From a virus, in IMG/VR virus record IMGVR_UViG_3300024307_000003, positions 1-64,000 of that record: a stretch of DNA of 64,000 bases; one strand, given 5' to 3'. The notes under the pieces were generated by a model that was not told the DNA's origin, did no database searches, and saw only the letters and a list, made by a program, of their open reading frames with translations. Both the position numbers and the translations under genes were made by a program. Below are positions 1-64,000 of the stretch, one piece after another; positions within the stretch are counted from its first letter, which is position 1, and every line of letters begins with the position of its first letter.

Positions 1-27
1 TCTTCTGTTTGGAAAAAATCTGTAATG

Positions 28-279
28 TCAAGTTCTAACATTGTTATTGCCTCTTTTTGTCGGCACATATCCACAATAATCAGGGGAATTAACCAAACGA
101 GTTATCAAACGTTTCGCACCCAAAAACGTCTTACACTGGTATTGTGTATAATGGTCAATTTCCGGAATATGCCGAAACAATACCAAAACATCCTCTTTTG
201 TTGTTCCGTTAACTCTCACAAAATGTGTATTAATGAAATGACCCTTATATTCTATAGTTCTAAAACAGTCCTTAGTCAT
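28..279 (-). CDS. hypothetical early protein
   Basis: 83-aa ORF with 4-bp overlap to the upstream ORF; no recognised motif. Confidence 0.6.
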   Translation of the reverse strand: MTKDCFRTIEYKGHFINTHFVRVNGTTKEDVLVLFRHIPEIDHYTQYQCKTFLGAKRLITRLVNSPDYCGYVPTKRGNNNVRT

Positions 280-506
280 TTCTTTCTATCCTTAATTACC
301 AGAATTGAAGAGTAGTATACTTTACCATTATTCGCCGCATCATGTAAAGCATCCTGTACAATGTCTTTCTTGTGTTCACACAATCCCTTTAGTTCGTGAA
401 CATTGTCTTGGCTATCAATCCAGCTGATTGAATACATTGTTTTACCTCTTGACATTATCCCTGACATAATGAATAGAGCGGTTAATAGAATCAGCATTGT
501 ATCCAT
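276..506 (-). CDS. hypothetical early protein
   Basis: 76-aa ORF in a minus-strand run; the true start may be internal (MYSISW). Confidence 0.55.
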   Translation of the reverse strand: MDTMLILLTALFIMSGIMSRGKTMYSISWIDSQDNVHELKGLCEHKKDIVQDALHDAANNGKVYYSSILVIKDRKK

Positions 507-518
507 TTCATTAATCTA

Positions 519-1097
519 TCAGTTTGTTTGATAAATGTAGAAGTATTCGTTTTGCCCCGTTACGTCAAACAGATTTATTTCGTGTTCGTGGCCATCGTAT
601 GTGGCGAGGAAATGCCCGCGACCATCGGCGGAAATAGCGTCTTGCGTGAACTCTTCTATACGGTCCCCAATCAGGGCAGCAATAATTTCGTTAGCATCCT
701 CACATAATTCCCGCTGCATCTTTTCAAGCGCGCTTTCTACGCGACTACTCAAACCGAGAAACCCGCAAATGAACGACGAACGGAACGCCCACAAAGAATC
801 CGCAATGTACTGTTGTGTTTGTTCGTCCGCTTCTTCATCAGTTAAAACTAGATAATCATCGTCCAGGTCTTCCGACAACGGGCTGCATTCGGATTGCACG
901 TATTCCAGGAAACGTGATTCCACCGTTTCGGGATTCTTGCCTTCGCCGTGGGCGTATTGGTGCCAGTCTTCGAAAGCGCGCTCAACGTCGCCCCTATCGC
1001 CTTCATACGCCACACCATTCAGGATAAAGAAATCGTCGCCTTTGTGGGTTGCCAGCGCGATTACCTTTTTCATTTCATCGGTAAATTGTGCTCTCAT
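519..1097 (-). CDS. hypothetical acidic early protein
   Basis: ORF trimmed to ATG at 1097, preceded by AGGAG SD; visibly more GC-rich than its flanks. Confidence 0.75.
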   Translation of the reverse strand: MRAQFTDEMKKVIALATHKGDDFFILNGVAYEGDRGDVERAFEDWHQYAHGEGKNPETVESRFLEYVQSECSPLSEDLDDDYLVLTDEEADEQTQQYIADSLWAFRSSFICGFLGLSSRVESALEKMQRELCEDANEIIAALIGDRIEEFTQDAISADGRGHFLATYDGHEHEINLFDVTGQNEYFYIYQTN

Positions 1098-1122
1098 TTT
1101 CTGTACTCCTGTTTGTTGGTGT

Positions 1123-1383
1123 TTAATCTGCATATTTGCCAATATAAGTATATTGTTTGTATTGTTCATCGTGAATTATATTATCTTTACAAAGGCAATC
1201 AGCCCAATCATTAAAAGCTTGATCAATTGCACATTGATCGTTCTCACCGTATTGAGCAATAACAGATGGAGCTATATCAGAATCAAACAAGTCTGACAAT
1301 TCTTTTTCCGAACTAATGCAGCCATTATCGGCTGCCCACAACTCTATAGCTTCTAATAGATCAAAACTGTTAAAATTTGTCAT
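1123..1383 (-). CDS. hypothetical protein
   Basis: 86-aa ORF with CAGGA SD. Confidence 0.7.
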   Translation of the reverse strand: MTNFNSFDLLEAIELWAADNGCISSEKELSDLFDSDIAPSVIAQYGENDQCAIDQAFNDWADCLCKDNIIHDEQYKQYTYIGKYAD

Positions 1384-1428
1384 ATATTTTATTCCTGTTT
1401 AGTTGATATCATTTAATAAATGTTTTGA

Positions 1429-1659
1429 TTAGCTATCGCTTTCTACATAATCAACAAAGCAACAAATAGCGCATCCTTTGAGATTATATCGAGCGTGCAT
1501 ACTATCACTATACTCTAATTTCCAACCTTTTGCATACTCTTTAGCTAATAATTGGATAGCGCCTCGAATAGATTTTGCCTTGACTGTATAGCGCCTCACC
1601 CAACAATAATTAGGATCGCCGCCGAATGTGTCTGTTACTTCAATCTGGTATGTATTCAT
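1429..1659 (-). CDS. conserved phage hypothetical protein (EVTDTFGGDPNYCWVRR motif)
   Basis: 76-aa ORF; motif resembles a recurring phage small-protein family. Confidence 0.7.
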   Translation of the reverse strand: MNTYQIEVTDTFGGDPNYCWVRRYTVKAKSIRGAIQLLAKEYAKGWKLEYSDSMHARYNLKGCAICCFVDYVESDS

Positions 1660-1938
1660 GATTCTATCAACCTTTAGATCAAATTACTAATAGGGTATGT
1701 TAGCTTAGTTACTTCTGTACGTCTAGCTTCTTTTCAACAAATTGCACCCAATACATAACTATTCCCTTCTGTTTGTGTGAGACAACTATTACCTAACACA
1801 AACATAAAAGCAAATAGAATTTTATAATTAAATGCTATATCTATTATTCCAAAAGATTATTTAGCATTTTCTTCTGTTGTAGAGTATATTTGATTTGTCA
1901 GAACAAGCTAACTAACAGGAAAGGATAGGTAGGATAAT

Positions 1939-2064
1939 ATGAAAATTCACTTTATCGCTGTTGTAATCGCTATTGCTACTGGCTTTTGGTTTGCGGCTGG
2001 TGCTGCTACAATGATTGAACACAACCGGAAAGCACAATCGGCTTATTTGGAGTCAATCAAATGA
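1939..2064 (+). CDS. small membrane protein
   Basis: Translated by hand: MKIHFIAVVIAIATGFWFAAGAATMIEHNRKAQSAYLESIK; AGGA SD; ATGA overlap with next ORF. Confidence 0.6.
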   Translation: MKIHFIAVVIAIATGFWFAAGAATMIEHNRKAQSAYLESIK

Positions 2065-2264
2065 CCACACAATCACATTATGAAATCAATGTTTCTCTTA
2101 ATGGTCGGCATTTCTTTGCAACTAACCCTAGATCATTTCTTCTCGGGGATGAATTAAAAGTCAAGATAGCAGCAACGGAAATACAAAAGCGCTTTCCTGA
2201 ATCAGAAGGTTTTAAGGTTACTATTACAAGGTGGTGTAGCTCGGGGCAAAGTGTAGATTTTTAA
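2061..2264 (+). CDS. conserved phage hypothetical protein (YEINVSLNGRHFFAT)
   Basis: 67-aa ORF with GGAG SD. Confidence 0.75.
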   Translation: MTTQSHYEINVSLNGRHFFATNPRSFLLGDELKVKIAATEIQKRFPESEGFKVTITRWCSSGQSVDF

Positions 2265-2273
2265 AAAGAGTTG

Positions 2274-2303
2274 TTGACAGGGGCACACAATGTGCCCCAT
2301 AAT
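2274..2303 (+). promoter_or_regulatory. sigma70-like promoter with palindromic spacer
   Basis: TTGACA-18-CATAAT; spacer GGGGCACA-caa-TGTGCCCC. Confidence 0.55.
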
Positions 2304-2380
2304 TCCAACTATAGAAAGCTATGGCGCTCGAGGCTGGCGGAGACAATCACCGAAGCTGCCCGTCTTTTGAGCTTTTACGC

Positions 2381-2521
2381 AAGAAAGAAATCCGCAAAAT
2401 ATTCTGGAAAAATCTGAAATTTTCTGGGAAAGTCGCGTTTGTAATTTCGGTGGGCAAAAAGAAATCCGTAATTTATTCCCAAATAATCTGAAAATTTTTA
2501 GAAACATCACGTTTGTAATTT
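2381..2521. repeat. degenerate two-unit tandem repeat rich in A/T tracts (~73-nt period)
   Basis: AAAGAAATCCG...AATCTGAAA...TCRCGTTTGTAATTT occurs twice (about 2381-2448 and 2456-2521). Confidence 0.7.
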
Positions 2522-2554
2522 TAAGAATGCACATCCTTGTGCTCTCCTTGTCCA

Positions 2555-2902
2555 TTAGTGTTTGGTTGTAGGGATGATAGTCTCTACAAACAGGATAGTA
2601 TTAGCAATCACTTCAGTGGGGATATAAATCCTGCTGATTGTGTCTTCCATGATAAACTCATAATGCCCTTTCTCGTCTGTCATGTAGTGCTCCAGATACA
2701 CATCATATCGAGCATTCAGTTCTGAATAGGGCCACGCGGCCCCCCGGAATTGAAGCCCAGAAGTTGTATCAATAAGAATAAACCTTCCAAACAGTTCCTC
2801 ATGTGAGACAAAATATTCCTTATCTGACTCTGAGAGAATCTCAGGAGACTTCTCCCCTGTTGGTTTCTTCCTACGCTTTGTTGGCTTATCGCTTGGCATC
2901 AT
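2555..2902 (-). CDS. hypothetical protein
   Basis: 115-aa ORF coupled to the upstream ORF. Confidence 0.7.
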   Translation of the reverse strand: MMPSDKPTKRRKKPTGEKSPEILSESDKEYFVSHEELFGRFILIDTTSGLQFRGAAWPYSELNARYDVYLEHYMTDEKGHYEFIMEDTISRIYIPTEVIANTILFVETIIPTTKH

Positions 2903-3762
2903 TAATCCAGTCCTCCGTTCTTAATAATCTCAAGAGCTTTCTTGGTTGTATTTACATCCTTAAAATAAACACCACCAACTGTCTGATGAGAATTATGGTA
3001 GCAGTAATCATATTTTTTACTTCCATGATCATAGTAAATATAAAACTTTTGATCAGTCTCTTCCCAATCAGGTTCCCATCCTTCGTTTAGCTCTTCAGCT
3101 AGTTTGTAAAGACGATGATAACGACGATAGGCTGCACTGGCTTTATCAGCCGAACTCGATGTTTCAAACTCTAATCCAGCAGCTCTGGAGTTTTTATGGT
3201 TAACATACCAATCCCCTCCCTTTGGCTCCCACTTCTTGTTCTTCTCTTCATCCAGCTTCTTCTGAAGCTGATTCAATGTCTCTTGTGCTTTAGCAATTTC
3301 TTTCTGGATGTCTTCTACAGATGTTGTCATTGGTTCCTCCTCAACAACGTGAACTATTGCGTGCTTATCAAATGTATTAATCCACGCTTCGTATTGGTTT
3401 TTAACTGGTGATGAGTGTATTTGTACTGTCCCATGTTCATTGTGCTCTACAGCTTTTACTTTGTAAATTATAGAACGATCTGTCCCTAAACACAAGTCTC
3501 CCACTTTAATGTCTTTTGCAAATACTCTCTTGTATTTCTTTTCATCCACAGGCCAAACCTGCTCTAAATTCCTTTCTTCATACCACCAAGCATCAATGCC
3601 GTCGTATTTTGTGTTAAATTTAACACCATACCAATAAACCCCATCTTGTTCTGTAATTTCTATTATGTGTCCTCTACTCTCCATAGTCATTTTAGGGGCA
3701 CTACCGTAATTTATGACTTTAACAGTCCAGCCTATTTTAAACTTGGACATTATTCCTCCCAT
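2902..3762 (-). CDS. hypothetical multidomain protein (SH3/KOW-like N-terminus, coiled coil, NEGWEPDW C-terminal domain)
   Basis: 286-aa ORF; likely start at 3750 after GGAGG SD. Confidence 0.75.
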   Translation of the reverse strand: MGGIMSKFKIGWTVKVINYGSAPKMTMESRGHIIEITEQDGVYWYGVKFNTKYDGIDAWWYEERNLEQVWPVDEKKYKRVFAKDIKVGDLCLGTDRSIIYKVKAVEHNEHGTVQIHSSPVKNQYEAWINTFDKHAIVHVVEEEPMTTSVEDIQKEIAKAQETLNQLQKKLDEEKNKKWEPKGGDWYVNHKNSRAAGLEFETSSSADKASAAYRRYHRLYKLAEELNEGWEPDWEETDQKFYIYYDHGSKKYDYCYHNSHQTVGGVYFKDVNTTKKALEIIKNGGLD

Positions 3763-3818
3763 TCATATGTAACTGTGGTTATAAAAGGACCAAGACCAAG
3801 CCCTTCATTGCTCTCCTA

Positions 3819-4013
3819 TTAATATTCCACATTAGAATCTTTAGAACAATCTTTTGGAACTTCCAACCCTCTCCCCAAGAACCAACCAGCCAAATAAGCC
3901 TGATACTCTACTTCTTTAACATTTTCAAAAACCATTTGTCTCGTGAAGGATAGGTCTGCCTTTTGTACCATCTCAACAAGAGCGGCATTAGCCTCAGCAA
4001 TCTCTTTGTGCAT
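3819..4013 (-). CDS. hypothetical protein
   Basis: Start moved to ATG at 4013 (AAGGAG SD) because the upstream part of the called ORF is a promoter. Confidence 0.65.
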   Translation of the reverse strand: MHKEIAEANAALVEMVQKADLSFTRQMVFENVKEVEYQAYLAGWFLGRGLEVPKDCSKDSNVEY

Positions 4014-4050
4014 AACAATCTCCTTGTGGGGTTCATAAACGACAAGAGGG

Positions 4051-4079
4051 AGCATATCGCTCCCTCCTTTCCCTGTCAA
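4051..4079 (-). promoter_or_regulatory. sigma70 promoter with inverted repeat over -10
   Basis: TTGACA-17-TATGCT; GAGGGAGC-gatat-GCTCCCTC spans the -10. Confidence 0.7.
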
Positions 4080-4147
4080 CTGTTTTTAACTAGAAATCCG
4101 GGAAGATTAGAAATCTGGTGTACGTAGATTTCATCTACGCCCCACAA

Positions 4148-4840
4148 CTAGAAGTCGGGGGTGTCATCAAATCCATCTTCAAACGGAGAAGAAGCTGGTT
4201 CCTCTACTACAACAGCAGGCTCAGGCTGCTTCACAGGGGCTACAGGAGCCTTTTGTTCAGCAGGAGCTACGGGAGCAGCGGGGGCTGGAGCTATCGCCTT
4301 CAGAGCCTCTTCCAGAGCGTTCTTGGCCTTAACAACAGCTGTAATGTCAAGGACATTTACTCCCTTGAATGCTGTGTGGTAGGCTTTGATGCCCTCTGGG
4401 CCTGCCTTAACGGCTTTAATAAGGTACTCGGAAATGTAATACTGAGCCAGAGACGCAGTAGGAACTTCCTCAGCCTTGATCCGACCAGCTGCCAGAAGCT
4501 CATTAGCGCGATTTACGGCTCCGCCGACAGCATTACCTGTCTGGTCATACTCCTTCTTCTCGAAAGGAGCCTTGCCACCTCCGTAAGAGCCACCGGCCTT
4601 GGGAGCATCCTTCACAGTGCCAGACACGAAGTTATTGTATTGTCCCTCTACCTCAGCATCAATCAACATTCCTTTCTTAGGCTCTACACCATTGATCAAG
4701 AGTGTGTCGCCTTTCTCTTTGAAAGAGATGTTAGCCCATGTTGTCTTCCCATCTGAACCCTTCCCTGTGCCAACAGAGATAGCCCAATAACCAAACTTGT
4801 TCTTCTCTGCTTTCGAAATAAACCCTTTTACATTTGCCAT
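4148..4840 (-). CDS. ssb: single-stranded DNA-binding protein
   Basis: OB-like N-terminus, Ala/Pro linker, acidic tail ending in Phe (FEDGFDDTPDF); in the replication block. Confidence 0.7.
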   Translation of the reverse strand: MANVKGFISKAEKNKFGYWAISVGTGKGSDGKTTWANISFKEKGDTLLINGVEPKKGMLIDAEVEGQYNNFVSGTVKDAPKAGGSYGGGKAPFEKKEYDQTGNAVGGAVNRANELLAAGRIKAEEVPTASLAQYYISEYLIKAVKAGPEGIKAYHTAFKGVNVLDITAVVKAKNALEEALKAIAPAPAAPVAPAEQKAPVAPVKQPEPAVVVEEPASSPFEDGFDDTPDF

Positions 4841-4863
4841 TCTATTTGTTTCTCCTTCTGTTG

Positions 4864-5142
4864 TTAATTACTGAATTTTCTTTTGATTGTTGCAGCCTGA
4901 TCCAAGCTGAACTGTGCTCTTACTTTCTCCACTACTTCATGTGCCTGTTCCAAGAATGTCCGCTTCTCTGCCTTGGTCATTCCCTTCATCTTCTTCTTAT
5001 CAAAGATTTCGATAGTGCCTAGCAGCTTTGCTTTACAAGGAAGATTTGTGTAAGAGTTCCTTGGGCGGATGAATACAGGCTTTGCTACAGCTTCTGCTTC
5101 TAAATTCTCAATAGTTTCTATCTGTTCTTGTTGGTTATCCAT
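4864..5142 (-). CDS. hypothetical protein
   Basis: 92-aa ORF with GGAGGA SD. Confidence 0.75.
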   Translation of the reverse strand: MDNQQEQIETIENLEAEAVAKPVFIRPRNSYTNLPCKAKLLGTIEIFDKKKMKGMTKAEKRTFLEQAHEVVEKVRAQFSLDQAATIKRKFSN

Positions 5143-5150
5143 CTATCCTC

Positions 5151-5399
5151 CTATTCTACGTGTACTGATACGACTAAATGACCACTGAACATCTCATCCT
5201 TTGTCACTCCCTCTTTAACCTTTGGCCAGACAGCAATCCTCACTTCCTCTCCTTTCTTGAGAGCTTCTGTGAGCTTGATGCGTCCTTCAAAGATAGGAGC
5301 TGTATTACTTCCCTCATTGAAACGCTTACCGTGATAGAAGTCGATGTATCCTACACGTTTCTCTTTGTATTTATCTGTCACATTTCCTCCTGTTAGCAA
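5151..5399 (-). CDS. hypothetical protein
   Basis: 82-aa ORF; likely GTG start at 5381 after AGGAGG. Confidence 0.7.
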   Translation of the reverse strand: MLTGGNVTDKYKEKRVGYIDFYHGKRFNEGSNTAPIFEGRIKLTEALKKGEEVRIAVWPKVKEGVTKDEMFSGHLVVSVHVE

Positions 5400-7630
5400 A
5401 CATATTGTTGTCCTAACAAAGGATCAACAAGCTTTCTAGCTTCTTCAATGTAATAATCATAATTAATGTCCCAACTAAAATCTTTTATGTTATTACACGT
5501 TTTAACTTTCCATCCTTTATCAACAGCCATTCGTCTATCACCAAGTTCTTCCTTGCCCTCCAACGGAGGCATAATCTTGATTAACTGTCCTCCTTCTTTG
5601 CTAATATAATATCGACAAATATTTTGTTGTGATACTTCTTGTCCGTCATCCATAACCATAACTAACTTACTTGAACGTGGAACTTTGGTTCTTAACAAGA
5701 AATCCCAATGATCCCTATGTGTAATAACATAGTCTTCAATGAATCCATTACCAAGCAACTCATGTTCAACAGCTTTCTGAACAACTAAACATGATTGGTT
5801 CTGGTGCCACCCAAGATTCTCATATTCATATGCACCTTTACGTTTTACTTTACCGTTTGTGTATTGAGCTATGTAATTATTAACATCACGAATGAACATT
5901 GATTTGTAGTTGTTAAACTCCAACTCAAGCTTTACATCTTGTTCCCACTGTTTGCATATCGAATCATATTGTTCTCTTGTACTTCTCTTTATCTTAACAG
6001 TGACACCATCTGTATTAGCTTGAATGATTGAACAACCATCGATCTTTAATAGTCTTTCAACTAATAAACAAAGCGTAAGTTGACCATTAATGGTGATGGC
6101 CATTGTGTATTGAGGATCGTAGAACGGACTGTATTGATTATTCGAATCACCATATACACCATTCAATGCCAACTTCAACACAGCATTCTCGGGACTCTCT
6201 TTCTTATGTTTCTTTCTTTCCAAATAGATGTCTTTGTATATATCACAGAACTTTTCCCCTAAGTGTTCCGGATATACACGATTACTAATCGCAATGTTAG
6301 GATACATACTGGCAACATCCGCATCTACAATCTCATGCTCATCGTCTTCTTTGATAATCTGAGATTCAATACTTCCGTGTATCCCACCTGTTCCAAAGTA
6401 AAATCTAAATCCATCTACTGTGCAGTTTAAAGTTTCAGCAACTCTCCAACATCCCCAATATGATTTCTTTGGTGCCTTCACTTTCTTTGGTTTTCTTTTA
6501 AGGTTAGGCATCCCATCCGAACCAAGAGGATATTCGTATACGGGATTCCCTTGCTCATCCAGCAAGTCTTCTTTCCCTTTTAAATCCTCTGTCTCAATCC
6601 AGCCCAAAGGATGTTGTTGCATGAAGTCCATACACTCATCTTCGGTTGGTTTTGATTTAAACTTCTTACGTTTAATCACCAGCTCAGAATATTGAGCAAG
6701 ATCACCTAACGCATATTCTTCAATGTCACTGAACACTCCTTTTGTTTCAGTGATTATTTGTTGTCTAAACCAAGAAAGAAGAATCTGAAATTCCTTTCGT
6801 TCAAACTTCACATAAGGAAAGATTATATTATTAACATCGATATACTCTCGTTTAGTTTGCCTAAGCTCTCGTCCTCTACGTGTGATCTTATAGCAACTAC
6901 CCGGCATAATCTTTTCAAGACGATTGATGAAATACTGCTTACCGATCTTTGTGTCGTTGAAGTTAGTACAATCAAATCCATACTTATCAGTTAAGATGGC
7001 ACGAAAGCGAATAGCATCTATCGACTTCAAATAAAATTTCAAGGTTTCCATTACATCGTGTCCGTTGTAATGAATTAAAACGTCCATCTCTTCTGAAGTG
7101 AGATACTTCCCTACGGGAAAAGGAAGGTCTTCAATGTTGTCAGACTTCATGTTGAACTCCAACATCTTCAGAGAAGTGGCTTTAGCTTTGTTATCAAAGT
7201 GGTGTATCTTAAATAAATCCACCTGAGGAACAATTACCTCATCTTCTCTTACGGTTTTTCCAAACTTGTCATTTCTCATGGACTGGATAACAGACTGAGC
7301 GAAATCAAATATATCTTGTGCTGTAAGAACAAGCTTTTGTCCAAGAACTTTTGCCGCTCTGGCCTGCTCCAGTATCCAGTGAAGAATGGGATAATCGAAT
7401 CCTTGATTATTGAAACCGATAAAGCGGTGTTTGTTTTTTACAACATTTCTTATAAATTCAAGTAACTCTTCAGTTTGATTTTTACGATCACTTATTTCAT
7501 ATACTCTTAATGATTTTCCATTTGCATAAACAGCACAGAAAGTGAATATGTTTGGATAAGTTTCAGTATCATAAATCCATGATCCAGAGATATAATTTTT
7601 ATTGATTTTTACTGGTGTATCCTGCTCCAT
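5393..7630 (-). CDS. family B DNA polymerase with 3'-5' exonuclease
   Basis: ExoI YDTETYPN, ExoII FNNQGFDY, PolB motif A DADVASMYPN, motif B KLALNGVYG, motif C QANTDGV. Confidence 0.93.
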   Translation of the reverse strand: MEQDTPVKINKNYISGSWIYDTETYPNIFTFCAVYANGKSLRVYEISDRKNQTEELLEFIRNVVKNKHRFIGFNNQGFDYPILHWILEQARAAKVLGQKLVLTAQDIFDFAQSVIQSMRNDKFGKTVREDEVIVPQVDLFKIHHFDNKAKATSLKMLEFNMKSDNIEDLPFPVGKYLTSEEMDVLIHYNGHDVMETLKFYLKSIDAIRFRAILTDKYGFDCTNFNDTKIGKQYFINRLEKIMPGSCYKITRRGRELRQTKREYIDVNNIIFPYVKFERKEFQILLSWFRQQIITETKGVFSDIEEYALGDLAQYSELVIKRKKFKSKPTEDECMDFMQQHPLGWIETEDLKGKEDLLDEQGNPVYEYPLGSDGMPNLKRKPKKVKAPKKSYWGCWRVAETLNCTVDGFRFYFGTGGIHGSIESQIIKEDDEHEIVDADVASMYPNIAISNRVYPEHLGEKFCDIYKDIYLERKKHKKESPENAVLKLALNGVYGDSNNQYSPFYDPQYTMAITINGQLTLCLLVERLLKIDGCSIIQANTDGVTVKIKRSTREQYDSICKQWEQDVKLELEFNNYKSMFIRDVNNYIAQYTNGKVKRKGAYEYENLGWHQNQSCLVVQKAVEHELLGNGFIEDYVITHRDHWDFLLRTKVPRSSKLVMVMDDGQEVSQQNICRYYISKEGGQLIKIMPPLEGKEELGDRRMAVDKGWKVKTCNNIKDFSWDINYDYYIEEARKLVDPLLGQQYVC

Positions 7631-8204
7631 TTAATTCCTCCAATTTACTCTTTCTCCAAGCTACTGCTAATTTCATAGCTTCTTTCTTTCCATATTTCTT
7701 TTCAGAAAAGAATTTTCTATGTAATTTAGAATTAATATCTTTAAAACAAGCAACGTAACCAAAAGAAGTATTAGTTTTAGTAAAGGATACACCTATATGA
7801 CCGGTCTTGTTATTTTTGTTCATATTTTTATTTTTCATATTAATAGATTTAGAACATTCTCTAAGATTATCAATTTTATTATTAAGACCATTACCATCAA
7901 TATGATCAATATCATTTTTAATACTAACTTTCTTATTCTTCATAACCCAGATTATTCTATGGATAAGGTATGTTTTCCTACCGGAAATACCATCACCGAG
8001 TCCTACCACCCAATACTTTCTTCCGTTACCGCTTGGAACACAATAACCAACAGGATTTCCAATTCTATCGTAATTTGGTTTACCTTTGTATATTTTGGGA
8101 ACAACCCAAACTAATCCACTTGGGCTTTCTTCAGAATATACAAAAAGTTTATGCCAATTTTTATTATAATTTTTAGGTTTCATTGAAAATCCAATCCCCA
8201 TCAA
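7599..8204 (-). CDS. free-standing HNH-AP2 homing endonuclease
   Basis: HRIIW...IDHIDGNGLNNKIDNLR HNH; C-terminal NKTGHIGV...FSEKKYG..EA..LAVAWR AP2-type domain; AT-rich. Confidence 0.9.
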   Translation of the reverse strand: MMGIGFSMKPKNYNKNWHKLFVYSEESPSGLVWVVPKIYKGKPNYDRIGNPVGYCVPSGNGRKYWVVGLGDGISGRKTYLIHRIIWVMKNKKVSIKNDIDHIDGNGLNNKIDNLRECSKSINMKNKNMNKNNKTGHIGVSFTKTNTSFGYVACFKDINSKLHRKFFSEKKYGKKEAMKLAVAWRKSKLEELNGAGYTSKNQ

Positions 8205-8226
8205 TATACGGCTTCAATACTCCTCC

Positions 8227-9966
8227 TTAGAAGTTCAGTTTATGTTTCTCCACCCACTCATCTTTATCCCATAACGTATGTGTTTCATTGTCGTAATAGA
8301 AGTCTCCTGCCGGTCCAGTGAACCCTGACCATCGACACTTACTAATAACCGAGTGGGTTGTATTACGAACAATCTCATCCTCAGCATACTTATTACGCAT
8401 AGCTAAGAAGTTAAGATCAGCACTCTTGAAGATTGTAGAAGAGCCTGAGAAATCTTCTTCTGTTATAAATCCACCAGCGCTTCCAGCTTCTGAATTGTTT
8501 CCAGATTTCCTGACGTGATTAATATTGATGAATGTTACGTTATGACTTTTCTTTAAACTCTTCTGCCACTTCATAAACATGGATTGTTCTTCGTTTGTCA
8601 ATCCATCAAGAATATCCTGCAAAGGATCAAGAACTATCACTTTACAATCACACGCAATTACCAACTCCTCAACCGTCTTCTGAAGGTCTTTAAGACTACC
8701 ATCCCGATCATCAACAAGATACCATCTTGGACTACCATCTTCTTTATGAAACAGGATGGCTGCTTCTGCTGCAACTGCTGGTGAAGTAAGATACTTATGT
8801 TTCTCTTCTGGTGAAGTTATCAAAGATATTTTCTTGTGCAGGTGTCGTGAGAGCATCACTTCACCATACTCTTCCTTGTCCAACTCCATAGATACAACAC
8901 CGATCATATATGGGCTATTGAACACCCACCAATAGATCATTTCATTCACTAAAGAAGTCTTACCAATACCACTGGCTGCACCAAAATTAACAATCTTACC
9001 TAACGGAATACCTCCTGATGTCTTTTCATTCAGCCCCTTCATGAAAGGAGGGAACTGCATCTTAGGAGCAAGAGACTTGTCAATTATTCCCTGCATCAGT
9101 TGGTCGCTACCCACTACACCCATTGGGGTATAAGACTTTGCAGCATAAAAAGCAGAAACAAATTGCCTTTCTCGTCCTTGTGTTAAATATTCATTGGGGT
9201 CTTTAAGTTCCATATCCATAATAAAGACCTTTCCTTTAGGTAACACCTTAACACACACTTCTGTTGCTTTCTTCCCTGCTTCATCGTTATCCAAACACAG
9301 AACAATCTTATCAAAACGATTAATCCAATCATATTGTGATTTCAGTTGTTTCCATGTTCCGCTTTCTCCGAGAATAGAAGATACGACAGGGATAGGACCG
9401 TAACTCTGATCTTTGTCTCTGCGTTTAATATCGTCATATAACATTTGAAATGCAGAATGTTGGTCTATCTCCCCACCAACAATTAAAAGATATTTACTTG
9501 GAGAGTTTTTAAATTTGTGTTGTCCGAACAGATCACAATCCTGCCCAACACCATTCTCTACCAACTTTAAAGGATTACCAAACGTCTTTGGAGGCTTGCG
9601 ACATTTGTACCCAGACAACGCATAGTTGATAGTGCAAGCATAATATTGTCCAAGCAAATCCCCTGTGTTTGCATCATACATGTGACGTGTTCCAAACGTC
9701 CTGTATGTTTCATCCCTGATCCCTCTGAAGCCTCTCCCTTCGTATGTGCTATTCTCCTTGAACACATTTAATTCTTGTTCTGTTAGCAAATCTCCTCCTT
9801 CAAACACGATTTCAGAATCTTCTTCCTCCTGTTTAGATTTGATTGTGTAGCCACAAGCAAAACAGAAAGCGCCCCCGTCCTCATAAAGAGCTAGATTGTT
9901 TTTACTTTTGTCTAACCCTCGGGAGGCACATTTAGGGCACTGTACTTTAGATACTACTAGTCCCAT
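8227..9966 (-). CDS. T7 gp4-type primase-helicase
   Basis: Zn finger CPKC...CFACG; TOPRIM GGEID and LDNDEAG; Walker A AASGIGKT; DnaB motifs IVLDPL, NHVRK, SGSSTI. Confidence 0.93.
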   Translation of the reverse strand: MGLVVSKVQCPKCASRGLDKSKNNLALYEDGGAFCFACGYTIKSKQEEEDSEIVFEGGDLLTEQELNVFKENSTYEGRGFRGIRDETYRTFGTRHMYDANTGDLLGQYYACTINYALSGYKCRKPPKTFGNPLKLVENGVGQDCDLFGQHKFKNSPSKYLLIVGGEIDQHSAFQMLYDDIKRRDKDQSYGPIPVVSSILGESGTWKQLKSQYDWINRFDKIVLCLDNDEAGKKATEVCVKVLPKGKVFIMDMELKDPNEYLTQGRERQFVSAFYAAKSYTPMGVVGSDQLMQGIIDKSLAPKMQFPPFMKGLNEKTSGGIPLGKIVNFGAASGIGKTSLVNEMIYWWVFNSPYMIGVVSMELDKEEYGEVMLSRHLHKKISLITSPEEKHKYLTSPAVAAEAAILFHKEDGSPRWYLVDDRDGSLKDLQKTVEELVIACDCKVIVLDPLQDILDGLTNEEQSMFMKWQKSLKKSHNVTFININHVRKSGNNSEAGSAGGFITEEDFSGSSTIFKSADLNFLAMRNKYAEDEIVRNTTHSVISKCRWSGFTGPAGDFYYDNETHTLWDKDEWVEKHKLNF

Positions 9967-9974
9967 GCTCCTCC

Positions 9975-10277
9975 TTAATCTTTTTCTACCAACCCAAGAG
10001 ATTGGCTATAAGTCAAGTATTTCTCTACTTTATTAATCTTTTCATTCTGAAGACCGTAGTCTTCCATTAATATTGGATGCTCGTAACCGAGGTTACGTAA
10101 CATAGACCTAGCGCTAAGAAGATCGTTATATTCTTTTGTCATCCGTCCTTCGTTTGTTTCATTAGTTCCTTCGATCATTTCAAACAAACCAAATTGAGAA
10201 GCTTTCAGAGCGGCTTGCGCCAGCTCTGTAGCCTCCTCAGCAATCCTGATAAGATAGAACTGTTCCAGTGTCATCAT
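9975..10277 (-). CDS. MazG-like nucleotide pyrophosphohydrolase
   Basis: IAEEATELAQAALK...EYNDLL matches the EExxE...ExxD pattern. Confidence 0.6.
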   Translation of the reverse strand: MMTLEQFYLIRIAEEATELAQAALKASQFGLFEMIEGTNETNEGRMTKEYNDLLSARSMLRNLGYEHPILMEDYGLQNEKINKVEKYLTYSQSLGLVEKD

Positions 10278-10543
10278 ACTCTGTGCTCCTTAAGTAGTTT
10301 TTCGTATTCTGTTTTAATCTCTTCATCTAAATCAGAAGCTTTTTTGTAGACAGATAGAAAGTATTTCAAAAGGTCGTATGTAACTCCCCAATCACAAGAC
10401 ATTAAATCTATGTGCTTAACAAGTTCTACAATCTCTTCGTGAGTTAGGTTATGTAAAACTTGGTCGATAACATAACCAACATTGGATTCGACAACTATAG
10501 GAACTTCCCTTTCGAGAAGGTCTTTAGGTACTGATGTCGTCAT
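10274..10543 (-). CDS. hypothetical protein
   Basis: 89-aa ORF, translationally coupled. Confidence 0.7.
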   Translation of the reverse strand: MTTSVPKDLLEREVPIVVESNVGYVIDQVLHNLTHEEIVELVKHIDLMSCDWGVTYDLLKYFLSVYKKASDLDEEIKTEYEKLLKEHRV

Positions 10544-10552
10544 ATCCGTTTC

Positions 10553-10873
10553 TCACACATCAATAGTGACACGAGTAACTTCATCCTTCTTGCGGTGCAG
10601 ACGTACAGCCTCTACACGATTACCTCCGTGTTCACGAACAATGAACAACTCAATATCCGCTGTAGGAATCTTCTCAATAATCTCAGTCTTACGCTTCTTG
10701 TTGAAATAGTGCACTACCAATCGAGACTCTTTATGATCAGGATCAAGCATCACTTGGTTGTTAGGAACTATTTCTTCTGCTCCCTTGTACCAATACTCCT
10801 TCACTCCGTCCAATTTATATGTCTCTCCAGACAAGTAAAGAATATGCAGCTTGCTTTTATTCTTAGACATCAT
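10553..10873 (-). CDS. hypothetical protein
   Basis: 106-aa ORF with GAGGAG SD. Confidence 0.7.
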   Translation of the reverse strand: MMSKNKSKLHILYLSGETYKLDGVKEYWYKGAEEIVPNNQVMLDPDHKESRLVVHYFNKKRKTEIIEKIPTADIELFIVREHGGNRVEAVRLHRKKDEVTRVTIDV

Positions 10874-11030
10874 CTTTCTCCTCTCCTGACCACTCTTGTA
10901 GAATCTCTATTGCAAAATCCCAGCCATCCCAGTTATCCACTCCAGCGGCACGCAAAGCCTCTAGGAATAGTTGGTCGTCTAGCAACTTGTGGTATTCCTT
11001 CTCAGGAATTGTTACTGTTTTTTCTGTCAT
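10863..11030 (-). CDS. small conserved phage protein (L.ALRAAGVDNWDGW)
   Basis: 55-aa ORF absent from the track, translated by hand; AGGAGG SD; GVDNW motif typical of a widespread phage family. Confidence 0.75.
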   Translation of the reverse strand: MTEKTVTIPEKEYHKLLDDQLFLEALRAAGVDNWDGWDFAIEILQEWSGEEKDDV

Positions 11031-11039
11031 GCTTCCTCC

Positions 11040-11426
11040 TTACAGAGATGCCAGCAGTTTATCAATTTCTTCCAGAGACAATTCTTCCAGAGCTTTATTC
11101 TGCTTGGCTGCTTTGATTGTCAGCAGTTTTTCCTTCTCTGCTTTCTTGGCTGCTGCGTTCTTAGCTTCTTCTGTAGCTTCCAGACGTTTGGCAATAATAT
11201 GCTTCACGATGTCCAGCTTCAGGGCGAGCAGGCTGTTAGCCTTGCTCGGGGTTTCTACAAAGCTTTCTTCAGAAGACTCACGCAGGGAACGGTTAATTCC
11301 TTTTGCAATATCATCCAAAGACACACCATTTTTGCTAGTGAGAGGCAAATCCCACAGCTCTTCTGTTGTCAGATCACCTTTCTTGGTTTCAAAACGCAGT
11401 TTCATTTGACTAGCTTTCTCGAACAT
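11040..11426 (-). CDS. conserved hypothetical protein (KLRFETKKGDLTTEELWDLPL)
   Basis: 128-aa helical protein with AAGGAG SD; adjacent to the 669-aa gene. Confidence 0.85.
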   Translation of the reverse strand: MFEKASQMKLRFETKKGDLTTEELWDLPLTSKNGVSLDDIAKGINRSLRESSEESFVETPSKANSLLALKLDIVKHIIAKRLEATEEAKNAAAKKAEKEKLLTIKAAKQNKALEELSLEEIDKLLASL

Positions 11427-11441
11427 ATATTTCTCCTTTCG

Positions 11442-13451
11442 TTAGAAGTTCACTTTTAATACACGGTTAAAACTACCACTCACTTTCACATAAGCACTAT
11501 TCCTTTGTGTGGATGAGAAGCCAAGTCCTGAGAGTTGATTTTCCGAGTCCTCAACTTTCATCTTGCTTCCCAACACTTCAAACACTTTACGATGCTCAGT
11601 AAGTTCATCCTTCAGGAACTCATTGTAGAATCCACGGCTCTGGCCTTCCTGCTTGCATTTATCCAGAATGAAGAACAAATGACGATTGCCTGTCTGATTA
11701 CCATCCCAATGGTTAGGAGAGTTCATAATCATTTTCACTTTATGGAAAGTCCCGGTTGGAACATTCCAGAGTTCTTTACTCTTCGAGGTGGAAGGAAGAG
11801 AGGTGATAATTTGCATCCCACCGTTCTTACCAATTGAGAATTCAACAACATTCACAGAGCCAGATACTTTTTTGTCATAGGCAAAGTGATACACCTGCCC
11901 TTCATATTCCATTTCCAACTCAAAACCAACATCAATAGCTTCTCGTTGAATAAACTGATTGACGTACACACGGTAGGTGTGGTTCTTAATCTTGTTTGCG
12001 TCTGTCCACACAATATTTTCTACAGGAGTACGTGATCGTGGACCACCAGCATTCATATCCACGTCCAACTGACCACCTGTCAGCGGCCCTTTAGAGCTAC
12101 GGGTTGCGTAGTAAAGATGTTCTTTATTCCCATCCACTGCTACGTGCAAATCCAAATCATCTCCGTTATACCAAGACAAGGAACAACGCAGAACACCGTT
12201 CACATTGCCGCCAGCAGCCTTTACCCGTTCCTTAATGGAGTCTGTCACTTCACCCGCATAAGACCAACTGAAGTTGTTGTTCCACTTGAAGATGGGCTTA
12301 GCATCAGGATGCTTAGGAGCAATCAAGCTCACCAAGTTATTTTGGTGTTTGTTCTCAAACAACAGCTCAATACTGGAAGCTTTAGGAACCACATTGGTCA
12401 AGAAAGAATCAACATCAATCTCCTCCACTTTCTTAAGGTTATCAACCTTCGTAGGAGCTGCTTCAGCCATTTCATCAAAGACATTCATTGCTTTCTTAAT
12501 ACTGCGATCAGCAAACAACACATTATTGATAGTGATGTCCGTTTCTACAGCATAGCGCCGTTCCAGCGCTGTGTCAATACCCAATTCTTCCACTTTCTTC
12601 TGAGCATTCTGGATCATAGCCTTGGTTACAAGGGCAGTAGGACGTTTATAGTTGGTGGGGGCCACCTTAGCTTCAAAGCTGGCAACAGCTTGATCCAAGT
12701 CCTTCCCTTCCTCAATGTCCACCAGCAACGTACCAATTACAGTGTTACGAATTTTACTAGCTCCGCCAAGCTCTTTGGACTTAATCCAGACATACCCTTC
12801 TTTCTGCTCAGGAGACAGCTTGTTAAACTCCTTCTTCAGTTTGATGAAGCCTTCCACTGTCCGCTTATGCTCCTCACCACGGTAGAGAGAGCCTTGTTCA
12901 ATAAGCTCCATCACTGTCTGTGCTGTGCCCAGCGACAGCTCTTCCAGAGAGCGCAGGAGAACGTCTTTGTTCGACCGCATATCACCCTTGCGGGAGGGGA
13001 TCATGTCCTTACGTAGGACATACTGTGAAGCCAGAGGGGTGTAGAAGTGCTCCCACTTACGTGGCTTACCATCAATCTCTTCGTGATTGAAGTCCGTTCC
13101 CACTTTGTTCTCATAGTGAAAGTATGGATCAGCAATTGAGCAACTATTAACATATTGTTTCATTGCTTCAATAACAGGTTGGTAGTAGCCACCCACTTGA
13201 ATATCCCAGATGCTGACACGTTGATTGTTCACGATGGTTACAACACCACCAATGTTCTTGATGAACTGCCGGCAGCAAGAACAATCATATTCCCGACGCT
13301 CACGGAAGATTTTGTTAGTTCCCGCTGGGAAGCTGTCAAGATATGTGTTCCATAGAACATCGTTATCTACGTTAGTGGTGTAGAGGCCAGTTGGTTCCAT
13401 TTGTTTCAGTTGTCGCTGGATAGCGTTTTTAAACTCAGTGAAATTAGTCAT
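11442..13451 (-). CDS. conserved hypothetical 669-aa protein with C-terminal YfaP/DUF2135-like domain
   Basis: N-terminal YDCSCCRQF; SLSW...DDLDLH...GGQLDVDMNAGG...PVENIVW. Confidence 0.8.
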   Translation of the reverse strand: MTNFTEFKNAIQRQLKQMEPTGLYTTNVDNDVLWNTYLDSFPAGTNKIFRERREYDCSCCRQFIKNIGGVVTIVNNQRVSIWDIQVGGYYQPVIEAMKQYVNSCSIADPYFHYENKVGTDFNHEEIDGKPRKWEHFYTPLASQYVLRKDMIPSRKGDMRSNKDVLLRSLEELSLGTAQTVMELIEQGSLYRGEEHKRTVEGFIKLKKEFNKLSPEQKEGYVWIKSKELGGASKIRNTVIGTLLVDIEEGKDLDQAVASFEAKVAPTNYKRPTALVTKAMIQNAQKKVEELGIDTALERRYAVETDITINNVLFADRSIKKAMNVFDEMAEAAPTKVDNLKKVEEIDVDSFLTNVVPKASSIELLFENKHQNNLVSLIAPKHPDAKPIFKWNNNFSWSYAGEVTDSIKERVKAAGGNVNGVLRCSLSWYNGDDLDLHVAVDGNKEHLYYATRSSKGPLTGGQLDVDMNAGGPRSRTPVENIVWTDANKIKNHTYRVYVNQFIQREAIDVGFELEMEYEGQVYHFAYDKKVSGSVNVVEFSIGKNGGMQIITSLPSTSKSKELWNVPTGTFHKVKMIMNSPNHWDGNQTGNRHLFFILDKCKQEGQSRGFYNEFLKDELTEHRKVFEVLGSKMKVEDSENQLSGLGFSSTQRNSAYVKVSGSFNRVLKVNF

Positions 13452-13795
13452 TATTCCTCATCCTCATCAATAATTTCGAAGTCTTCCCCTACAATGTCAC
13501 GCAATTCTTTCATTGTAAGAATTTTCTTAGCCTTTCTTTGCCATACACACAAATGTGCATCCAGCCTCTTTAAATTTGAGAACCTTGTTGTATTTACTTG
13601 ATAAACCGCATCAATACTCAGGCGTTCATCAGGAGGATAAGAAAGGTCTTCTTTCTGGTCTGACAGATCCATATAACTATCATCGAAAAACAAAACTGCC
13701 AGCTCACCACATTCATCCTCAATAACCAAGCCAGCACACTTATCTCTGCATTCTACAATATGCTTTCCTGCTTTCAAATCTTTCAGAGTAAACAT
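13451..13795 (-). CDS. hypothetical protein, paralogue of 13806-14174
   Basis: Start at 13795 (AGGAGG SD); DLKAGKHIVE...LTMKELRDIVG. Confidence 0.75.
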   Translation of the reverse strand: MFTLKDLKAGKHIVECRDKCAGLVIEDECGELAVLFFDDSYMDLSDQKEDLSYPPDERLSIDAVYQVNTTRFSNLKRLDAHLCVWQRKAKKILTMKELRDIVGEDFEIIDEDEE

Positions 13796-13805
13796 ATTAT
13801 CCTCC

Positions 13806-14174
13806 TTATCCTGTAATCCTGATTTTATGTCCCAAGATTTCTTCAATCTCTGAGATTGTTATGTCTCGTACATCTTCTTCTTCTTTGTCTTCCACCTTCT
13901 CATGTAAATCCAGAGCCTTCCACAAAACAATATCAGAAACACATGCTGCATAAGGGTCTTCAATTTCATACGCATGAGTAATTTTAAGATCACCATCTAT
14001 AGCTGAGCCTGTGGAATCAAAATCAGAAGCCAGCGTGAAAATCTCGGTTTTATCTTCCCAGAAGAAAATTTCCCCGTTTCCAGTTGTTAGCACAAGGGCG
14101 TTGTCTCCGTTAGAATATTGTACGAAATGTTTACCCGGAACTAAGTCATCAGGGAATTTGAAATTAGTTTTCAT
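13806..14174 (-). CDS. hypothetical protein, paralogue of 13451-13795
   Basis: DLVPGKHFVQ...ITISEIEEILG. Confidence 0.75.
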   Translation of the reverse strand: MKTNFKFPDDLVPGKHFVQYSNGDNALVLTTGNGEIFFWEDKTEIFTLASDFDSTGSAIDGDLKITHAYEIEDPYAACVSDIVLWKALDLHEKVEDKEEEDVRDITISEIEEILGHKIRITG

Positions 14175-14205
14175 ATTGTTTCCTCTTGTTTGTTGTGATG
14201 AGGGA

Positions 14206-14234
14206 AGATTAACTTGTGTGTTTTCTCATGTCAA
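14206..14234 (-). promoter_or_regulatory. sigma70 promoter
   Basis: TTGACA-17-TAATCT upstream of the replication block. Confidence 0.7.
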
Positions 14235-14238
14235 CATT

Positions 14239-14430
14239 TTATTTTAAACTTTTTAAACAATGTTCTGTGATACAGATACAATCGTAACCATTACTTAGCA
14301 TTGTATTAATCTCTACAATGTAAACAGTGAGTTCAGGGAATTTAGAAGCTATCCCTCTTACATACCCTGTTTGTCCTGATAACTCTTCTCCACAATTAAC
14401 AAGCTCAACACATTCTAAATATTTTAACAT
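14239..14430 (-). CDS. small SH3/KOW-like hypothetical protein
   Basis: Start at 14430 after AGGAGA SD. Confidence 0.65.
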   Translation of the reverse strand: MLKYLECVELVNCGEELSGQTGYVRGIASKFPELTVYIVEINTMLSNGYDCICITEHCLKSLK

Positions 14431-14708
14431 ATCTATTCTCCTATTTAAACCAAACGAATCTGTATTATAATACATAGGAGAGTTGCTGTGCAACTCTCTA
14501 TACATAGCTATCTATTAACCTAACAAGAAAACAATCCAATAAATTGTCTTGTTTTATTCCTTGCTTTGTTCTAACCTTCGTGGGCGACTACGCCGCTATT
14601 CCCTGCTATAGCGATACATGGCTTAAGCCTAGCACATAAAGAACTTAGTGTAAAGAACTATTTTATCTAAATTACTTAGTGTGTTAGGAAAAGAATACTA
14701 AATATGTG

Positions 14709-14737
14709 TTGACACCTACAAAGTAGGTTGATATAGT
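14709..14737 (+). promoter_or_regulatory. strong sigma70 promoter
   Basis: TTGACA-17-TATAGT; spacer carries ACCTAC-aaa-GTAGGT; heads the plus-strand block. Confidence 0.8.
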
Positions 14738-14769
14738 GTGTTACACAAACTAACTAGGAGGTAATTATT

Positions 14770-14853
14770 ATGGAAGGTATTATGTTTTTACTAGGTGTAG
14801 CTGGCGGGGTTGGGTTGATAGCCTGCCTTATCCTATATTGTCTACTGTCTTGA
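14770..14853 (+). CDS. 27-aa hydrophobic peptide
   Basis: MEGIMFLLGVAGGVGLIACLILYCLLS; AGGAGG SD directly after the promoter. Confidence 0.55.
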   Translation: MEGIMFLLGVAGGVGLIACLILYCLLS

Positions 14854-14864
14854 AGGAGATAAAG

Positions 14865-15119
14865 ATGTATTCAACAACCAATAAACCGACAGTGGGAAGC
14901 ACTGTATATCATGTCGCACATCCCACTATCCCTGCAAGGGTGTTGAAAATACTCCCTTTGTGTGACTACGGGCTACATACGGTGTTTGTACAGTTTGACC
15001 AGTCTGTTGCATTTTCAGGTAATCCGGGCAGAGGAAGAAGTGAGTTTTGGGTTTGTAACCCGGAATTGCTGTATGACTCAGAAGCTGAGGCATTCAAACA
15101 TAACAAGGAGAATGTATGA
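14865..15119 (+). CDS. hypothetical protein
   Basis: AAGGAG SD; coupled to the next gene. Confidence 0.7.
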   Translation: MYSTTNKPTVGSTVYHVAHPTIPARVLKILPLCDYGLHTVFVQFDQSVAFSGNPGRGRSEFWVCNPELLYDSEAEAFKHNKENV

Positions 15120-15871
15120 AAATTGCTATTCACTCCGATTTACATACAGAATTTGGGAATGGATTTCCAGAAGGATTTCTTGAGAACAAAGATTTTGATG
15201 TTCTTGTGCTTGCTGGAGACTTCAGTAATGTAGATGTGATTGAGCCTTATCTTTGTGAAGTGAGGAGTATGACAGACAAGCCTATTCTGTTTGTTCCCGG
15301 TAATCATGATTTTTACTCAAAACATCTCTACTTCGATGATGCTCTGACTGTAATCCAAGGAATGTGTCTTGCTAATGGGGTTATTCCGCTTTACAGGGCC
15401 TCCTACGAACTTTCTGGGGTGAGATTTGTAGGGTGTGCAGGGTGGCCTAATATGAAAGCTGTAAAAGGCTATGTAGACGAGTGGGATAAGATTGTTGTAA
15501 AGAAAAGCATTAGTGACTTCCGCTGGATTAAGGATTGGAGTGTGGATAGGATGCTTAAAGAGGCTGAGGAAGACTACAACTGGCTTCGATGTGCTTTGTC
15601 TATTCCTCAACCTAAGACAGTAGTGATAACACATTATCCTCCTAGTTTGTTGTTGAACGCTGGGCACTTCCCTATTGGTCCCTTGACAAACTATTTCCAC
15701 AATGACTACCCTGAGCTCTTTGAGACAGAGAATAAACCAAAGGCTTGGGTATATGGACATACACATTTTGGTGTCAATCGTGAAATTAATGGTGTACAAT
15801 GCTATTCGAATCAGTTAGGCTACAAGGGTGAGAGCACAAATTACTGTCCTAATAGAATTATTGAAGTTTAA
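15116..15871 (+). CDS. calcineurin-like metallophosphoesterase
   Basis: SDLH, LAGD, PGNHD, ITHYPP and GHTH motifs. Confidence 0.92.
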   Translation: MKIAIHSDLHTEFGNGFPEGFLENKDFDVLVLAGDFSNVDVIEPYLCEVRSMTDKPILFVPGNHDFYSKHLYFDDALTVIQGMCLANGVIPLYRASYELSGVRFVGCAGWPNMKAVKGYVDEWDKIVVKKSISDFRWIKDWSVDRMLKEAEEDYNWLRCALSIPQPKTVVITHYPPSLLLNAGHFPIGPLTNYFHNDYPELFETENKPKAWVYGHTHFGVNREINGVQCYSNQLGYKGESTNYCPNRIIEV

Positions 15872-15881
15872 GGAGAGCACA

Positions 15882-16166
15882 ATGCAGCGTAAACAGAAGC
15901 ACGATTTGATTATGTCTACAGGAGGGAAGTTCTTCTCTGTTGTGTTTGAGAAGAAAGATAAGAGCGTTAGGGAGATGACGTGTCGCCTTGGGGTACAGAA
16001 ACATCTGAAAGGGGGTGAAAGTACATTAACAGCTTATCCTCAATATGTGACAGTGTTTGATGTAGAGAAAGAAGATTACAGGGCAATCAATCTCGACACA
16101 CTGTTGCAGATCAAAACAGGCGGTGTTACTATCTCTTTCAAAGAGGAGAACAAAGATGTGGCATGA
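15882..16166 (+). CDS. SH3 beta-barrel/WYL-like protein
   Basis: FSVVFEKKDKSVREMTCRLG...VFDVEKEDYRAINLD. Confidence 0.7.
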   Translation: MQRKQKHDLIMSTGGKFFSVVFEKKDKSVREMTCRLGVQKHLKGGESTLTAYPQYVTVFDVEKEDYRAINLDTLLQIKTGGVTISFKEENKDVA

Positions 16167-16383
16167 AGCAGAGATAATCATTGCAGGAGTTAAGCTAACA
16201 TCAGCACAATCTATGACTGTGCGCGTAGCTCTATCAAGCTTCATCTCGGATATGTATGTTCATGGCTTGGGAGAAGATCAGACAGGGAAAGAAATAGCTC
16301 AGGGCTACTTGTGTAATGGAGCAGAAGTGTGTAGACTAATCAGTAAATCCATTGATAAACAAAACGAAGGAGAAACAGAATGA
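16156..16383 (+). CDS. conserved hypothetical protein
   Basis: GAGGAG SD; GVKLTSAQSMTVRVA...LGEDQTG. Confidence 0.7.
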   Translation: MWHEAEIIIAGVKLTSAQSMTVRVALSSFISDMYVHGLGEDQTGKEIAQGYLCNGAEVCRLISKSIDKQNEGETE

Positions 16384-16772
16384 CTTATTTTATGTTGTAT
16401 ATTCTTGCTATTATAGATTATATTAATATTACTTTCGGAATTGCCGCAGGTATTGTTGTGTGTATGTGGGTAGTTGGTTTTATTGTTTGGTGTTGTACAA
16501 CCGAGTCTTATAGTGAATCAGATCAGAAAATTAATTCCTACCTTCAGAAAATTGTGTCTAAAGCTGCATGGATTACAGGTGTTATTGTTCTTCTGAATAT
16601 TTTAATTCCTTCTCAGAAGTCTGTCGTTATGATTCTGGCAGGAGGAACCACGTTTGATGTCATCACTTCTCCTCAAGCTAAAGAAGTAGGTGGAAAGAGT
16701 CTTGATTTGCTTAATAAGTTTCTTGATGAACAACTACAAGAAAAAACCAAGAAGGACAAGAAAGATGAGTAA
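16380..16772 (+). CDS. membrane protein
   Basis: Two hydrophobic segments followed by IPSQK. Confidence 0.75.
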   Translation: MTYFMLYILAIIDYINITFGIAAGIVVCMWVVGFIVWCCTTESYSESDQKINSYLQKIVSKAAWITGVIVLLNILIPSQKSVVMILAGGTTFDVITSPQAKEVGGKSLDLLNKFLDEQLQEKTKKDKKDE

Positions 16773-17664
16773 GCATTTAGATAAATTAGTTCTTGGCGAC
16801 AGCATCAATGGAATCAAAGAAATTCCCGATGAATTTGTGCACCTTATTTTAAGTGATATTCCTTATGGGATTGGCGCCGAAGATTGGGACGTTCTTCATG
16901 ACAACAAAAATTCTGCTTACTTAGGCTCAAGCCCCGCACAAATTAAGGCTGGAGCAGTTTTCAAGAAACGCGGGAAACCCATCAATGGATGGTCTGAAGC
17001 AGACCGAGAAATACCAAAGCAATATTATGAATGGTGTTCTACTTGGGCGGCAGAATGGTTGCGCGTTGTAAAGCCGGGCGGTTCTGTTTTCATATTTGCA
17101 GGTCGTCGCTACGCTCACAGATGTATTTCCGCACTCGAAGACGCAGGTTTTAGTTTTAAAGATATGTTCTCTTGGATGCGCCAGCGCGCTCCACACAGGG
17201 CACAACGTGTTAGCGTTGTTTATGAGCGGCGAGGAGATTTGGAAAACTCGCAAAAATGGGATGGTTGGCGCGTTGGAAATCTTCGCCCAACATTTGAGCC
17301 TGTTCTTTGGTTTACCAAACCATACAAAATTGGAACCACTATCGCAGATAATGTTTTAACTCACGGGGTCGGTGCATTTAACGAAGAGGCATTTTTAAAA
17401 TATGAGAAATCACCTGATAATGTGCTAATGAGTGGTTTTATTTCTGGTGAAACAGGTTATCACCCGACCCAAAAACCAATAAGACTAATGCAGGCACTGA
17501 TTGAACTTACAACTCAAGAAGGCCAAGTTGTTTTAGATCCATTTAGCGGCAGTGGCTCTACACTTATTGCTGCAAAATCACTTGGAAGAAAATATATCGG
17601 TTTCGAAGCAAACGAGGAATACGCAAAAATTGCAGAGGAAAGGTTAGAATGCAACAACGTCTGA
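16765..17664 (+). CDS. beta-class amino-DNA methyltransferase, M.HindIII/M.EcoVIII-like (AAGCTT)
   Basis: SDIPYGI catalytic motif, HPTQKP, VLDPFSGSGS SAM motif; stretches FKKRGKPINGWSEAD, APHRAQR and WRVGNLRPTFEP match my recollection of M.HindIII. Confidence 0.88.
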   Translation: MSKHLDKLVLGDSINGIKEIPDEFVHLILSDIPYGIGAEDWDVLHDNKNSAYLGSSPAQIKAGAVFKKRGKPINGWSEADREIPKQYYEWCSTWAAEWLRVVKPGGSVFIFAGRRYAHRCISALEDAGFSFKDMFSWMRQRAPHRAQRVSVVYERRGDLENSQKWDGWRVGNLRPTFEPVLWFTKPYKIGTTIADNVLTHGVGAFNEEAFLKYEKSPDNVLMSGFISGETGYHPTQKPIRLMQALIELTTQEGQVVLDPFSGSGSTLIAAKSLGRKYIGFEANEEYAKIAEERLECNNV

Positions 17665-17740
17665 TTCGTTCTGGAAATCTTTTCTTCTATCCTGACAAAA
17701 GCATGTATATCTATTACACCCCAACACATTGGAGGTATTT

Positions 17741-17932
17741 GTGAATAAACACGTAGAGAAAGTTGATCTATATTTTCAGTCTGGTAATTCTGTGCCTGTT
17801 AAGCGTGCCAGTATTCCCGTTGAAGACTGGGATGCTGTTCTGAGCTACATTGAATATCTTGAAAAGCGTGTCTCTGATTATGGGTGGGAAGCATCAGCTC
17901 GTTATGCTGCAATGACAGGAGGAACATTGTGA
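17741..17932 (+). CDS. hypothetical protein (FQSGNSVPVKRA)
   Basis: GGAGG SD with GTG start. Confidence 0.7.
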   Translation: MNKHVEKVDLYFQSGNSVPVKRASIPVEDWDAVLSYIEYLEKRVSDYGWEASARYAAMTGGTL

Positions 17933-18294
17933 ACAGGATTCAACAGATTATTGACAATCATGGAGTTAAGAGTATTGAAGATTATGATGATCTTCCTGAG
18001 CGTAAGAAACACTTGTTAGTGACAGAACTTCGACACCATCTTCACACCATTTGTGATTATGACACTGACTGGGATATTATGGCTAACAAAGCAGAAGAGG
18101 TGGTTAAACGGCAGCTACTACAGAGTAGCTTACAATATAGCTTCTTCTTGGAGGATTTATATATGGAAGGCTATCGCTCTTTCATTAAAGATCATATCTA
18201 TGTTCCATATCAAGGAGAGGAGGAAGAGAACATTCTTTCCAACAAAGCAGATGATCTATATAATTCTCAAGACGAGTGGTATAATTTCCGATGA
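17929..18294 (+). CDS. hypothetical protein
   Basis: AGGAGG SD with GTG start; 4-bp overlap. Confidence 0.7.
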   Translation: MNRIQQIIDNHGVKSIEDYDDLPERKKHLLVTELRHHLHTICDYDTDWDIMANKAEEVVKRQLLQSSLQYSFFLEDLYMEGYRSFIKDHIYVPYQGEEEENILSNKADDLYNSQDEWYNFR

Positions 18295-18521
18295 ACACTA
18301 AGAAATGTCCTATTTGTAGGGTAGGAAAGCTGGAGGACATGATAGATTGGAATTTCATTGATAAAATTGAGATTGATATTCCTGTGTTCTTTTCAAAGTG
18401 CGACGTGTGTGACAGCGAACAGGCTGATAGTTTCCAAGTGGCCTTGAATAAAGAAGTATACAAACAACTATTAGAACGGGAGAAGCATTATGATAATCTA
18501 CACCAATCGTCATCCAACTAA
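18291..18521 (+). CDS. stand-alone MqsA/YgiT-type zinc-finger protein
   Basis: KCPICRVGKL-(~22)-FSKCDVCDSE followed by a helix; no HTH. Confidence 0.6.
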   Translation: MNTKKCPICRVGKLEDMIDWNFIDKIEIDIPVFFSKCDVCDSEQADSFQVALNKEVYKQLLEREKHYDNLHQSSSN

Positions 18522-19002
18522 ATGTGCCAATGACATTGCAAAGCAAGATTGGAGCCTGTACATCCTACATTATCAGAAAATACTGAGTGCTGTTCACAAG
18601 TTGTTGGATGATACAGACATCCCCGACATCACTCCTTGCTCTGTAAACTCCCCTGATGTGTTGTGGGTGAGGAATAGTAAACAACACTATGAGTGGTTAT
18701 TTGATTGCATGTGTCAGCTTATGGTGTTGCATCATAAGTATTCAGGAGAAGAGAAGAAGGACAACTCTGGAGCTATTATGGCTCTAGCTCGGCCTCCTCA
18801 CAACCTTCTCAATCATGGCTGGGCTGATCCCTATAGCCCAGATCAAAAGCCTTACAGGAAGCCTGCTGTGGACGTATGGCGCTATCAGCTTCTCAGTTGG
18901 TGGAACACAGGGGAACGTAAGAGTACATGGCCACAGGGACAACCGGAGTGGGTTGAATACAACAATGATAAGTGTGGGTATGTTATGAGGATTCCTAAAT
19001 GA
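18490..19002 (+). CDS. divergent pyrimidine-dimer DNA glycosylase (DenV-like) family protein
   Basis: HPTKCA...QKILSAVH...LWVRNSKQHYEWL resembles the family pattern. Confidence 0.5.
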   Translation: MIIYTNRHPTKCANDIAKQDWSLYILHYQKILSAVHKLLDDTDIPDITPCSVNSPDVLWVRNSKQHYEWLFDCMCQLMVLHHKYSGEEKKDNSGAIMALARPPHNLLNHGWADPYSPDQKPYRKPAVDVWRYQLLSWWNTGERKSTWPQGQPEWVEYNNDKCGYVMRIPK

Positions 19003-19090
19003 ATTACATGAATAGTTTTCTTTTGGGGGTTGTAATCCTTGTTGTTGTAACGTATATTATATCCAGTATATTTGATAAAGAGGATAAGAA

Positions 19091-19309
19091 ATGAGTATTG
19101 TCAAACTGAATCTGGAGGAGTTCACCTCCAACCATACCAACAATATCCTTGACGCTTTGGATGTAATGTCCGATACTGAGCTTGGGATTTTGGAAACCTG
19201 CTGTAGCATCATCCTTGCTGAGCGATATACGACAGGGCGAGGGAAGATTGTCAATTCCTTCGTAATGTCCCAGCTGGAAGAAACTAACTTTGAGGAGCTA
19301 TTGAAATGA
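19091..19309 (+). CDS. hypothetical protein
   Basis: 72-aa ORF with GAGGA SD. Confidence 0.7.
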   Translation: MSIVKLNLEEFTSNHTNNILDALDVMSDTELGILETCCSIILAERYTTGRGKIVNSFVMSQLEETNFEELLK

Positions 19310-19443
19310 CAGACGAAAGTAAAACCAAAACTTACGTTTTCCGTGCTGATTCCGTATTCTGGATTGTTGTCGGTATCTAGGTAGTGTTGTTTGCAGGTAC
19401 GCCCGACCTAATGGACAGTATTGTTGCCTATCTTAGTAAATAA
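19306..19443 (+). pseudogene. small membrane protein gene with in-frame TAG
   Basis: MTDESKTKTYVFRADSVFWIVVGI*VVLFAGTPDLMDSIVAYLSK*; TAG at 19378-19380. Confidence 0.6.
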
Positions 19444-19453
19444 GGAGAACGAA

Positions 19454-19678
19454 ATGACTACTACACTACATTTCAAACCTATTGACACCGTTCCTTACGA
19501 GAAAGAAGTGTTGCTGTATTGGGAGAAAACTAAGCACTACGAAAAGGGACAAGTGTCTGTCGATACATACGGCTCAACTATTGATAAACCGTATCACTGG
19601 TTGTCTATAGATGGCGAGTCTATTAACTCATTCCCTACGCACTGGGCAGAATGCCCTGTCCTTGTGTTTGGAGGGTAG
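19454..19678 (+). CDS. hypothetical protein (DUF551-like)
   Basis: FKPIDTVP..EVLL...PTHW. Confidence 0.65.
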   Translation: MTTTLHFKPIDTVPYEKEVLLYWEKTKHYEKGQVSVDTYGSTIDKPYHWLSIDGESINSFPTHWAECPVLVFGG

Positions 19679-19679
19679 A

Positions 19680-19865
19680 ATGATCAGTAAACGAGTGGGA
19701 GCCTTTGTGGTTAATGTTTATACAGAAGAAGGAAGGGCAATGTGTAATGTGAACACTAGTCTCCAAGACTCCATCTGTTTCTATCCTAGAGACTTGGAAG
19801 ACTTGGCCTACGTTATTAAGTGGATGAAAGAAGAAGTCCGAAAACTTGAACGAGGTGTGAAATGA
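19680..19865 (+). CDS. hypothetical protein
   Basis: GGAGG SD; coupled. Confidence 0.6.
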   Translation: MISKRVGAFVVNVYTEEGRAMCNVNTSLQDSICFYPRDLEDLAYVIKWMKEEVRKLERGVK

Positions 19866-20485
19866 ACTCCCTAAAACACTTAGCTTTATCTGTAACAATG
19901 TTCGTTGGAGCTTGTACTGGTTTTGCCACTGTTCCTGTCATGGCATTCAATTGGGGCTGGGAGGGCAATAGAGCTTCACAAGAGGCTCCCCAATACACTG
20001 ATGGCTCCCTATCTACAGAAACGTCTCCTGAGCCTTCCTATGAGCCTACAGAGGCTCCTTCCTACACACAGAAAGATGTTGGGTGTATGGCTGAAGCTAT
20101 CTACTTTGAGGCACGAGGGGAATCTATCGCTGGACAAACAGCTGTGGGATTGGTTATACTGAAGCGAGCTAAAAGTGGACGCTATCCAACGTCTGTGTGT
20201 AATGTGATCAGTCAGAATGACCACAAGCCTAATAAGTGTATGTTTAGCTATCGGTGTGATGGGAAGTCAGAGTATATTCAGAAAGAGAACAATATTGCTT
20301 ACAATCTTGCCCTTAGCGTTTCTGAATGTGTTCTGTCTGGAGAGTGTTCCCTTGTAGGGGTGGAACAGGCTACGATGTATTATGCCTGCGATGGGGAGAA
20401 TAGAATCTCTCGTCCTGATTGGAACTTCAATAAACTCCGTATTATGGGTAAAATTGAGAACCATTGTTTTTATCGGGAGGTTTAA
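19862..20485 (+). CDS. SleB-like cell-wall hydrolase (Hydrolase_2) with N-terminal signal
   Basis: CMAEAIYFEARGESIAGQTAV...YPTSVCNVISQ...CMFSY. Confidence 0.88.
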   Translation: MNSLKHLALSVTMFVGACTGFATVPVMAFNWGWEGNRASQEAPQYTDGSLSTETSPEPSYEPTEAPSYTQKDVGCMAEAIYFEARGESIAGQTAVGLVILKRAKSGRYPTSVCNVISQNDHKPNKCMFSYRCDGKSEYIQKENNIAYNLALSVSECVLSGECSLVGVEQATMYYACDGENRISRPDWNFNKLRIMGKIENHCFYREV

Positions 20486-20492
20486 TCTTGTT

Positions 20493-21143
20493 ATGCGCAT
20501 CATATCCAAGTTTCAGGACTACTATGATTCTGCTTTAGGCTACGGAGTAGATATGGCTCAAGTATTACCAAGAAAGACAGAGACTATATTTTTATCTGGA
20601 GAGCATGGCGCGCATATTGGAAGACACAATAAACTACTTTTGGAACTTTTCATTGTAGGTTTCTGTGGAGAATTCTTCCAAGGTGTTAAAATAGAGTACG
20701 ATACATGCCACTCCAAAAGTTTTGGAAGTGATTGGTCAGAAATAGTTTATTCTAGGGAAGAACTAGATCAGTGCGTAAAAGAAAGAGAAGAAACTGGCAG
20801 GTATTTCGATAATGATCGTAGATTCAATAAATTACTGAAAGAACCTGTTAACTTAGATAAAGAGATGTTCTTCGAACATAAGTGTCCATTTTTTGTTATA
20901 GAATACCAATTCATACATGGTAAAGGCTGGAAGAAAATCCTTTCTCTTTGGCCTTGTTTAAAGAACTATAAATTTCAGAAAGTAAAAGACCCGTTCACAG
21001 CATTTCAAGAAATTAGCCAATATTATTTCGGAGTGATAGGGTGCACAGAGAAAGATATTTGTGTAGTGTCAGACAAAGATCGGTTGGATCAAAGAGGATT
21101 TGATCCTAAATACGGATTCAGGAAACGTCCTAAAGAGGTGTGA
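20493..21143 (+). CDS. conserved phage hypothetical protein (MRIISKFQDYYD)
   Basis: KDPFTAFQEI...GFDPKYGFRKR. Confidence 0.8.
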   Translation: MRIISKFQDYYDSALGYGVDMAQVLPRKTETIFLSGEHGAHIGRHNKLLLELFIVGFCGEFFQGVKIEYDTCHSKSFGSDWSEIVYSREELDQCVKEREETGRYFDNDRRFNKLLKEPVNLDKEMFFEHKCPFFVIEYQFIHGKGWKKILSLWPCLKNYKFQKVKDPFTAFQEISQYYFGVIGCTEKDICVVSDKDRLDQRGFDPKYGFRKRPKEV

Positions 21144-21144
21144 T

Positions 21145-21318
21145 ATGAGTTATAGAGCTGTCCTTACTGCTTATGATAAAGAAGGGGAAATTGTTGCCCG
21201 TTTCAATGGGTATAAAGAATACTACAACAAGGCTGTAGAAGAAGTTATGGTATTGGTAGTACAGTATGGAGGCAGGTGGGTGAGATTCACTGTTGAGGTG
21301 GTAAGTGATGGATTGTAA
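21145..21318 (+). CDS. hypothetical protein
   Basis: GAGGTG SD. Confidence 0.6.
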   Translation: MSYRAVLTAYDKEGEIVARFNGYKEYYNKAVEEVMVLVVQYGGRWVRFTVEVVSDGL

Positions 21319-21523
21319 ATGTACGTTTGCTCAGAAGATGGTAGGAGATGGATGTGACATCTGCAATCCTGACTACCAAAAGCAACTACAAGAGGAAGCA
21401 GAGAACACTTGTGCAGAATGTGGGGAGCTGTTTGGTCCTTCGGAAGAGAAAGTACACAGCCCTTTTACAGACCACAAAGAGTATTACCATAAATATTGTT
21501 TTAATTGGATCGGAGGAGACTAA
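21308..21523 (+). CDS. small Cys-rich zinc-binding protein
   Basis: CKC...GDGCDICNP and CAECG...HKYC. Confidence 0.65.
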   Translation: MDCKCTFAQKMVGDGCDICNPDYQKQLQEEAENTCAECGELFGPSEEKVHSPFTDHKEYYHKYCFNWIGGD

Positions 21524-21790
21524 ATGGGTATTCTATCCTTTTTTAAAACGACAAAATCAGATACACCTGAACACCAATTAAGTATTAATAGGGATTTGAT
21601 TGATACGTGTAAAGCACAAAGCCAATCCATTGGTCATCTGATGTCTGTTATTTATGCTTTGCAGAGCAGGGTTAATAGTATTGAAAACTATTTTGAGAGA
21701 TTAATCCTCGTTGACGATCAACAAGCTATGAGAATTGGTGAGTTGCAAGAAGCGGTAGTTGAAATTAATAAATTATTAACTAAGGAGTAG
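21524..21790 (+). CDS. coiled-coil hypothetical protein
   Basis: GGAGGAG SD. Confidence 0.7.
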   Translation: MGILSFFKTTKSDTPEHQLSINRDLIDTCKAQSQSIGHLMSVIYALQSRVNSIENYFERLILVDDQQAMRIGELQEAVVEINKLLTKE

Positions 21791-21793
21791 TAA

Positions 21794-22090
21794 ATGAAAC
21801 AAGCTATTGAACAAAAAACACAATCACAAAATGTGAACCAACGTACACAGAAAGAGAACCTTGATAATAGTGTTCGTCGTATGGCTGGGAAGACAGAGAA
21901 AGCTCTTATCAAGAAAGGCAATCGTCAAGCTATTGTCGATACACAAGACAAGAGCCATGCTCCTTATTTCTACACACTAATTGATGGGCAAGAGCAATGG
22001 CAGCTTGTTCATCAAGATCGCTACAAGCTTAACAAACGTATTGGGAAGATTGGTAGCCTCCCTATCTCTCGATTGAGGATCAAAGGATGA
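21794..22090 (+). CDS. hypothetical protein
   Basis: AAGGAG SD. Confidence 0.7.
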   Translation: MKQAIEQKTQSQNVNQRTQKENLDNSVRRMAGKTEKALIKKGNRQAIVDTQDKSHAPYFYTLIDGQEQWQLVHQDRYKLNKRIGKIGSLPISRLRIKG

Positions 22091-22305
22091 TTGAAGATCA
22101 ATATCCCCGTGTCTACACTGTAGAAAGTGTTGAGGGCAATAGATTGCACAATTATTCTACAGGGACACGAATATACACAAAGAGACACAACGCGGAACGA
22201 CTAGCTAAACGCAGAGGATGGAGACAAGACGATATAGTTAAAGAATATGTGTTGGTTCCAATCGAAGTTTGGCAGACACTCCAGAACGCGGACGTAAAGA
22301 TATGA
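22087..22305 (+). CDS. hypothetical protein
   Basis: Coupled ORF. Confidence 0.65.
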   Translation: MIEDQYPRVYTVESVEGNRLHNYSTGTRIYTKRHNAERLAKRRGWRQDDIVKEYVLVPIEVWQTLQNADVKI

Positions 22306-22505
22306 GATTTGGTTTACTAGCTGCTGAGTATTGTGGTATGTACCTTCCTCTGATGGTGTGTAGGAGTTCGGCTGGGTATTACATTGGAACAATGAGTAAC
22401 GAACTTGGTCCTGTCAGCAGGGAGTCTGTGGAGTATTATCCAACATGGAAAGAAGCCAATAACGCTTTAAGAGATAATACATTTACACAACGTTATCACC
22501 CGTAA
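22302..22505 (+). CDS. conserved hypothetical protein (SSAGYYIGT...GPVSRESVEYY)
   Basis: Recognisable small phage/ICE family motif. Confidence 0.7.
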   Translation: MRFGLLAAEYCGMYLPLMVCRSSAGYYIGTMSNELGPVSRESVEYYPTWKEANNALRDNTFTQRYHP

Positions 22506-22518
22506 GGATGATTTTAAT

Positions 22519-22545
22519 AAGGAGCCTTTTTGCTCCTTCTTTATA
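22519..22545 (+). terminator. intrinsic terminator
   Basis: AAGGAGC-cttttt-GCTCCTT followed by CTTTAT. Confidence 0.5.
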
Positions 22546-22555
22546 AGGAGAATAA

Positions 22556-23524
22556 ATGAAGAAGATGAAATTTGCATTGGATGCAGACACTCTGCTACAC
22601 AGGAGTGCTGCTCTATGTCAGAATAACTACGATGTTATTCATAAAGAAACAGGGAACATAGTAACAAGCGTAACAAGCATGAAAGCTTTTAAAGATAATA
22701 TCCCCAAGGATGCTCCAGAGGGGTATTTAGACTTGTTCGAGTTTCGTGCCAACATCACTCCTATCATCCCAGCAGGAAGTGATAAGCCTGAGATTGTTGG
22801 CTATCATGCTTTGAAGCTACAGATAGAGAAGATCATTAATGACAACCGTAAATGGATAGACGACTTCAAGATTGTCCTTCATGGCGAAGGCAACTTCCGT
22901 AATGATATAGCTACGATAGCTCCCTACAAGGGACAGCGGAAAGAGAAGCCTCTGTTCTGGCAAGCTGTTAAAGACTGGGCATTCAAGACATATAAAGACT
23001 CCTTGATTATTGCTCAAGGGGAAGAATCAGATGATATTGTCTCTCAGATGGCTTTTACTGAGTATATGCGTGTCGGAGAGAACCCCAAGAAATTCTCTGT
23101 GTGTATTGCTGGGGTGGATAAAGACCTTCTACAAGTGGTTAGTCACCACTACAACTTCGACAAAAACACATATCAATGGGTGGGACGTAAGGAAGCAGCT
23201 TACAACTTCTATGTTCAACTCCTAATGGGCGATGTCTCAGACAACATCAAAGGGCTTGTAGACCTTCCTCCAGAGGCTAGAAAGGAATACGGATTGAAGG
23301 GTAAGGGGATAGGAGAAAAGGCAGCAGAGAGGATTCTGGAAGGCTTGGAAACCCCCAAAGAGATGATGGAACGTTGTGTCTCTTGTTATGAAATGCAATA
23401 TAAAGAAAAGTGGTATGACGTGATGGAAGAGAACTGCCGTCTGCTATATCTACGAAAGCTCCCTAATGAGATGTACGACCTTGGAGAAAGATTAACTAGA
23501 ATGGGGATTAGTTATGAACGCTGA
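22556..23524 (+). CDS. 5'-3' exonuclease (T7 gp6/FEN-like)
   Basis: LDADT, NFR...YKGQR, EESDD, DKDL, GDVSDNIKG, GIGEKAA. Confidence 0.9.
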   Translation: MKKMKFALDADTLLHRSAALCQNNYDVIHKETGNIVTSVTSMKAFKDNIPKDAPEGYLDLFEFRANITPIIPAGSDKPEIVGYHALKLQIEKIINDNRKWIDDFKIVLHGEGNFRNDIATIAPYKGQRKEKPLFWQAVKDWAFKTYKDSLIIAQGEESDDIVSQMAFTEYMRVGENPKKFSVCIAGVDKDLLQVVSHHYNFDKNTYQWVGRKEAAYNFYVQLLMGDVSDNIKGLVDLPPEARKEYGLKGKGIGEKAAERILEGLETPKEMMERCVSCYEMQYKEKWYDVMEENCRLLYLRKLPNEMYDLGERLTRMGISYER

Positions 23525-23747
23525 TATTATTGATAAACTGAAAACCAGAATTATTGGTATTCAACAACAATATGGAACTGATTTTATTGGGGATGGGCAT
23601 GTGGATTTTAATCCTCATGATTGGTCTGGTGGGAACTTCGATGACTGTTTCAGTCAAGGAAGCAGCCAAGGAATATACGATGCTTGTGAGATGATCTTGT
23701 TTGATATTTCAGACTTATTGAAAGAGCAAGGAGAATGTATTGAGTAA
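23514..23747 (+). CDS. hypothetical protein (FNPHDWSGGNFDD)
   Basis: 77-aa coupled ORF. Confidence 0.7.
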   Translation: MNADIIDKLKTRIIGIQQQYGTDFIGDGHVDFNPHDWSGGNFDDCFSQGSSQGIYDACEMILFDISDLLKEQGECIE

Positions 23748-24279
23748 GACGCCGTGGAGAGATGTACCCTCCTTGTGGAAGGATGAGAAAGCCTTCCTAC
23801 AATGGCTCAGGGGAGCTGCTAGACGACTTTGGAATCGTCACCCACTAAAGATAGAGTATAAACGCTCAAGACGTTATAAAGCCCCTGTAGGGAAGGCTGG
23901 AAAGGAAGTGTGGGTGAGTGATTGCGAGAAGTGTGGCAAGATAGAGTGTCGCAAAACAGAGATTGATCACTTAGAACAAGCAGGCAGCACGTTGACTCTG
24001 GAGCAATGGAAGGAGTGGATGGTGAGGTTGCTTGTAGTCGATTTCGATGACGTTCGGGAAGTATGCTTAGACTGTCACGCTGCAATCAATTTAAGCCAGA
24101 AGCTAGGCATCTCTTTCGAAGAAGCTGTTATTCACAAGCAGATAATTCAAATATGTAAAGAGAAGAGAGATAAGGAATGGCTTAAGAAGTGTGGAGCTGT
24201 TCCGGCTAAGAACGCTAAGCTGCGTAGGAAACAAATTGAAGAAATATTGCTTGGGACAGTTGACAAGAGGGAAGGATAG
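23740..24279 (+). CDS. HNH endonuclease (conserved type next to the exonuclease)
   Basis: WLRGAARR.W, CEKC...EIDH...VCLDCH. Confidence 0.8.
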   Translation: MSKTPWRDVPSLWKDEKAFLQWLRGAARRLWNRHPLKIEYKRSRRYKAPVGKAGKEVWVSDCEKCGKIECRKTEIDHLEQAGSTLTLEQWKEWMVRLLVVDFDDVREVCLDCHAAINLSQKLGISFEEAVIHKQIIQICKEKRDKEWLKKCGAVPAKNAKLRRKQIEEILLGTVDKREG

Positions 24280-24288
24280 GAATATCCT
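24260..24288 (+). promoter_or_regulatory. sigma70-like promoter with inverted repeat over -10
   Basis: TTGACA-17-TATCCT; GAAGGATA-ggaa-TATCCTTC. Confidence 0.6.
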
Positions 24289-24318
24289 TCTTCTCATCAA
24301 ATACAAAGGAGAGAAATT

Positions 24319-24534
24319 ATGATGATGTTTCCTCTTAGCAGATACAACGACTTCTGCAAGAAGCTTAAAGAGGGCTGCTACCCACATCTCAGAGTAGGAC
24401 AAGCTTTTCATAATTACATGGAGCTTGGTAAGATAACCTCTTCCGAAGAAAGGAAGTTCTGTGATAAACTATACGAAGCAGATAATGAAAAAGCTGTTGA
24501 TCTTATCGCCGCCCGTATTGACGAAAACTGTTAA
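24319..24534 (+). CDS. hypothetical protein (LRVGQAFHN)
   Basis: AAGGAG SD. Confidence 0.7.
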   Translation: MMMFPLSRYNDFCKKLKEGCYPHLRVGQAFHNYMELGKITSSEERKFCDKLYEADNEKAVDLIAARIDENC

Positions 24535-24545
24535 GGAGAAATATT

Positions 24546-25016
24546 ATGGGATACGAAGTTAAGTTGTTTGTTGTTCAACCGTCTACATCCAAAGAGAAAG
24601 TTTCAGTTCTGAATGGAAAGACTTACAACGCCTACCCTAGAGACAATTCTTGGTATGGGTATATGGATGATGGGGATACTGAAATTGTCCTTCCTCCCCC
24701 CTCATTGGAGTTGTCTTATAGTAGTATTATTGCTATGGTGGACCTGTGCAAACCCGGATATGATGCTAAAATCAGCAAGCTGATAAGTAGTTCTCCTGTC
24801 TCCTCTTCTTATATTCACTATGAAAATAGTTTATGCTATTTTGACCGTTATGGAGACGAGATGCGAGAAGCTGAGGTGAAAGATGTCGTATCTGCTCTTA
24901 AAGAGGATATTAAGGAGGAACCATACCGTAGATTTGTAACAGCGTTGGGGTTGCTTAAGACTATTACTCCAAAGGCTTATGGTACTACCGTTAAAGTTTT
25001 GTTTTTCGGATATTAA
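24546..25016 (+). CDS. hypothetical protein
   Basis: 156-aa ORF with AAGGAG SD. Confidence 0.75.
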   Translation: MGYEVKLFVVQPSTSKEKVSVLNGKTYNAYPRDNSWYGYMDDGDTEIVLPPPSLELSYSSIIAMVDLCKPGYDAKISKLISSSPVSSSYIHYENSLCYFDRYGDEMREAEVKDVVSALKEDIKEEPYRRFVTALGLLKTITPKAYGTTVKVLFFGY

Positions 25017-25031
25017 ACAGGAGATAACAAA

Positions 25032-25451
25032 ATGTTTGCACAGGCTAAATTCAAAGAAGGGCAGAAAGTACGAGTTCTCTCTGTGGAAGAGGGAGACTAT
25101 GAGTTTGAATCCTTTACTAAATCTATGGTAGAGATGATTGGTAAAGTATTTACTATTGTAAATGTGGATTTATATAATTACCATGTGCTTTATGTTTTAG
25201 TTGCTGATGACGGTGAATCTTGGAATTTCCAAGAAGATTGGTTGGAGGCTGAACTAATCGTGGATCATCCTATTGAAAATTTCAAAGATAAACGTGGACG
25301 GGAGTGGGAATGTTTTGTAGACTTGTCCTACTTCGATCTTATCTGTGTAAGAACAACACACGACAGATGTTTTAACAGCCCTACAAGCTTTCATTTCAAT
25401 CTTCACGAAGAAGCGATAGCTTTCTGTGAACTACTTAAGAGGAGCAGCTAA
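25032..25451 (+). CDS. hypothetical protein (SH3/KOW-like N-terminus)
   Basis: KFKEGQKVRV; AGGAG SD. Confidence 0.75.
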   Translation: MFAQAKFKEGQKVRVLSVEEGDYEFESFTKSMVEMIGKVFTIVNVDLYNYHVLYVLVADDGESWNFQEDWLEAELIVDHPIENFKDKRGREWECFVDLSYFDLICVRTTHDRCFNSPTSFHFNLHEEAIAFCELLKRSS

Positions 25452-25678
25452 TGTGGCCATTTAAGAAGAAAATTAAACGGTATGTGACGTTCGACACTGC
25501 TTCTGGATATAGAACAGAAGAGATTAAAGAAGATGTTGAGGGACAATACTACATAGACTGTCGTGGTGTACTACATAAAGTAATCATCACAGATTATTGG
25601 TCTACTTGTAAAGTGTACTTCTTTGGTTTTGAGAAAGAAGGTGTTATCTTTTCCTTGGAGGAAGAATGGACAATTTGA
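25451..25678 (+). CDS. hypothetical protein
   Basis: Coupled ORF. Confidence 0.65.
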   Translation: MWPFKKKIKRYVTFDTASGYRTEEIKEDVEGQYYIDCRGVLHKVIITDYWSTCKVYFFGFEKEGVIFSLEEEWTI

Positions 25679-25899
25679 ATTGTACTATCAATCCTGAAGA
25701 TATTGAGAAGATGAGAGAAAAACTTCTTGAGAAAGTAAGACAAAGAGATGATAATGCTTGGATTGTAGTGGATAAGGTGAGGGGAATAATCGGAGAACGA
25801 TACATCTTCAATATCCATCATTCAAAAGGAATTGAGAAGTATGTTGTAGAGGAGAATCCATTTACAGGACTTGGATGGGTGTATTCAGGAAGCCAATGA
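25666..25899 (+). CDS. hypothetical protein
   Basis: GGAGG SD. Confidence 0.65.
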   Translation: MDNLNCTINPEDIEKMREKLLEKVRQRDDNAWIVVDKVRGIIGERYIFNIHHSKGIEKYVVEENPFTGLGWVYSGSQ

Positions 25900-25928
25900 T
25901 TTACAGAAAGATCATAGAGATGTAATAT
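25900..25928 (+). promoter_or_regulatory. probable promoter for the tRNA mini-cluster
   Basis: TTTACA-17-TAATAT; AGATCATA...TATGATCT inverted repeat over the -10. Confidence 0.55.
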
Positions 25929-25993
25929 GATCTGTATATAGTACAAAGGGTTTGTAGTTCAAAATTAGAATGCTAAACAATAAAGGAGAAAAC

Positions 25994-26085
25994 GGACGTA
26001 ATACAGGTATTGGCTTTCCTGTGCCCAACTCATAATTGGTTCTCTAATTGCTAGAGTCTCGGTTCGATTCCGAGTGCGTCCACCA
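25994..26085 (+). tRNA. tRNA with CAT anticodon (Met/Ile2) and long variable arm
   Basis: Acceptor GGACGTA/TGCGTCC+ACCA; anticodon arm CCAA-CTCATAA-TTGG; variable stem CTCTA/TAGAG; T arm CTCGG-TTCGATT-CCGAG. Confidence 0.8.
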
Positions 26086-26090
26086 TAAAC

Positions 26091-26570
26091 ATGAAAATAG
26101 AACTTGAAGAACCATTTAAAAGTAAATGGAAATTTGGCTATCTAGTAGTAAATAAAGAGCCAAGAAGAAATGTAATTCTGTTTAATACTGATAAAGATAG
26201 AACTACAGTATCTTACGCTAGATATTTAATGTCTGTACACTTAGAAAGAGAGCTAAGAAAAGATGAACACGTTGACCACATTAATGGTGACAGGTTAGAC
26301 GATAGGTTAGAAAATTACCAAATATTGTCTCCTGATGATAACACAAGAAAAGGAATGAAAAGCAACAATATTAAGAAAGCAATGGTTGAAATCGAGTGTG
26401 GAAATTGTGGCAGAATATTCTCTAAACCTAGAAACTGTACCCATTTAGTTATTAAAACAAAGAAATCAACTTATTGTTCTAGGCAATGTTCTGGTAGACG
26501 TGGAAATAAGGGACAATCGAAAATAATAAAAGAATATATGCTAGGTTTTTGGGAAACAAACGAGGGCTAA
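26091..26570 (+). CDS. HNH homing endonuclease inside the tRNA cluster
   Basis: SYARYLM...HVDHINGDRLDDRLENYQIL; C-terminal CGNC...YCSRQC zinc finger. Confidence 0.88.
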   Translation: MKIELEEPFKSKWKFGYLVVNKEPRRNVILFNTDKDRTTVSYARYLMSVHLERELRKDEHVDHINGDRLDDRLENYQILSPDDNTRKGMKSNNIKKAMVEIECGNCGRIFSKPRNCTHLVIKTKKSTYCSRQCSGRRGNKGQSKIIKEYMLGFWETNEG

Positions 26571-26600
26571 AGCATGGTTAGATTCCATGATGGCCTACCA
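26543..26600 (+). pseudogene. tRNA remnant (T arm, acceptor 3' strand, CCA)
   Basis: CATGG-TTAGATT-CCATG-ATGGCCT-A-CCA; D and anticodon arms not recognisable. Confidence 0.55.
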
Positions 26601-26606
26601 AACAAC

Positions 26607-26683
26607 GCTCTGGTATCCCAATAGGCAGAGGAACAAAATTTAAAATTTTGTAAGTGTGGATTCGAATTCCACCCAGAGCACCA
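26607..26683 (+). tRNA. tRNA-Leu(TAA), short variable loop
   Basis: GCTCTGG/CCAGAGC+ACCA; CAAAA-TTTAAAA-TTTTG. Confidence 0.85.
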
Positions 26684-26689
26684 TAAAAA

Positions 26690-26768
26690 GGGGTTGTATC
26701 ACAACGAGCTTCTACCTCGTAGACGTGTAATTGGATCAATGGGTGTTCGAGTCACCCCAACCCCGCCA
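26690..26768 (+). tRNA. atypical D-armless tRNA-Arg(TCT)-like RNA
   Basis: GGGGTTG/CAACCCC+GCCA; ACGAG-CTTCTAC-CTCGT; T arm GGGTG-TTCGAGT-CACCC; only 7 nt where the D arm should be. Confidence 0.7.
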
Positions 26769-26770
26769 TC

Positions 26771-26804
26771 AAAAGAAAGGGGCTATTAAGCCCCTTTTTG
26801 TTTT
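26771..26804. terminator. bidirectional intrinsic terminator
   Basis: AAAAGAAA-GGGGCT-atta-AGCCCC-CTTTTTGTTTT between the convergent tRNA and late transcripts. Confidence 0.7.
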
Positions 26805-27340
26805 GTAAGCTCTTTAACTACATCATCCTTGCTCTTGGAACTAGCTGAGCTTCCATAGAAGAACTGAAAGATAGCTCCCAACACTGTACCAATCAACACC
26901 CCTACCACTGTATCCACCACCCGAAGGTTGGCTTGAGGGATAGGGTATATTGTCACTAATGTTAGATAAAGGCCGATGAACAAACTCCATCCACCAGCAA
27001 AGTAATACACAAATCTCTTGCTAAACACATCATCCTGTGCCAGCGCAGCTTTCTGCATATCTCTAGCGTCTTTAACATCAGCCAAGCGCATTTGCTCAGC
27101 TATGTGCTCATTGGCCATTACAGCTTCTCTAAGCCTTACAACTAATTCAGGCTGTGTAGCTAAGGCTTTGTCCACATCATTTAATGTAGACATTCCTGTA
27201 ACGTCCTGAACGATATTACTGAAAGCAGAGGCAGCCTTAGCTGCCTTTGTTTCCTTTCCAGAGAAAATTCCTACGATCTCCGGGAGATATTTAGCTGCCA
27301 ATCCTACGACAGCAGCAGAAACAGGCTCCATCATCATCAC
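26786..27340 (-). CDS. probable holin (GTA 3TM-holin-like)
   Basis: LADVKDARDMQ...two TMs...IFQFFYGSSASSKSKD; last gene of the late operon. Confidence 0.65.
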   Translation of the reverse strand: MMMMEPVSAAVVGLAAKYLPEIVGIFSGKETKAAKAASAFSNIVQDVTGMSTLNDVDKALATQPELVVRLREAVMANEHIAEQMRLADVKDARDMQKAALAQDDVFSKRFVYYFAGGWSLFIGLYLTLVTIYPIPQANLRVVDTVVGVLIGTVLGAIFQFFYGSSASSKSKDDVVKELTKQKGA

Positions 27341-27669
27341 TCCTGTTCTGCTTTACGCTTTGGGAGAGAGCGTAATATTTCTGTAAGGGTTTTATCCATC
27401 TTGTCTATCTTTCCCTCTAGTTTTTCTTCCATCTTCCCTAGTTTGTCTTCCATGTAGTCCCGCAGATAGGTGTCTGTGATAGAAGTCTTCTCTAGCACAG
27501 CCATCTGAATCTTCAGAGCAGAAACCTCCTCCGTCTGCCGGAGTTTATCTGCCTCTTCTGTTTCTTTCCCTCGTTTCTCTTTTTCCAACCACCACCAGAG
27601 GATGGGCGCCCACAAAAACTGGGCGAGAAAGTTTAACCATTCTGGGATCATTATTGCTTCCGCTGTCAT
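27337..27669 (-). CDS. membrane-anchored coiled-coil protein (lysis-associated?)
   Basis: N-terminal hydrophobic segment plus coiled coil; next to the holin. Confidence 0.55.
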   Translation of the reverse strand: MTAEAIMIPEWLNFLAQFLWAPILWWWLEKEKRGKETEEADKLRQTEEVSALKIQMAVLEKTSITDTYLRDYMEDKLGKMEEKLEGKIDKMDKTLTEILRSLPKRKAEQE

Positions 27670-28271
27670 GCTGTTCTAATCCACATATAAGCTATTAAGG
27701 TGGGCTGCATGTTGTTGTGTGCCTGACCACTACCTGTGGCAGTAGTGAGAGCTTGTGGGCCAACACCAACACTTGAAAGTTCAGCACCATTAACAATAGG
27801 AGATTTAATAGCTGCATCCACTCCCTTCTGATTACCAACATAGTGGGCGTGAGAGGGGAGCTGAGCTGTGGTAATGATCTCTTGGTAGGAACCAACAATT
27901 TCTCCAGCAGTGAGAGTTCTTGATTCCCCACGAGAGTCAGTGTACGTTCCAGCACCAGCGATGGTTAATCCTGGACGTGCTGTCCAAGTTCCATATCCAA
28001 GTATTACACCGGGATTCCTATTATCAGTTGCATTGATATAAATACTCCCTATTGGAAGCTGTCCAGCAACAATTGTTCTACTATCCAAATCTTCAATGGC
28101 TTTGTAAAGCTTGTAGAACATCCAGTTCAGCTCTTCAGCATTCAAAAGCTGTTCCCAATCTACACCCGAAGTTTTTAATCCAGCAACAGGCTCTATCTTG
28201 TTAGGGCCGTTTGCATTAGGGAGGGTGACATCGTTGATGGCCCATTCTAATTCTGTGAGATCAATAGCCAT
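27666..28271 (-). CDS. tail fibre/baseplate protein
   Basis: LNAEELNW N-terminus; LPIGSIYI...GYGTW; QLPSHAH...HNNMQP...YMWIRTA. Confidence 0.8.
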   Translation of the reverse strand: MAIDLTELEWAINDVTLPNANGPNKIEPVAGLKTSGVDWEQLLNAEELNWMFYKLYKAIEDLDSRTIVAGQLPIGSIYINATDNRNPGVILGYGTWTARPGLTIAGAGTYTDSRGESRTLTAGEIVGSYQEIITTAQLPSHAHYVGNQKGVDAAIKSPIVNGAELSSVGVGPQALTTATGSGQAHNNMQPTLIAYMWIRTA

Positions 28272-28864
28272 TATGCAGCCTCCCCTCTACAAAGCACTTC
28301 AATAAAAAATCCTCTAACCACAACGGTAGCGTTGGCATCCGAATTAATTTGAATACCACTAGGATCATCTCGTGTTGAAACATTTCCAACAGGGAAATTC
28401 ACCCTTGCTGAAATTTGTTGTTCTCCCGCAGTTTTAAAGTGTAAAGATAACATCGGGAGAAGGAACTCGTCTCCACCACCGGGGTCTGTAATAACTCGGA
28501 GGTTCACTGTCTGATTAGCTCCAGTGGTGGTGACATTCGCCAGAACATTTAAATGAACCATGTCCCCAAGACTCAACTCACTCAAACTCAATCTGTTAGT
28601 GGAAGAATTCCAAAGATCCGTTACACCTTCAGGGAGATACGCATCTTCGGACATTGTTCCGGCATCATCATTCGTGAGATAATACCAAGTGCTTCCACCT
28701 GTCACCGCAATGGGAGAACCTGTTGTAGCTGTGTCAAATACAGATTGCCAACCACCACGTAATTTATCTGTTTTTGCTACACGCGTGTGCAGCTCAAAGA
28801 TATTGTTATCCAGTTCAGCATACGTCAAGGACGCGCCTTTATCTTGTCTATATACGATTGTCAT
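28271..28864 (-). CDS. tail fibre-associated protein
   Basis: RQDKGASLTYAELDNN fibre-anchor-like motif. Confidence 0.65.
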   Translation of the reverse strand: MTIVYRQDKGASLTYAELDNNIFELHTRVAKTDKLRGGWQSVFDTATTGSPIAVTGGSTWYYLTNDDAGTMSEDAYLPEGVTDLWNSSTNRLSLSELSLGDMVHLNVLANVTTTGANQTVNLRVITDPGGGDEFLLPMLSLHFKTAGEQQISARVNFPVGNVSTRDDPSGIQINSDANATVVVRGFFIEVLCRGEAA

Positions 28865-29554
28865 TTAAATAGGCTCTACATATCCAGCGTCCACATATCC
28901 GATTTGGACATACGGTAATTTGTTTGTTGTTCTTTGTGTCGGAACAGGAACTGATGCTCTTAATGATGGCATTCCTCCAGCATCTCCTCCCACTTGACTT
29001 CTACTTCCAAACCCCAGAGCGTTCGCGTTATTTGCAAACCCAAAAGGTGATCCTGTACGAGGAAGCTTGATTACACGATAAGCGGTGTTAAGAGGAAGGA
29101 TTCCAATAATCTCTTGGATGGTTTCATAAGAAGGAAGTATTTCTCCTCTCAATCCAATATCCACTTGGCGATATAATCCAGAATAGAGCAAAGGATAAAA
29201 CCCTGTACTAACGTACAAAGCTTGTGACACAGAGTCTCTTGTTCCATCTGCTCTTCTTTTTATAGAAGCCAAATAGATAGCAGATCTGAAATCATTATCA
29301 TCGTCTACAGTACGTTGTAACCCTATCTGTCTTCCAATCTCTGTAAGTTGTTCTCCAACAGCTAATGGTAATCTACGAGCTTCAGCAAGCTCCACTAACA
29401 ACGCCTCAAACTGTTGTTGTGTTTTGGCCACCAAGTTAATGATGGCCATGTAGATTTGTTTGTCTTGGAATTCATTCAGGACAAGAGCTGTAGCATCGTC
29501 AATATAGATAGGATTTGTCTTTATGAAATCAACAGTGTTTACATTTGTTGTCAT
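28865..29554 (-). CDS. baseplate wedge protein (DUF2612-like)
   Basis: AVGEQLTEIGRQIG...DDNDFR...PFGF. Confidence 0.8.
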   Translation of the reverse strand: MTTNVNTVDFIKTNPIYIDDATALVLNEFQDKQIYMAIINLVAKTQQQFEALLVELAEARRLPLAVGEQLTEIGRQIGLQRTVDDDNDFRSAIYLASIKRRADGTRDSVSQALYVSTGFYPLLYSGLYRQVDIGLRGEILPSYETIQEIIGILPLNTAYRVIKLPRTGSPFGFANNANALGFGSRSQVGGDAGGMPSLRASVPVPTQRTTNKLPYVQIGYVDAGYVEPI

Positions 29555-29567
29555 TTGTCAATTCCCA

Positions 29568-31055
29568 CTACACTAATTGATTGAAAGATACACCCCCCGG
29601 ACGAAGCACAAAGAGTTCTGTGAAGTCTGGAGTTTGATCTGCTGTTATGAAAAGAGAATCTGCATCAGAAGACCTCTTGGTGTAAACATTCACAGCTACA
29701 ATTCTATTACGAGTGGCTGTGTTAAGGGCTACGAATACAAGTTGTGTGTTATACAACATCTCTCCTATCCGAATTTCATCAAAGAAATCCTGAAGGCCAG
29801 CAACCATTGCCGACCTCTCTAAATTAGAGAGGGGAACTCTATCTGTCGTTCTGTAGTCAATTCTAACATCAACATTCACTTGAACTGCTTTGGAATGTCG
29901 GATTGTCTCCGTTCCACCATCAAGGGTGTTGACTGTGTAGCTTGTGCTTCCACTTGTCTGCGTGTTAATTGGTTTAGACGCATATATAGCTTGTGAGATT
30001 TCCGCAGTAGAACCACCAAGCACCACAACATGAAAAGACAGAGCATCAGCATCATCCCGGTTAACAGCCGTAGGGTTGTCATAGATAGTTACCTTCTCTA
30101 CTCCACCAACACGAAAGACATTACTCACTACGCCATCTCGGGTAGAAGCCCCTATAGCTTGTATTTCAGAGAAATATCTGTTTCTGTATTCAGCATCTGT
30201 CTCCACCTCACTACCAGAGTAGAAAGGAAGGACATTTGTGGCATCTACAAAGCCCGTAAATGTTGGAGTCATTGCATCAATACCACCAGAAGCCAGAGGA
30301 TAAAATCCGTCTGTCAAACTAGTGACACCCACTGCTGCCCACTTGTGACCAATAACGGGTGTTATCTGAAACTCTGTTTGTTCCGAAAGTCCTATCAATT
30401 GCTTTGAAACGACATAGAATCCAACGTATAAAGTGTCTTCTGTTGTGTCTACAAATACTCTGTCAATATTCCCATCTGTGTAAGTGAGAAACATTGAAGA
30501 AATTGCATCAAGCATTAGTCTCTTACTAGCATCTGTTCCATCATTCGTAAACACGAAGTTCTGGGTAGCTCCGTCAATAGTACTCAACAGGACAACAGAA
30601 TAGGATGTATCTGTGATTTCAGAGATTGAAAGCTTATATGCAACCACTGTAGTGGTTAATAGAAAATCATCATCAGCTTGATACACTTTACCATTAGAAG
30701 ATGTAAACTGAGTTGTGTCTGGGAGGATTGTATTGTTAGGAGCATCTTCGTCCATTTCAATGTAGACAATCCCTGTCCCCGGTTGCTTCCCTCTTCGATA
30801 CACCCCATTCTTTGAGAAGATGTCATCAAGGTAGATCCCCTCAGCACCATCCAGACGCTGAGAAGACCAAATAGCTTCCGCTACACGATTATTGTCATTT
30901 TGAAGCTTTGCCAGAATAGCCGCAATTTGTCCTAGAGGATTATCATCCCCAAGTTGGGCTTCCACTCCCATATCTTGCCGAAACATATTCTTGATCGTTT
31001 CAAGCACTTCTTCATAGGTTTCTCTTTCAAAACCATATCTTGTTATTTCAGCCAT
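29568..31055 (-). CDS. baseplate J-like protein
   Basis: AEGIYLDDI...GSEVETDAEYRNR...VVVLGG. Confidence 0.9.
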   Translation of the reverse strand: MAEITRYGFERETYEEVLETIKNMFRQDMGVEAQLGDDNPLGQIAAILAKLQNDNNRVAEAIWSSQRLDGAEGIYLDDIFSKNGVYRRGKQPGTGIVYIEMDEDAPNNTILPDTTQFTSSNGKVYQADDDFLLTTTVVAYKLSISEITDTSYSVVLLSTIDGATQNFVFTNDGTDASKRLMLDAISSMFLTYTDGNIDRVFVDTTEDTLYVGFYVVSKQLIGLSEQTEFQITPVIGHKWAAVGVTSLTDGFYPLASGGIDAMTPTFTGFVDATNVLPFYSGSEVETDAEYRNRYFSEIQAIGASTRDGVVSNVFRVGGVEKVTIYDNPTAVNRDDADALSFHVVVLGGSTAEISQAIYASKPINTQTSGSTSYTVNTLDGGTETIRHSKAVQVNVDVRIDYRTTDRVPLSNLERSAMVAGLQDFFDEIRIGEMLYNTQLVFVALNTATRNRIVAVNVYTKRSSDADSLFITADQTPDFTELFVLRPGGVSFNQLV

Positions 31056-31063
31056 ACGATTCC

Positions 31064-34000
31064 TTAAATCTTCCCTGAGTCATACAGAGAAATTATTTTT
31101 GCGTCACTCAAGACAGATTCAAATGTTGCTGCTCGTTCAATAGTTCCAGAGAAAAGAACAGTGACATTTGGCACTATTAAGCTATCTGCTCCATAGAACA
31201 CATGTTGTGCCCCTGTTGGAATATTCTCCGCCGAGGACCAAGAACCATCTGTTGTAGAAACAGTAGATACACACTCAACTCCATTTATAAATAGCCGCAG
31301 AGTATTAACAGCATCAAGATCAACAATAGCGGTTATATGGTATGTCGTGTTCAAAGATAAAACATTATTTCCATAGTTTTCACTGAAACTTCCGCTTGTT
31401 CCTTCCGTTACTAGACTAAGAACCCCAGTGTTACTCATTGCTAGAGTTAACCCTGTACGCCCAGCAGAAATCCCATTACCGTTATCTGACAGTCCCATAA
31501 TCGGAACAGGGAAAGTGCTAGGAGCAAATGCTGTTGGTCTCACCCAAACGCTGAATGTCCGCTGTCTTCCGTTTGTGGCTGTGAAGTTAGTTCTTGGTGA
31601 ACTATTAAATCCACTTATCCCACCAATGCTCCCACGAGTAAGGTCAGTTCCAGAGAAGCTACCATTTCCGTTGTAAGACAACCTGAATCCAGCAGTAAGA
31701 GATATATCACTCTGATAAGCATAGTCCTGCTCCAATTCAAATCTAATATAAGAACTTGGGGTGGATTCAAAAATATAATTGTCATGCAGTGTACGATTAC
31801 CAGTGTTGAATAACAGTCTTGCATTGGCTTCAGATATTGTACTGTTGTAGGTACTTATCTTCTCGAAAGTTCCTGTATAGTTTCTTCCAACTTGAATACT
31901 GTCATAATCACTATTTCCGGGACTCAAAGATTGGAAATATCCTCCAAAGGTTTGTACAGCAGAAACTCTGCTAGCAATAGTTCCCGGCCAGTTTCCAGTG
32001 TATATCTGACACTTGTTAGTTGTGTTGATCTGGTTTGTATCCAAACTCACAGCAATGAAAGTATTCCATCCTGCTGCTAACACTCCATTACCTGATGACC
32101 ATTGAATATAAGCTCCGTTATCGTGGGTATTGTAGTTATAGAGTCTAAACAGAATAGCACCAGCACTGGTGATTCTCAGATCCCAATACACCCAGTTTGT
32201 TGTACCATCAAAGTTGTACCCAGCCATTAAAGACGCGTCTGTTAATGTTGCCGGTAAAGATGTCCAGAAAGAGATTCCTAATTTACCGGAGCCAACTACT
32301 GGAGCAACAGGTAACACATCTGTGGGATAAAGGAACACAACAGGTTCAATTCCATTTAGAGAATTAGCTCTTGCTGAGGTTGTTCTACTGCCGTCTCGAA
32401 TGGTTCCAGCTTGACCCACCAAAGCAACTGATCCATATGTTGCAAGATTTGCTAATGGGTTAACATACTCTCTAACATCTGCTGTGCTGTAATCATTCAT
32501 CGGATAGAGTGTTTGAGGAATACGAGAAGCTTTCATAGCTTCTAGGTCATAAAGACCACCGGGGAAAATGTTCCCAGTTGTCACACTATTTCCATTTAGG
32601 ATAGTTGCGGACATTGGTTTAACTTTTCCAATTATCCCAGAGGTTGTGCTTATTCCAGATATGGTACTAGATAATCTCTTAGTTGCCGAGCCAGTTAATG
32701 CTCCAGTTCCTGTTATAGTAGCTACCAAGCGTTTTCTCATTGTCCCAGATAACGCACCACTACCTCCAATAGAGGAACTAACAAAAGTTCTCAGTCCAGA
32801 TGCTGTGGTTGTGCTAGAGCCAACTATTGTAGCTGCCATCTGCTTCACTTTAGTGAAATTAGCTGTAATGCTCCCTAAACCACTAATTGAAGATGAGCCA
32901 TATTTAATCTTTCTCAGATTAGCACTTACTGTAGAAGTACCAGCGATAGTTGTGTTACTTCCTTTATTAATAGAAGCTACGACACTGTGGACACTTGCAA
33001 TGTTAGCGCTAAACCGCTTGGTGATATTGGCCACTACGTTGGAAGTACCAACCATTACCAATCCAGAAGACTTGTTGATGCTTCCTGTAATGGCTCCATT
33101 TCCTGCTATAGTGGAAACCAATCGCTTGTTCAGAACACCGGAGGTTGTTGTGGTTCCTGTCAGAGTTGCAGACAAGGAGTATGCCGGGCCTGCGCTTACT
33201 AAACTTGTTCCAGCAATTGTAGCAACCATGTTCTTTGCTATAGCTGCTGTTACGTTGGAAGTTCCAGAAATAACTGTTCCGCCACCAAACGCTGGGGCTG
33301 CTGTTACATCCGCTGTTCCAGAAATTGTGCTGCTCATCTGTTTGGACACAGACGCTGTTACAACTCCAGCTCCTGTTATGGTGCTGGCTACTGGTTTATA
33401 CACAGTAGCAGTTAATGCTCCGCTTGCTGAAATAGCAGCAGACATCACTGTAGACATATTGGCAGTAATAGCGCCAGAAGCTGTTATCGTAGCAGATATG
33501 GCTTTAACACCATTACCCGCTGACAATGCGCCACTTCCTGTAATTGTAACGCTCTGGAATGTTCTGACAGCCGTTGCTGTAACAGAAGAAACTCCTGCTA
33601 TAGGAGCGGAAACAAACGATATATCATCCTTGGTGAGGATAGCTGATATTCCAGAGGTACCTGCAATGAACGCCGCCATAGATTTGATAGACGGAGTGAC
33701 AGGCGGTAAATATTCTTCTTGCGGAGGAAGAGTGTACACAACTTCCTGTGATGGGGTGAGGGCTACACGTCCGCGCTCTGTTCCACCAAGTGTTCTCACA
33801 ACAAATTCTAAATCATATTGTCTGGAGTTTCTGTTGTATCTGGATTCAAAGAACACCAGCTCCAGCACTTCGGGGTTCAAGAGAATTGTTCTTCGATACC
33901 AAGCATCCACTTCCAATTTGGTGATTCCGGGCTGTGCAATATAATCCCGGTTAATTCCACCAAACTGTGTGTTATTAAACCATTCCCCCTTAAAAGCTCT

Positions 34001-34114
34001 CAGCGTAACCTCAAGCTCTTGTCTGACACGTTTGTTCGTGTCTCTAACAAGGGACAACCCACCATTCTGGTAGGATAAATCCCCCGTAGTGGGGTCGATA
34101 TATAAATCGAACAT
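31064..34114 (-). CDS. gp25-like baseplate protein fused to a Ser/Thr/Gly/Ala repeat stalk and LamG-like domains
   Basis: aa 1-130 MFDLYIDPTTGDL...RQELEVTLRAFKGEWFNNTQFG; aa ~145-515 18-21-aa repeats; C-terminal TFSVWVRP...TYHITA...LFING LamG pattern. Confidence 0.8.
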   Translation of the reverse strand: MFDLYIDPTTGDLSYQNGGLSLVRDTNKRVRQELEVTLRAFKGEWFNNTQFGGINRDYIAQPGITKLEVDAWYRRTILLNPEVLELVFFESRYNRNSRQYDLEFVVRTLGGTERGRVALTPSQEVVYTLPPQEEYLPPVTPSIKSMAAFIAGTSGISAILTKDDISFVSAPIAGVSSVTATAVRTFQSVTITGSGALSAGNGVKAISATITASGAITANMSTVMSAAISASGALTATVYKPVASTITGAGVVTASVSKQMSSTISGTADVTAAPAFGGGTVISGTSNVTAAIAKNMVATIAGTSLVSAGPAYSLSATLTGTTTTSGVLNKRLVSTIAGNGAITGSINKSSGLVMVGTSNVVANITKRFSANIASVHSVVASINKGSNTTIAGTSTVSANLRKIKYGSSSISGLGSITANFTKVKQMAATIVGSSTTTASGLRTFVSSSIGGSGALSGTMRKRLVATITGTGALTGSATKRLSSTISGISTTSGIIGKVKPMSATILNGNSVTTGNIFPGGLYDLEAMKASRIPQTLYPMNDYSTADVREYVNPLANLATYGSVALVGQAGTIRDGSRTTSARANSLNGIEPVVFLYPTDVLPVAPVVGSGKLGISFWTSLPATLTDASLMAGYNFDGTTNWVYWDLRITSAGAILFRLYNYNTHDNGAYIQWSSGNGVLAAGWNTFIAVSLDTNQINTTNKCQIYTGNWPGTIASRVSAVQTFGGYFQSLSPGNSDYDSIQVGRNYTGTFEKISTYNSTISEANARLLFNTGNRTLHDNYIFESTPSSYIRFELEQDYAYQSDISLTAGFRLSYNGNGSFSGTDLTRGSIGGISGFNSSPRTNFTATNGRQRTFSVWVRPTAFAPSTFPVPIMGLSDNGNGISAGRTGLTLAMSNTGVLSLVTEGTSGSFSENYGNNVLSLNTTYHITAIVDLDAVNTLRLFINGVECVSTVSTTDGSWSSAENIPTGAQHVFYGADSLIVPNVTVLFSGTIERAATFESVLSDAKIISLYDSGKI

Positions 34115-34136
34115 CGTTGTTCTCGTTTAAAATGTA

Positions 34137-34721
34137 TTACGGAATGGGAGTGCTTGTTGGGCTACCCGGAGAAGCTGAAGTGTGTTTATGTGTTTCAATC
34201 GGTAAACCATTCAGAATATAACTTCCTGTGTGTGTAATCGTTCCAACGATCTCAATATTCCCATCCAAGCCAAGAGCAATACGAGAAGCACCACTCTCAA
34301 TAACAATCTTCCCCGGCTCTATAGGCTTCTCATCAGGGAGAGCGAAGATACAAGGGAGGGCAGCTATAGGGTGAAACTCATGTGTCTTCAGATCATCAGG
34401 GATAGAGACAGAAGCCCCATTCTGAAGCAGGCTACCGTAGTCCCTATCTGAGAACAACACCAGCACCATATCCCCTACACTCACAGGAACGGTTATACGG
34501 CTCGTTCCACCTCCCCCGCTATACACCATAAGGGGTACGTTAGAAATAGGCGGGAAGGGCTGGATATGGCCATCCTTGTACTTGGTTTGTGTCAGGATAG
34601 TGCCTGAGATTCTGTTCCCCACCACTTTAGTGACAACAGCCGGCTTGATCGTGTGAATGTGCCGCATGTAGTTCATTAGGAACTTGTTTAAAATATACAC
34701 AGGATCATTTGTATTAGACAT
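34137..34721 (-). CDS. baseplate central spike (Gp138-like)
   Basis: ITVPVSVGDMVLVLFSDRD; C-terminal HKH. Confidence 0.85.
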   Translation of the reverse strand: MSNTNDPVYILNKFLMNYMRHIHTIKPAVVTKVVGNRISGTILTQTKYKDGHIQPFPPISNVPLMVYSGGGGTSRITVPVSVGDMVLVLFSDRDYGSLLQNGASVSIPDDLKTHEFHPIAALPCIFALPDEKPIEPGKIVIESGASRIALGLDGNIEIVGTITHTGSYILNGLPIETHKHTSASPGSPTSTPIP

Positions 34722-34774
34722 TTGTTACCACTTGTGAAAATCGTTTACGATTGAACAAGAAGGAGGGTATGTGT

Positions 34775-35707
34775 TTACACATACACGACTACTTCATCCG
34801 CTTCCATGTTCGTTACCCATTCCCCGCCTTCCAAGGTTCCAGAGTGAACCACTGAGGTCACTTTATACCCACCCTTGTAAAATCCATCTGAGGATTCCAC
34901 ATACACGGTTTGATTAGGCATAATGGCTCCATTCAGGAGACACTTGATTCTAACGCTCTTCTTGGGGGACGTTTTGTCTTCTGGGTTGGTGCCCTCACTC
35001 TTGTTCAGAGGAGCAATCTCCAATAACCCGCTTTGAGCGGTTAGCTTGATGATTTCTTGTCTGGTGCCTTTATCTTTAGGCATCCAACAGACAGCTCCCT
35101 CTTGCACACTGAAATCCGAGTTGGTTATCTTGGCTATTCTCCGGAGCTGTTCACAGCTACTCCCGGCAGCATAGAAGTCACTCTTCGTCACCATCTCTGG
35201 GACGTTCAGCAAGCCTCCAGCTTTAGGAAGGCCCATATCCCCTACGATGTCTTCTACAATCGTCTTGTAGGGCGTCCCAAGAGGGTAGGAGCGTACAGAA
35301 ACAGTTTCCCGCATGTTGACACTACCATCCCCAAGAGAAAGCTCTAGAATGCTGTCAGGACTATTGAATGTATATGTGTAGCTTTCAACTGTTCCCTTGA
35401 ATATCTCTTTGATTCCAGATTCATACCCAGCAGAGAGGATTGCCCCCAAGGGCTTACCATTCAAGTTTTCAAGATACCCGAGAATTTCCTTGGGCATGTT
35501 GTAGATTGTGATGGAACCACTATTGGGGGAATCTGTGACGCTCTTGCGGATATTGAATGAGATGTTGTGTTCTGTCAGGCGGTAGGCATTGGTGGGACTC
35601 TTGGAGTCTACTAACTTCCCAATATCCACCACTTCCGGTGTGACGTAGGTGCGCTTCACTTCAATCGGTTTACCAAAATCCAATTGATACTTACGATTAA
35701 ACAGCAT
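34775..35707 (-). CDS. baseplate hub protein
   Basis: FNRKYQL...SITIYN...LSAGY...IFKG. Confidence 0.8.
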   Translation of the reverse strand: MLFNRKYQLDFGKPIEVKRTYVTPEVVDIGKLVDSKSPTNAYRLTEHNISFNIRKSVTDSPNSGSITIYNMPKEILGYLENLNGKPLGAILSAGYESGIKEIFKGTVESYTYTFNSPDSILELSLGDGSVNMRETVSVRSYPLGTPYKTIVEDIVGDMGLPKAGGLLNVPEMVTKSDFYAAGSSCEQLRRIAKITNSDFSVQEGAVCWMPKDKGTRQEIIKLTAQSGLLEIAPLNKSEGTNPEDKTSPKKSVRIKCLLNGAIMPNQTVYVESSDGFYKGGYKVTSVVHSGTLEGGEWVTNMEADEVVVYV

Positions 35708-36077
35708 CTCCTACACTCTCCGCCCAAGCGTTGATATCTTCATCTTCGCTAACAAAAATTAAAAAGAATCTACCATCCCGGAAAGTTCCTTCTTTAGAAG
35801 GTCTTCCCCATTGATCATCCATATCTATTACTTTTAGTAGTCCTTTAGGAACTTCATCATAAGCTTTATAAGGAACAAGAAGATCAATACCATTCACAAT
35901 CTTGAACTTCACTCTGGGGTCTTGCCCCAAGAGACCAACGTAGCAATACCAAGCATCTTCAAATGAGTTGTAACGATACCGGAAAGCATAATATTGATTT
36001 CCTATCTGAACACGTACACGTTGATCCTGATAGAGGTTGTTTGAATCAGGCCCACGCATTGGGAGGACAATCGGCAT
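35697..36077 (-). CDS. baseplate/virion structural protein
   Basis: FRYRYN...WY...KIVNGIDLL; syntenic position. Confidence 0.75.
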   Translation of the reverse strand: MPIVLPMRGPDSNNLYQDQRVRVQIGNQYYAFRYRYNSFEDAWYCYVGLLGQDPRVKFKIVNGIDLLVPYKAYDEVPKGLLKVIDMDDQWGRPSKEGTFRDGRFFLIFVSEDEDINAWAESVGDAV

Positions 36078-36697
36078 TAGTTGCTCTCCTGTGATTTCAT
36101 GTTAGCTTCATATTGTGCATCAGCAGCTTCTTTGTCATTAAGGAGAGGAACTATTTGGGAATGGTTCTTACCATCATTGAGATCGGTTGGTTGTTCTGCT
36201 CCGTTGTCAGTTGTCCCTTTCCCACTTTCTCCTATTTTAGCAGAGTCAATAATTGTCACTGTTATAGATTGGCTCTCAGCTAAACGAATAACTTGGATGT
36301 CACAATTGAAGTTCAAGGCTTCCATAGACTGTGCTGTGAAATCTGTTGTGTAGGTTTGAAGAATACAATTAGTAAACAGATCAAACTCAGTGACAACATC
36401 AAAAGGAGTTCTTGAGAACCAAAGTTCTTTCAACAAAGCATGAGCTTCGTCAGCCCTATTAATGTTGTTATAACCCACTTCATTATTAGGGTACTCAAAC
36501 ACTGGATGATTGGAGACACTTCCTACAATACTGATCGTAGGATTCTCATTGAACACATGGTCACTAATATTGGAACGAGTGTCCACAGGATAGGAGGTTA
36601 TTTGATTGGTAAATGTCTCCTTAACACTCATCACTGCATCAGCAACAAATGATTTTCTGGAGTCATTTCCTCCTGCCATAAAAACTGTTATTGGCAT
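36077..36697 (-). CDS. tail tube initiator/Dit-like protein
   Basis: ITSYPVD...ISDH...IVGSVSN, directly after the tape measure gene. Confidence 0.75.
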   Translation of the reverse strand: MPITVFMAGGNDSRKSFVADAVMSVKETFTNQITSYPVDTRSNISDHVFNENPTISIVGSVSNHPVFEYPNNEVGYNNINRADEAHALLKELWFSRTPFDVVTEFDLFTNCILQTYTTDFTAQSMEALNFNCDIQVIRLAESQSITVTIIDSAKIGESGKGTTDNGAEQPTDLNDGKNHSQIVPLLNDKEAADAQYEANMKSQESN

Positions 36698-36701
36698 AAT
36701 A

Positions 36702-38561
36702 TTATTCCGTTGTTGCTGTGTTAATGGCTGGCCAAGGATTACTCTGCTTTATTCTTGTTTTTAAATCTTCAGAGGGAGTAATCTGAATACTGAGGTTATT
36801 TTTGATAGATTCAGCAATCGTAGACCCCATCTTTTCTATATAGCCAAGAATTGCTTGGTCTGAAATCGGGGAAGCAAGTCCCATAGCTCCAGAAACTTTA
36901 GAACCTAAGTTCCCACTAGCTATTCCCAAATAATCATGAATCTCCTTGCGAACATTTTCATCCCCAGCAAGGTAATAAAAGACATCATGAAATAGAGCAG
37001 GAAGAAGTCTAGCATATGTAGTGACCATCGTAACTAACCAAGATATGGCACTACCAAAAGCATTAAGTAATGGACTAACCATCTTTAAGAAGAATCCAAG
37101 GTTGTCAAACAGGAGCATTAACCTTGGTTCCATTGATTTAAAGAAGGAGTTCATTGTGTCTGCCCACACCATTCCAAGCTTTGATTTCTTTTGCTCATAA
37201 GCAAAGAACTCACTATTCTTGAAATCTCCGGATCTTTCTCGCAATACTTTAGCTAACGCTTTAGCAAATTTCTCTGGAGTGAATTCTTTATTCTTTAATG
37301 CGGCATTAAACTCCGCTCCGTTCCCTTTATATCCTAATGCGTTTTGAAGCAACGCAGAGATACCCGGAATGTGTTCTGACATCTGACCATATAATTCTTC
37401 AGAGGTAAGAGCACCCTTACCATACGTCTGCATTAAGGCGTGTAAAGTCAAAGCCAACTGTTCTGCTGATAAACCCATAGCCTTAGAAAAACCAAGCATA
37501 GCTGAGAAGAGTTCACGGGTTTCACCCATATTAAACCCACCGAGATCAGCAGATAATCCAATTTTTGTCCATGCTCTTGCTGTATCAAGAAGACTGGTTC
37601 CCAGCGCCTCAGATTCTTTACGAATGTATGCCAACTCTTTTGCAGAGTTTTTTCCAAAGGCTGTTTGCATCATCATATTCATCTGGTTAAACTTAACACC
37701 AGTTTGTTCAGCGCTCATTGCAAGAGAACCAAAACCCACAGCAGCAAGTCCAACCATTCCGGCTTTTACACTACGCAATCCAGCCATCATTCCAGCAAAG
37801 CCTTGTTTCCCAGCTTTTCTCATCTGAAAGTCAAGGCTAGTTATGCTTTCTTTAAACTTGTTTACTGCGTGCGGGGCATCTCTATATTCTCTAATAATCC
37901 CTTGCAGAGTTTCATGATGGCGTTTCCATAACCCAGAATCGCTCGAAATATTAAGTTCTCGTGTTGATCTTTCAAATGCTGCGCGAGCGCGAAAGATCTG
38001 CATGTCCTGTTTGCTCTTTGCTCTAGCAATAGCCGCAAGCTGGTTAACAGAACCTTTATTAATATCCTTAGTGTATTTAGGAGGAGGAACGTTCAGTTGC
38101 TTATGAAGGTCACGGGCTTCGCTCTTTATCTTCTTGAGCTGAACAGCAAACTCAGCAGAGATCATTTCTCCGCTCTTTAATCTTTCCCCATACTTAGCTA
38201 CAGATTCTGTGAGACGATCCATGTCTGCTTTAGGAATCTTTAGGGTGCGGAAGGTGTTGTGCATACCAGCCTTAGCTGATTCCACCATAGCCTCACGCTT
38301 ACGCATGTTATAGGCAACCTTACCTATGGTGTTCCAATACCACCCTTCTCCTTGTCTTCCACCACCACTTCCTCTGCCCGTTCCTCCAGAGACAGCGGAG
38401 CTTACACGCCCACCAACAGAAATATTAGGAGAGCTTAGGCTCTCCAATTTCTTCTTGAGCTTGTCGATTTTCTTTTCAAACCGATCAATGTTCCGATAAG
38501 CAGATTGATTGATCCTAAAATCTGCTTCAGCGTAAACACTCGCTGCTCTTATTCCATCCAC
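36702..38561 (-). CDS. tape measure protein
   Basis: ALMQTYGKGALTSEELYGQMSEHIPG tape-measure motif; position. Confidence 0.9.
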   Translation of the reverse strand: MDGIRAASVYAEADFRINQSAYRNIDRFEKKIDKLKKKLESLSSPNISVGGRVSSAVSGGTGRGSGGGRQGEGWYWNTIGKVAYNMRKREAMVESAKAGMHNTFRTLKIPKADMDRLTESVAKYGERLKSGEMISAEFAVQLKKIKSEARDLHKQLNVPPPKYTKDINKGSVNQLAAIARAKSKQDMQIFRARAAFERSTRELNISSDSGLWKRHHETLQGIIREYRDAPHAVNKFKESITSLDFQMRKAGKQGFAGMMAGLRSVKAGMVGLAAVGFGSLAMSAEQTGVKFNQMNMMMQTAFGKNSAKELAYIRKESEALGTSLLDTARAWTKIGLSADLGGFNMGETRELFSAMLGFSKAMGLSAEQLALTLHALMQTYGKGALTSEELYGQMSEHIPGISALLQNALGYKGNGAEFNAALKNKEFTPEKFAKALAKVLRERSGDFKNSEFFAYEQKKSKLGMVWADTMNSFFKSMEPRLMLLFDNLGFFLKMVSPLLNAFGSAISWLVTMVTTYARLLPALFHDVFYYLAGDENVRKEIHDYLGIASGNLGSKVSGAMGLASPISDQAILGYIEKMGSTIAESIKNNLSIQITPSEDLKTRIKQSNPWPAINTATTE

Positions 38562-38579
38562 TTAATTTCCCCTAGCTTC

Positions 38580-38882
38580 TTATCTGTGAAGCTTGCTGGC
38601 TTGTTGTGCTTTCTCAATTTCTTCTTTGGCCTGTTCATGGTGTAACAATTCAACAGAATTTCTGATTCTCCGAAACTCATTTATCTTCGATAGAAGATCA
38701 AGATCAAGGTCCAGAAGGTTTACAGTTACATTACATTTTTCATCAAAGATGGGTTCAAGCCATAACATATCTTGCGCTGTTAGCGATGACTCTTTGTCTA
38801 TCCTTTCATACAGCGCGGCCTCCTTCCTACTTAGCTCTCGATTGGAGCTGCCGGGAGGAAGAAAGCCAATAAATCTTTTTTT
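38580..38882 (-). CDS. -1 frameshift extension of the tail assembly chaperone (gpGT-like)
   Basis: The -1 frame is open from the A7 slippery run through ORF 38580-38768. Confidence 0.85.
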   Translation of the reverse strand, partial: KKRFIGFLPPGSSNRELSRKEAALYERIDKESSLTAQDMLWLEPIFDEKCNVTVNLLDLDLDLLSKINEFRRIRNSVELLHHEQAKEEIEKAQQASKLHR

Positions 38883-39271
38883 AGCAGTGTACCGTAATTC
38901 TGATTGATGATCTCAACACACAGTTGAAGAACACCAGTAAGCCCTACACCTTGTTCTGCCAAAATATCCAGCGTTGCTGGTTTCTTGGATGCGCCATTTT
39001 TGGGACGATACCAAACGCCGTCAATCAAACGATCTGCCAGTTTTTCTAAATCAATTCCAGCTAATGCCCCCATAATCCCTTCGATCATGGCAATCACTTG
39101 CATTCCTTCTTCAAAGCTTCCTGACACTGCCAGAGCATTTACAAAAGGTTCTTTAATGAGAGGGATAACAATGTTGTTCTCACGGAGCTGACGACGCAAG
39201 TCCCACGAGTTGAGCGTAACTTCTAATTGTGTCCCATCTTCACACGGGACGTGAATAATTTTCTCTTGCAT
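38831..39271 (-). CDS. tail assembly chaperone (gpG-like)
   Basis: Between tube and tape measure genes; contains CTA AAA AAA GAT. Confidence 0.85.
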   Translation of the reverse strand: MQEKIIHVPCEDGTQLEVTLNSWDLRRQLRENNIVIPLIKEPFVNALAVSGSFEEGMQVIAMIEGIMGALAGIDLEKLADRLIDGVWYRPKNGASKKPATLDILAEQGVGLTGVLQLCVEIINQNYGTLLKKDLLAFFLPAAPIES

Positions 39272-39296
39272 ATTTATCTACCTACAAAAATTTAAA

Positions 39297-39336
39297 CAAT
39301 AAAAAGGAGGAATGCGATTCCTCACATCCTCCTTTA
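39297..39336 (-). terminator. intrinsic terminator after the tail tube gene
   Basis: AAAGGAGGA...TCCTCCTTT stem followed by a U tract on the minus strand. Confidence 0.6.
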
Positions 39337-39388
39337 TAATCTCCACTTACAGGAGCGATTTACAACTAGCTAGTTATAGCTATTTACT

Positions 39389-39892
39389 TCAAGTTCCCGG
39401 AATTCCACCAGAGATTAAATCTGCTGTTTGCGCTGCTACGCTCAGAGCGCTGTTAGACGCAGTGATCAGAGCTACACCAAACAGGCTATACTCCCTAGCT
39501 TCTACGTTATTACTCCAAACCCGTTGAGGGTCTTTCTGAATCCAGCAGTTAGCTACAAACACGGTTTCAAAAGCCGCAGGATCGTAGATTTCCAGAGTCA
39601 TCAGAGGAGGAACGGACAAGATGTTCCCTACAACTTTTAAATCTTCAAGCTTCTTAATGGAAGGAGAAGTTTGTTGCAAGCGAAGGGTGATAGTACAAGT
39701 GGCATCACGGTTAGCAGCTCGGCTAACTTCCCCACGAGTTCCAACATGATTATTGAAGAATTCTTGATTGCGTTCAACTGTGATCATTTCCCCTTCAGGA
39801 AACCCCACCAACTCAACTTTTGCACCAAGTGCTTTCAATGTGATTATAACGTCATTAGGATCATAAGTCCCAAGTAATGCAGGTATTGGCAT
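39389..39892 (-). CDS. tail tube protein (DUF3277-like)
   Basis: TYDPNDV...VGTRGE...TITLRLQQTSPS. Confidence 0.85.
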   Translation of the reverse strand: MPIPALLGTYDPNDVIITLKALGAKVELVGFPEGEMITVERNQEFFNNHVGTRGEVSRAANRDATCTITLRLQQTSPSIKKLEDLKVVGNILSVPPLMTLEIYDPAAFETVFVANCWIQKDPQRVWSNNVEAREYSLFGVALITASNSALSVAAQTADLISGGIPGT

Positions 39893-39909
39893 ATTTTATT
39901 CTCCTAATA

Positions 39910-41235
39910 TCACAATTTGACAAAACCGGAAATTTTGAAAGTATGCCAAACTGGATTAATCGTTGCTTCAAACGGAATATCCGGCAGGAAGCGATTAGCC
40001 TTGTTGTTTGTGCTGATGTCAGATGCTTTAGGTGGGAACACTTTGTAAGAAGCAAGCCACCCGTATTTAACAAACTCATCCAGCACAACATTCATTTCAC
40101 TGACAACTTCACGAATACCTTCATCTCCAGCCAGACGTTTCCCCAAGTCGGAAACACGTTTGATCAAACCAAACACGCCTTCCTGCATACGGGCTTCAAG
40201 AGCCAGAGAACCGTGGATATTATCGAAGAACCTCCCGCTAGAAACCTTACCGTCTTCCATCCAACCCACACCGCCACGACGAACATAAATATTCGCAGAC
40301 TTACCTTTAGCAAAAGTAGCTTCAGTGGTGGAGATAGAATCAACAGCAACACCTATCAGGGTCTTGGCAAACAAGTCACCAGTTCCGGGGAAGGAAGTTG
40401 CGATAGTTCCAAGAGCAGCACCCTCGGCAAATTCTTTATCCGCACCTTTATACGCAACCAACATAACGTTGTCATATTGTGCAGCATTCAGAATAGAGGC
40501 GATGTCAACAGTGGAGCTAGTGAAGATTGCGCTTTCCTGCGAAGACACAAAATAAATCTTCTTATTGGCAGCAGCATATTCTGCAAAGTCTTCAATGTCT
40601 GTTCCATCGTGGCTATCAGACAAAATGAAGAACCATTGATCATTCACATCCACAATTGCACTCAGAGCCTGAGTTGCAGTTTCACTCGAAGTGAAGGACA
40701 GAGTGATGTTGGAAGTGGAAGCTCCCAAGCTCACCTTACCAGTAGAAGCAGGGGCTACAATCAATGTAGAGGTACTATTGGTTGCAGTGACAAAAGAGTT
40801 GATATCTGTGTCAGCTTCAATCAAAGCAGCCAGCCCAGCAGCAATCTCTGTTCCTGTTGCATCAGCATCGGAAGTGTAAGTAAATGCTTTATCATAAGAA
40901 GCACTACCAGTGTTGACACTCAAGGTGATCGTGTAAGCAGTGGTGTTAGCAACGTCAAAGGTTGCTCTGTAATCAGTGAGCGCTCTGCGACCAATTACAA
41001 CTTGATTCGGAGCTTTGATACCTGCAAAAATATCAGCTACCATTTTATAAACCGGGCTACCATCGGCAAAACCATCAGCCAGCAGATCATCAGCATCCGT
41101 ATAAATACGAACACGATCTGTCCACACATTATGTGCAGAAACAATCACTGGGATGTCAAACGATGCTACAGATATTGGTCGATCACCAAGGGTGATAACG
41201 ACATCTACAATATCTTCAATATCAAATGCCATCAA
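39910..41235 (-). CDS. tail sheath protein (DUF3383-like)
   Basis: DIVDVVI...ADGFADGSPVYK...IGRR; position. Confidence 0.9.
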   Translation of the reverse strand: MMAFDIEDIVDVVITLGDRPISVASFDIPVIVSAHNVWTDRVRIYTDADDLLADGFADGSPVYKMVADIFAGIKAPNQVVIGRRALTDYRATFDVANTTAYTITLSVNTGSASYDKAFTYTSDADATGTEIAAGLAALIEADTDINSFVTATNSTSTLIVAPASTGKVSLGASTSNITLSFTSSETATQALSAIVDVNDQWFFILSDSHDGTDIEDFAEYAAANKKIYFVSSQESAIFTSSTVDIASILNAAQYDNVMLVAYKGADKEFAEGAALGTIATSFPGTGDLFAKTLIGVAVDSISTTEATFAKGKSANIYVRRGGVGWMEDGKVSSGRFFDNIHGSLALEARMQEGVFGLIKRVSDLGKRLAGDEGIREVVSEMNVVLDEFVKYGWLASYKVFPPKASDISTNNKANRFLPDIPFEATINPVWHTFKISGFVKL

Positions 41236-41247
41236 TTTCTCCTATTA

Positions 41248-41751
41248 TTATATACTGTAAGAGCCAGTGGCTCCTTCAAATGTTTCGATGGTGAAAGGAG
41301 CTTCGCCCTTTTCAGGTCCACCTTGAATAAATCTAAACTGGCATAGAAACTCATAACGCTTTTCACGTTTGTCTAACCACGAAATAGATGTGTCTCTAAC
41401 TGGTGTGCTATTGAAATAAGCAACCCCTTTAGGACGTAGTGTGTTTCTTAAAAGATTCTTATCCCGTAGGGAGCAAGAAATAACTTGAGCTTTCGTGATG
41501 GCATTCTTACCAATAGCAAGAATTCTCATTGTGGTTTCATACGTTGTGTAGTTGTGATAGACTCCGTTGGAGTCGGTGTCATAAGCACTATTTCCCCAAG
41601 CAATTGGGTTGATAGTCTCAATCTTCACAGCAACATAATCCCCGCAAGGAGGATTGAAATCTTCATCCATCAAATAAGGACGTTCTTGAATAGCAACGAG
41701 AATGAAATCAGAGACAGGATTGAAAAGGAATTCCTCAAGACGTGAACGCAT
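41248..41751 (-). CDS. tail terminator/completion protein
   Basis: Syntenic position before the sheath gene. Confidence 0.7.
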   Translation of the reverse strand: MRSRLEEFLFNPVSDFILVAIQERPYLMDEDFNPPCGDYVAVKIETINPIAWGNSAYDTDSNGVYHNYTTYETTMRILAIGKNAITKAQVISCSLRDKNLLRNTLRPKGVAYFNSTPVRDTSISWLDKREKRYEFLCQFRFIQGGPEKGEAPFTIETFEGATGSYSI

Positions 41752-41753
41752 TG

Positions 41754-42125
41754 TTATCTCCCATTCTCACTTACCATGTAAACACAATAGTGAGCATCCA
41801 AACCATCGAGCCAAGGCTCAACCTTGAACACTGAATACCACACGTCTCTATATTTGATTTTGTCTGGGAGATTAATTGAACCTTCCTTTCCAGCAATGAC
41901 TTCTGTTGGAGTGTAAACCTTGAACACAGACTTCACTCTGTATCCTTCTTCCAACGTTAAAAGCTCATTTCCTTTAACAGGTTGAACATCCGCATCTTTC
42001 ACAGTGAAAGAAAATTCTTTTCTTGTGACAGCGTGATACTCATCCTCTTCTTGGAACACACGCTTGGCTTCAAGCTCAATCATTGGGATAAATTTTCTTA
42101 CCCAAATACTTCTACTCATCTGCAT
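41754..42125 (-). CDS. head closure protein
   Basis: ADVQPVKGNELLTLEEGYR...FKVYT. Confidence 0.75.
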   Translation of the reverse strand: MQMSRSIWVRKFIPMIELEAKRVFQEEDEYHAVTRKEFSFTVKDADVQPVKGNELLTLEEGYRVKSVFKVYTPTEVIAGKEGSINLPDKIKYRDVWYSVFKVEPWLDGLDAHYCVYMVSENGR

Positions 42126-42603
42126 CTTTCCTGCGTGTCTTGGTTTTAACGTTCTCAGAGAGCCAGCCAGTTTCATACAACGGCCTATCAAAGCCTTTCT
42201 GTTCGACTGTATAAGGAGCATTTCTGGAGTAGTTATTAAACAAAATTCTAGTTGCTATCCATCGGGCCATGGCGTCTGCCATTGGTTTCAGAATAGCTCT
42301 TGGTGTTTTCTTTCTTTCTACAAAATTGTAGAAAGCTGAAACATACATAGACCTTAGTTCTATTAAGCTATCCATAGCCCCATCATGTATGAAAGGACGA
42401 GGAGGAATAAACCCCGGCTTACCGTAGTTGGCTCCATACTCAAGAATATTTGCCAGCTCGGCAGCATTAAGCTTCTTGTTGGGATGTTTCTGTTCTTGCC
42501 AGAATCCAGCCTTACCTGACCAGTCGTCTAGGTTCTTCAGTCTGGCTCGGAGGTTAAGCAACTCTTTCTTGTCACACTTAACCTTAACTCTCACAGAGGA
42601 CAT
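42112..42603 (-). CDS. neck/tail completion protein
   Basis: ILEYG...IPPRPF...NAPYTVEQKGFDRPLYETG. Confidence 0.8.
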   Translation of the reverse strand: MSSVRVKVKCDKKELLNLRARLKNLDDWSGKAGFWQEQKHPNKKLNAAELANILEYGANYGKPGFIPPRPFIHDGAMDSLIELRSMYVSAFYNFVERKKTPRAILKPMADAMARWIATRILFNNYSRNAPYTVEQKGFDRPLYETGWLSENVKTKTRRKDADE

Positions 42604-42612
42604 CTAAACTCC

Positions 42613-43059
42613 CTATGACAAATCGTCATAGAACCAACCAATCTCAGCATTCGCTGGGACATAAGCTGGGTCACATTTCAAATCATCCACATAACTCTTC
42701 ATTGTCCCACCAAACACCGGGAGAACAAAACCACTGGCTCCGGACTCGCTCGGGGGATTCTCTTCCAACCAATCCAAGAGATCAGAGACAGCTTTATATT
42801 TTTCTTGTCTGTATTCTTCTACTTCCCGTCCACCTTCTCTCTCACGTCTACGTGAGCCTTGGACAGCAAACTTGGATTTAATCCACTTCAAACACTGAAT
42901 ACTGGATTTATAAACCCTAGTTGTTTGTGTGTCCGAAGAAAACATATCCAAAGAATGAAGAACCATAATATCGGGAAGTTCATAGGGGACATCAACATCC
43001 CCTATGGAAAACCTCACCAACCAACTTTCATCTGTTGCATCAATGACTGGATCAGCCAT
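42613..43059 (-). CDS. head-tail connector protein
   Basis: VRFSIGD...; position. Confidence 0.7.
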   Translation of the reverse strand: MADPVIDATDESWLVRFSIGDVDVPYELPDIMVLHSLDMFSSDTQTTRVYKSSIQCLKWIKSKFAVQGSRRREREGGREVEEYRQEKYKAVSDLLDWLEENPPSESGASGFVLPVFGGTMKSYVDDLKCDPAYVPANAEIGWFYDDLS

Positions 43060-43087
43060 AAATCTTCTCCAATCTCATTGTTGGTTA

Positions 43088-43468
43088 TTAATCTTCAGTG
43101 ATGGTGATCTGACCAATCGCGAAGGTACCACTCTCACCGTTGTTCAGGGTGATGTTGGAAGTCAGCGGGCCGTAGTACTTAACATTTCCACCTGAACCTG
43201 TTGCTGCTGAAACAATAAAAATATGCGTAGCTGTTGCCCATGCGCCTCCAGAGGCGGTAAAAGTTACAGCTCCTGTATTGGTAGCAGTACTCCCAGTTAC
43301 TGTAAAACTTACAGACTGACGTGTGTAACCATTACCAGTAAGCTCCACAGCCGATATAGTGGTACCAGTGTGAGCATCTGTAGGGGTTGCACTGCACAGT
43401 CCAACCCAGTTGGAACCACCCAGTAAGTTGGTAAGGGCCGCATTTTCTGCGTAATCTGATTTTGGCAT
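43088..43468 (-). CDS. Gp80-like fibre ('bead') protein, paralogue 1
   Basis: SDYAEN.AL...VGL...EL.GNGYTRQSV.F...NTGAVTF...W..ATH. Confidence 0.7.
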   Translation of the reverse strand: MPKSDYAENAALTNLLGGSNWVGLCSATPTDAHTGTTISAVELTGNGYTRQSVSFTVTGSTATNTGAVTFTASGGAWATATHIFIVSAATGSGGNVKYYGPLTSNITLNNGESGTFAIGQITITED

Positions 43469-43478
43469 TTAATCCTCC

Positions 43479-43823
43479 TTAACAAACAGAAACGTAAAGC
43501 AGAGGAGATTCACATCCCTCTCCCAATACAATCCCGTTTGGTGTTAAAATATCGTAAATAGTTAGACGTGCAGGAAGTGGTGTACAATTCCTTGACGTAA
43601 GATAAGGGCCTAGTTTTAACCAGATTTCCCCTGTCTCAAATGGGTCTTCAGGAGTTCCTATCCAAGTGAAAGCATCATCATCAACATCGCTGTCAACAAA
43701 TTCACCATCACACTCAAGGGTCATCCTGAGAACACCAGAGAGGTCTACCGGAATCTCTTTATCCAACACCTTAATTCGGGTTGTTGTATCTGATCCTGCA
43801 TAGACTGAAACGAAAATGGTCAT
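43479..43823 (-). CDS. BppU/Ig-like virion accessory protein
   Basis: PVDLSGV..MTL...GEIWLKL. Confidence 0.55.
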   Translation of the reverse strand: MTIFVSVYAGSDTTTRIKVLDKEIPVDLSGVLRMTLECDGEFVDSDVDDDAFTWIGTPEDPFETGEIWLKLGPYLTSRNCTPLPARLTIYDILTPNGIVLGEGCESPLLYVSVC

Positions 43824-43844
43824 ACAAACCTCCAAATGAAGGAG

Positions 43845-44252
43845 TTACGCCACTTCCAGACGCAGTTCACCGATAGGAAACTGACGTACTTGACCAGAAA
43901 GAACAGTAACCGGAGAAGTTAATGCAAAGTGCATAATGACATTACCAGCACCATGTGTGGCACTATCAGTGATAAAAGCATGTGTTGCAGTTACCCAATC
44001 AGCCGATGCTGTAAAGTTTACTGCACCCGTATTTGCAATACGGTTGTTTGCACCTCCAGACGGGGCACCAAAAGTAACCGCTTGACGAGCATAGCCGTTA
44101 GAGTTGGCCAGCTCGGGAATGGTTGCTCCTGTGTGAGCATCTGTTGTGGCAGACGAAGCCAAACCAACGTACACAGTTGTTGGGGCTGTAATGTTGGTGC
44201 CACGAATCCAATTAAGGATTGCGTTTTCCATATAATCTGAAAAAGCGGACAT
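43845..44252 (-). CDS. Gp80-like fibre ('bead') protein, paralogue 2
   Basis: SDYMENAIL...VYVGL...ELANSNGYARQAVTF...NTGAVNF...W.TATH. Confidence 0.7.
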   Translation of the reverse strand: MSAFSDYMENAILNWIRGTNITAPTTVYVGLASSATTDAHTGATIPELANSNGYARQAVTFGAPSGGANNRIANTGAVNFTASADWVTATHAFITDSATHGAGNVIMHFALTSPVTVLSGQVRQFPIGELRLEVA

Positions 44253-44280
44253 CTGTTATTGTTTTCCTCTATGTTGTGCC

Positions 44281-45156
44281 CTAAAGAGCGTTCCTGTTAA
44301 TTGAATGAACAAGACGAATTTTTTGTAATCTTTGGAGACGAAGCGATGGGGAACGAATTGTTCCTGAAGCAAATCCACTTCCTAATAGCGATCCTGCTAA
44401 ATCAGACCCAGTAGCCAAGAATGTGGAGTTAACCACTCCAGTTCCTGTTCCAGAAGCTGTCCCTGCAAGGTCAGCAGCTTGAGAAAGGATTGTGTTTCCT
44501 GTTCCAGTGGCTACCCCTTGGCTTTGTCCAGCAAAGCCCGTGTAGAGGCCCCCAGAGGCTATAGCTGTCCCTACGGAGTCCCCAGAGATATAATCAGGTT
44601 GGTCAATTCCCCCTTCTACTAACCCGCTTCCCAGAGCAGAAGCCCTGAAGGTCAGAAGAACTGTTCCTGTTGCGGTAGAGGATGCCACTCCAGAGGCTCG
44701 TAGAGGCTCATAGAGACCTCCTGATACAAACCCGCTACCTAAGCCTTGGGCACTCCATATTTCGCTAAGGGAAGCTCCACCAGAGCCTGTGCCTACAGCA
44801 TCAGCCTTGATGTCTTGGATTGTTGTAACAGAAGCAACGCTTCCAATTCCAACCCCTAGAACCTCTGCTCTAAATACATCATCGTCTATATTTCCATCAG
44901 CTACACCCGAGCCAAGGGCTACGGACTGTAGGGCTGGATAACTTGTGGCCTCTCCTGATCCAACTCCAGAAGCATCAGCTTCCAAGACAGAATAGATTCC
45001 CCCAGAAGCTAACGCTTGTCCTACAGGGGCGGCAGTGAAGTATTGAACGAGGTTGGCAGTGGCAAATCCACTACCGAGAGCATCAGCTTCAAACGCGGGT
45101 AAGTAATCAAACCCACTATCTTCAGGTGTTAGAAAGCTGCGATCTAAGACAGCCAT
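44281..45156 (-). CDS. Gly/Ser/Ala repeat virion protein ('string')
   Basis: ~18-22-aa repeats of A.ALGSG.A.G.L. Confidence 0.7.
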   Translation of the reverse strand: MAVLDRSFLTPEDSGFDYLPAFEADALGSGFATANLVQYFTAAPVGQALASGGIYSVLEADASGVGSGEATSYPALQSVALGSGVADGNIDDDVFRAEVLGVGIGSVASVTTIQDIKADAVGTGSGGASLSEIWSAQGLGSGFVSGGLYEPLRASGVASSTATGTVLLTFRASALGSGLVEGGIDQPDYISGDSVGTAIASGGLYTGFAGQSQGVATGTGNTILSQAADLAGTASGTGTGVVNSTFLATGSDLAGSLLGSGFASGTIRSPSLRLQRLQKIRLVHSINRNAL

Positions 45157-45212
45157 ATTATTCTCCTGAGACTTTTAAAGTCGAAGACAGCGTGAACATC
45201 TTTATGGACACG

Positions 45213-45569
45213 CTACACCTCAACTACTGTGCCTGTTAATCTGAAGTAATGACTCTCATCATCATCAAATGCCACCAAACGGTACACTTGTCCTGTTGTA
45301 GCAGCACTCAGCGTTATTTCTCCAATCCCGTTAGTGATAACTAGGTTGGTTCCTTTATCCACAGCAGTGATTGCTTGCCCGTTGTAATTCGCTATATCAA
45401 TGTCCGTCTGAGTGATAAACCAGTATTGAAACGTGTGGGTAACAGGATTCCCGGCAGTATTAACTACCGGGTTTCCGCTTCCAATGATAATCTTCTTTGG
45501 AACATCACCAACTTGAAGAGCACCAGTTAACCATCCATTCTCAACTAAACTACCTGTTAACCATGCCAT
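45213..45569 (-). CDS. virion accessory protein
   Basis: 118-aa beta-rich ORF with duplicated WLTG. Confidence 0.6.
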   Translation of the reverse strand: MAWLTGSLVENGWLTGALQVGDVPKKIIIGSGNPVVNTAGNPVTHTFQYWFITQTDIDIANYNGQAITAVDKGTNLVITNGIGEITLSAATTGQVYRLVAFDDDESHYFRLTGTVVEV

Positions 45570-45579
45570 TTAAATCCCC

Positions 45580-47943
45580 TTATAATGTGTAGCTAAAACC
45601 GGAATAACTTCCGCTTCCGCTATCAGGAAACTCAACGTATACAGTTTCACCAGTAACACCCATCACATTGTTAGTTAATGTCCAGATTCCCGAACCATTT
45701 GTATTAACTGTGGTACTAAGTGCTATAGTTCCATCTGCTCTACGAATACGTACAGGGATGTTAGATACGCTAGCTCTTATTTGTTTTGTAGAAGCGTCTC
45801 TCATCACTTGACTAGTGATTGTTACGTTTGCGGGGTTAACTGTCAAACCAACTGTGTTGGAATAGACAATACCACCTTCAGAGCTTGTCACTCGACAATA
45901 GAAAGATTTTCCATTATCTCCAAGAACTGTTGTTCTAGCATAAGTAGAAGAAGTTGCTCCTGACACTAATATATCAGTTGTACCATTTTCTTCAAACCAT
46001 TGATAAGCAGAAGCTCCTGTAGCAGACAGAACGAACGAGGCTACTTGACCTGCTGTTACGTTTTGAGCCGAAGGTTGAACAGTGATAGTGGGTACGCTAG
46101 CTGCCCGTGTAGTTACGCTTACAGAGTCTGTTACTCCTCCCGAAGCTACGCCACCTGTTACAACAGCACCATAAGTACCAGAAGTCAGTTTCATATAAAC
46201 TGTCTGACCAAGCTGTCTTACTACAGAACTTCCATATGTTCCGTTGCTTGCATCAGACACTGTAGCACTTCCTGTAGCAGCAAAAGTAACGTTTGTAGCT
46301 GCTGTAGTTCCTGCTACAACAAAAGAACGTATTGTGTCTGTATTAGGATTGGCTCCTGTTACATCAGCTCCAAGATCAAACTGTGTTGGAATAATGTCTG
46401 CTGGTGGATCATAATTTATAGTAGCAAAAGCTGAATGTGCTCCATCCGTCTGATCTACAACTGCAACACTCATCGTTCCATCAAAAGCGCCCGTGAAGGT
46501 TGGAATACCATTCGCAGCAATACTAATTGTGTTGGTTTCATTGTTGTAAACCAACTGATCCCCATTCGCTGCTGCTGGGGATGTCTCCACCTCTCCTGTA
46601 GTAGAAGCTGGATTGTAGCCAGATAAAGTTACATGACTATATCCTGTAGCAGGAGTCATTGATGTTGACCCAGAAGCACTTCCACTAGTAAGGGTTACAG
46701 TTGCACCATAAAGAGTGGCAGGCCAGTTAGAGGATGTTCTAGCTACAGCGGTTGTTGTAGAATTTACAGCAGTGTGTGCACCTTGTGCAACTCCGTTAAT
46801 TGTAACTGCCGATAACGACCCCGGCGCTTCATCCCATGTAATCTGAAAACTAGTCTGGTCATAACGGATAGGATTTCCGCCATTGATAGACAGGATTGAG
46901 TTACTAACTGCCAAAGTAGTTACGTTGACAGAAGCATATATTTTAGCTCCTAAACCCCCTACTTCTTGAGCACGAACCCAGTATCTTCGTTGTGTATTTG
47001 CCGGTAAATCTATAGTGGTGTCATAGAACACAGTAGCCGCCACACTAGTACCATCAGTTGGTGCAGCATCAAAGGTGGCATCCGAGGGTTGAGCTTGTGA
47101 TATGTTGTCATAACCGATTATCTTAATAGTGGCAGCAAGGGATGTTGTGAGTGCCATCCTGAAACTACTAGCGGTTATCTGGTCCGCAGAAGGAGTAGCC
47201 AACCAAGACAATGTAGGTGTTGTCGATGGCATCGTATCGTCATCAGCTGCGATAGCAAGTAACACATCTTCAATAGTAGCTTCATCTAGGGCTGCTGTTT
47301 CCCACGCAGCACACTTAATCATTCCTTCGCCATTATCAAAAGCTGTCTGGCGATTACCTATAACTAATTGGGCTGTACCAGTAAGACCACTTATGGTAGC
47401 GTTCTGTGGGAGAGTATAACCACCATAACCACCATCAGGTGTTATCGGCGTAAGCACACCACCCGACAACGTATAGAACTTTATTCGTTCCTGAATCGTT
47501 GCCTGAGTGGTGTCGATACGGACAGCAATAAGGGATTGGGAATTGTAAAAATTAAAACTATTACCAGCGAAATTAAAACCATGTAGACCAAAAACACTAC
47601 GCTCATACATTAAGGCCGGTGTACCACCATCTGGTCCAAGTATAAACATAGTGGACCAGTCGTCTACAGAATACCCAGCCCATTTAAGGAAGAATGTTCC
47701 TTGGTTTGTTCCATTAAGTTCCGTAGCTATTGTAGAACCAATTGCAGCCCAAGCCCTAGCGTCACTTGTTTCGCTTGCAGCGGTCCAATTTAAACCGCTA
47801 CCCTCCCCATCAGCCGAGAAGGCCATTCCTCCCGGACCATAATCGAGCGTTAGAGGTAGAGAAGCAGTGCCTTGGTTGGCAGTAGTGGTTGGTGTAGTTC
47901 CGCTAGTAGCTTCGTCTAAACCGTAGAAAAATTTAAAACTCAT
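45580..47943 (-). CDS. large adhesin-like virion protein (lectin-like N-terminus, FN3/Ig domains)
   Basis: PTITVQPSAQNV...AYQW...FYCRVT Ig domain; Thr/Ser-rich. Confidence 0.75.
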   Translation of the reverse strand: MSFKFFYGLDEATSGTTPTTTANQGTASLPLTLDYGPGGMAFSADGEGSGLNWTAASETSDARAWAAIGSTIATELNGTNQGTFFLKWAGYSVDDWSTMFILGPDGGTPALMYERSVFGLHGFNFAGNSFNFYNSQSLIAVRIDTTQATIQERIKFYTLSGGVLTPITPDGGYGGYTLPQNATISGLTGTAQLVIGNRQTAFDNGEGMIKCAAWETAALDEATIEDVLLAIAADDDTMPSTTPTLSWLATPSADQITASSFRMALTTSLAATIKIIGYDNISQAQPSDATFDAAPTDGTSVAATVFYDTTIDLPANTQRRYWVRAQEVGGLGAKIYASVNVTTLAVSNSILSINGGNPIRYDQTSFQITWDEAPGSLSAVTINGVAQGAHTAVNSTTTAVARTSSNWPATLYGATVTLTSGSASGSTSMTPATGYSHVTLSGYNPASTTGEVETSPAAANGDQLVYNNETNTISIAANGIPTFTGAFDGTMSVAVVDQTDGAHSAFATINYDPPADIIPTQFDLGADVTGANPNTDTIRSFVVAGTTAATNVTFAATGSATVSDASNGTYGSSVVRQLGQTVYMKLTSGTYGAVVTGGVASGGVTDSVSVTTRAASVPTITVQPSAQNVTAGQVASFVLSATGASAYQWFEENGTTDILVSGATSSTYARTTVLGDNGKSFYCRVTSSEGGIVYSNTVGLTVNPANVTITSQVMRDASTKQIRASVSNIPVRIRRADGTIALSTTVNTNGSGIWTLTNNVMGVTGETVYVEFPDSGSGSYSGFSYTL

Positions 47944-47944
47944 A

Positions 47945-49237
47945 TTATCTAGTCCCTAAATCATAGACTTCATATCCCGGCGCGGAAGCTCCGAATCTAC
48001 TATCAGCACCATAATCTACGGAAGTCACTAGAAGATTCTGTTCGTAATCGTAGTAAGCACCGCCAATACGATGGTAGTATGCACTTCGCATAGTGCTATG
48101 GTTCCAGTAACCATGCTTGTATGGGCGTATCATGTGCGGAGGATTCAAACTTGGATTACCAAATGAATCTGCTAAATCCTGCAAATCAAATAACCAGTAA
48201 TAGTTTGCGTATGCTTGATGATAATAAGCGCGGTAAGCTTGCGAGGTATCACCATTATCACTAGGTTGACTTGCACCGTAGCAGATGAATAAACCACCGG
48301 GAGGATTATTGTATGGGGCACGACGGTCTAAATTAGACCCGATACACATCAGTGTATTTGTGTTTGGAAGAATGAAGGCCCCTGCGATTGCTGATAGGTG
48401 ATTCCACAGTTGCGATTGTAAATCATCAGATAGTTGTGTTCCCGGGCCAAAGGGAAAATCCATGGCAGGAGTTGTGCTGATAAGCGTAGGAGTATCGCTT
48501 ACTTGCATATCGTCAAAATTAACCGGCCATGCCGTTGGACCAACAGCCATCCGGGAGATGATAGGCCAATATCCTACCCCACCACACATTAAGTGGGATG
48601 CCCCACCAAACGATGATCGCCATGATGCAGGTAATTTAACTGCGCGCCCAGCACTGCGGGCAGCACCAGAAATCTGGAACATACCGTAACGTGTGAACGT
48701 TGAAAGTGCTGCTGCGTTACGCAATAACGCAGAGTTATATGCATCAAGTGTGTTACTGTAGTAGCTATGACCGCCTAAATGTAATTGTCCTGTTCCTACA
48801 TAACTTGGATCAAGCGGATGCGAAACTGCATCATAGGAAATGGCAGCCAGCTTGAAATCGGCGCTCATGTTGGTGAACTGAGTGTGTAAACGTTTGAACC
48901 CCTGCCGATTAGTTCCAACGTTCATCGCCGCACGATTAGTTGTGTTGACCAGCGCCGGAATGTTGAATTCACCCACCGACTGGCGACCATTTGTTTCAGT
49001 GCCCTGCACAAAAATACGGCCAGTTGCTGTACCTTTGCTGATGCACTGACGACCGATGTAAAACATATCATCTTCGCCGGCAGTGTTTGGGTCCAGTAAA
49101 AAATGACCGATGACGACAGGCGCGGTAACGTCTGGGTCATACAACCCAGCAGAAGCTTGGGGATAAGGTCTGTAAAAACTGTCTGTATGTTCGTAAAGAG
49201 GAACAGTTGAGCCGGGTACAACAATAGTCTTAGACAT
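47945..49237 (-). CDS. virion-associated beta-rich protein (possible propeller/glycan-active)
   Basis: 430-aa ORF; N-terminal 26 aa homologous to those of 49230-50471. Confidence 0.65.
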   Translation of the reverse strand: MSKTIVVPGSTVPLYEHTDSFYRPYPQASAGLYDPDVTAPVVIGHFLLDPNTAGEDDMFYIGRQCISKGTATGRIFVQGTETNGRQSVGEFNIPALVNTTNRAAMNVGTNRQGFKRLHTQFTNMSADFKLAAISYDAVSHPLDPSYVGTGQLHLGGHSYYSNTLDAYNSALLRNAAALSTFTRYGMFQISGAARSAGRAVKLPASWRSSFGGASHLMCGGVGYWPIISRMAVGPTAWPVNFDDMQVSDTPTLISTTPAMDFPFGPGTQLSDDLQSQLWNHLSAIAGAFILPNTNTLMCIGSNLDRRAPYNNPPGGLFICYGASQPSDNGDTSQAYRAYYHQAYANYYWLFDLQDLADSFGNPSLNPPHMIRPYKHGYWNHSTMRSAYYHRIGGAYYDYEQNLLVTSVDYGADSRFGASAPGYEVYDLGTR

Positions 49238-50471
49238 AATGGTGTGCCCCTCTCTTAGTTGTGGTTGGTCTTACTGTGTCGTCAACATCGTACAGAACAT
49301 CCGCTGATCTATTAGAAGATGGGACAGCTGCGCCTCCTGTGGAGTTCAATCTTAGGTTCCCTGTTGAGGGATTTACAAACCACGATGAACTTGCGTTTAA
49401 TGTATTATTGTCTCCAGTATAGTTAGCAGAATCTCTCATTCTTATACTGTCATCAGATAGATTATTATCCACTACTAAACCACTAGACCATCTACCTTGG
49501 AAAGCATCATTAACTTGGCCATTTGTTACCACGGTATTGTTTATGGCTTTACCATTAGGACAATCCCACAGATTAATTGCTCCATCTGACCCAGCTATTG
49601 TTTCAGCACTGAACCTGCCTGCGGCCATATAAACCATATTGTTTCTAGCAATACCACCATAGCAATCATTTTCTCCGCCGCCCCTTAAAATCAAACCTAG
49701 AGATATAGATCGGGCACAATTAATAAAAGTGTTCTGTTCCACAATAGGGTTTGTTGATCTGTTCCAGAAATAAACGGCTGGGCTATATAAGTAGTAGGTT
49801 GCTCCTCCGGGAAGAGCTGCAATTTCTGCTGCTGTTGGAGTGTTCTCAATAAATTGATTCTTTCGTACTACCCAACCACTACTATTGTGGACATCTATCA
49901 TTCCACCATAAAAATAACCTGCACCTTCATGGTCTGTTGTAGGGCGTCCGTTTGTATATGCAAAATAACTATTTTCTACAAGTCCATTATTAATGGCGTC
50001 GGGAAATGCGCTGACTTTCAAAAACTGTTGGCCCATATCCAACATTCTTACGTTTCTTAATGTAGGGCTAGTTGCTCCGGCTCCGAAGGTAACACCGTGA
50101 AAATAAAATTGCTCTATTGTTAAATCTTCTACTGTCAAACCGGGGTATTGGGAATATATACCGTGAGGACAACCACCGTAGCTGGAGTTGTCCATTCCCC
50201 TTCCCCTCAATACAATATCTGAAGCTACTCCAGAGGCACCTTTTATTGTTACATTGCTAGCTGCTGGAACTAAAGTATTATTGAGAACATAAACACCCGG
50301 CCAGACAATTTCAATTATGTCGTTTGGTTGGGCAGAACTTATAGCCGCCTCTAACCCGGACAAGGTGCCTACTTGTACAATACGCCCGTTGTATGGGTAA
50401 GGATACCAGTACGTATCTGGGTGTTGGTATAAAGTTATTGCCGATCCCGGCACCGTTATTGTTTTAGCCAT
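49230..50471 (-). CDS. right-handed beta-helix (pectin-lyase-like) probable depolymerase
   Basis: LEAAISSAQPNDIIEI..PGVY; repeated N-ladder motifs (VENS, VRKN, VEQN, ARNN, AINNT). Confidence 0.8.
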   Translation of the reverse strand: MAKTITVPGSAITLYQHPDTYWYPYPYNGRIVQVGTLSGLEAAISSAQPNDIIEIVWPGVYVLNNTLVPAASNVTIKGASGVASDIVLRGRGMDNSSYGGCPHGIYSQYPGLTVEDLTIEQFYFHGVTFGAGATSPTLRNVRMLDMGQQFLKVSAFPDAINNGLVENSYFAYTNGRPTTDHEGAGYFYGGMIDVHNSSGWVVRKNQFIENTPTAAEIAALPGGATYYLYSPAVYFWNRSTNPIVEQNTFINCARSISLGLILRGGGENDCYGGIARNNMVYMAAGRFSAETIAGSDGAINLWDCPNGKAINNTVVTNGQVNDAFQGRWSSGLVVDNNLSDDSIRMRDSANYTGDNNTLNASSSWFVNPSTGNLRLNSTGGAAVPSSNRSADVLYDVDDTVRPTTTKRGAHHYV

Positions 50472-50545
50472 ATTCCCTCTTCTTATTTTGGGGAATGCAC
50501 ATTCGTGCAAAGAAGACCCGTCTTGTGCGTGTCTTCGGAATTCTA

Positions 50546-50576
50546 TAAAGAAAAGGAGGGATTGCTCCCTCCTCTT
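50546..50576 (-). terminator. intrinsic terminator after the major capsid gene
   Basis: AGGAGGGA-GCAA-TCCCTCCT-TTTCTTT on the minus strand. Confidence 0.75.
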
Positions 50577-50591
50577 GTTCTTTAACTACTA

Positions 50592-51617
50592 TTAGGTAAT
50601 AGTAGCTTTTACAATCAACTGAGGCTTGGCACAGAAGTGTGCGAAGTTGGATTCAGTTTCAATGTCATAACCTTGACCACGGTCATTCTCATAAACAAAA
50701 GCGTACATCGGAACACCAACGGTGTTGACATAGCTGTTGTGTGACATTGGAGCATAAATAGTCTTGAACAGACCACTTACCATCGGGATAATACGAGCTT
50801 CACCAGCAGGAATCAGTGGGGTGCCTTTCATCTGACCGCGATATTCGATGTGCAGAATACCAGCTTGATCAACGAAGGTACGATGGCCACGACCAACAGT
50901 CGGCAGACGATCCCGCAGGAAGTTACCGTTAGCGTTAGTAGCAGCAAACTGACTGTAAGCTTCTTTAACGTTAGTGTTGGTAGTCAGCTTAGCGAAGAAC
51001 TCTGGAGAGTCCAGAGAAATAAAGTCAGTTACAATCATACCGTCTTGCAGGTTGTCTTGAATGTAAGCAATAACTTCTTCAGACTTAGCTTGAGGAACAC
51101 CAGTACCACCAGTGTCGATATCATAATCTACAACTTTCTGAGTTACACCCAGATCAGTGAAATAGTTGGTAGATACAGTTCCGTTAGGAGCGTACACAGT
51201 ACCGTCTTTAATCAGTTGCAGACGCGACCATTCGCGCAGTTGTGCCCAAGAGTTATTGATGCGCAGCAACTCTTCTGCTACTTTAGCGTCAAAGCTGGAG
51301 AACTCCTGATCAGTACCCGGAGCGCGCTGGCTTTGAACGTCTTCTGGCATAATGCGGCCATCAAACGGGAAGTGAGGAATAGAGAAAGAGAAGGTTTTTA
51401 CAATCCCTTTATCTACGAACTGATCACGACGGCTTCCCCACATGCGATCTTCTGGCAGACTGAAACCAGACTCAATTTGATCGTACTGGAAAGTACGGGT
51501 GCGAACACCAGTTTCTTCAAACAAACCCAACTGGTTAACAAGACCATACATATTCTCAATCTTGTTAACGTCCGGGGTACGGTCCTCAAGGAAATTTGTG
51601 TCTTTACGAACTGCCAT
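50592..51617 (-). CDS. major capsid protein (phage_cap_E-like)
   Basis: QLGLFEE..VRT...IPHFP...PEDVQ...IETESN; position. Confidence 0.92.
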   Translation of the reverse strand: MAVRKDTNFLEDRTPDVNKIENMYGLVNQLGLFEETGVRTRTFQYDQIESGFSLPEDRMWGSRRDQFVDKGIVKTFSFSIPHFPFDGRIMPEDVQSQRAPGTDQEFSSFDAKVAEELLRINNSWAQLREWSRLQLIKDGTVYAPNGTVSTNYFTDLGVTQKVVDYDIDTGGTGVPQAKSEEVIAYIQDNLQDGMIVTDFISLDSPEFFAKLTTNTNVKEAYSQFAATNANGNFLRDRLPTVGRGHRTFVDQAGILHIEYRGQMKGTPLIPAGEARIIPMVSGLFKTIYAPMSHNSYVNTVGVPMYAFVYENDRGQGYDIETESNFAHFCAKPQLIVKATIT

Positions 51618-51642
51618 TAATTATTCTCCTTATTATTCTAAA

Positions 51643-52347
51643 TTACAGCAATGGGCCAAAAGCTTTGGTTTCTGCAACAACAATCGAAGCAGCTTCCATC
51701 GCATCATAGATAACTTGTTTTTTGGTGGCGTTATCGTAAGTGGCATCAAGAATCATGCCTTCTGCGCTCACCATTGCATCCCGTACCAGAACAACTACTT
51801 GGTAGTCAGTGTTGGCAGCAAAAGTTTGTTCCAATTGTGCATCTTGTGTGCACATAAAAATACCCGCAAAAACTTTACTACCATCAGTAGCAGTTTCTAC
51901 AGCAGGCTTGTACTTTTCAGAAGTCTTAACTACAGTGATGTCAAAAGCATCGCCGCCAGCGAAATCGGTAGAACCGTCTGCCAGAGTAAATGCCAAACCA
52001 CCAGCAGAGAACGCGGAAGCTACAACACCATAACCGATGATAATACCGTCCGGGTCTTCTACAGAGAAGTCACCGAGGTTAGTACCGGGTTCCAGAATAG
52101 TAAGTTTATATACACCAGCTTTAGCACCACCGGATACAGTTACAGCACCCATGGTTCCGTTACCAGTGTTACCAGCAACAGCTGCGCCGGAAGCAGTACC
52201 AGCAAACAACTTGCCCAGTACAGTACCAACTTTAACTGTGGTTTCTGCGGCTACGCGCAGGGTTACAGTTTTACGGCTCATTCCTTTCGGCAGTTCAAAT
52301 TTGACTACGTTAGAAATAGGCTTGATAGAGGTTTCGAGTAATCCCAT
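51643..52347 (-). CDS. head decoration protein with inserted domain
   Basis: SRKTVT...VGTVLGK; insertion AVAGNTGNGT...GDAFDITV. Confidence 0.8.
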   Translation of the reverse strand: MGLLETSIKPISNVVKFELPKGMSRKTVTLRVAAETTVKVGTVLGKLFAGTASGAAVAGNTGNGTMGAVTVSGGAKAGVYKLTILEPGTNLGDFSVEDPDGIIIGYGVVASAFSAGGLAFTLADGSTDFAGGDAFDITVVKTSEKYKPAVETATDGSKVFAGIFMCTQDAQLEQTFAANTDYQVVVLVRDAMVSAEGMILDATYDNATKKQVIYDAMEAASIVVAETKAFGPLL

Positions 52348-52357
52348 TTTCCACTCC

Positions 52358-53641
52358 TTATTGTTTTACTTTGATATTTTTGTTTTTAGCTGCTTGCGCT
52401 TGCAAGGCAGCATTAAATCCATCTTTCTTGACTTCTGGTTTGATTTCAGAATCACTAACACCAACTTCCTTCATTGCTTCAACTTCGTCTTTCATTTTAG
52501 CAATAGTGGCGTCTTTAGTGGCGATAACGTCAGCAGCCATTTTCATAGCAGCATCAAACATATCAATAGAGACAGACCCATTGAGAGCGGAACTTGCATA
52601 GGCATTTACATCAACCCCGGCAAACGCCCATTCTTGTGCTTTGGCTTTGAAACCTTCCAGTTTCAGATTATCAGCTTCATCTTTAGCTGCTTTAAGTTGA
52701 GCAGCGAATTCTTCTTTTTGTTTTTCAAAAGCGGCTTGAAGATCAGCAAACTGAGCTTTCAGTTCATTATCTACACCAGCTTTAGCAGTAGGTTCTGCCA
52801 TTGGTTTATTTACCCCTTCTTTCAAATAGGAATTAAATTCATCACGGGTCATTAGCTTGTGAACCAAACCCTTTTCTTGTGCTTCTTGGGCAAGGAACAC
52901 ACCAGCTTTGGTGTTTATAATTGCCTCTTCAGAAAGCCCCATCATTTCAGACGTATATCCAACAAACTCTGAATACAACGTACTCACCTTGTTTTGAATA
53001 TCAGTCAGAAACTCCTCTCTCCATCCACCATCTGCATTGAACGGGATCTTGTTATCCCCAGCAAAGATGTAAGTTCTTTCAACTCCAGCTTTCTCCAGAG
53101 CCTTATTAACGTTCGTGAGCTGTACAACAACTCCAATACTTCCTGCTTGTGCTGAAGGATTCATAATTACTTCATGAGCAGAAACAGCCAAACCATAAGC
53201 AGCAGAAGCAGCATATCCGTCAACATAGGAAATCAGACGAACACCAAACTCGTCTGCTTTAGATCGCATGTAGCGGCCAGTCTCAAACATTCCGTAGGCT
53301 TCTCCACCCGGAGAATCCACAATCAAAGCAATCGTTTTGTACCCAGCAGCAACTGCTGTATCAAATTGAGTGACAATGGATTGGTAAGATGTATTCTCTG
53401 TGCAGGTGGCCATATCAAAATAAGATTTGTATGTCAGCACACCATCAACATTAATAGCCCCAATCTTGTCATCTCCCGGAATAGGATTCCGACGAGCTTC
53501 CTTGGTTTGGATGTTGGCAAACTCAATAGCTTCGTCATTACGAGAAGCCAGATACTGCTCAATCCTTTCCAATACATCTGGAGACACTAAGTGTGGGGTG
53601 TTGTATAATGCTTTTGTAATTCTTAATAGCTGTCGTGCCAT
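52358..53641 (-). CDS. S49 prohead protease-scaffold fusion
   Basis: VDSPGGEA, AASAAY, AGSIGV; C-terminal coiled-coil scaffold. Confidence 0.9.
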   Translation of the reverse strand: MARQLLRITKALYNTPHLVSPDVLERIEQYLASRNDEAIEFANIQTKEARRNPIPGDDKIGAINVDGVLTYKSYFDMATCTENTSYQSIVTQFDTAVAAGYKTIALIVDSPGGEAYGMFETGRYMRSKADEFGVRLISYVDGYAASAAYGLAVSAHEVIMNPSAQAGSIGVVVQLTNVNKALEKAGVERTYIFAGDNKIPFNADGGWREEFLTDIQNKVSTLYSEFVGYTSEMMGLSEEAIINTKAGVFLAQEAQEKGLVHKLMTRDEFNSYLKEGVNKPMAEPTAKAGVDNELKAQFADLQAAFEKQKEEFAAQLKAAKDEADNLKLEGFKAKAQEWAFAGVDVNAYASSALNGSVSIDMFDAAMKMAADVIATKDATIAKMKDEVEAMKEVGVSDSEIKPEVKKDGFNAALQAQAAKNKNIKVKQ

Positions 53642-55119
53642 TATTTACTCCTGTTCCCGGCAGCTTTATCACCACCACCTGTTCCTGATCCAGTACCCGA
53701 TCCCAATCCAGACTCCATACCTTGTCCGGCCTTGGAAGCAGCAGGAGGCTCTTTCACAACCTCTTCAGGATCACCATCAATACTCTCAAGACCCAACACC
53801 TTACGAACACGGTTGTACTCGTCTCTACGGCCTTCTACAGCACCTACAGCGAATATCCGTTGAATGGCTTGGGACATCACATCTACATCTTCTTTCTCAA
53901 TGTCTCCGTACTTCAGGATAGGAGTTTCTTCCTTGGTCCATTCATTGTAGAGAGCCAGTTGCTCAATCAATTGTTTCTGAAGAGTGTGGGTGATAAAGGA
54001 CAAATGTTCTTCTGCGGCTTGTGCTACAAGATTTGTTTTGCTGTCTGCCAGAGAGAAACTACCGTGAGAGTCGTTGCCGAGATTGATAAGGTCAGCAAAA
54101 TAAGCCATCAGTATCTCTGTCTTACGACGCTGTATGATAGCTCCTACATCATGGTTTTTCTTACCTCCGTCAACACCCATAAGGGATACGTTGTACAGAG
54201 GCTTACCTGTGTCGGTGTAATCTACAGGGCACACAATGCACGATTGGTTTCCATTCTGGAAAGCCTGTGCCTGATTGAACATGGTGTTGTAGAGAACAGC
54301 TTCTTCACTCTTAGGGTCCATAGTGGCCTTAACCATTACAGACTTGGGAAGGTCTACTTTCAGAACACCTGACATGTCCTTGCTGATACCTGTTCCTTCA
54401 ATATCTTCAAAAAGACATTTGAATTTCCAAGTGACGTAAGCTTTAAGTAGAGGAGAGCGCCCTTCTGGATTATTCTTTGTTGAGTTGTAAGAGAACAATA
54501 AGAGTTTAGAGAGTGGAATATCTACTGTTGTAGATACAATCCCATTACCATAAAGCCTACTGGATTTGACGTTCTGTCTAACACCCTTAAGCTTTCTTCC
54601 TGTCTCTTTGTCCCAGAGCCATTTATCAATAGATATTTGTGCTCTTGGTTCTAATCCTTTAACACGATACCAACCTTCGTATTCCCCTTCTTTGATAGTC
54701 TCAAATATCTTTTCAAGGATTGAGAATCCTGCCCAAGAATAGGTTAGAATGTCGTTCTTAACTGTCTGGAAAGATTGTCCATCCAGATTGTCAAACATCC
54801 AGTTTACGAAGTCAGCGTTGGCTTTCGCCTTTTCGTTTGTTTTATCAAGAGGCTCTGCATAGATAGGGACTTTCTTCACTAGCATTAAGAACAAGTCCAC
54901 TGCTGTAGCGACAGAAACATCATAAAGCATCGTCTTGAACGTCTGAATGCTCTGAGGGAATACTAGTTCCCGTTTAGCTTCTTCATAGATACGGCCATTA
55001 ACGATGTTTAATCCTGAGTCCCCTATTGCAGAGTCCTTGAATCTCATCACCCCTGTTGAAAGGTCATAAGAAATACTATCTAACTCTGACAAGTAACCTC
55101 CGGAGGAAATCTCCATCAC
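53641..55119 (-). CDS. portal protein
   Basis: AGFSILEK...NPEGRSPL...GSFSLADSK. Confidence 0.9.
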   Translation of the reverse strand: MMEISSGGYLSELDSISYDLSTGVMRFKDSAIGDSGLNIVNGRIYEEAKRELVFPQSIQTFKTMLYDVSVATAVDLFLMLVKKVPIYAEPLDKTNEKAKANADFVNWMFDNLDGQSFQTVKNDILTYSWAGFSILEKIFETIKEGEYEGWYRVKGLEPRAQISIDKWLWDKETGRKLKGVRQNVKSSRLYGNGIVSTTVDIPLSKLLLFSYNSTKNNPEGRSPLLKAYVTWKFKCLFEDIEGTGISKDMSGVLKVDLPKSVMVKATMDPKSEEAVLYNTMFNQAQAFQNGNQSCIVCPVDYTDTGKPLYNVSLMGVDGGKKNHDVGAIIQRRKTEILMAYFADLINLGNDSHGSFSLADSKTNLVAQAAEEHLSFITHTLQKQLIEQLALYNEWTKEETPILKYGDIEKEDVDVMSQAIQRIFAVGAVEGRRDEYNRVRKVLGLESIDGDPEEVVKEPPAASKAGQGMESGLGSGTGSGTGGGDKAAGNRSK

Positions 55120-57444
55120 TCTCTGTGATGTAAAAATCCACTAATATTTGTAAATTGATTTTGAACTGGTGCCTGTACAGATGCTGACATGGCTCCGGCT
55201 AATCCTTTAATGTCCACTACTTGTTCTCTAGCGAGGAAATTGAAACACGATGCTGAGCTATCCGCCCAATCAATTTTTACCCGCGCTGTAGCTTCTTGAC
55301 CAACAAACTGCTCTAATTCCTTTAAGAAGGCTTCAAGAGATGCTTGGTTTTTGAAAGAGGACTTTACAATCCTCACCAGTCCATTCATACATGCAGCAGA
55401 AAATGGTTCAAAACGTGTAAGCTTGCTTTTATTTCCCGGCATAGGATCAGCTCTTACAACAAAACCTTTCTCTATAAGTTTTTTTGCGGACTCAAGAAAC
55501 TCTGTATCTCCTGCTTGAGCAGGATCGCGGCTGAACACAACGGAACACTCAGGCCCATCTGACTCGGCCTGTTTTTGTATCAGAAGATCACGTTCACCCG
55601 GAAGCCTTCTGAACTTACCAAAAATACCCGTATCTGCGTCTGTACATTCAGGATGATGATTACCCATCAAATAATAATATCCATCTTTATCTTTAGCCAT
55701 ATGCGTTGAGGCTGTGTAGTCTGGATACTTATTAATGTCTGTCGGAACTGAAGAGGCTTTATCCCATGCTCTTGCATGTTTAGCGTTTGCTGGTACTTTA
55801 TCTACTACAGTCAACCAATCCCTATTGAAATAACTTCCTTCGTTAAGGACGTATTTCCAACACCCATCTAACAATGCAGCTTTCTCTGCTTTAGTGTTAG
55901 CATCAAGAACGTCTGCGTATTCGGGGTTGTTGTCCAACAACTTTTGGTTGTCGGTCAGCTTGGAAGGTATGAAGGTGTAGGTAAGAGGATTCTTACCGGG
56001 GAAGTTAGTGCGGAGTTCTTCTTCACTCCAAGAAGTGAAGAGATTTCCTTCGAAGAATATGAAGTAGCGTATTTTTCCAGACAATTCCAGAATTGCATAA
56101 CCATCTTCATCAAGCCAAGGTTCTATCCATTCCTTAATCCAGCAATCAGGTTCAGGGTTACAACTCACCCGAACAAAAGACCTATGTACGGAAGCAGAAC
56201 GTGTTCTTGTTCTAACATAATTGAAATGATCGAACTTGAACTGTGTTCCTTCATCGAAATATATACCTGTATACTGAGCACCTTGATAAGTCTTCTTGTG
56301 CTTATCTAATTCGAGATAAGAAAATTTACAGCTTGCTCCTGAAGGGAATATAATTCTATGGTCTTTCTCTTTTATTCTAGCCTTACCTTTAAACTTACCA
56401 GTAAGGGGTCCAGAAGTATGAACAAGGAAGGGAAGATAAAGCTCCTGAGCTTCTGGCCATAAAGATTCATCCAGCTGTGTTGTGTTCTGTCGAAAATAGA
56501 TAGCTTTGTATTTAGGATCATCTATATACTTCAAGCTATCCATGAGAAGGGCGTAGCTCTTGCCGCCGCCTGCTGCCTATTTGTTTCTCAAGTCTCCTTG
56601 AGGATCGGACTATATCTTCACCCTTTTAGGGGCACCTTGTTTCGGGCTGTAATTACAGCCCTACTCTACTCCCTTCCAGCTATGCCGTGGTTTCGATAGT
56701 CTCTGAACGTAGTTCTTTTGTCAGGTCGCATAACTTCCTGCCAGTAAGAAGTTCACCAATATAGTCTTGTCTGCAATGTAGCCCAAAGTAATTCTTTATT
56801 TCTTTGTAGCTTTTACCTTGTCTGTGCATAACGAATATTGATGTTATCTCATCCATTGATAGGTGAGAAAAGGTCTTACCTTTTGTTTTTATATTTCCAG
56901 TTCTTACAGCGTGACGCACATTCTCATAACCGCTAACATATTCTAAATTTTCGAGCCTGTTGTTGAGTTTTATGCCGTCTTTATGGTTTACTTGGTGCTT
57001 ACCTTCTGGTTTTAATATAAATGTTTCAGCAATTAGAATATGCGTCCGTACAGAACGTCTTTTATTGCCATCTACAAGTATAATTTCTTCGTATCCGTCC
57101 CATGTAATTTTACCTTTAAGACGGGCACACCTTTTTCCTTGAATAAAACCTTCACTATCTGCAAAATAACCGGGAAAATTAAAAATCTCTTTCTTCAAAA
57201 GAACCTCCGCTGCTGATTGTCTAATCTTATTTGTTTTCATACCTTCACGCTCTATGTTACCATACACGTTGTGGTCAAACAAGCTTTAAAGAGTTTCCAG
57301 CAATTAAAGGTGTTTATTTTGACGCATTACTGCGAAAGGTGGCACATTTCTACCACCGTAAAATACTAAATGAATCTCGGTAGGAACATTTATGAAAGCC
57401 GATTGTGGACCGCGCTGTGGTTGTACAATATAGTATTCACTCAT
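55116..57444 (-). CDS. terL: terminase large subunit, two exons (57444-57352 and 56576-55116)
   Basis: Splicing yields PQRGPQSAF...VFYGG|AAGGGKS Walker A; Walker B IYFDE; SCNP; RAWDKA nuclease motif. Confidence 0.93.
56577..57351 (-). mobile_element. group I (IA-type) self-splicing intron in terL
   Basis: P1 GGTGGT/GCCACC with U-G; P AATTGCTGGAAA, Q AATCAGCAG, R TCAGAGACTA, S AAGATATAGTCC; terminal G at 56577. Confidence 0.93.
56680..57198 (-). CDS. intron-encoded HNH homing endonuclease
   Basis: HILIAETFI...QVNHKDGIKLNNRLENLEYV...EN.RHA; probable TTG start after GGAGG (alternative ATG at 57240). Confidence 0.88.
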   Translation of the reverse strand: MKKEIFNFPGYFADSEGFIQGKRCARLKGKITWDGYEEIILVDGNKRRSVRTHILIAETFILKPEGKHQVNHKDGIKLNNRLENLEYVSGYENVRHAVRTGNIKTKGKTFSHLSMDEITSIFVMHRQGKSYKEIKNYFGLHCRQDYIGELLTGRKLCDLTKELRSETIETTA

Positions 57445-57476
57445 TGTCCCTCCTTAGGTCATAGCCCTTGTATTTA

Positions 57477-58943
57477 TTATTCCCAGTAATAGTCATACTG
57501 GATGTTAGTTGCAATTGTTCCCGAAGTACCTACCGTACCAATATGCTTGACGCACAGCTGAACAAATTCTCCGGGGTTGACATAAATCGGGTTCTTAAAC
57601 GTAGCTACAGGGTTTATTTGAGAAACAATAGTGTTAACAGCTTGTGCAGCTGTCACTGTCTGTGTAAGTTCTGGAAGCAGTACAATACGGCGGGCTTTTG
57701 TTGTAGCAGCTTCTGCTGTAGCCAACGATACTGCTGTATGTCCAAACGCCAGAGTAAATATCCGGTTCATAGGTCCACCAGCCAGTACAGTTTGAACAAA
57801 AGAAGACAACTTAATACCAGTGATAACCAAACGCTTACCTGTTGTGTTGGCACCTGCTGCTGGAACCTGATAAGAATTCAGAATACCGTCTGTGTTAACT
57901 GCCAACGTAAAAGTTTCCCAAGCCTGACCACCAAGACCGCCCGGTAAGTTTGCAGTGAGGGCAGTGTTAGACGGAACGGCTGCGGTTGGGTTGGTGGAGT
58001 TGGTATAGGTAGCCAAACTACCCATTGTTCCGCCAGTTAAACCTTGGTAACTTCCGTATATACCATTAGCTATATTACCTGCTTCGCGGGTAATATTCAT
58101 ACCACCTACACGAACGTTATAGTTGGATAGGTTGCAGTTTAGAGTGGCCGAAGCAGCACCACCTACAATTGCGTGCCGCAAGAAAACCGGGAGAGCTGGG
58201 GAGGCATGTGGTTGTCCTTGACCACTGGGAGTATTTATCACTGCGTAAAGGTCTGTAGATTCACCATCGTTAATCCAGAACTCTGTGGCCCTGTGGTGAA
58301 TATAAACAATAAACTGGTATTTCTGGTTAAGAGAGGGGGTAAAGTTCATTACAGAACTAACTCTCTCTGTACCGTTAAAGTTTGATACCCCAAATAAACC
58401 TGCCGATGTTACACGGAAATATGCCCCGTCTGTAGGAGCATAGGGGTTCGATGTGGCGTTAAGACCTAAACCAAAATCGACAACTGTGTTTGCTACTAAC
58501 CAAGCAGAGAAAGAAATTTCAATATCTGCTGATGTTGTACAAGTTCCGTAAGTAGGAAACGTTGCGTATGTGCGGAAAGATGTTCCTGTGGTGGTGGTTG
58601 TGATATTACCACCATTGGTTTGCATACCAGCAGTACCCCATGTATTTGTCATGGTGGTGTTATGGTATTGATGCTTACCTGTGTTCTGTGCCGTAGAATT
58701 AAGTGTCTCGTCGTCATACATGGTGTCGAGAGCAACCCGAAGACGATAATCTAAATCTGTTTCTGGTGAATACATTTGAGGGTCTGTTGCAAGGACAGTG
58801 CCCGTATCATTCTCAGAATAAATACGAATACCTCCAACAGAGGCAGGTGTATCACTATTTGCTAGAGTAACTTTTGCATAACCGTTGGCGTCAGCCGTAA
58901 GTTCTGTTATTCCACTTCCGAAGCCAATTTTTGCTCCACTCAT
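57477..58943 (-). CDS. virion structural/fibre protein
   Basis: 488 aa, Thr/Gly/Asn-rich, lectin-like central part; follows the collagen gene. Confidence 0.65.
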   Translation of the reverse strand: MSGAKIGFGSGITELTADANGYAKVTLANSDTPASVGGIRIYSENDTGTVLATDPQMYSPETDLDYRLRVALDTMYDDETLNSTAQNTGKHQYHNTTMTNTWGTAGMQTNGGNITTTTTGTSFRTYATFPTYGTCTTSADIEISFSAWLVANTVVDFGLGLNATSNPYAPTDGAYFRVTSAGLFGVSNFNGTERVSSVMNFTPSLNQKYQFIVYIHHRATEFWINDGESTDLYAVINTPSGQGQPHASPALPVFLRHAIVGGAASATLNCNLSNYNVRVGGMNITREAGNIANGIYGSYQGLTGGTMGSLATYTNSTNPTAAVPSNTALTANLPGGLGGQAWETFTLAVNTDGILNSYQVPAAGANTTGKRLVITGIKLSSFVQTVLAGGPMNRIFTLAFGHTAVSLATAEAATTKARRIVLLPELTQTVTAAQAVNTIVSQINPVATFKNPIYVNPGEFVQLCVKHIGTVGTSGTIATNIQYDYYWE

Positions 58944-58944
58944 T

Positions 58945-59913
58945 TTAAATTCCTATACACATAACCGAATACTGGCCTTTAGCCTCTGCTTCGGAATAGA
59001 GGGTTATTGTGAAACCTGTTCCAGCAACAATGTCGCTTACAACAGGTCTGATATTCAGAAGATACATTTCGTCTGGATCAACTCCGGAGGGGGTTAGAAC
59101 ATTACAAACAACTTCGCTGCTAACACCTACCCAAGATTGTCCTGTTACTATTGTCTGCGCTTTGTCCGTAAAGGAACTACCAAAATCACATACAACGTTT
59201 ACACTACTACCACTTACACCAGCTGGACCAGTAGCGCCCGTAGCGCCTGTTGCACCAGTCTCTCCTTGTATCCCCTGAACGCCTTGAATGCCCTGAATAC
59301 CTTGTATTCCCTGCGGACCCTGTAAAGAAGATAATGTTACGATGTTGGTCCACGAAACATCTCCGACATAACGCCACTGAATGTATGTACCATTACTTTG
59401 AAGCTCTACTTCTCTACCATCAACTCCATTTGTACCTGCCGGACCTTGTATTCCTTGAGCACCAGAAGGCCCTTGAGGGCCAACTTCGCCTTGTATACCT
59501 TGGGGTCCGGTGTTACCCTGAATCCCTTGTGAACCTTGCGGTCCTACTTCTCCCTGTATTCCCTGTATTCCTTGTGGGCCTGTAATCTCTGAAAGAAGAA
59601 TTAAGTTTGTCCAGCTAACATCCCCAACATATCTCCACTGGACGTGTGTAGCAGACTTTTGTAATTCAACTTCCCTTCCATCTACTCCATCACTTCCGTC
59701 AACCCCTGCTGCGCCTGTATCTCCTGTTGGTCCAACCGAACCTGTGGGACCAGTGGCTCCAGTAGGGCCTATAGGCCCTCTTATACCTTGTTGGATGGAG
59801 GAGACAACACCTCCAGCGTCAACTCCAAAGGAGAGTGTCCCACTATCCCCTTCCTCAAGAAACACTTTCGTGTCAATTGGAGACGATTGGAGAATCTTTG
59901 TGACAATACTCAC
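58945..59913 (-). CDS. collagen-like fibre protein
   Basis: Gly-X-Y runs interrupted by two DGREVELQ...QWRYVGDVSWTN modules. Confidence 0.88.
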   Translation of the reverse strand: MSIVTKILQSSPIDTKVFLEEGDSGTLSFGVDAGGVVSSIQQGIRGPIGPTGATGPTGSVGPTGDTGAAGVDGSDGVDGREVELQKSATHVQWRYVGDVSWTNLILLSEITGPQGIQGIQGEVGPQGSQGIQGNTGPQGIQGEVGPQGPSGAQGIQGPAGTNGVDGREVELQSNGTYIQWRYVGDVSWTNIVTLSSLQGPQGIQGIQGIQGVQGIQGETGATGATGATGPAGVSGSSVNVVCDFGSSFTDKAQTIVTGQSWVGVSSEVVCNVLTPSGVDPDEMYLLNIRPVVSDIVAGTGFTITLYSEAEAKGQYSVMCIGI

Positions 59914-60221
59914 TGTGTAACACTCCGAAGAACATTGATTTCAAATGTCTCTGTGTATACGACTTCTGTAGAGGGGAGGGTGTAACGAATGTCACAATAG
60001 AGAATACATATGGGCCAATCATCTGTAGAGCTGTCTGAGAGAGTGAAAATCCCGTTAACGTTGTCTGTACGTGTGACAGTTAATTGTGAAACAAGTTTGT
60101 TACTCTTGTCTCTAATTTGTGCTGCAATTGTCCAGCTTGCAAAATCGGATGGAACTACTCCATCGGATTTAACGGATATATCACGGGAGAAGGTGGCTCC
60201 ACGTTTGTGTGAAATCTGCAT
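59910..60221 (-). CDS. BppU/LtfC-like fibre adaptor
   Basis: KRGATF...IAAQIRD...YCDI...TETFEINV..SVT. Confidence 0.7.
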   Translation of the reverse strand: MQISHKRGATFSRDISVKSDGVVPSDFASWTIAAQIRDKSNKLVSQLTVTRTDNVNGIFTLSDSSTDDWPICILYCDIRYTLPSTEVVYTETFEINVLRSVTQ

Positions 60222-60231
60222 GTTCTCTCCG

Positions 60232-60262
60232 AAAGAAAAAAGAAGAGCTACATTTGCAGCTC
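60232..60262 (-). terminator. intrinsic terminator just upstream of the first late gene
   Basis: AGAGCTGCA-AA-TGTAGCTCT-TCTTTTTTCTTT. Confidence 0.65.
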
Positions 60263-60282
60263 TGAGGTAGGAGAGCTAATCT
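60254..60282 (+). promoter_or_regulatory. candidate plus-strand promoter for the ncRNA block
   Basis: TTGCAG-17-TAATCT (same -10 as at 14206), with TAGGAGA/TCTCCTA inverted repeat over the -10. Confidence 0.5.
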
Positions 60283-60288
60283 CCTATG

Positions 60289-60810
60289 AGGAGAAAGCTT
60301 ATCGTTCTTGTTATTGTTCAATGCTTTCTTCGAAACAAAGAAAAGCCCGCAACTAGAAATCTCTAGGCGGGCTGAAGGCTCTATAACGAGCACCAATAAA
60401 AACGGATACGTTAATGTTGGCTATGTCTGCACGGCTGGCACGGCTGTGCTTGTTGTTATTTCCCAAGAGGAGGGCAATGAAATAGTTGTGGGTAGTCAGG
60501 CCGAACTTCATTTCTGACTCCTGCGACGTTAAGGGTCTGCTTGCAGGCTTTCTCCCTTCGCTTCTACGTGTGGTATCGGATCACCAATTTTACCCACACA
60601 AATACATTCTCCTAACTAGTATTCAGCCGCTAGGAACCTCCCGGCAACTGTGGAAAATGTATTTATATAGGCACTAGATTTACCAACATGCTCTTCGTGG
60701 AAACCCACTGTAATATATCCTATGATCTACTCTGTTCTTTCACCAACCACAAAAGTTAACGAACTACTGAGAGTTAGGATATATTACGGTGAGGGCCTGT
60801 TGATTTCCCT
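60289..60810 (+). ncRNA. large multi-domain structured RNA (or tandem small RNAs), unassigned
   Basis: Successive helical domains 60290-60331, 60383-60456, 60487-60598, 60600-60664 and 60684-60802; G-U pairs favour the plus strand. Confidence 0.6.
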
Positions 60811-60829
60811 GTTATCAGGCTCAGGGAAG

Positions 60830-61024
60830 ATGCTGGAGGAAATACAGCAAGCATCTCAATTCACTGAATATCTGGATTCTTCCAGTTTAACATTTATTGA
60901 TTATGCAGAGTTATACGCTGCAAATAACAATTCTTATAAACCAGAGGATTTTCTTTCCAACCCCTTGTTGGAAAGCTTATTCCTCACAACCGCAAGGATT
61001 TCTAATTTGTGCAGAACTGGATAA
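60830..61024 (+). CDS. possible small acidic protein inside the RNA island
   Basis: MLEEIQQASQFTEYLD...; AGGGAAG SD; same strand as the flanking structured elements. Confidence 0.4.
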   Translation: MLEEIQQASQFTEYLDSSSLTFIDYAELYAANNNSYKPEDFLSNPLLESLFLTTARISNLCRTG

Positions 61025-61066
61025 CAATCTTTTTTCTCTTGACACGCCATCAATATTTCTATTCAT

Positions 61067-61283
61067 TTCGTGGAATCGGGATTGCTATCTCATTCTCTGT
61101 CGGCTTTCCTGCTCTTCCAACATCATCTTAGGCGCGACCTAAGCACCATCGAATTTACGTTAGGCGTTGTTGTGTTTCAGCAAGCCTAGTCCCGGCAGGC
61201 CACGCGCATAGCGTCCGGTCTTCTCTACTATCATTGATCACTGCATCAACACAAAGCTGTGATTTTCGAGTAGTCTCTACGTA
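61067..61283 (+). ncRNA. ~215-nt structured RNA, unassigned
   Basis: Closing helix CGTG..GGGATTGCT/AGTAGTCTC.TACG with G-U pairs; several hairpins; TTGACA at 61039. Confidence 0.55.
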
Positions 61284-61356
61284 AAACTTTTAATATTCTG
61301 GTGGCGTTTTATGACGCGAATATCAGCAGACGCTGCCCGTCGCACGGGGCCATAAT

Positions 61357-61431
61357 TGGTGTTCGTGCAGAGAATTGAACTCTGATTAACAGGTTGAAAA
61401 CCTGCTGTCCTCACCATTGGACGACACGAAC
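61357..61431 (-). tRNA. tRNA-Glu(TTC)
   Basis: Cloverleaf; GCAGG-TTTTCAA-CCTGT; CCA. Confidence 0.92.
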
Positions 61432-61437
61432 AATATT

Positions 61438-61511
61438 TGGAGCGGGAAGAGGGGTTCGAACCCTCGCTATCAACTTGGAAGGATGAAGTGCTACCATTAC
61501 ACCATTCCCGC
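61438..61511 (-). tRNA. tRNA-Gly(TCC)
   Basis: Cloverleaf; anticodon loop CTTCCAA; U73; CCA. Confidence 0.93.
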
Positions 61512-61516
61512 AAATT

Positions 61517-61592
61517 TGGTGCTGCCATCAGGACTCGAACCTGAAACCTACCGCTTACGAAACGGTTGCTCTACCAGTTGAGCTACAGCAGC
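61517..61592 (-). tRNA. tRNA-Thr(CGT)
   Basis: ACCGT-TTCGTAA-GCGGT; CCA. Confidence 0.92.
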
Positions 61593-61600
61593 ATACTTCG

Positions 61601-61726
61601 TGGGGGAGGCTGGAGTCGAACCAGCAAGCCAGATAAACTACTCACAAGGCTTAAAGCCGGCTGCCTTGTTTTCACTCACGAGACTACCCCTCTCTGGGGC
61701 TGCGTATCCCATTCCGCCACTCCCCC
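61601..61726 (-). ncRNA. 126-nt tRNA-like RNA with expanded anticodon domain
   Basis: GGGGGAG/CTCCCCC acceptor; D arm GCG-GAATGGGATA-CGC; T arm GCTGG-TTCGACT-CCAGC; ~75 nt between the D and T arms. Confidence 0.75.
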
Positions 61727-61732
61727 GTAATT

Positions 61733-61809
61733 TGGTCGGAGATACAGGATTTGAACCTGTGACATTTTGCTCCCAAAGCAAACGCGCTACCAGACTGCGC
61801 TAATCTCCA
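61733..61809 (-). tRNA. tRNA-Pro(TGG)
   Basis: TTTGC-TTTGGGA-GCAAA; CCA. Confidence 0.93.
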
Positions 61810-61820
61810 ATAAACGATCC

Positions 61821-62127
61821 GGACACCACTTGGAAACAACAACGTTGTCCCTCGGCCCGCCTTGGCGCGAGCACAGGGAAGAGTATGAATCCTCCCTGCT
61901 GGGTAGCGCTCGATCTCATCCGGTGTTCCCTTTTCAGGGAGTCGCTACGTTCGTGTGTCCAGAAGGGGAGGAACTATGTTCCCACGAATCTTCTGGCACG
62001 CAATTGATTAATCTTAAAATGTGCCTACCCGAAGTTACCTTCCGTCTGCAAGCAACAAACTCCCTTGTCAGTTCAAGGGAAGGTAGGGCTTAAGTCATCA
62101 CCGGTATGGAGGCCGGGAGAGGTGTCC
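61821..62127 (-). ncRNA. ~307-nt pseudoknotted RNA at the head of the tRNA operon, unassigned
   Basis: Terminal helix GGACACC/GGTGTCC; 8 or more internal stems; two pseudoknots; G-U pairs favour the minus strand. Confidence 0.7.
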
Positions 62128-62174
62128 TCAGAAGATGGAACACATAATTAACAAACTTCCCTATTTGTATTTAC

Positions 62175-62203
62175 ATCCTAGCAGATTATTTTCTGTTTGT
62201 CAA
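62175..62203 (-). promoter_or_regulatory. sigma70 promoter of the ncRNA/tRNA operon
   Basis: TTGACA-17-TAGGAT with extended TG. Confidence 0.8.
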
Positions 62204-62219
62204 CACCCAATCTGAAATT

Positions 62220-62525
62220 TTATACAGCTACAGGGAAGCGTCTGAATTCGGCTACAACACCTTTCCCAACTTCCTGCTTACGCTCTTCTTCCCTGTTGGC
62301 AGGTTCGCCCATAAGCTTCTCAGCAGCTTGGGCGTACAGCCAATGCAGCTTCAGGATTTTATCCAGAATCCCAGCACGAGTAGCAGGATTAACCGCAGGA
62401 TCAAACGCCAGCTTCGACATGGCCTCGTAGGCAGGAACTGCGTCTTTGTTCACCAGATCCTGAAGCTCTGTGATATTGTCAAATGTCTTCTTGGCTGCTC
62501 TTACATTCTTGGATACATTAGCCAT
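62220..62525 (-). CDS. hypothetical helical protein (possible terminase small subunit)
   Basis: 101 aa with GAGGA SD; upstream of terL; function inferred from position only. Confidence 0.45.
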   Translation of the reverse strand: MANVSKNVRAAKKTFDNITELQDLVNKDAVPAYEAMSKLAFDPAVNPATRAGILDKILKLHWLYAQAAEKLMGEPANREEERKQEVGKGVVAEFRRFPVAV

Positions 62526-62820
62526 CTAATTCTTCTTCCTCTCCTGAATCTCTTAGGGCTTGTAGAACATTTTCTAATAGCTCTATCAACACCCATGTAT
62601 CTTGTGTATTGCTTTGGATCAGTTTGTAATTGCTATCATCTTGTAACACTGTAAGTCCTACAGTGGGTTTGAAGTCGTATTCGTTCCCCTCCTCGTCTCG
62701 GAGGTAGATAGCGTTCTCTTCAAGGGCTACTACTAAACTAGCTAGGTTGTTTAGGATGTTCTCTATCTCATCGGCAACAGGAGGAGAGGAACGTTTGAAC
62801 TCAAGAATCTTTCCAGACAT
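62518..62820 (-). CDS. hypothetical acidic protein
   Basis: 100 aa with GAGGA SD. Confidence 0.75.
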   Translation of the reverse strand: MSGKILEFKRSSPPVADEIENILNNLASLVVALEENAIYLRDEEGNEYDFKPTVGLTVLQDDSNYKLIQSNTQDTWVLIELLENVLQALRDSGEEEELDG

Positions 62821-63064
62821 ACTACCAATCCTCTTGTTGTTTTAATCCAGATAAGTTAAAATCTAAAAGAAAGAAAAAGAACCAAAAAGAAAGAAAATAA
62901 CTAAATAAGTATATAATACTATAATCTATACATAGCTTTGTACTATACCTTGCTATACTATGCGTTGCTACTTCTTAACCTACTAAGGAAACTCACTACG
63001 TTCGTTTCTATTCCTTGCTTAGGCGGACAATATCGTTTCACTCATTGTCCTGTTCAGTAGGACC

Positions 63065-63093
63065 ATTTTAGCAATAATTTTTTAGTTTGTCAA
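63065..63093 (-). promoter_or_regulatory. sigma70 promoter
   Basis: TTGACA-17-TAAAAT with extended TG. Confidence 0.8.
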
Positions 63094-63320
63094 TACCTAA
63101 TTACTAATCTTTACAAAATTAATACTAATTAGTTACATTAGTGTATACTTTATTTACTAGTTGGATTAGGAAAAGATTCGTTAGCTGTAGACTCTACGCT
63201 TCGCTTCGTAGTCTACTTGAAGCTGTGTCCTAGTGAGTCGGACACAGCGAATATAATATAATAATAAAGTAACTTAACTAATATCTTTGGTGTAAATCTC
63301 TTCTTCAAAGAAGAATTGTC

Positions 63321-63348
63321 TTGACTTTGTGTCAGAATCTGCTAAGAT
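63321..63348 (+). promoter_or_regulatory. divergent sigma70 promoter
   Basis: TTGACT-16-TAAGAT with extended TG. Confidence 0.55.
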
Positions 63349-63392
63349 TTGAACATGGGAACTGTTTGTAAAACAAACTGAATGGAGGAATA

Positions 63393-63560
63393 ATGATCAG
63401 TTATTACATTGGTGTATTACAGGACTACCTATCCGAATTTGGACATTTCGTAAACTCCTGTGTTGACAGAATTCTGATGTGGGTGTTCAATGCAAAGACC
63501 CCTGACGCATTGTTCGGAAACATGATCGAATGGGTGGAGAGAACTATCGCATCTAACTAA
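63393..63560 (+). CDS. hypothetical protein
   Basis: 55-aa ORF translated by hand; GGAGG SD. Confidence 0.6.
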   Translation: MISYYIGVLQDYLSEFGHFVNSCVDRILMWVFNAKTPDALFGNMIEWVERTIASN

Positions 63561-63578
63561 TACAACTAGGAGAATTGA

Positions 63579-63827
63579 GTGAATAAAGATCGAGCATTGG
63601 TGTTACAGATGGCTTTGGAGGAGCAATGCCTCCTACGCACACAGGAAGAAATCATCAAGGACGAGATACGAAAGCTCCCGAGCAAATACATCCCCGAAGC
63701 AGCCAAAGAACGTAATTACATTATGAGCTGTTTCAACCTCTGGACAGAATATGAGCTATACCGTTTCTGTCAATCAACCCAAACTAATATTGGGGAAATC
63801 AAGAAAAGATCACGTTACGAAGAATAA
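63579..63827 (+). CDS. hypothetical protein
   Basis: AGGAG SD with GTG start. Confidence 0.7.
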   Translation: MNKDRALVLQMALEEQCLLRTQEEIIKDEIRKLPSKYIPEAAKERNYIMSCFNLWTEYELYRFCQSTQTNIGEIKKRSRYEE

Positions 63828-63844
63828 CTACAACAAGGAGAAGT

Positions 63845-64000
63845 ATGAAATACGCTACAGTTTACAAATGGGTAAGTATCTACGATTTAATGCGTGTAGG
63901 ATATGACTTTAAGATTGTTCCCCCTGAAACATCTCAAGACGATTACAAGATTGAATACATCACCCATTGTGGAATGGGGATGACCCTCGAAACATTCAAA
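63845..64000 (+). CDS. hypothetical protein (runs off the window)
   Basis: AAGGAG SD; MKYATVYKW... Confidence 0.6.
   Translation, partial: MKYATVYKWVSIYDLMRVGYDFKIVPPETSQDDYKIEYITHCGMGMTLETFK

Follow-up and report, generated by a model that had tools for sequence, protein, structure and literature searches.

A phage sheath initiator extended within one chain by a predicted beta-solenoid rod and lectin-type tips

The sheath initiator of contractile systems, including phage tails, pyocins, eCIS and T6SS, is usually viewed as a small internal adaptor that does not vary. In the stretch of DNA from an uncultured, contractile-tailed phage analysed here (the window, positions 1 to 64,000 of the 93.7-kb IMG/VR record IMGVR_UViG_3300024307_000003), the gene between the spike and the baseplate J protein encodes 1016 aa in one uninterrupted frame, well outside the usual ~100-200 aa of a stand-alone initiator. 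This locus raises the question of whether a sheath initiator can be made as one chain with a host-binding fibre. The protein (P0001), its predicted parts and its neighbours were delimited as follows.

34137..34721, minus strand: upstream neighbour, tail spike (PF18352 at 3.7e-8).
31064..34114, minus strand: sheath initiator-rod-lectin fusion P0001, 1016 aa (single ORF without stops).
33755..34114, minus strand: gp25-type sheath-initiator core domain, aa 1-120 (profile against PDB, phrog_120, phrog_4233).
33671..33754, minus strand: C-terminal arm and proline-rich junction with the motif Y-L-P-P-x-T-P-S-I-K, aa 121-148 (conservation in 14 members).
32564..33670, minus strand: ~20 repeats of 18 residues, a predicted single-chain beta-solenoid rod, aa 149-517 (autocorrelation, repeat HMM, model).
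32300..32563, minus strand: connector, a short helix followed by low confidence, aa 518-605 (pLDDT < 50 in both models).
31799..32299, minus strand: first predicted ConA/LamG-like jelly-roll, aa 606-772 (BLASTP to P0003, VIA).
31067..31798, minus strand: second predicted ConA/LamG-like jelly-roll, aa 773-1016 (VIA, weak internal similarity, P0036).
29568..31055, minus strand: downstream neighbour, baseplate J / gp6-like wedge protein (PF04865 at 3e-6, phrog_6 at 4e-41).
27666..28271, minus strand: short protein of tail-fibre type (201 aa) that closes the baseplate module (PF21939 Gp10_C at 1.7e-17 and tail-fibre PHROGs).

The genes of the module were arranged in the order tape measure, Dit-like, plug, hub, spike, P0001, J, DUF2612 (28865-29554) and fibre, which gives P0001 the same gene position as the solved initiators of simple myophages. 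The sheath gene lies at 39910-41235. It was tightly packed between its neighbours, with 22 nt separating the spike gene from its start and 8 nt separating its end from the baseplate J gene. The J protein is the likely partner of the C-terminal arm of the initiator. No match to the 12-kb tail module was found by megablast among 50,697 phage records.

The identity of the N-terminal domain was assessed with a profile built from the sequences of 93 relatives. Eight sheath initiators solved by cryo-EM were matched at 1e-41 to 2e-10 over profile positions 3-135, including P7-1 gp87 (9zd7_K, 1e-41), phi92 gp139 (1e-38), Pam3 gp21 (9e-25) and E217 gp34 (2e-10). The single sequence of aa 1-~133 also sufficed in phmmer searches, which recovered 9zd7_K (8e-12), phi92 gp139 (4e-9) and two chains named 'Sheath initiator protein', 9cuy_n and 9mjn_d6 (4-5e-9), and PHROG matches were obtained to phrog_120 'baseplate wedge subunit' (6e-11) and phrog_4233 (2e-18). 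These profile matches identify aa 1-~130 as a complete, genuine gp25-type sheath initiator and bear out the gp25-like N-terminus proposed in the first-pass annotation. The AlphaFold monomer model of this domain was of low confidence (pLDDT < 50). Pfam gave no match to P0001 or to its three parts searched separately, even at E <= 1, and PF04965 and PF10934 found nothing in its own 93.7-kb record. Among the relatives, 16 of 93 matched PF10934 and 12 of 93 matched PF04965, and all ten fused homologues from the homologue search (10/10) carried precomputed PF10934.

P0001 also appeared to be the only protein of its kind in the genome record. A custom initiator HMM based on the 93 relatives scored P0001 at 9e-44 in the 93.7-kb record, and the second-best hit had E 0.97. 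A second, stand-alone initiator gene was found neither in this record, which lacks ~30% of the genome, nor in L003, a 52.9-kb IMG/VR contig with a syntenic tail module, nor in the locus of the cultured phage Barba5S. The usual initiator gene, described beforehand as small and stand-alone, was indeed so in 79 of 80 IMG/VR relatives (100-285 aa), and the best 150 matches among 1.84 billion cluster representatives were mostly 104-200 aa long. The extended initiator-rod-tip form thus appears rare, and a metagenome scan added a single 1.6-kb contig to the family. Extended initiators encountered in the homology searches came in TIM-barrel, propeller, Ig and LamG forms.

The distal part was assigned largely from AlphaFold models, which were computed for single chains from shallow alignments of 16 and 9 sequences. 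For the first jelly-roll, BLASTP gave 3e-10 to the Laminin_G_3 domain of the relative P0003, a domain that itself scores 2.4e-13 in Pfam, and VIA aligned 2vw0_A with model aa 529-769, a range that takes in some of the connector (Z 14.9, rmsd 2.9 Å). The second jelly-roll was aligned with 5hon_B (Z 15.6, 3.0 Å over 170 aa) and with pentraxin and CBM40 structures (Z 14-15), and aa 841-1014 were matched by P0036 (184 aa) at 1e-11. The two were weakly alike in sequence (E 0.015). Foldseek with the C-terminal part retrieved the laminin LG4-5 pair (E 9e-8) and LamG phage proteins in BFVD (1e-13), so that LamG-like C-terminal domains, as first proposed, were recovered in both halves (VIA Z ~15 at ~3 Å). 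PF13385 was not matched by P0001 at E <= 1, and it is precomputed on the 94%-identical fragment P0012, the only match in a database search with the C-terminal half alone. The tips are therefore predicted to be two ConA/LamG-type lectin folds with putative sugar binding. The connector before them lies inside a 31%-identity alignment to P0002 and may thus fold in context.

The tip was also the part that varied most among relatives of the same architecture. Identity to P0001 was 45-82% in the N-domain, 25-54% in the repeats and at most 31% in the tip. The clearest swap was P0004, in which the anchor is 82% identical and no tip similarity is detectable. P0003 ends in one LamG domain, P0009 carries an insert within the rod, and the repeat tips of P0010 and P0011 resemble propellers on visual inspection, Pfam giving only weak hints (E > 0.01). 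At the sequence level, this combination of a conserved anchor and exchanged tips is a mosaic of the kind that receptor-binding proteins typically show.

A gp25-type protein is present in six copies atop the wedge ring, with its beta-strands paired with the first sheath ring, and the known fibre attachment sites are gp9, gp10, gp7 and wedge-type proteins. In the assembly proposed here, the N-domain of P0001 (aa 1-~120) would take the gp25 position, in six copies with strands paired with the first sheath ring. Its C-arm, ending in YLPPxTPSIK, would run along the wedge to the baseplate exterior, as judged from solved relatives, and there ~20 coils of the 18-residue repeat, at 4.8 Å per coil, are predicted to stack into a one-chain solenoid of ~10 nm, followed by the connector and the two predicted ConA/LamG-type lectin domains. 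Six lectin-tipped arms would then radiate from the sheath-baseplate junction, and relatives would keep the anchor while exchanging the tip. On balance, we favour the reading that P0001 is the only sheath initiator of this phage, with a short fibre built into the same chain. Six host-binding arms would probably grow directly from the sheath-baseplate junction, and they probably bind host surface polysaccharide in primary or reversible adsorption.

The arms could instead serve as accessory adhesins or environmental tethers that stick weakly to mucus, biofilm, capsule or marine gel, or that stabilise or shield the baseplate, while the Gp10_C short fibre commits infection. Environmental phage proteins very often carry LamG/ConA domains as accessory decorations, and the 18-residue rod module is found as well in the unrelated multidomain proteins P0018 and P0121 (with CBM, GH16-adjacent and LamG domains), indicating a general spacer. 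Furthermore, a dedicated fibre-type gene follows the wedge genes in the same genome: the genes past baseplate J have products of 229, 197 and 201 aa, and the 201-aa product carries the Gp10_C domain. These sizes agree with the first-pass statement that a long classical tail fibre is absent as far as the tail module is concerned; beyond the module the statement did not hold, as the same record encodes a 787-aa LamG/Ig-like 'tail protein' and further appendage genes. P0001 therefore need not be the sole or main fibre, and the Gp10_C short fibre or the 787-aa protein, which has no similarity to the P0001 tips, could be the true receptor binder instead. Nevertheless, tip swaps among close relatives with 80% identical anchors are usual for host-range determinants, and fusing a decoration that the phage could do without to the one protein joining wedge to sheath would be costly, so that a purely accessory role seems rather unlikely to us.

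A bolder extension of the built-in fibre would make the six lectin-tipped rods a firing sensor. Since the rods are covalently part of the protein linking wedge and sheath, receptor engagement would pull directly on the initiator, and this pull might trigger contraction without a wedge-borne fibre relay. We regard this as an unlikely, speculative proposal. If it were true, the contraction trigger pathway would be shortened, and the initiator, the YLPPxTPSIK arm and the solenoid would form a portable anchor that takes varied binding heads.

Whether the chain stays intact was considered at the junction. In 14 family members Y135, P137 and K144 were invariant, P138 and P141 were almost invariant, and similarity to the phi92- and phiTE-type initiators extended to aa ~128-135. 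Such near-invariance is expected of a recognition or cleavage site, and the model was also at its least confident at the junction (pLDDT 36-40), as if P0001 were cut near it to release a normal ~140-aa initiator, with the rod-lectin part placed elsewhere on the virion or absent from it. We find this doubtful, because searches of P0001 revealed neither a protease nor a self-cleaving domain, every member seen keeps the permanent fusion, and the motif is equally well read as a wedge-docking segment by comparison with phi92 and phiTE. An internal start at the conserved Met146 was rejected, as neither P0001 nor L003 has a Shine-Dalgarno-like ribosome-binding site before it.

The autocorrelation of the repeat region peaked at lag 18 (0.78) and echoed at 36 and 54, and the lag-18 signal stood at z = 10.3 against 2000 shuffles. 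A repeat HMM placed 19 units at aa 150-497, with a weaker, below-zero match on to 516. Of the repeats of 18-21 aa over ~370 aa noted previously, the extent was retained (aa ~149-517), whereas the period was refined to 18 with a few units of 19-20 residues. Tandem Repeats Finder detected no tandem repeats in the DNA of P0001, indicating that the copies are old and diverged rather than a recent expansion or slippage artefact. No Pfam family covers this solenoid repeat. The repeat HMM did not match the genome's other repeat protein (44281-45156), which thus carries a different repeat. The consensus A-T-I-x-G-[ST]-[SG]-x-[VI]-[TS]-A-x-[IM]-x-K-x-[ML]-S contains no acidic positions and alternates inward and outward, with A1, I3, V/I9, A11, I/M13 and M/L17 facing inward and Thr/Ser ladders outward.

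AlphaFold modelled aa ~210-400 of the rod at pLDDT 80-89, and VIA-align gave Z 22.7 and rmsd 3.1 Å over 264 aa for the antifreeze beta-helix MpAFP (3p4g_A), Z 24.7 at 8.5 Å for curli CsgA (8c50_A) and Z 15-20 for phage tailspike beta-helices. The region is thus predicted to be a stiff one-chain beta-solenoid of ~10 nm, and this rigid monomeric model speaks against taking the 'string' of the first-pass annotation as flexible. Most phage fibres and tailspikes are trimeric, beta-helical tailspikes were among the structural matches and a monomer prediction is blind to oligomers, all of which would suit an intertwined triple beta-helix in which six chains form two trimers or a symmetry-mismatched set. 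This arrangement appears very improbable, given that the monomer model was confident and self-contained with single-chain solenoids as its best matches, that the repeat of each chain has a clear inward hydrophobic register, and that six initiators spread around a ring, ~9-12 nm wide in phi92 (PMC13450770), would be poorly placed to braid in threes. A monomeric rod, by comparison, fits the six-fold copy number of the favoured assembly.

Homologues from other samples and several data sources upheld the fusion itself: ~13 protein clusters shared the N-domain, the YLPPTTPSIK junction and the repeats, and L003 had the identical order of gene sizes. Although the sequence was assembled from a metagenome, it is hardly credible that chimeric assembly or the loss of a stop codon joined two genes, since architecture and junction recur in these independent clusters, P0012 from a different sample is 91-94% identical to P0001 (two measures), and no stand-alone initiator was found beside P0001.

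If the favoured reading is correct, the initiator position would be able to export a large appendage, adding a fibre attachment site and a six-copy monomeric receptor-binder format distinct from the usual trimers. The anchor, an 18-residue solenoid spacer of tunable length and the head would make a compact natural scaffold that could help to retarget tails and tail-like particles of phages in laboratory strains. The domain is overlooked by annotation pipelines, as P0001 escaped Pfam and its cultured Barbavirus homologue is annotated 'hypothetical protein'.

Among known systems, the rod resembles MpAFP region IV (3p4g) and curli CsgA (8c50), which likewise stack one 18-19-residue repeat per coil into a narrow single-chain solenoid. 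At 11-12% identity the resemblance is one of fold only, with no sequence relationship, and the rod lacks the curli-like Gln/Asn ladder. MpAFP binds Ca2+ through a Gly/Asp-rich turn motif in each coil, and such a motif is unlikely here because the consensus has no acidic positions. The predicted tips recall LamG/ConA-tipped phage adhesins and CBMs (PF13385; CBM40; AbnA domain 4), which also bear tandem jelly-rolls at the distal end, although identity is 10-18% and the sheath-initiator anchor differs.

The N-domain is homologous over its full length to P7-1 gp87 'adaptor-2' (9zd7), phi92 gp139 (21vq), Pam3 gp21 (7yfz) and E217 gp34 (8eon) within the T4 gp25/TssE superfamily. Solved initiators measure 108-211 aa and stop at the wedge or close to it, whereas P0001 adds ~870 residues of predicted rod and two lectin domains. 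This difference in length concerns the architecture and leaves the identity of the domain untouched. An anchor point of this kind had been called unusual. No sheath-initiator/fibre fusion was found described in the literature searched, and partial precedents exist. One is gp122 of the Rheinheimera phage Barba5S (QCQ59200.1, 441 aa), whose initiator N-domain is 36% identical and has the same gene position; it too is the sole initiator of its locus and bears a C-terminal extension, which is Cys-rich and then Ig-like by motifs only, without the 18-residue rod or LamG. Another is the C-terminal arm of the phi92 (211 aa) and 9cuy (163 aa) initiators, which reaches the wedge like the arm proposed for P0001 and in phi92 gp139 contacts it (PMC13450770). 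In phiTE, the long tail fibre is bound by wedge 2A and the sheath initiator (PMC11972413), indicating that this location can carry a fibre; there the fibre is a separate protein held non-covalently, whereas in P0001 fibre and initiator would be one chain.

The N-terminal domain (aa 1 to ~133) of the 1016-aa fusion protein, P0001, matched only sheath initiators among PDB chains in a single-sequence phmmer search. P7-1 gp87 aligned at 8e-12 (query residues 3-114, chain residues 2-113 of 123), followed by phi92 gp139, two 'Sheath initiator protein' chains and Pam3 gp21. A profile built from 93 stand-alone relatives of this domain matched the same chains at 1e-41 (P7-1 gp87), 1e-38 (phi92 gp139), 3e-29 and 4e-29 (the two 'Sheath initiator protein' chains) and 9e-25 (Pam3 gp21), and additionally retrieved gp022 (9ndy), gp35 (9b45), E217 gp34 (8env/8eon) and gp15 (7kh1). 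These matches to solved initiators bear out the gp25-like N terminus proposed in the first-pass annotation. P7-1 gp87, named 'adaptor-2' by its authors, inserts a β-hairpin into a four-stranded sheet with the sheath termini (PMC13338283), which is the role of gp25. The Pfam search of the protein gave no direct score, and among the 93 relatives PF10934 (Sheath_initiator) and PF04965 (GPW_gp25) were found in 16 and 12, respectively. The custom initiator HMM recovered the fusion gene at 9e-44 from the whole 93,686-bp record. Because it matched no other gene there below E ~1, the fused protein is, within the extent of the record, the sole initiator of this phage.

The source record is a linear IMG/VR virus with an estimated completeness of 69%. 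Its tail module is of the standard simple-myophage type.

Genes of the tail module
39910-41235, minus: sheath
39389-39892, minus: tube-like protein
36702-38561, minus: tape measure (by size, composition and position)
36077-36697, minus: Dit-like protein
35697-36077, minus: Pam3 gp18-type plug
34775-35707, minus: E217 gp41-type hub
34137-34721, minus: spike
31064-34114, minus: initiator-rod-lectin fusion, one 1016-codon frame
29568-31055, minus: baseplate J
28865-29554, minus: DUF2612 baseplate protein
28271-28864, minus: 197-aa protein
27666-28271, minus: 201-aa protein with T4 Gp10_C fibre domain

The fusion gene is tightly packed, with the spike gene 22 nt before and J 8 nt after it. Directly after the fibre gene lie two small proteins of 184 and 110 aa (26786-27340 and 27337-27669, minus strand), whose apparent hydrophobic segments and coiled-coil-like charged stretch were read from sequence; a lysis or chaperone function is possible.

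Foldseek placed the tips of the full model with tandem LamG pairs (laminin LG4-5, 9e-8; neurexin L2-L3), and BFVD matches were LamG phage proteins (1e-13). When aa 521-1016 were modelled on their own (mean pLDDT 61), both halves matched ConA-like carbohydrate-binding modules: aa ~772-1016 resembled AbnA domain 4 (Z 15.6, 3.0 Å, 170 residues), pentraxins and CBM40, and aa ~532-772 the NanB N-terminal module (Z 14.9, 2.9 Å). Toxin binding domains among these matches were set aside as reflecting merely the common jelly-roll fold. Tip domain 1 aligned to the C-terminal domain of the homologue P0003 (3e-10), itself Laminin_G_3 at 2.4e-13; the two tip domains weakly shared the typical LamG_3 C-terminal strand motif (E 0.015), and language-model neighbours were Laminin_G_3 clusters (cosine 0.97). 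The connector (aa 518-605) had no resolved structure in either model.

The phi92 initiator sits on the wedge, where it is paired with the first sheath ring; its C-terminal arm touches the wedge and shifts when the tail contracts (PMC13450770). In phiTE, wedge 2A and the sheath initiator together hold the long fibre (PMC11972413). By homology, the arm of the fusion (aa ~115-148) should track the wedge outward, and the rod and lectin heads would project from the upper baseplate rim. A monomeric rod would suit the six-fold stoichiometry. We infer six short arms, each of a ~10 nm rod, the connector and two ~4 nm domains, that would bind surface glycan; host binding is a putative role of the predicted fold. 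The protein might alternatively be an accessory adhesin, which we consider unlikely. The first-pass annotation had also noted the absence of a long classical tail fibre; this held only within the tail module, where the wedge genes are followed by a short fibre of Gp10_C type. A phrog_3995 'tail protein' and other appendage genes are placed between the capsid and neck genes.

Large genes lying between major capsid gene (50592-51617) and neck genes
45580-47943, minus: 787-aa protein, phrog_3995 'tail protein' over aa 540-706
47945-49237, minus: 430-aa protein, no PHROG family
49230-50510, minus: 426-aa protein, no PHROG family

All three may be additional appendages or receptor-binding proteins whose genes lie outside the baseplate module. 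Paralogous proteins of 126 and 135 aa (43088-43468 and 43845-44252, minus strand) both matched phrog_240 'head protein' at ~1e-17.

Processing of the chain at the junction (aa 121-148) appears improbable. All family members have the junction motif YLPPxTPSIK in common: Y135, P137 and K144 never vary, and P138 and P141 hardly do. No ribosome-binding site was found before the conserved Met146.

BLOSUM autocorrelation of aa 141-525 peaked sharply at lag 18 (0.78), then 36 (0.56) and 54 (0.15), the remaining lags being negative; the lag-18 score of the repeats (aa 149-517) stood 10.3 SD above 2000 shuffles. With a repeat HMM, 19 units scored above zero (aa 150-497), followed by a weaker unit at 508-516. 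Across 12 family members, 30 clean units gave the consensus A-T-I-[STA]-G-[ST]-[SG]-x-[VI]-[TS]-A-x-[IMV]-x-K-x-[ML]-S, and no DNA-level tandem repeat was detectable in the gene. The AlphaFold2 model (16-sequence alignment) was poor overall (mean pLDDT 58) and reached 80-89 across aa ~210-400. Since the modelled aa 157-509 grouped with β-solenoids in an exhaustive structural comparison and that confident stretch lies within it, the 'string' is read as a predicted one-chain solenoid with one coil per 18-residue repeat; a trimeric fibre is highly improbable. β-Solenoids usually rise 4.8 Å per coil, for a predicted rod length of about 10 nm. The alternating consensus would give a small hydrophobic core with Thr/Ser ladders outside. 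The 18-residue rod also occurs outside initiators, in the large proteins P0018 (β-helix/CBM4_9 domains) and P0121 (LamG domains). A 291-aa Gly/Ser/Ala-rich acidic protein (44281-45156, minus strand; no PHROG match) is weakly periodic at 18 residues (0.12 at lag 18, 0.07 at lag 36); it was rejected as a relative, its consensus (..A.GSG..) differing and the rod HMM giving no match.

Ten long homologues of 696-967 aa, in assemblies from Logan, JGI and ENA, were retrieved by word-index search. When 1.84 billion cluster representatives were searched exhaustively, 12 proteins scored E <= 1e-30, 11 of which (696-967 aa) had the N-domain-plus-repeat architecture; the twelfth, P0012, was a fragment of 557 aa that matches aa 459-1016 at 91% identity. 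The homologue P0008 is encoded on an IMG/VR contig of 52.9 kb. The tail module there follows the same gene-size order, with no additional initiator found in the surrounding 16-kb locus. Because architecture, junction motif and gene order are shared in this way, an assembly artefact is very unlikely, and the fusion described from the sequence stands as real. The long form is rare: among 80 IMG/VR loci with N-domain relatives, 79 ORFs were of 100-285 aa and one of 696 aa, and a metagenome scan added one further short contig of the family.

Identity of P0001 to its relatives, by part
Anchor, aa 1-148: 45-82%
Repeats: 25-54%
Tip, P0002: 31%
Tip, P0005: 31%, partial alignment
Tip, P0003, P0008 and P0013: 22-25% over one LamG domain
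Tip, eight other family members: no similarity at 1e-3

P0004 is 82% identical in the anchor, yet belongs to the eight without tip similarity. Some tips in the family carry one LamG domain or two, and P0010 and P0011 have repeat tips, propeller-like by eye, with Pfam hints at E 0.013-0.019. In P0009 (891 aa), ~270 non-repeat residues (roughly aa 294-560) look like a domain spliced into the rod, after which the repeats resume. Detected repeats number 2-9 in more distant members and up to 19. Host-recognition proteins typically show such a gradient from conserved anchor to variable tip.

No description of an initiator-fibre fusion turned up in the full-text literature searched. Cultured Rheinheimera Barbavirus phages carry a 441-aa initiator, annotated hypothetical, whose motifs suggest a Cys-rich, Ig-like extension; for gp122 of Barba5S (441 aa, 7974-9299 of its locus L001), record MK719746 has a feature named 'ISAs1 family transposase' where the match lies. 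P0019 (484 aa) joins an initiator to EPTP/DUF6242 repeats, possibly propeller-type. P0045 (740 aa, metagenomic), with a sheath-initiator N-domain (phrog_120, 8e-24), NCTSP_N (Pfam, 1e-24) and a 'non-contractile tail sheath protein' TIM barrel (1e-86), is a separate, unrelated kind of extended initiator. The rod model matched curli CsgA (8c50; Z 24.7, rmsd 8.5 Å), a Ca2+-dependent antifreeze β-helix (3p4g; Z 22.7, rmsd 3.1 Å, 264 residues) and phage tailspike β-helices (Z 15-20), a fold resemblance only, at 11-12% identity. Unlike curli, the repeat consensus lacks a Gln/Asn ladder, and because it has no acidic positions, a Ca2+-binding turn of the MpAFP type is unlikely. The fusion is thus a real and conserved, though rare, variation on the architecture of a well-known baseplate protein, with exchangeable lectin heads, a spacer predicted to be an unclassified solenoid, and a function that we infer.

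What the first reader, a model, noticed from the sequence alone, without database searches (positions are those of the whole stretch)
60289..60810. ~520-nt ornate ncRNA block on the strand opposite the late and tRNA operons
Seen: no credible long CDS, but an unbroken chain of helical domains. These are GGAGAAAGC/GCTTTCTTC (60290-60331); ATAACGAGCAC/GTGCTTGTTGT (60383-60456); a multibranch domain closed by TGTGGGTA/TACCCACA (60487-60598) with candidate loop pairings CCGA/TCGG and AAGGG/CCCTT; AAATACATT.TCC/GGA.AATGTATTT (60600-60664); and a long rod (60684-60802) with a 17-bp helix. Nearly all non-Watson-Crick pairs are G-U on the plus strand and would be A-C on the minus strand. A TTGCAG-17-TAATCT promoter sits just before the first helix. 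Known: large ornate RNAs such as GOLLD and ROOL occur beside phage tRNA clusters. Inference: this is one large, or several tandem, phage ncRNAs that I cannot assign to a known family.
Basis: partly seen in the sequence, partly recalled or inferred. Interest (0 to 1): 0.88.

Follow-up and report, generated by a model that had tools for sequence, protein, structure and literature searches.

The report
Folded tail of phage tRNA operon
The flagged stretch does hold unusually stable RNA hairpins, but the only one that reveals its strand lies on the same strand as the neighbouring phage tRNA genes, and the stretch also holds a terminator and a possible small gene, so it looks like the unexplained folded tail of a tRNA operon, not one new giant RNA on the opposite strand.

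Summary
The helices are real. Window 60289-60810 folds far better than shuffles on both strands (z -4.8 plus, -5.4 to -6.1 minus), and no Rfam family matches.

The reading as one plus-strand ornate RNA with no CDS does not hold:
- G-U pairs do not favour the plus strand (18 plus, 21 minus).
- The one element that clearly discriminates strand is an 87-nt hairpin at 60675-60589. It forms only on the minus strand (-40.1 vs -17.6 kcal/mol). It is both the most stable and the most strand-asymmetric 90-nt window in the 93.7-kb genome.
- A textbook minus-strand intrinsic terminator (60373-60333) cuts the block in two.
- A 52-codon minus-strand ORF with AGGAG-6-ATG fills 60511-60353.
- The proposed multibranch domain is no better than shuffles.
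- The proposed promoter matches only 6 of 12 consensus positions.

Best reading: the block is the distal end of a roughly 1.85-kb minus-strand unit. That unit runs from a sigma-70-like promoter through a folded leader, four tRNAs plus a tRNA-like element and a 1-kb folded trailer to the terminator. The leader of the virion-gene operon follows.

Covariation and expression could not be tested, because no DNA of relatives was reachable. The scan's other first-stage notes flagged the same island in this genome. No look-alike of it was noted on other DNA.

The parts
62175..62203 (-). Sigma-70-like promoter TTGACA-17-TAGGAT with a TG extension. Presumed start of the RNA island transcript.
   Evidence: 10 of 12 consensus positions. 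It lies just downstream of the 101-aa gene that ends at 62220.
61810..62168 (-). Folded leader of about 360 nt, 5' of tRNA-Pro.
   Evidence: 61821-61910 on the minus strand is the second most stable 90-nt window in the genome (-39.2 kcal/mol); the minus strand is favoured.
61357..61809 (-). tRNA-Pro, a 126-nt tRNA-like element (61601-61726), then tRNA-Thr, tRNA-Gly and tRNA-Glu.
   Evidence: four tRNAs at 64-68 bits. T-loop motif at 61613-61621.
60811..61356 (-). Proximal part of the folded trailer. It contains a plus-strand ORF (60830-61024) that gene callers predict, and a hairpin domain (61020-61089) that is absent in near relatives.
   Evidence: 61010-61095: minus z -4.7 vs plus -1.7. P0005-P0007.
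60700..60796 (.). Long rod hairpin, 17 bp on plus or 5+13+5+10 bp on minus. The strand cannot be told from energy.
   Evidence: minus -32.7 kcal/mol, z -4.4; plus -31.6, z -5.4; the signal is almost all Watson-Crick.
60589..60675 (-). 87-nt hairpin (22 bp, asymmetric internal loop, 7 bp, 4 bp). It forms only on the minus strand.
   Evidence: -40.1 kcal/mol, z -6.85, 0 of 200 shuffles as good; plus -17.6, z -2.1. G-U gain -21.5, z -5.0; the most stable and the most strand-asymmetric of 9,360 windows.
60353..60523 (-). Candidate 52-codon ORF (60511-60353) with Shine-Dalgarno AGGAG (60522-60518), a 6-nt spacer and ATG. Its stop codon lies inside the terminator hairpin.
   Evidence: an ORF of this quality occurs in 1.8-4.6% of shuffles; the minus-strand RNA here folds no better than shuffles (z +0.5 over 60380-60560, +0.7 over 60462-60590); called as a gene by Logan and ENA (P0010), singleton cluster.
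60333..60373 (-). Intrinsic terminator T1: AGCCCGC..GCGGGCU enclosing CUAGA/UCUAG, followed by UUUUCUUUGUUU.
   Evidence: -18.0 kcal/mol, z -3.9. The U-tract follows the hairpin only on the minus strand.
60264..60332 (-). Spacer between the two terminators, with short and partly exclusive hairpins.
   Evidence: 60222-60345 gives minus z -3.1 vs plus -0.7.
60231..60263 (-). Second terminator-like hairpin T2 (AGAGCUGC/GUAGCUCU) plus UCUUUUUUCUUUC. It ends immediately before the Shine-Dalgarno GGAG (60230-60227) of the first virion-operon gene (ATG at 60221).
   Evidence: listed by the scan.: -11.6 kcal/mol, z -2.8.

Best explanation
The 522-nt block is a composite, not one molecule. It is the promoter-distal end of a roughly 1.85-kb, almost protein-free transcription unit on the minus strand, followed by the start of the virion-gene leader.

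Proposed unit, 5' to 3' on the minus strand:
- a sigma-70-type promoter at 62203-62175;
- a folded leader of about 360 nt;
- tRNA-Pro, a tRNA-like element, then tRNA-Thr, tRNA-Gly and tRNA-Glu;
- a folded trailer of about 1 kb;
- the intrinsic terminator T1 at 60373-60333.

Within the flagged block the trailer contributes two long hairpin rods (60796-60700 and 60675-60589). A weakly folded stretch follows that probably encodes a 52-aa peptide (60511-60353), and then T1. The remaining 60332-60289 lies beyond T1, in the short spacer before a second terminator-like hairpin (T2) and the ribosome-binding site of the first virion gene.

Inferred mechanism:
- Host RNA polymerase transcribes the unit.
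- The tRNA-processing nucleases release the tRNAs.
- The long hairpins survive as stable RNAs, or serve as double-strand-specific processing or protective stems.
- T1 and T2 keep this transcription out of the virion operon unless termination is overridden.

Shown: the structures, their strand bias, and the promoter, terminator and Shine-Dalgarno motifs. Inferred: transcription, processing and any function.
For: - The 87-nt hairpin at 60675-60589 is minus-specific. It gives -40.1 kcal/mol, z -6.85, against -17.6, z -2.1 on plus. Its G-U contribution is -21.5 kcal/mol, z -5.0, against 0 on plus.
- Genome-wide it ranks first of 9,360 windows for stability and for strand asymmetry. The runner-up for stability is also minus-strand and inside the same island, at 61821-61910.
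- T1 is a -18 kcal/mol GC hairpin followed by a U-tract only on the minus strand. T2 is listed by the terminator scan on the minus strand.
- The only strong promoter-like sites, with 10-11 of 12 matches plus TG, are on the minus strand at 62203-62175 and 63093-63065.
- All tRNAs and all flanking genes are on the minus strand.
- Over the whole 60335-61356 stretch the minus strand folds 8 kcal/mol better.
- The best SD+ATG ORF in the island is on the minus strand and ends in T1. The minus-strand RNA is unstructured exactly there.
- In near relatives, one inferred change (G60791A) keeps a pair only on the minus strand (C-G to U-G). Most other inferred changes fall in predicted loops or linkers.
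- L001, the only more distant relative with the same gene order, also has at least 449 nt of folded non-coding sequence upstream of the homologous genes. It folds better on the gene strand (-144.2, z -3.5, vs -132.2, z -3.0).
Against: - No transcript data and no covariation are available.
- Some sub-domains lean to the plus strand: 60380-60560 (z -2.4 vs +0.5), 60376-60462 (z -3.4 vs -2.0, with a hairpin plus U-rich tail on plus) and 61150-61290.
- The rod at 60700-60796 gives no strand call.
- Two terminators directly in front of the virion operon leave no obvious room for a late promoter, so the transcription map is incomplete.
- The 52-aa ORF has no detectable homologue. An ORF of this quality arises in 2-5% of shuffles.
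Confidence: 0.55

Rival explanations
1. The whole 1-kb trailer, or the whole island with its 5' domain, embedded tRNAs and 3' domain, is one new large ornate RNA on the minus strand. It would be analogous to GOLLD or ROOL and have a higher-order fold of its own.
For: - About 1.4 kb of ORF-poor, significantly folded sequence flanks a phage tRNA cluster.
- GOLLD and ROOL sit near phage tRNA islands, and tRNAs can lie in the GOLLD linker (bioRxiv 10.1101/2024.12.08.627333).
- ICP1 has an abundant ncRNA of about 800 nt in a 1-kb ORF-less gap (PMC7567579).
Against: - No match to any Rfam model, ROOL and GOLLD included, at E<=10.
- The significant signal sits in a few simple long hairpins. The multibranch parts are no better than shuffles.
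- A plausible ORF and indels of whole hairpins interrupt the stretch.
- There are no homologues to show conservation.
Confidence: 0.13
2. One reading: one or several plus-strand ncRNAs, antisense to the tRNA and late-gene direction, starting near 60289.
For: - Plus-strand z is -4.8 for the block.
- 60289-60438 and 60376-60462 fold somewhat better on the plus strand (z -3.6 and -3.4).
- A hairpin with a U-rich tail lies on the plus strand at 60429-60461.
- A plus ORF at 60830-61024 is called in relatives.
Against: - The strand argument fails.
- The dominant hairpin is minus-only.
- The proposed promoter matches 6 of 12 positions, and no plus-strand promoter-like site was listed in 59800-60690.
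- The multibranch core is not significant.
Confidence: 0.1
3. A convergent sense/antisense pair. The minus-strand 52-aa ORF mRNA would be overlapped at its 3' end by a plus-strand RNA of about 170 nt (60289-60461). This resembles 3'-overlapping type I toxin-antitoxin or antisense-regulated small genes found in prophages.
For: - The plus strand is structured exactly where the minus strand is coding-like and unstructured.
- The plus-strand terminator-like hairpin at 60429-60449 with TTGTTGTTATTT, and the minus-strand T1, face each other.
- The ORF has a consensus Shine-Dalgarno sequence.
Against: - The plus promoter is weak.
- The peptide is basic and lacks a clear 19-20-residue hydrophobic helix (sequence).
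- The plus-strand preference of z about -2.4 does not survive correction for about 20 domain-by-strand tests.
- No family match.
Confidence: 0.1
4. No dedicated RNA function. The helices would be DNA-level inverted repeats, such as protein-binding or recombination sites, or remnants of decayed genes or small inserted elements.
For: - Most of the excess stability is Watson-Crick: z without G-U is -3.8 and -4.2 for the block.
- The rod at 60700-60796 is strand-neutral.
- A whole hairpin (61020-61089) is present or absent between near relatives, like a small insertion.
- An HNH endonuclease gene lies nearby.
Against: - The top hairpin gains 21.5 kcal/mol from G-U pairs on one strand only (z -5.0). 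A DNA palindrome would not show this.
- The terminator and Shine-Dalgarno motifs are strand-specific.
- No direct repeats or iterons.
- No protein similarity in the called ORFs that were scanned.
Confidence: 0.1

Closest known systems
GOLLD and ROOL large ornate RNAs of phages and prophages
   Same: Large ORF-poor folded sequence next to or around a phage tRNA island. tRNAs are sometimes embedded between a 5' and a 3' domain in GOLLD.
   Different: No match to either covariance model. The structure here is dominated by a few long simple hairpins. There is no evidence for conserved pseudoknots or multimer contacts. The stretch contains a terminator and a likely small ORF.
Small stable RNAs co-transcribed with the tRNA cluster of phage T4 (species 1 and 2, rnaC/rnaD). 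Recalled from my own knowledge; no paper could be retrieved.
   Same: Non-tRNA folded RNAs in the same transcription unit as phage tRNAs, presumably released by the tRNA-processing machinery. Function unknown.
   Different: No sequence relationship was tested or expected. The trailer here is about 1 kb, not about 140 nt. Processing has not been shown.
Terminated late-operon leader of lambdoid phages (pR'-tR' '6S' transcript, read through by Q). tRNA genes lie in this leader in some Stx phages. Recalled from my own knowledge.
   Same: A consensus promoter and a non-coding, tRNA-containing transcript end at terminators directly upstream of the virion or late genes.
   Different: No Q-like antiterminator or qut site was identified. 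The leader here is about 1.85 kb, not about 0.2 kb. Read-through has not been shown.
HK022 put cis-acting antiterminator RNA. Recalled from my own knowledge.
   Same: Two adjacent stem-loops on the nascent transcript lie upstream of terminators that precede essential genes.
   Different: The hairpins here are 87-97 nt each and about 25 nt apart, with no sequence or model match. This is a resemblance of position only.

Membership tests
ROOL (Rfam RF03087) | Match to the 574-position covariance model at or above 99.1 bits | tested here: not met
   No match at E<=10 in the whole 93.7-kb record or in 59900-62300. The control genomes for one search also gave no match, so the more informative result is the cmscan.
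GOLLD (Rfam) | Match to the family covariance model, in particular its conserved 3' domain | tested here: not met
   A cmscan of all 4,227 Rfam 15 families gave only tRNAs, both at gathering score over the window and at E<=10 over 59900-62300.
GOLLD / ROOL | Location beside or around phage tRNA genes | tested here: met
   Four tRNAs lie at 61357-61809 on the minus strand, between two folded non-coding stretches.
Any structured ncRNA family | Covariation supporting the helices in homologues | not testable with these tools
   No homologous DNA was obtained.
Intrinsic (Rho-independent) terminator | GC-rich hairpin immediately followed by a U-tract on the transcribed strand | tested here: met
   T1 (60373-60333, minus): -18.0 kcal/mol, z -3.9, followed by UUUUCUUUGUUU. 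T2 (60263-60231, minus): listed, -11.6 kcal/mol.
Small protein-coding gene | Start codon with a Shine-Dalgarno sequence at 5-9 nt, an open frame, and homologues or coding-type conservation | tested here: inconclusive
   AGGAG-6-ATG and 52 codons arise in 1.8-4.6% of shuffles. The codon-usage score does not discriminate. No PHROG match; Pfam was not run on this ORF. The 90%-identity cluster is a singleton.
Type I toxin-antitoxin (3'-overlapping antisense) | Small hydrophobic membrane peptide plus a convergent antisense RNA with its own promoter | tested here: inconclusive
   The geometry fits. The peptide lacks a clear transmembrane helix, and the antisense promoter matches only 6 of 12 positions.

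The most novel reading that the evidence does not exclude
The 2-kb island (folded 5' domain, embedded tRNAs, 1-kb folded 3' domain) is a new class of giant phage RNA. It would be analogous to GOLLD but unrelated to it. The tRNAs would be carried within a larger RNA architecture, and the 87-nt and 97-nt rods would be its structural struts.
Probability: 0.12. Interest if true: 0.8.

Novelty: new member of a known kind. Interest (0 to 1): 0.4.

Why it matters
Phage tRNA islands often carry large RNAs of unknown function. GOLLD and ROOL were only recently shown to build RNA cages. An island with about 1.4 kb of unassigned folded RNA, holding the two most stable local structures of the genome, is a reasonable candidate for another such RNA. 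It could also be a regulated barrier between the tRNA unit and virion-gene transcription.

The evidence so far comes from one sequence. It shows a few strong hairpins, a terminator and a possible micro-gene, not an ornate conserved fold. The practical value of this report is the corrected strand and anatomy, which tell anyone following up where to place probes and primers.

Tried and rejected
SEARCHES FOR HOMOLOGOUS DNA (all failed or were uninformative)
- blastn against 50,697 phage records found no match.
- tblastn with the neighbouring 488-aa protein found no match among cultured phages.
- IMG/VR relatives found through the 488-aa protein (L001-L006, 46-71% identity) share no nucleotide similarity in the region. 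Searching their full records gave the same result.
- The 103-, 101- and 100-aa neighbouring proteins found nothing in IMG/VR, in JGI metagenomes or in GTDB genomes.
- An exact 24-mer found nothing in IMG/VR.
- A two-arm pattern in the metagenomes hit only an unrelated chance palindrome, L015.

CLOSE RELATIVES OUT OF REACH
- Relatives at 90-99% protein identity exist only in Logan assemblies (P0001, P0005-7, P0012-15).
No relative DNA, read mapping or expression test was therefore possible.

INDIRECT ROUTE THROUGH GENE CALLS IN RELATIVES
- I looked for spurious ORF calls in relatives, to read their sequence indirectly.
- This worked only for 60722-61189.
- Nothing was found for 60290-60674.
- One coordinate was mistyped by me and was corrected.

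OTHER IDEAS REJECTED
- A T4-type late promoter: TATAAATA inside the hairpin is not enriched in the window.
- Paralogous copies or antisense targets elsewhere in the genome: none beyond chance 13-15-mers.
- Iterons or tandem repeats: none.
- Codon-usage scoring of the small ORFs does not discriminate, because any stop-free frame scores like a gene.
- Similarity between the 52-aa ORF and a small ORF in L001: none.
- I queried RF01998 believing it was GOLLD. It is a group II intron model, so one search is irrelevant to GOLLD.
- The classical four-segment attenuator idea for 60264-60300 was dropped, because the MFE accommodates both the upstream hairpin and T2.

Full report
CONTEXT
The window is the first 64 kb of a 93,686-bp virus record with 41.6% GC. 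Its nearest cultured relatives share only a T4-type large terminase at about 42% identity. Virion genes run on the minus strand from about 26.8 kb to 60221. They include the portal, large terminase, an HNH endonuclease, a 488-aa protein, a collagen-like protein and a 103-aa protein.

Upstream on the same strand, in order, lie:
- 1,135 nt with no long ORF (60222-61356);
- tRNA-Glu, tRNA-Gly, tRNA-Thr and tRNA-Pro (61357-61809);
- another 410 nt without ORFs;
- two small minus-strand genes (62220-62820).

The flagged block at 60289-60810 is therefore part of a roughly 2-kb RNA island. Other first-stage notes on this genome flagged the same island.

Yes as to structure. The block folds at -164.4 kcal/mol on the plus strand (z -4.79; none of 100 shuffles as good). 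A sliding 150-nt scan gives z of -3 to -5 across 60250-61150, against about 0 in the flanking coding sequence. Rfam 15 gives nothing but tRNAs, at gathering score over the window and at E<=10 over 59900-62300. ROOL was also searched alone, with no match.

STRAND
It fails:
- The minus strand folds at -167.0 kcal/mol (z -5.35).
- It has 21 G-U pairs against 18.
- With G-U forbidden the two strands are equal, at -132.8 and -132.7.

I then tested each domain on both strands against dinucleotide shuffles, separating Watson-Crick from G-U contributions.

Domain / plus strand / minus strand:
- 60589-60675: -17.6 kcal/mol, z -2.1 / -40.1 kcal/mol, z -6.85 (0 of 200 shuffles as good).
- 60700-60796 (rod): -31.6, z -5.4 / -32.7, z -4.4.
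- 60462-60590 (the multibranch core): z -0.50 / z +0.71.
- 60376-60462: z -3.4 / z -2.0.
- 60380-60560: z -2.4 / z +0.5.

The first domain stands out. On the minus strand it forms a 22+7+4-bp hairpin, and its G-U pairs contribute -21.5 kcal/mol (z -5.0), against nothing on plus. In a scan of all 9,360 overlapping 90-nt windows of the genome, this minus-strand window is both the most stable (-39.5 kcal/mol; genome mean -16.6, sd 5.7) and the most strand-asymmetric (21.9 kcal/mol; sd 5.6). The second most stable window is also minus-strand and also inside the island, at 61821-61910.

The rod is almost purely Watson-Crick, so it gives no strand call. The multibranch domain is not better than chance on either strand. 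Two sub-regions lean to the plus strand (60376-60462 and 60380-60560). That lean is modest and does not survive correction for about 20 domain-by-strand tests.

SIGNALS
On the minus strand there are four signals.
- Two strong sigma-70-like promoters: TTGACA-17-TAGGAT at 62203-62175 and TTGACA-17-TAAAAT at 63093-63065, both with TG.
- A canonical intrinsic terminator, T1, at 60373-60333 (-18.0 kcal/mol, followed by UUUUCUUUGUUU).
- A second hairpin with a U-run, T2, at 60263-60231.
- The Shine-Dalgarno GGAG and the ATG at 60221 of the first virion gene, directly after T2.

Promoter-like sites as a class are also no more frequent than in shuffles.

CODING POTENTIAL
The block is not free of credible ORFs. 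The best SD+ATG ORF in the whole island is on the minus strand, at 60511-60353. It has AGGAG, a 6-nt spacer, ATG and 52 codons, and its stop codon lies inside the T1 hairpin.
- An ORF of this quality arises in 4.6% of shuffles of the 2-kb island and in 1.8% of shuffles of 60222-61356.
- It coincides with the only part of the block where the minus-strand RNA is unstructured.
- Logan and ENA gene callers predict it (P0010), but it has no relatives at 90% identity and no PHROG match.

I rate it more likely real than not, but unproven.

A plus-strand ORF (60722 or 60830 to 61024) overlaps the end of the block and is also predicted in near relatives (P0005-P0007). Its 98% identity is unremarkable, because true genes of the same relatives are 95-99% identical (P0012, P0015).

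THE LITTLE COMPARATIVE INFORMATION AVAILABLE
From those predicted proteins I inferred a handful of substitutions in relatives across 60722-61189.
- Most fall in predicted loops or linkers: 60753, 60794, 60802-60803, 60815, 61133-61134 and 61146.
- G60791A converts a C-G pair to U-G on the minus strand, but to a C-A mismatch on the plus strand.
- T60932C is compatible with both strands.
- One whole hairpin (61020-61089) is missing in relatives, both arms together.

This is consistent with modular RNA hairpins on the minus strand, but it is far too thin to count as covariation. L001, the only IMG/VR relative with the same gene order, also carries at least 449 nt of folded non-coding sequence upstream of the homologous genes. 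That sequence folds better on the gene strand, but it has no sequence similarity to the window.

MOST LIKELY MECHANISM
The island is one minus-strand unit, probably read by host RNA polymerase from the promoter at 62203. tRNAs are excised by the usual nucleases. The flanking leader and trailer hairpins remain as stable RNAs, or act as processing or protective stems. A small peptide may be translated just before T1. T1 and T2 insulate the virion operon.

How the virion genes themselves are transcribed is unresolved. The two options are read-through by antitermination, or a non-consensus promoter between T1 and T2. The steps that are shown are the motifs, the structures and the strand bias. Transcription, processing and function are inferred.

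COMPARISON WITH KNOWN SYSTEMS
- In context it resembles GOLLD and ROOL and ICP1's long ncRNA. The tested membership criterion, a match to the covariance model, is not met.
- In operon logic it resembles the stable non-tRNA RNAs of the T4 tRNA cluster and the terminated late leaders of lambdoid phages. Both comparisons rest on my own knowledge, because no paper could be retrieved.

VERDICT
The structure is real, it is not in any curated family, and part of it is extreme for this genome. But it is a mosaic of two rods, a probable micro-gene, a terminator and a leader spacer on the tRNA strand. It is not a 520-nt ornate RNA on the opposite strand. Interest is moderate, because conservation and expression are untested for lack of reachable relatives.

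Noticed in passing
window 61601-61726 (minus): A 126-nt tRNA-like element lies between tRNA-Pro and tRNA-Thr. It has a 7-bp acceptor stem and a canonical T-loop (GTTCGACTC at 61613-61621). ARAGORN and the Rfam tRNA model do not call it; there is only a weak tRNA-Sec hit (19.4 bits, E 1.4).
   Followed up: partly
window 61810-62168 (minus): The leader between the promoter at 62203 and tRNA-Pro contains the second most stable 90-nt window of the genome (61821-61910, -39.2 kcal/mol on the minus strand). It is as unexplained as the trailer.
   Followed up: partly
window 61013-61093: Near relatives (P0005-P0007) carry about 21 nt in place of about 81 nt here. This removes both arms of the 10-bp helix 61020-61029 / 61080-61089 together. 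It is either a variable hairpin module or a small insertion.
   Followed up: partly
window 60222-60345 (minus): In the minus-strand fold the U-tract of T1 pairs with the Shine-Dalgarno region (CGGAGAGAA) of the first virion gene, and GAAGAAAG pairs with the U-tract of T2. Read-through transcripts might therefore have a sequestered ribosome-binding site (minus z -3.1, plus -0.7).
   Followed up: partly
window 60365-60378 and 61849-61862: A 14-nt complementarity (86%) links the T1 region and the leader 5' of tRNA-Pro. It could bring the two ends of the island transcript together, or it could be chance.
   Followed up: no
window 25994-26085 and 26745-26753 (plus): In a second tRNA area, ARAGORN calls a 92-nt tRNA-Met with its anticodon at position 38. 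A T-loop motif (GTTCGAGTC) follows tRNA-Leu with no tRNA call. These may be further non-canonical tRNA-like genes.
   Followed up: no
window 56680-57282 (minus): An HNH endonuclease gene (PHROG 59, E 3e-31) lies directly upstream of the large terminase gene, the usual partner arrangement for HNH-assisted packaging.
   Followed up: no
L001:300-400 (plus): The non-coding sequence upstream of the homologous gene block in the IMG/VR relative contains a T-arm-like GGTTCAAGTCC followed by ...TGGTGGCCA. ARAGORN calls no tRNA there. There is also a weak abiF-RNA hit (28.4 bits, E 0.37) at 287-354.
   Followed up: no
window 60640-60656 (minus), inside the 87-nt hairpin: The 11-nt internal loop AAUACUAGUUA contains the palindrome ACUAGU. 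The inner stem of T1 is built from CUAGA/UCUAG. The shared CUAG motifs could allow loop-loop or loop-terminator contacts. This is speculative.
   Followed up: no

Follow-up and report, generated by a model that had tools for sequence, protein, structure and literature searches.

What kind of element occupies the 307 nt that lie between a promoter and a run of tRNA genes in the genome of an uncultivated phage: an RNA gene in its own right, a leader that serves the tRNAs behind it, or a spacer whose structure is incidental? The locus belongs to a 93,686-bp virus record of IMG/VR (CheckV completeness, 69%), the first 64 kb of which form the window, that is, the whole 64,000-nt stretch of DNA analyzed here. 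The source is an uncultivated freshwater myovirus, tailed and lytic. The reading that we favor, with a probability of roughly 55%, is that the element is an independent, stable, structured noncoding RNA of ~307 nt and the first cistron of a promoter-driven, RNA-only phage operon, which would be released by tRNA punctuation and would act in trans. The parts of the locus are as follows.

62217–62246, minus strand: second, weaker promoter-like site (TTCAGA, 18-nt spacer, TAAAAT), overlapping the stop of the upstream ORF
62175–62203, minus strand: sigma-70-type promoter, predicted by consensus match only (10/12 positions; TTGACA, 17-nt spacer, TAGGAT)
62128–62168, minus strand: leader of ~41 nt, between the predicted transcription start and helix P1
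61821–62127, minus strand: structured RNA, 307 nt, with nt 1 at 62127
61810–61820, minus strand: 11-nt spacer between the structured RNA and tRNA-Pro
61733–61809, minus strand: tRNA-Pro(UGG) with encoded CCA, the first tRNA of the operon (ARAGORN, Rfam)
55116–56543, minus strand: terminase large subunit (TerL)
53641–55119, minus strand: portal

The prohead protease and collagen-like tail fiber genes are also on the minus strand, together with those for the terminase and the portal, and the plus strand from ~63.5 kb carries genes for a dNMP kinase, ThyX, a class II-type ribonucleotide reductase, PhoH, and a GH108 endolysin. An HNH endonuclease gene (56680–57282, minus strand) sits directly upstream of the terminase large subunit gene. 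According to TerL, the closest cultured phages are the phAPEC8-like (Phapecoctavirus) myoviruses of ~150 kb, at an identity of only 42–44%, and parts of the locus are present in public runs from riverine, freshwater, and groundwater metagenomes. The original prediction had placed the RNA behind a TTGACA-17-TAGGAT promoter and 11 nt ahead of tRNA-Pro, and both placements were confirmed, with the RNA ending at 61821 and the tRNA-Pro starting at 61809. The −35 element is at 62203–62198 and the −10 element at 62180–62175, a TG lies just 5′ of the −10 element (extended −10), and the predicted transcription start is near 62168; a strong promoter-like site also occurs further upstream, at 63093. On the minus strand, the order of elements is structured RNA, tRNA-Pro, a 126-nt tRNA-like RNA, tRNA-Thr, tRNA-Gly, and tRNA-Glu, followed by further ORF-poor structured sequence, and the stretch from 62203 to 60244 looks like a single RNA-only operon.

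Two downstream parts of this stretch have features of their own. The 126-nt tRNA-like element (61601–61726, minus strand), which fills the interval between tRNA-Pro and tRNA-Thr, combines a canonical T-arm with a perfect acceptor stem of 7 bp; it was called neither by ARAGORN at default settings nor by Rfam at the gathering score, and relaxed ARAGORN settings modeled it, doubtfully, as a tRNA with the anticodon UUA and a 35-nt intron. Copies of it with two or three differences occur in a freshwater run (X3). Past tRNA-Glu, ~1.1 kb (60231–61356) is without a convincing ORF on either strand, folds with z-scores of −2 to −4.8 in 300-nt windows, and is closed by a strong minus-strand terminator (60263–60244). 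Rfam gave no match at E-values up to 10 on the ~1.1–1.2 kb downstream of the tRNAs.

The RNA strand of 61821–62127 contains no open frame longer than 51 codons. An antisense ORF of 108 codons runs across the RNA and was searched so that the spurious ORFs of relatives might expose their RNA sequence; it had no PHROG family match and no relative among 5.8 billion proteins. Its three matches among 1.8 billion cluster representatives were dismissed as chance, being long tandem-repeat proteins in which weak matches are summed (~30 bits for a single repeat). The G+C content of the 307 nt is 53.7%, compared with 41.9% in the window (12 points higher). The minimum free energy (MFE) is −122.4 kcal/mol vs −96.9 ± 5.7 kcal/mol in 100 dinucleotide shuffles (z = −4.5), none of which was as stable, and including the leader and tRNA-Pro in the calculation does not alter the MFE fold. 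The complementary (plus) strand folds more weakly than the RNA strand, at −112.2 kcal/mol (z = −3.0). In the predicted minus-strand fold, 68% of the bases are paired (~105 base pairs), and 10 of the pairs are G-U, so the minus strand is pointed to as the RNA strand. Two of the three tetraloops are of the GNRA type (GUAA and GAAA); the mean in 150 shuffles was 0.07, and none of them had two or more. As a modeled quantity, the folding signal is the thermodynamics of one sequence.

These values bear on whether the stretch could be a functionless spacer with incidental or decaying structure, formed, for example, by degenerate RNA genes or by a recombination patch in a mosaic tRNA island. Such a spacer would suit the negative fold z-scores that extend over the whole 2-kb region on both strands. 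However, a z-score that no shuffle attained, two GNRA loops in a sequence whose shuffles have almost none, the G+C enrichment, and the strand asymmetry are poorly accommodated by it, and neither Rfam nor relaxed ARAGORN detected a residual tRNA signal. We regard a spacer as improbable. The parts of the predicted structure are listed here.

62121–62127 with 61821–61827, minus strand: P1, 7-bp closing helix (pair probability, 1.00)
62115–62111 with 61857–61853, minus strand: P2, nested
62110–62099 with 61925–61914, minus strand: stacked helices including CCGGUG/CACCGG, nested
62013–62094, minus strand: three-way-junction domain (nt 34–115) with hairpins of 7, 6, and 4 bp
61951–62003, minus strand: CCAGAAG/CUUCUGG domain with an inner 6-bp hairpin
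61927–61940, minus strand: 5-bp hairpin capped by the GAAA tetraloop
61943–61948 with 61908–61903, minus strand: candidate tertiary pairing GUAGCG/CGCUAC, single-stranded in the MFE fold except for one base
61868–61912, minus strand: domain B (nt 216–260), with a 5-bp base, an internal loop, and a 10-bp hairpin (probability, 0.94)
61833–61867, minus strand: two small 3′ hairpins ahead of the 3′ strand of P1 (3 bp with the loop CAAG; 8 bp with the loop GUU), neither of them T-arm-like

Most helices have pair probabilities of 0.74–1.00, with lower values (0.55–0.84) for P2 and the helices stacked on it. In this model, the body would be closed by the 7-bp terminal helix and would comprise three or four internal domains, and the two GNRA tetraloops, of which GUAA caps the 4-bp hairpin of the three-way-junction domain (62042–62031), would be able to make tertiary contacts. 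The 11-nt GAAA receptor was sought and is absent. The leader adds no pairs to P1 and forms only a small separate hairpin. In domain B, the 10-bp hairpin (61890–61899/61873–61882) ends in a 7-nt loop, UUCAUAC, shaped like an anticodon loop (U33, CAU, A37); such a form would arise by chance in ~1 of 16 cases and may mean nothing.

The original prediction had listed ten helices and proposed two pseudoknots. All ten helices can be located in the sequence where they had been placed, but they are not compatible as one structure: TACCTTCC/GGAAGGTA and TCCCTTG/CAAGGGA have bases in common, as do GGCAC/GTGCC and CCAGAAG/CTTCTGG, and the 11-bp version of P2 displaces a 3′ hairpin. Forcing TACCTTCC/GGAAGGTA, GGCAC/GTGCC, or the 11-bp P2 costs 4–8 kcal/mol in each case relative to the MFE. 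The long-range CCGGTG/CACCGG pairing, put forward as a pseudoknot, turned out to be an ordinary nested helix that closes the large 5′ domain (pair probability, 0.84). As for the H-type pseudoknot, its CCAGAAG/CTTCTGG helix is part of the predicted fold, and its TTCGTG/CACGAA arm (nt 140–145 with 173–178; 61988–61983 with 61955–61950) is a possible pairing with which an equally good nested helix, extending the CCAGAAG helix, competes; the pseudoknot geometry would also leave only 3 nt to cross a 7-bp stem. The sole extra pairing between segments that are free in the MFE fold is GTAGCG/CGCTAC (nt 180–185 with 220–225), and a helix of this kind appeared in 11 of 150 shuffles (7%). On these models, a double-pseudoknotted architecture is no more than a hypothesis.

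At the gathering score, Rfam 15 identified only tRNAs. When the 321-nt stretch alone was scanned with cmscan under permissive filters and at E-values up to 10, the only two matches were an antisense SAM riboswitch (E = 1) and a human lncRNA fragment, both at chance level; no tmRNA, RNase P, SRP, 6S, group I or II intron, self-cleaving ribozyme, T-box, GOLLD, ROOL, or raiA was detected. ARAGORN found no tRNA or tmRNA over 61821–62127 at either the default or the 80% threshold, with introns of 0–400 nt allowed. The earlier statement that the RNA lacks signatures of tmRNA, RNase P RNA, and SRP RNA was borne out by cmscan and ARAGORN. The more general claim of a compact noncoding RNA of no catalogued class also held, given the ORF-free sequence, the strand-specific fold, the promoter motif, and the empty Rfam and ARAGORN results.

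Individual candidates were rejected on specific grounds. For tmRNA, there is no T-arm, CCA, or tag frame, the loop of the 3′ hairpin has 3 nt, and GGAU rather than NCCA follows P1. For RNase P RNA, none of the Rfam RNase P models, which encode the conserved P4 core, matched the 321 nt at E-values up to 10. A tRNA gene with an intron, or a group I intron, was rejected with the empty ARAGORN (introns of 0–400 nt) and Rfam results over 61821–62127; in the particular case of tRNA-Leu(UAA) with an intron, CUUAAG resembles the anticodon loop, but the stems that would go with it are absent, as is a T-arm. The complementarity of nt 156–179 to the 5′ part of tRNA-Glu (71%) looks like chance.

The RNA might nevertheless be a tmRNA, RNase P RNA, GOLLD/ROOL RNA, or intron-bearing tRNA so diverged that the models missed it. 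Its 7-bp terminal helix recalls an acceptor stem, and its context in a phage tRNA island fits GOLLD/ROOL, but the scans just described were empty even at relaxed settings, the hallmarks of tmRNA are lacking, and a length of 307 nt is well below that of ROOL and GOLLD; we consider such an origin highly unlikely. Equally slight is the chance that the RNA is a ribozyme, either self-cleaving or a phage-borne catalyst of pre-tRNA processing. This candidate activity had been raised in the original prediction: only the size, the multidomain fold with GNRA loops, and the position beside tRNAs speak for it, whereas no Rfam ribozyme family (RNase P, group I, or self-cleaving) matched at E-values up to 10, no conserved core is definable without homologues, and no sign of cleavage appears in the data.

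An RNA library contains the sequence: one contig of 471 nt (depth, 3.9×) from a metatranscriptomic library of riverine origin (run X2) aligns to 61735–62205 with 0 differences and extends from the promoter region through the leader and the entire RNA into tRNA-Pro. This is a single low-depth contig from one study, which may have been part of the campaign that yielded the source sample; DNA carry-over is possible, and contigs give neither ends nor strand. Because its upstream end lies 2 nt before the −35 element, the contig does not confirm the predicted start. If it is RNA-derived, some transcription starts further upstream, and the weaker promoter-like site (62217–62246), whose −10 element ends 12 nt before the upstream end of the contig (62205), may be in use. 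Its other end falls 2 nt short of the CCA end of tRNA-Pro, which, in one contig from one study, was not used as evidence of processing. Runs X3 and X5 have coverage over the tRNAs only; missing cover, whether of the RNA in the DNA runs or of the flanks in the RNA run, carries no evidential weight. Cotranscription with the tRNAs, which had been proposed from the start, is supported in terms of placement, with the promoter upstream and the RNA joined to tRNA-Pro in the RNA-library contig. Coprocessing with the tRNAs, proposed at the same time, would follow only from the known action of RNase P and tRNA punctuation.

The joined contig is also what a cis-acting leader of the tRNA operon would produce. 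Such a leader would set transcript stability, folding order, or tRNA processing, or would sense a signal that tunes tRNA output; rRNA and tRNA operon leaders, and riboswitch and T-box leaders, are its models. The RNA fills the interval from the promoter to the first tRNA, which begins just 11 nt after it, and it contains a terminator-like hairpin with a U-rich run at 62081–62060. However, the contig reads through that hairpin, and the riboswitch, T-box, and operon leader classes were rejected, as no aptamer, T-box, or other leader model matched at E-values up to 10 apart from the chance-level antisense SAM riboswitch (E = 1). Furthermore, the RNA folds independently of its leader and of the tRNA, and 307 nt with ~105 bp, a self-closed body, and GNRA loops go far beyond the needs of known tRNA leaders. 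We rank a cis-acting role second, after a trans-acting stable RNA, as a conceivable but rather unlikely function.

Over 62096–62390, a 354-nt DNA contig from groundwater (run X6) matches the window at 99% identity, and it then continues with 59 nt unlike the window. In the RNA, this break corresponds to nt 32, within the single-stranded segment that links the closing helices to the first internal domain. The contig may be a low-coverage chimera, or the interior of the RNA may differ between near-identical phages. If the contig is real, the RNA body is not conserved even among close relatives; the breakpoint hints that the interior might be exchangeable between closely related phages, and divergence of this kind inside the RNA would also be compatible with a spacer.

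The search for relatives covered isolate phages, virus and metagenome collections, and prokaryote genomes. The RNA is a single copy in its own record, and blastn (word size 11) against 50,697 GenBank phage records gave no match to it. Within IMG/VR, nhmmer detected only tRNAs at 71 TerL-related loci, and no homologue of the RNA was reached by a single-protein TerL scan, at 108 loci anchored on the phage-type tRNA-Pro sequence, or with exact RNA patterns; the closest relative there (L002; TerL 63% identical) had no match in its whole record, which is cut 673 nt upstream of TerL. A covariance model (R1) built from nt 24–208 of the RNA, rather than from the full 307 nt, identified no homologue in 49 sources, 100 sources, or 40 whole related virus records. 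Exact patterns of the RNA returned at least 119 chance 18-mers in the metagenome collection, none of them extending, and one chance 20-mer among 185,579 prokaryote genomes (in a Desulfovibrionaceae MAG). Neither a pattern from the neighboring 126-nt tRNA-like RNA nor the alignment of the upstream 101-aa ORF against metagenome and viral collections reached a homologue of the RNA. Because no homologue was found, no base pair is backed by covariation. The likeliest relatives are on Logan contigs: the nearest TerL relatives (P0004 and P0010; 71% identical) are encoded there, and so is P0122, which is 63% identical to the upstream 101-aa ORF; its contig, of 88 kb, seems also to carry the terminase P0010.

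The empty searches are in keeping with a spacer. The intrinsic evidence, i.e., the z-score, the strand asymmetry, the GNRA loops, the G+C content, the noncoding sequence, the promoter, the modular fold, and the RNA library, favors a real RNA gene over an incidental spacer. The RNA is an orphan that is credible as an RNA gene: the type of element is known, and the sequence is absent from Rfam.

In mitochondrial transcripts and in MALAT1/mascRNA, the 3′ end of an upstream RNA is made by RNase P at an adjacent tRNA or tRNA-like fold, a mode of release termed tRNA punctuation. The present locus shares with these systems a structured RNA upstream of a tRNA, at a spacing of 11 nt; unlike those eukaryotic or organellar systems, the downstream element is a true tRNA-Pro, and the RNase P cut is one that we infer. 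The host RNase P would cut at 61810/61809, the 5′ end of tRNA-Pro, and because it must cut at position +1 to mature the tRNA, the RNA would acquire its 3′ end in the same step and would carry an 11-nt tail. Exonucleases would trim this tail and the ~41-nt leader back to the closed P1/P2 stack, where they would be stopped, so that the closed end would shield the body and make the RNA stable. The released RNA would act in trans during infection, most likely as a scaffold or decoy that binds protein or RNA. No gene for Ro/TROVE, RtcB, or a CCA-adding enzyme was identified in the 93.7-kb record, which is incomplete, and therefore no partner protein is suggested.

RNAC and RNAD (the "species 1 and 2" stable RNAs), each roughly 120–140 nt in length, lie in the tRNA cluster of phage T4 and are processed together with the tRNAs. 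They are non-tRNA RNAs of a lytic myovirus that are expressed in infection and whose function is still unknown (PMC9697503). Like them, the RNA described here is a non-tRNA RNA inside a phage tRNA transcription unit, on the same strand, with a promoter upstream and tRNAs downstream; unlike them, it has 307 nt and heads the operon. RNAC and RNAD showed no blastn similarity to it in the GenBank phage records, among which T4 is assumed to be included. ROOL, for its part, is much longer than 307 nt. GOLLD and ROOL are ornate RNAs of phages and prophages that often lie beside tRNA islands, sometimes with tRNAs inside the transcript; their folds contain several pseudoknots, neither a protein partner nor a function is known for them, and many GOLLD RNAs are longer than 800 nt (PMC12286853). 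The present RNA likewise comes from a phage record and lies 11 nt from a run of four tRNAs, but it matched neither covariance model at E-values up to 10 and is much shorter. By analogy with T4 RNAC/RNAD and GOLLD/ROOL, a trans-acting stable RNA of a phage tRNA island is the most likely reading.

A more ambitious version of this reading, which we hold to be doubtful, is that the RNA is the founder of an undescribed family of ~300-nt pseudoknotted phage RNAs with GNRA-mediated tertiary structure, release by tRNA punctuation, and an activity of its own, such as catalysis, RNA-only assembly as in ROOL/GOLLD, or service as a decoy against host RNA-targeting defenses. Phage tRNA islands repeatedly house structured RNAs of unknown function, as T4 RNAC/RNAD, GOLLD, and ROOL illustrate, and one that is compact (300 nt) and well bounded, in a simple operon behind a clean promoter, would be an easy object of study. 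It is a single sequence at present, and its value is that of a well-delimited candidate rather than a discovery.

In distant relatives (TerL 40–45% identical), tRNA arrays also precede the terminase and are interrupted by many gaps of 200–500 nt that lack ORFs; some of these gaps fold well, and none matches Rfam or the 307-nt RNA. In one group (L007–L009, L011, L016, L040, and L052; TerL 40–43% identical), the arrays comprise 11–23 tRNAs with recurrent ORF-free gaps of 190–510 nt, one of which recurs between tRNA-Thr and tRNA-Gly; several fold at z-scores of −3 to −5, and Rfam identifies tRNAs only. Elsewhere in the window, on the plus strand, ARAGORN called a 92-nt tRNA-Met (25994–26085) with the anticodon at position 38, which scores below the gathering threshold of the Rfam tRNA model; the neighboring tRNA-Leu(UAA) (26607–26683) reaches it.
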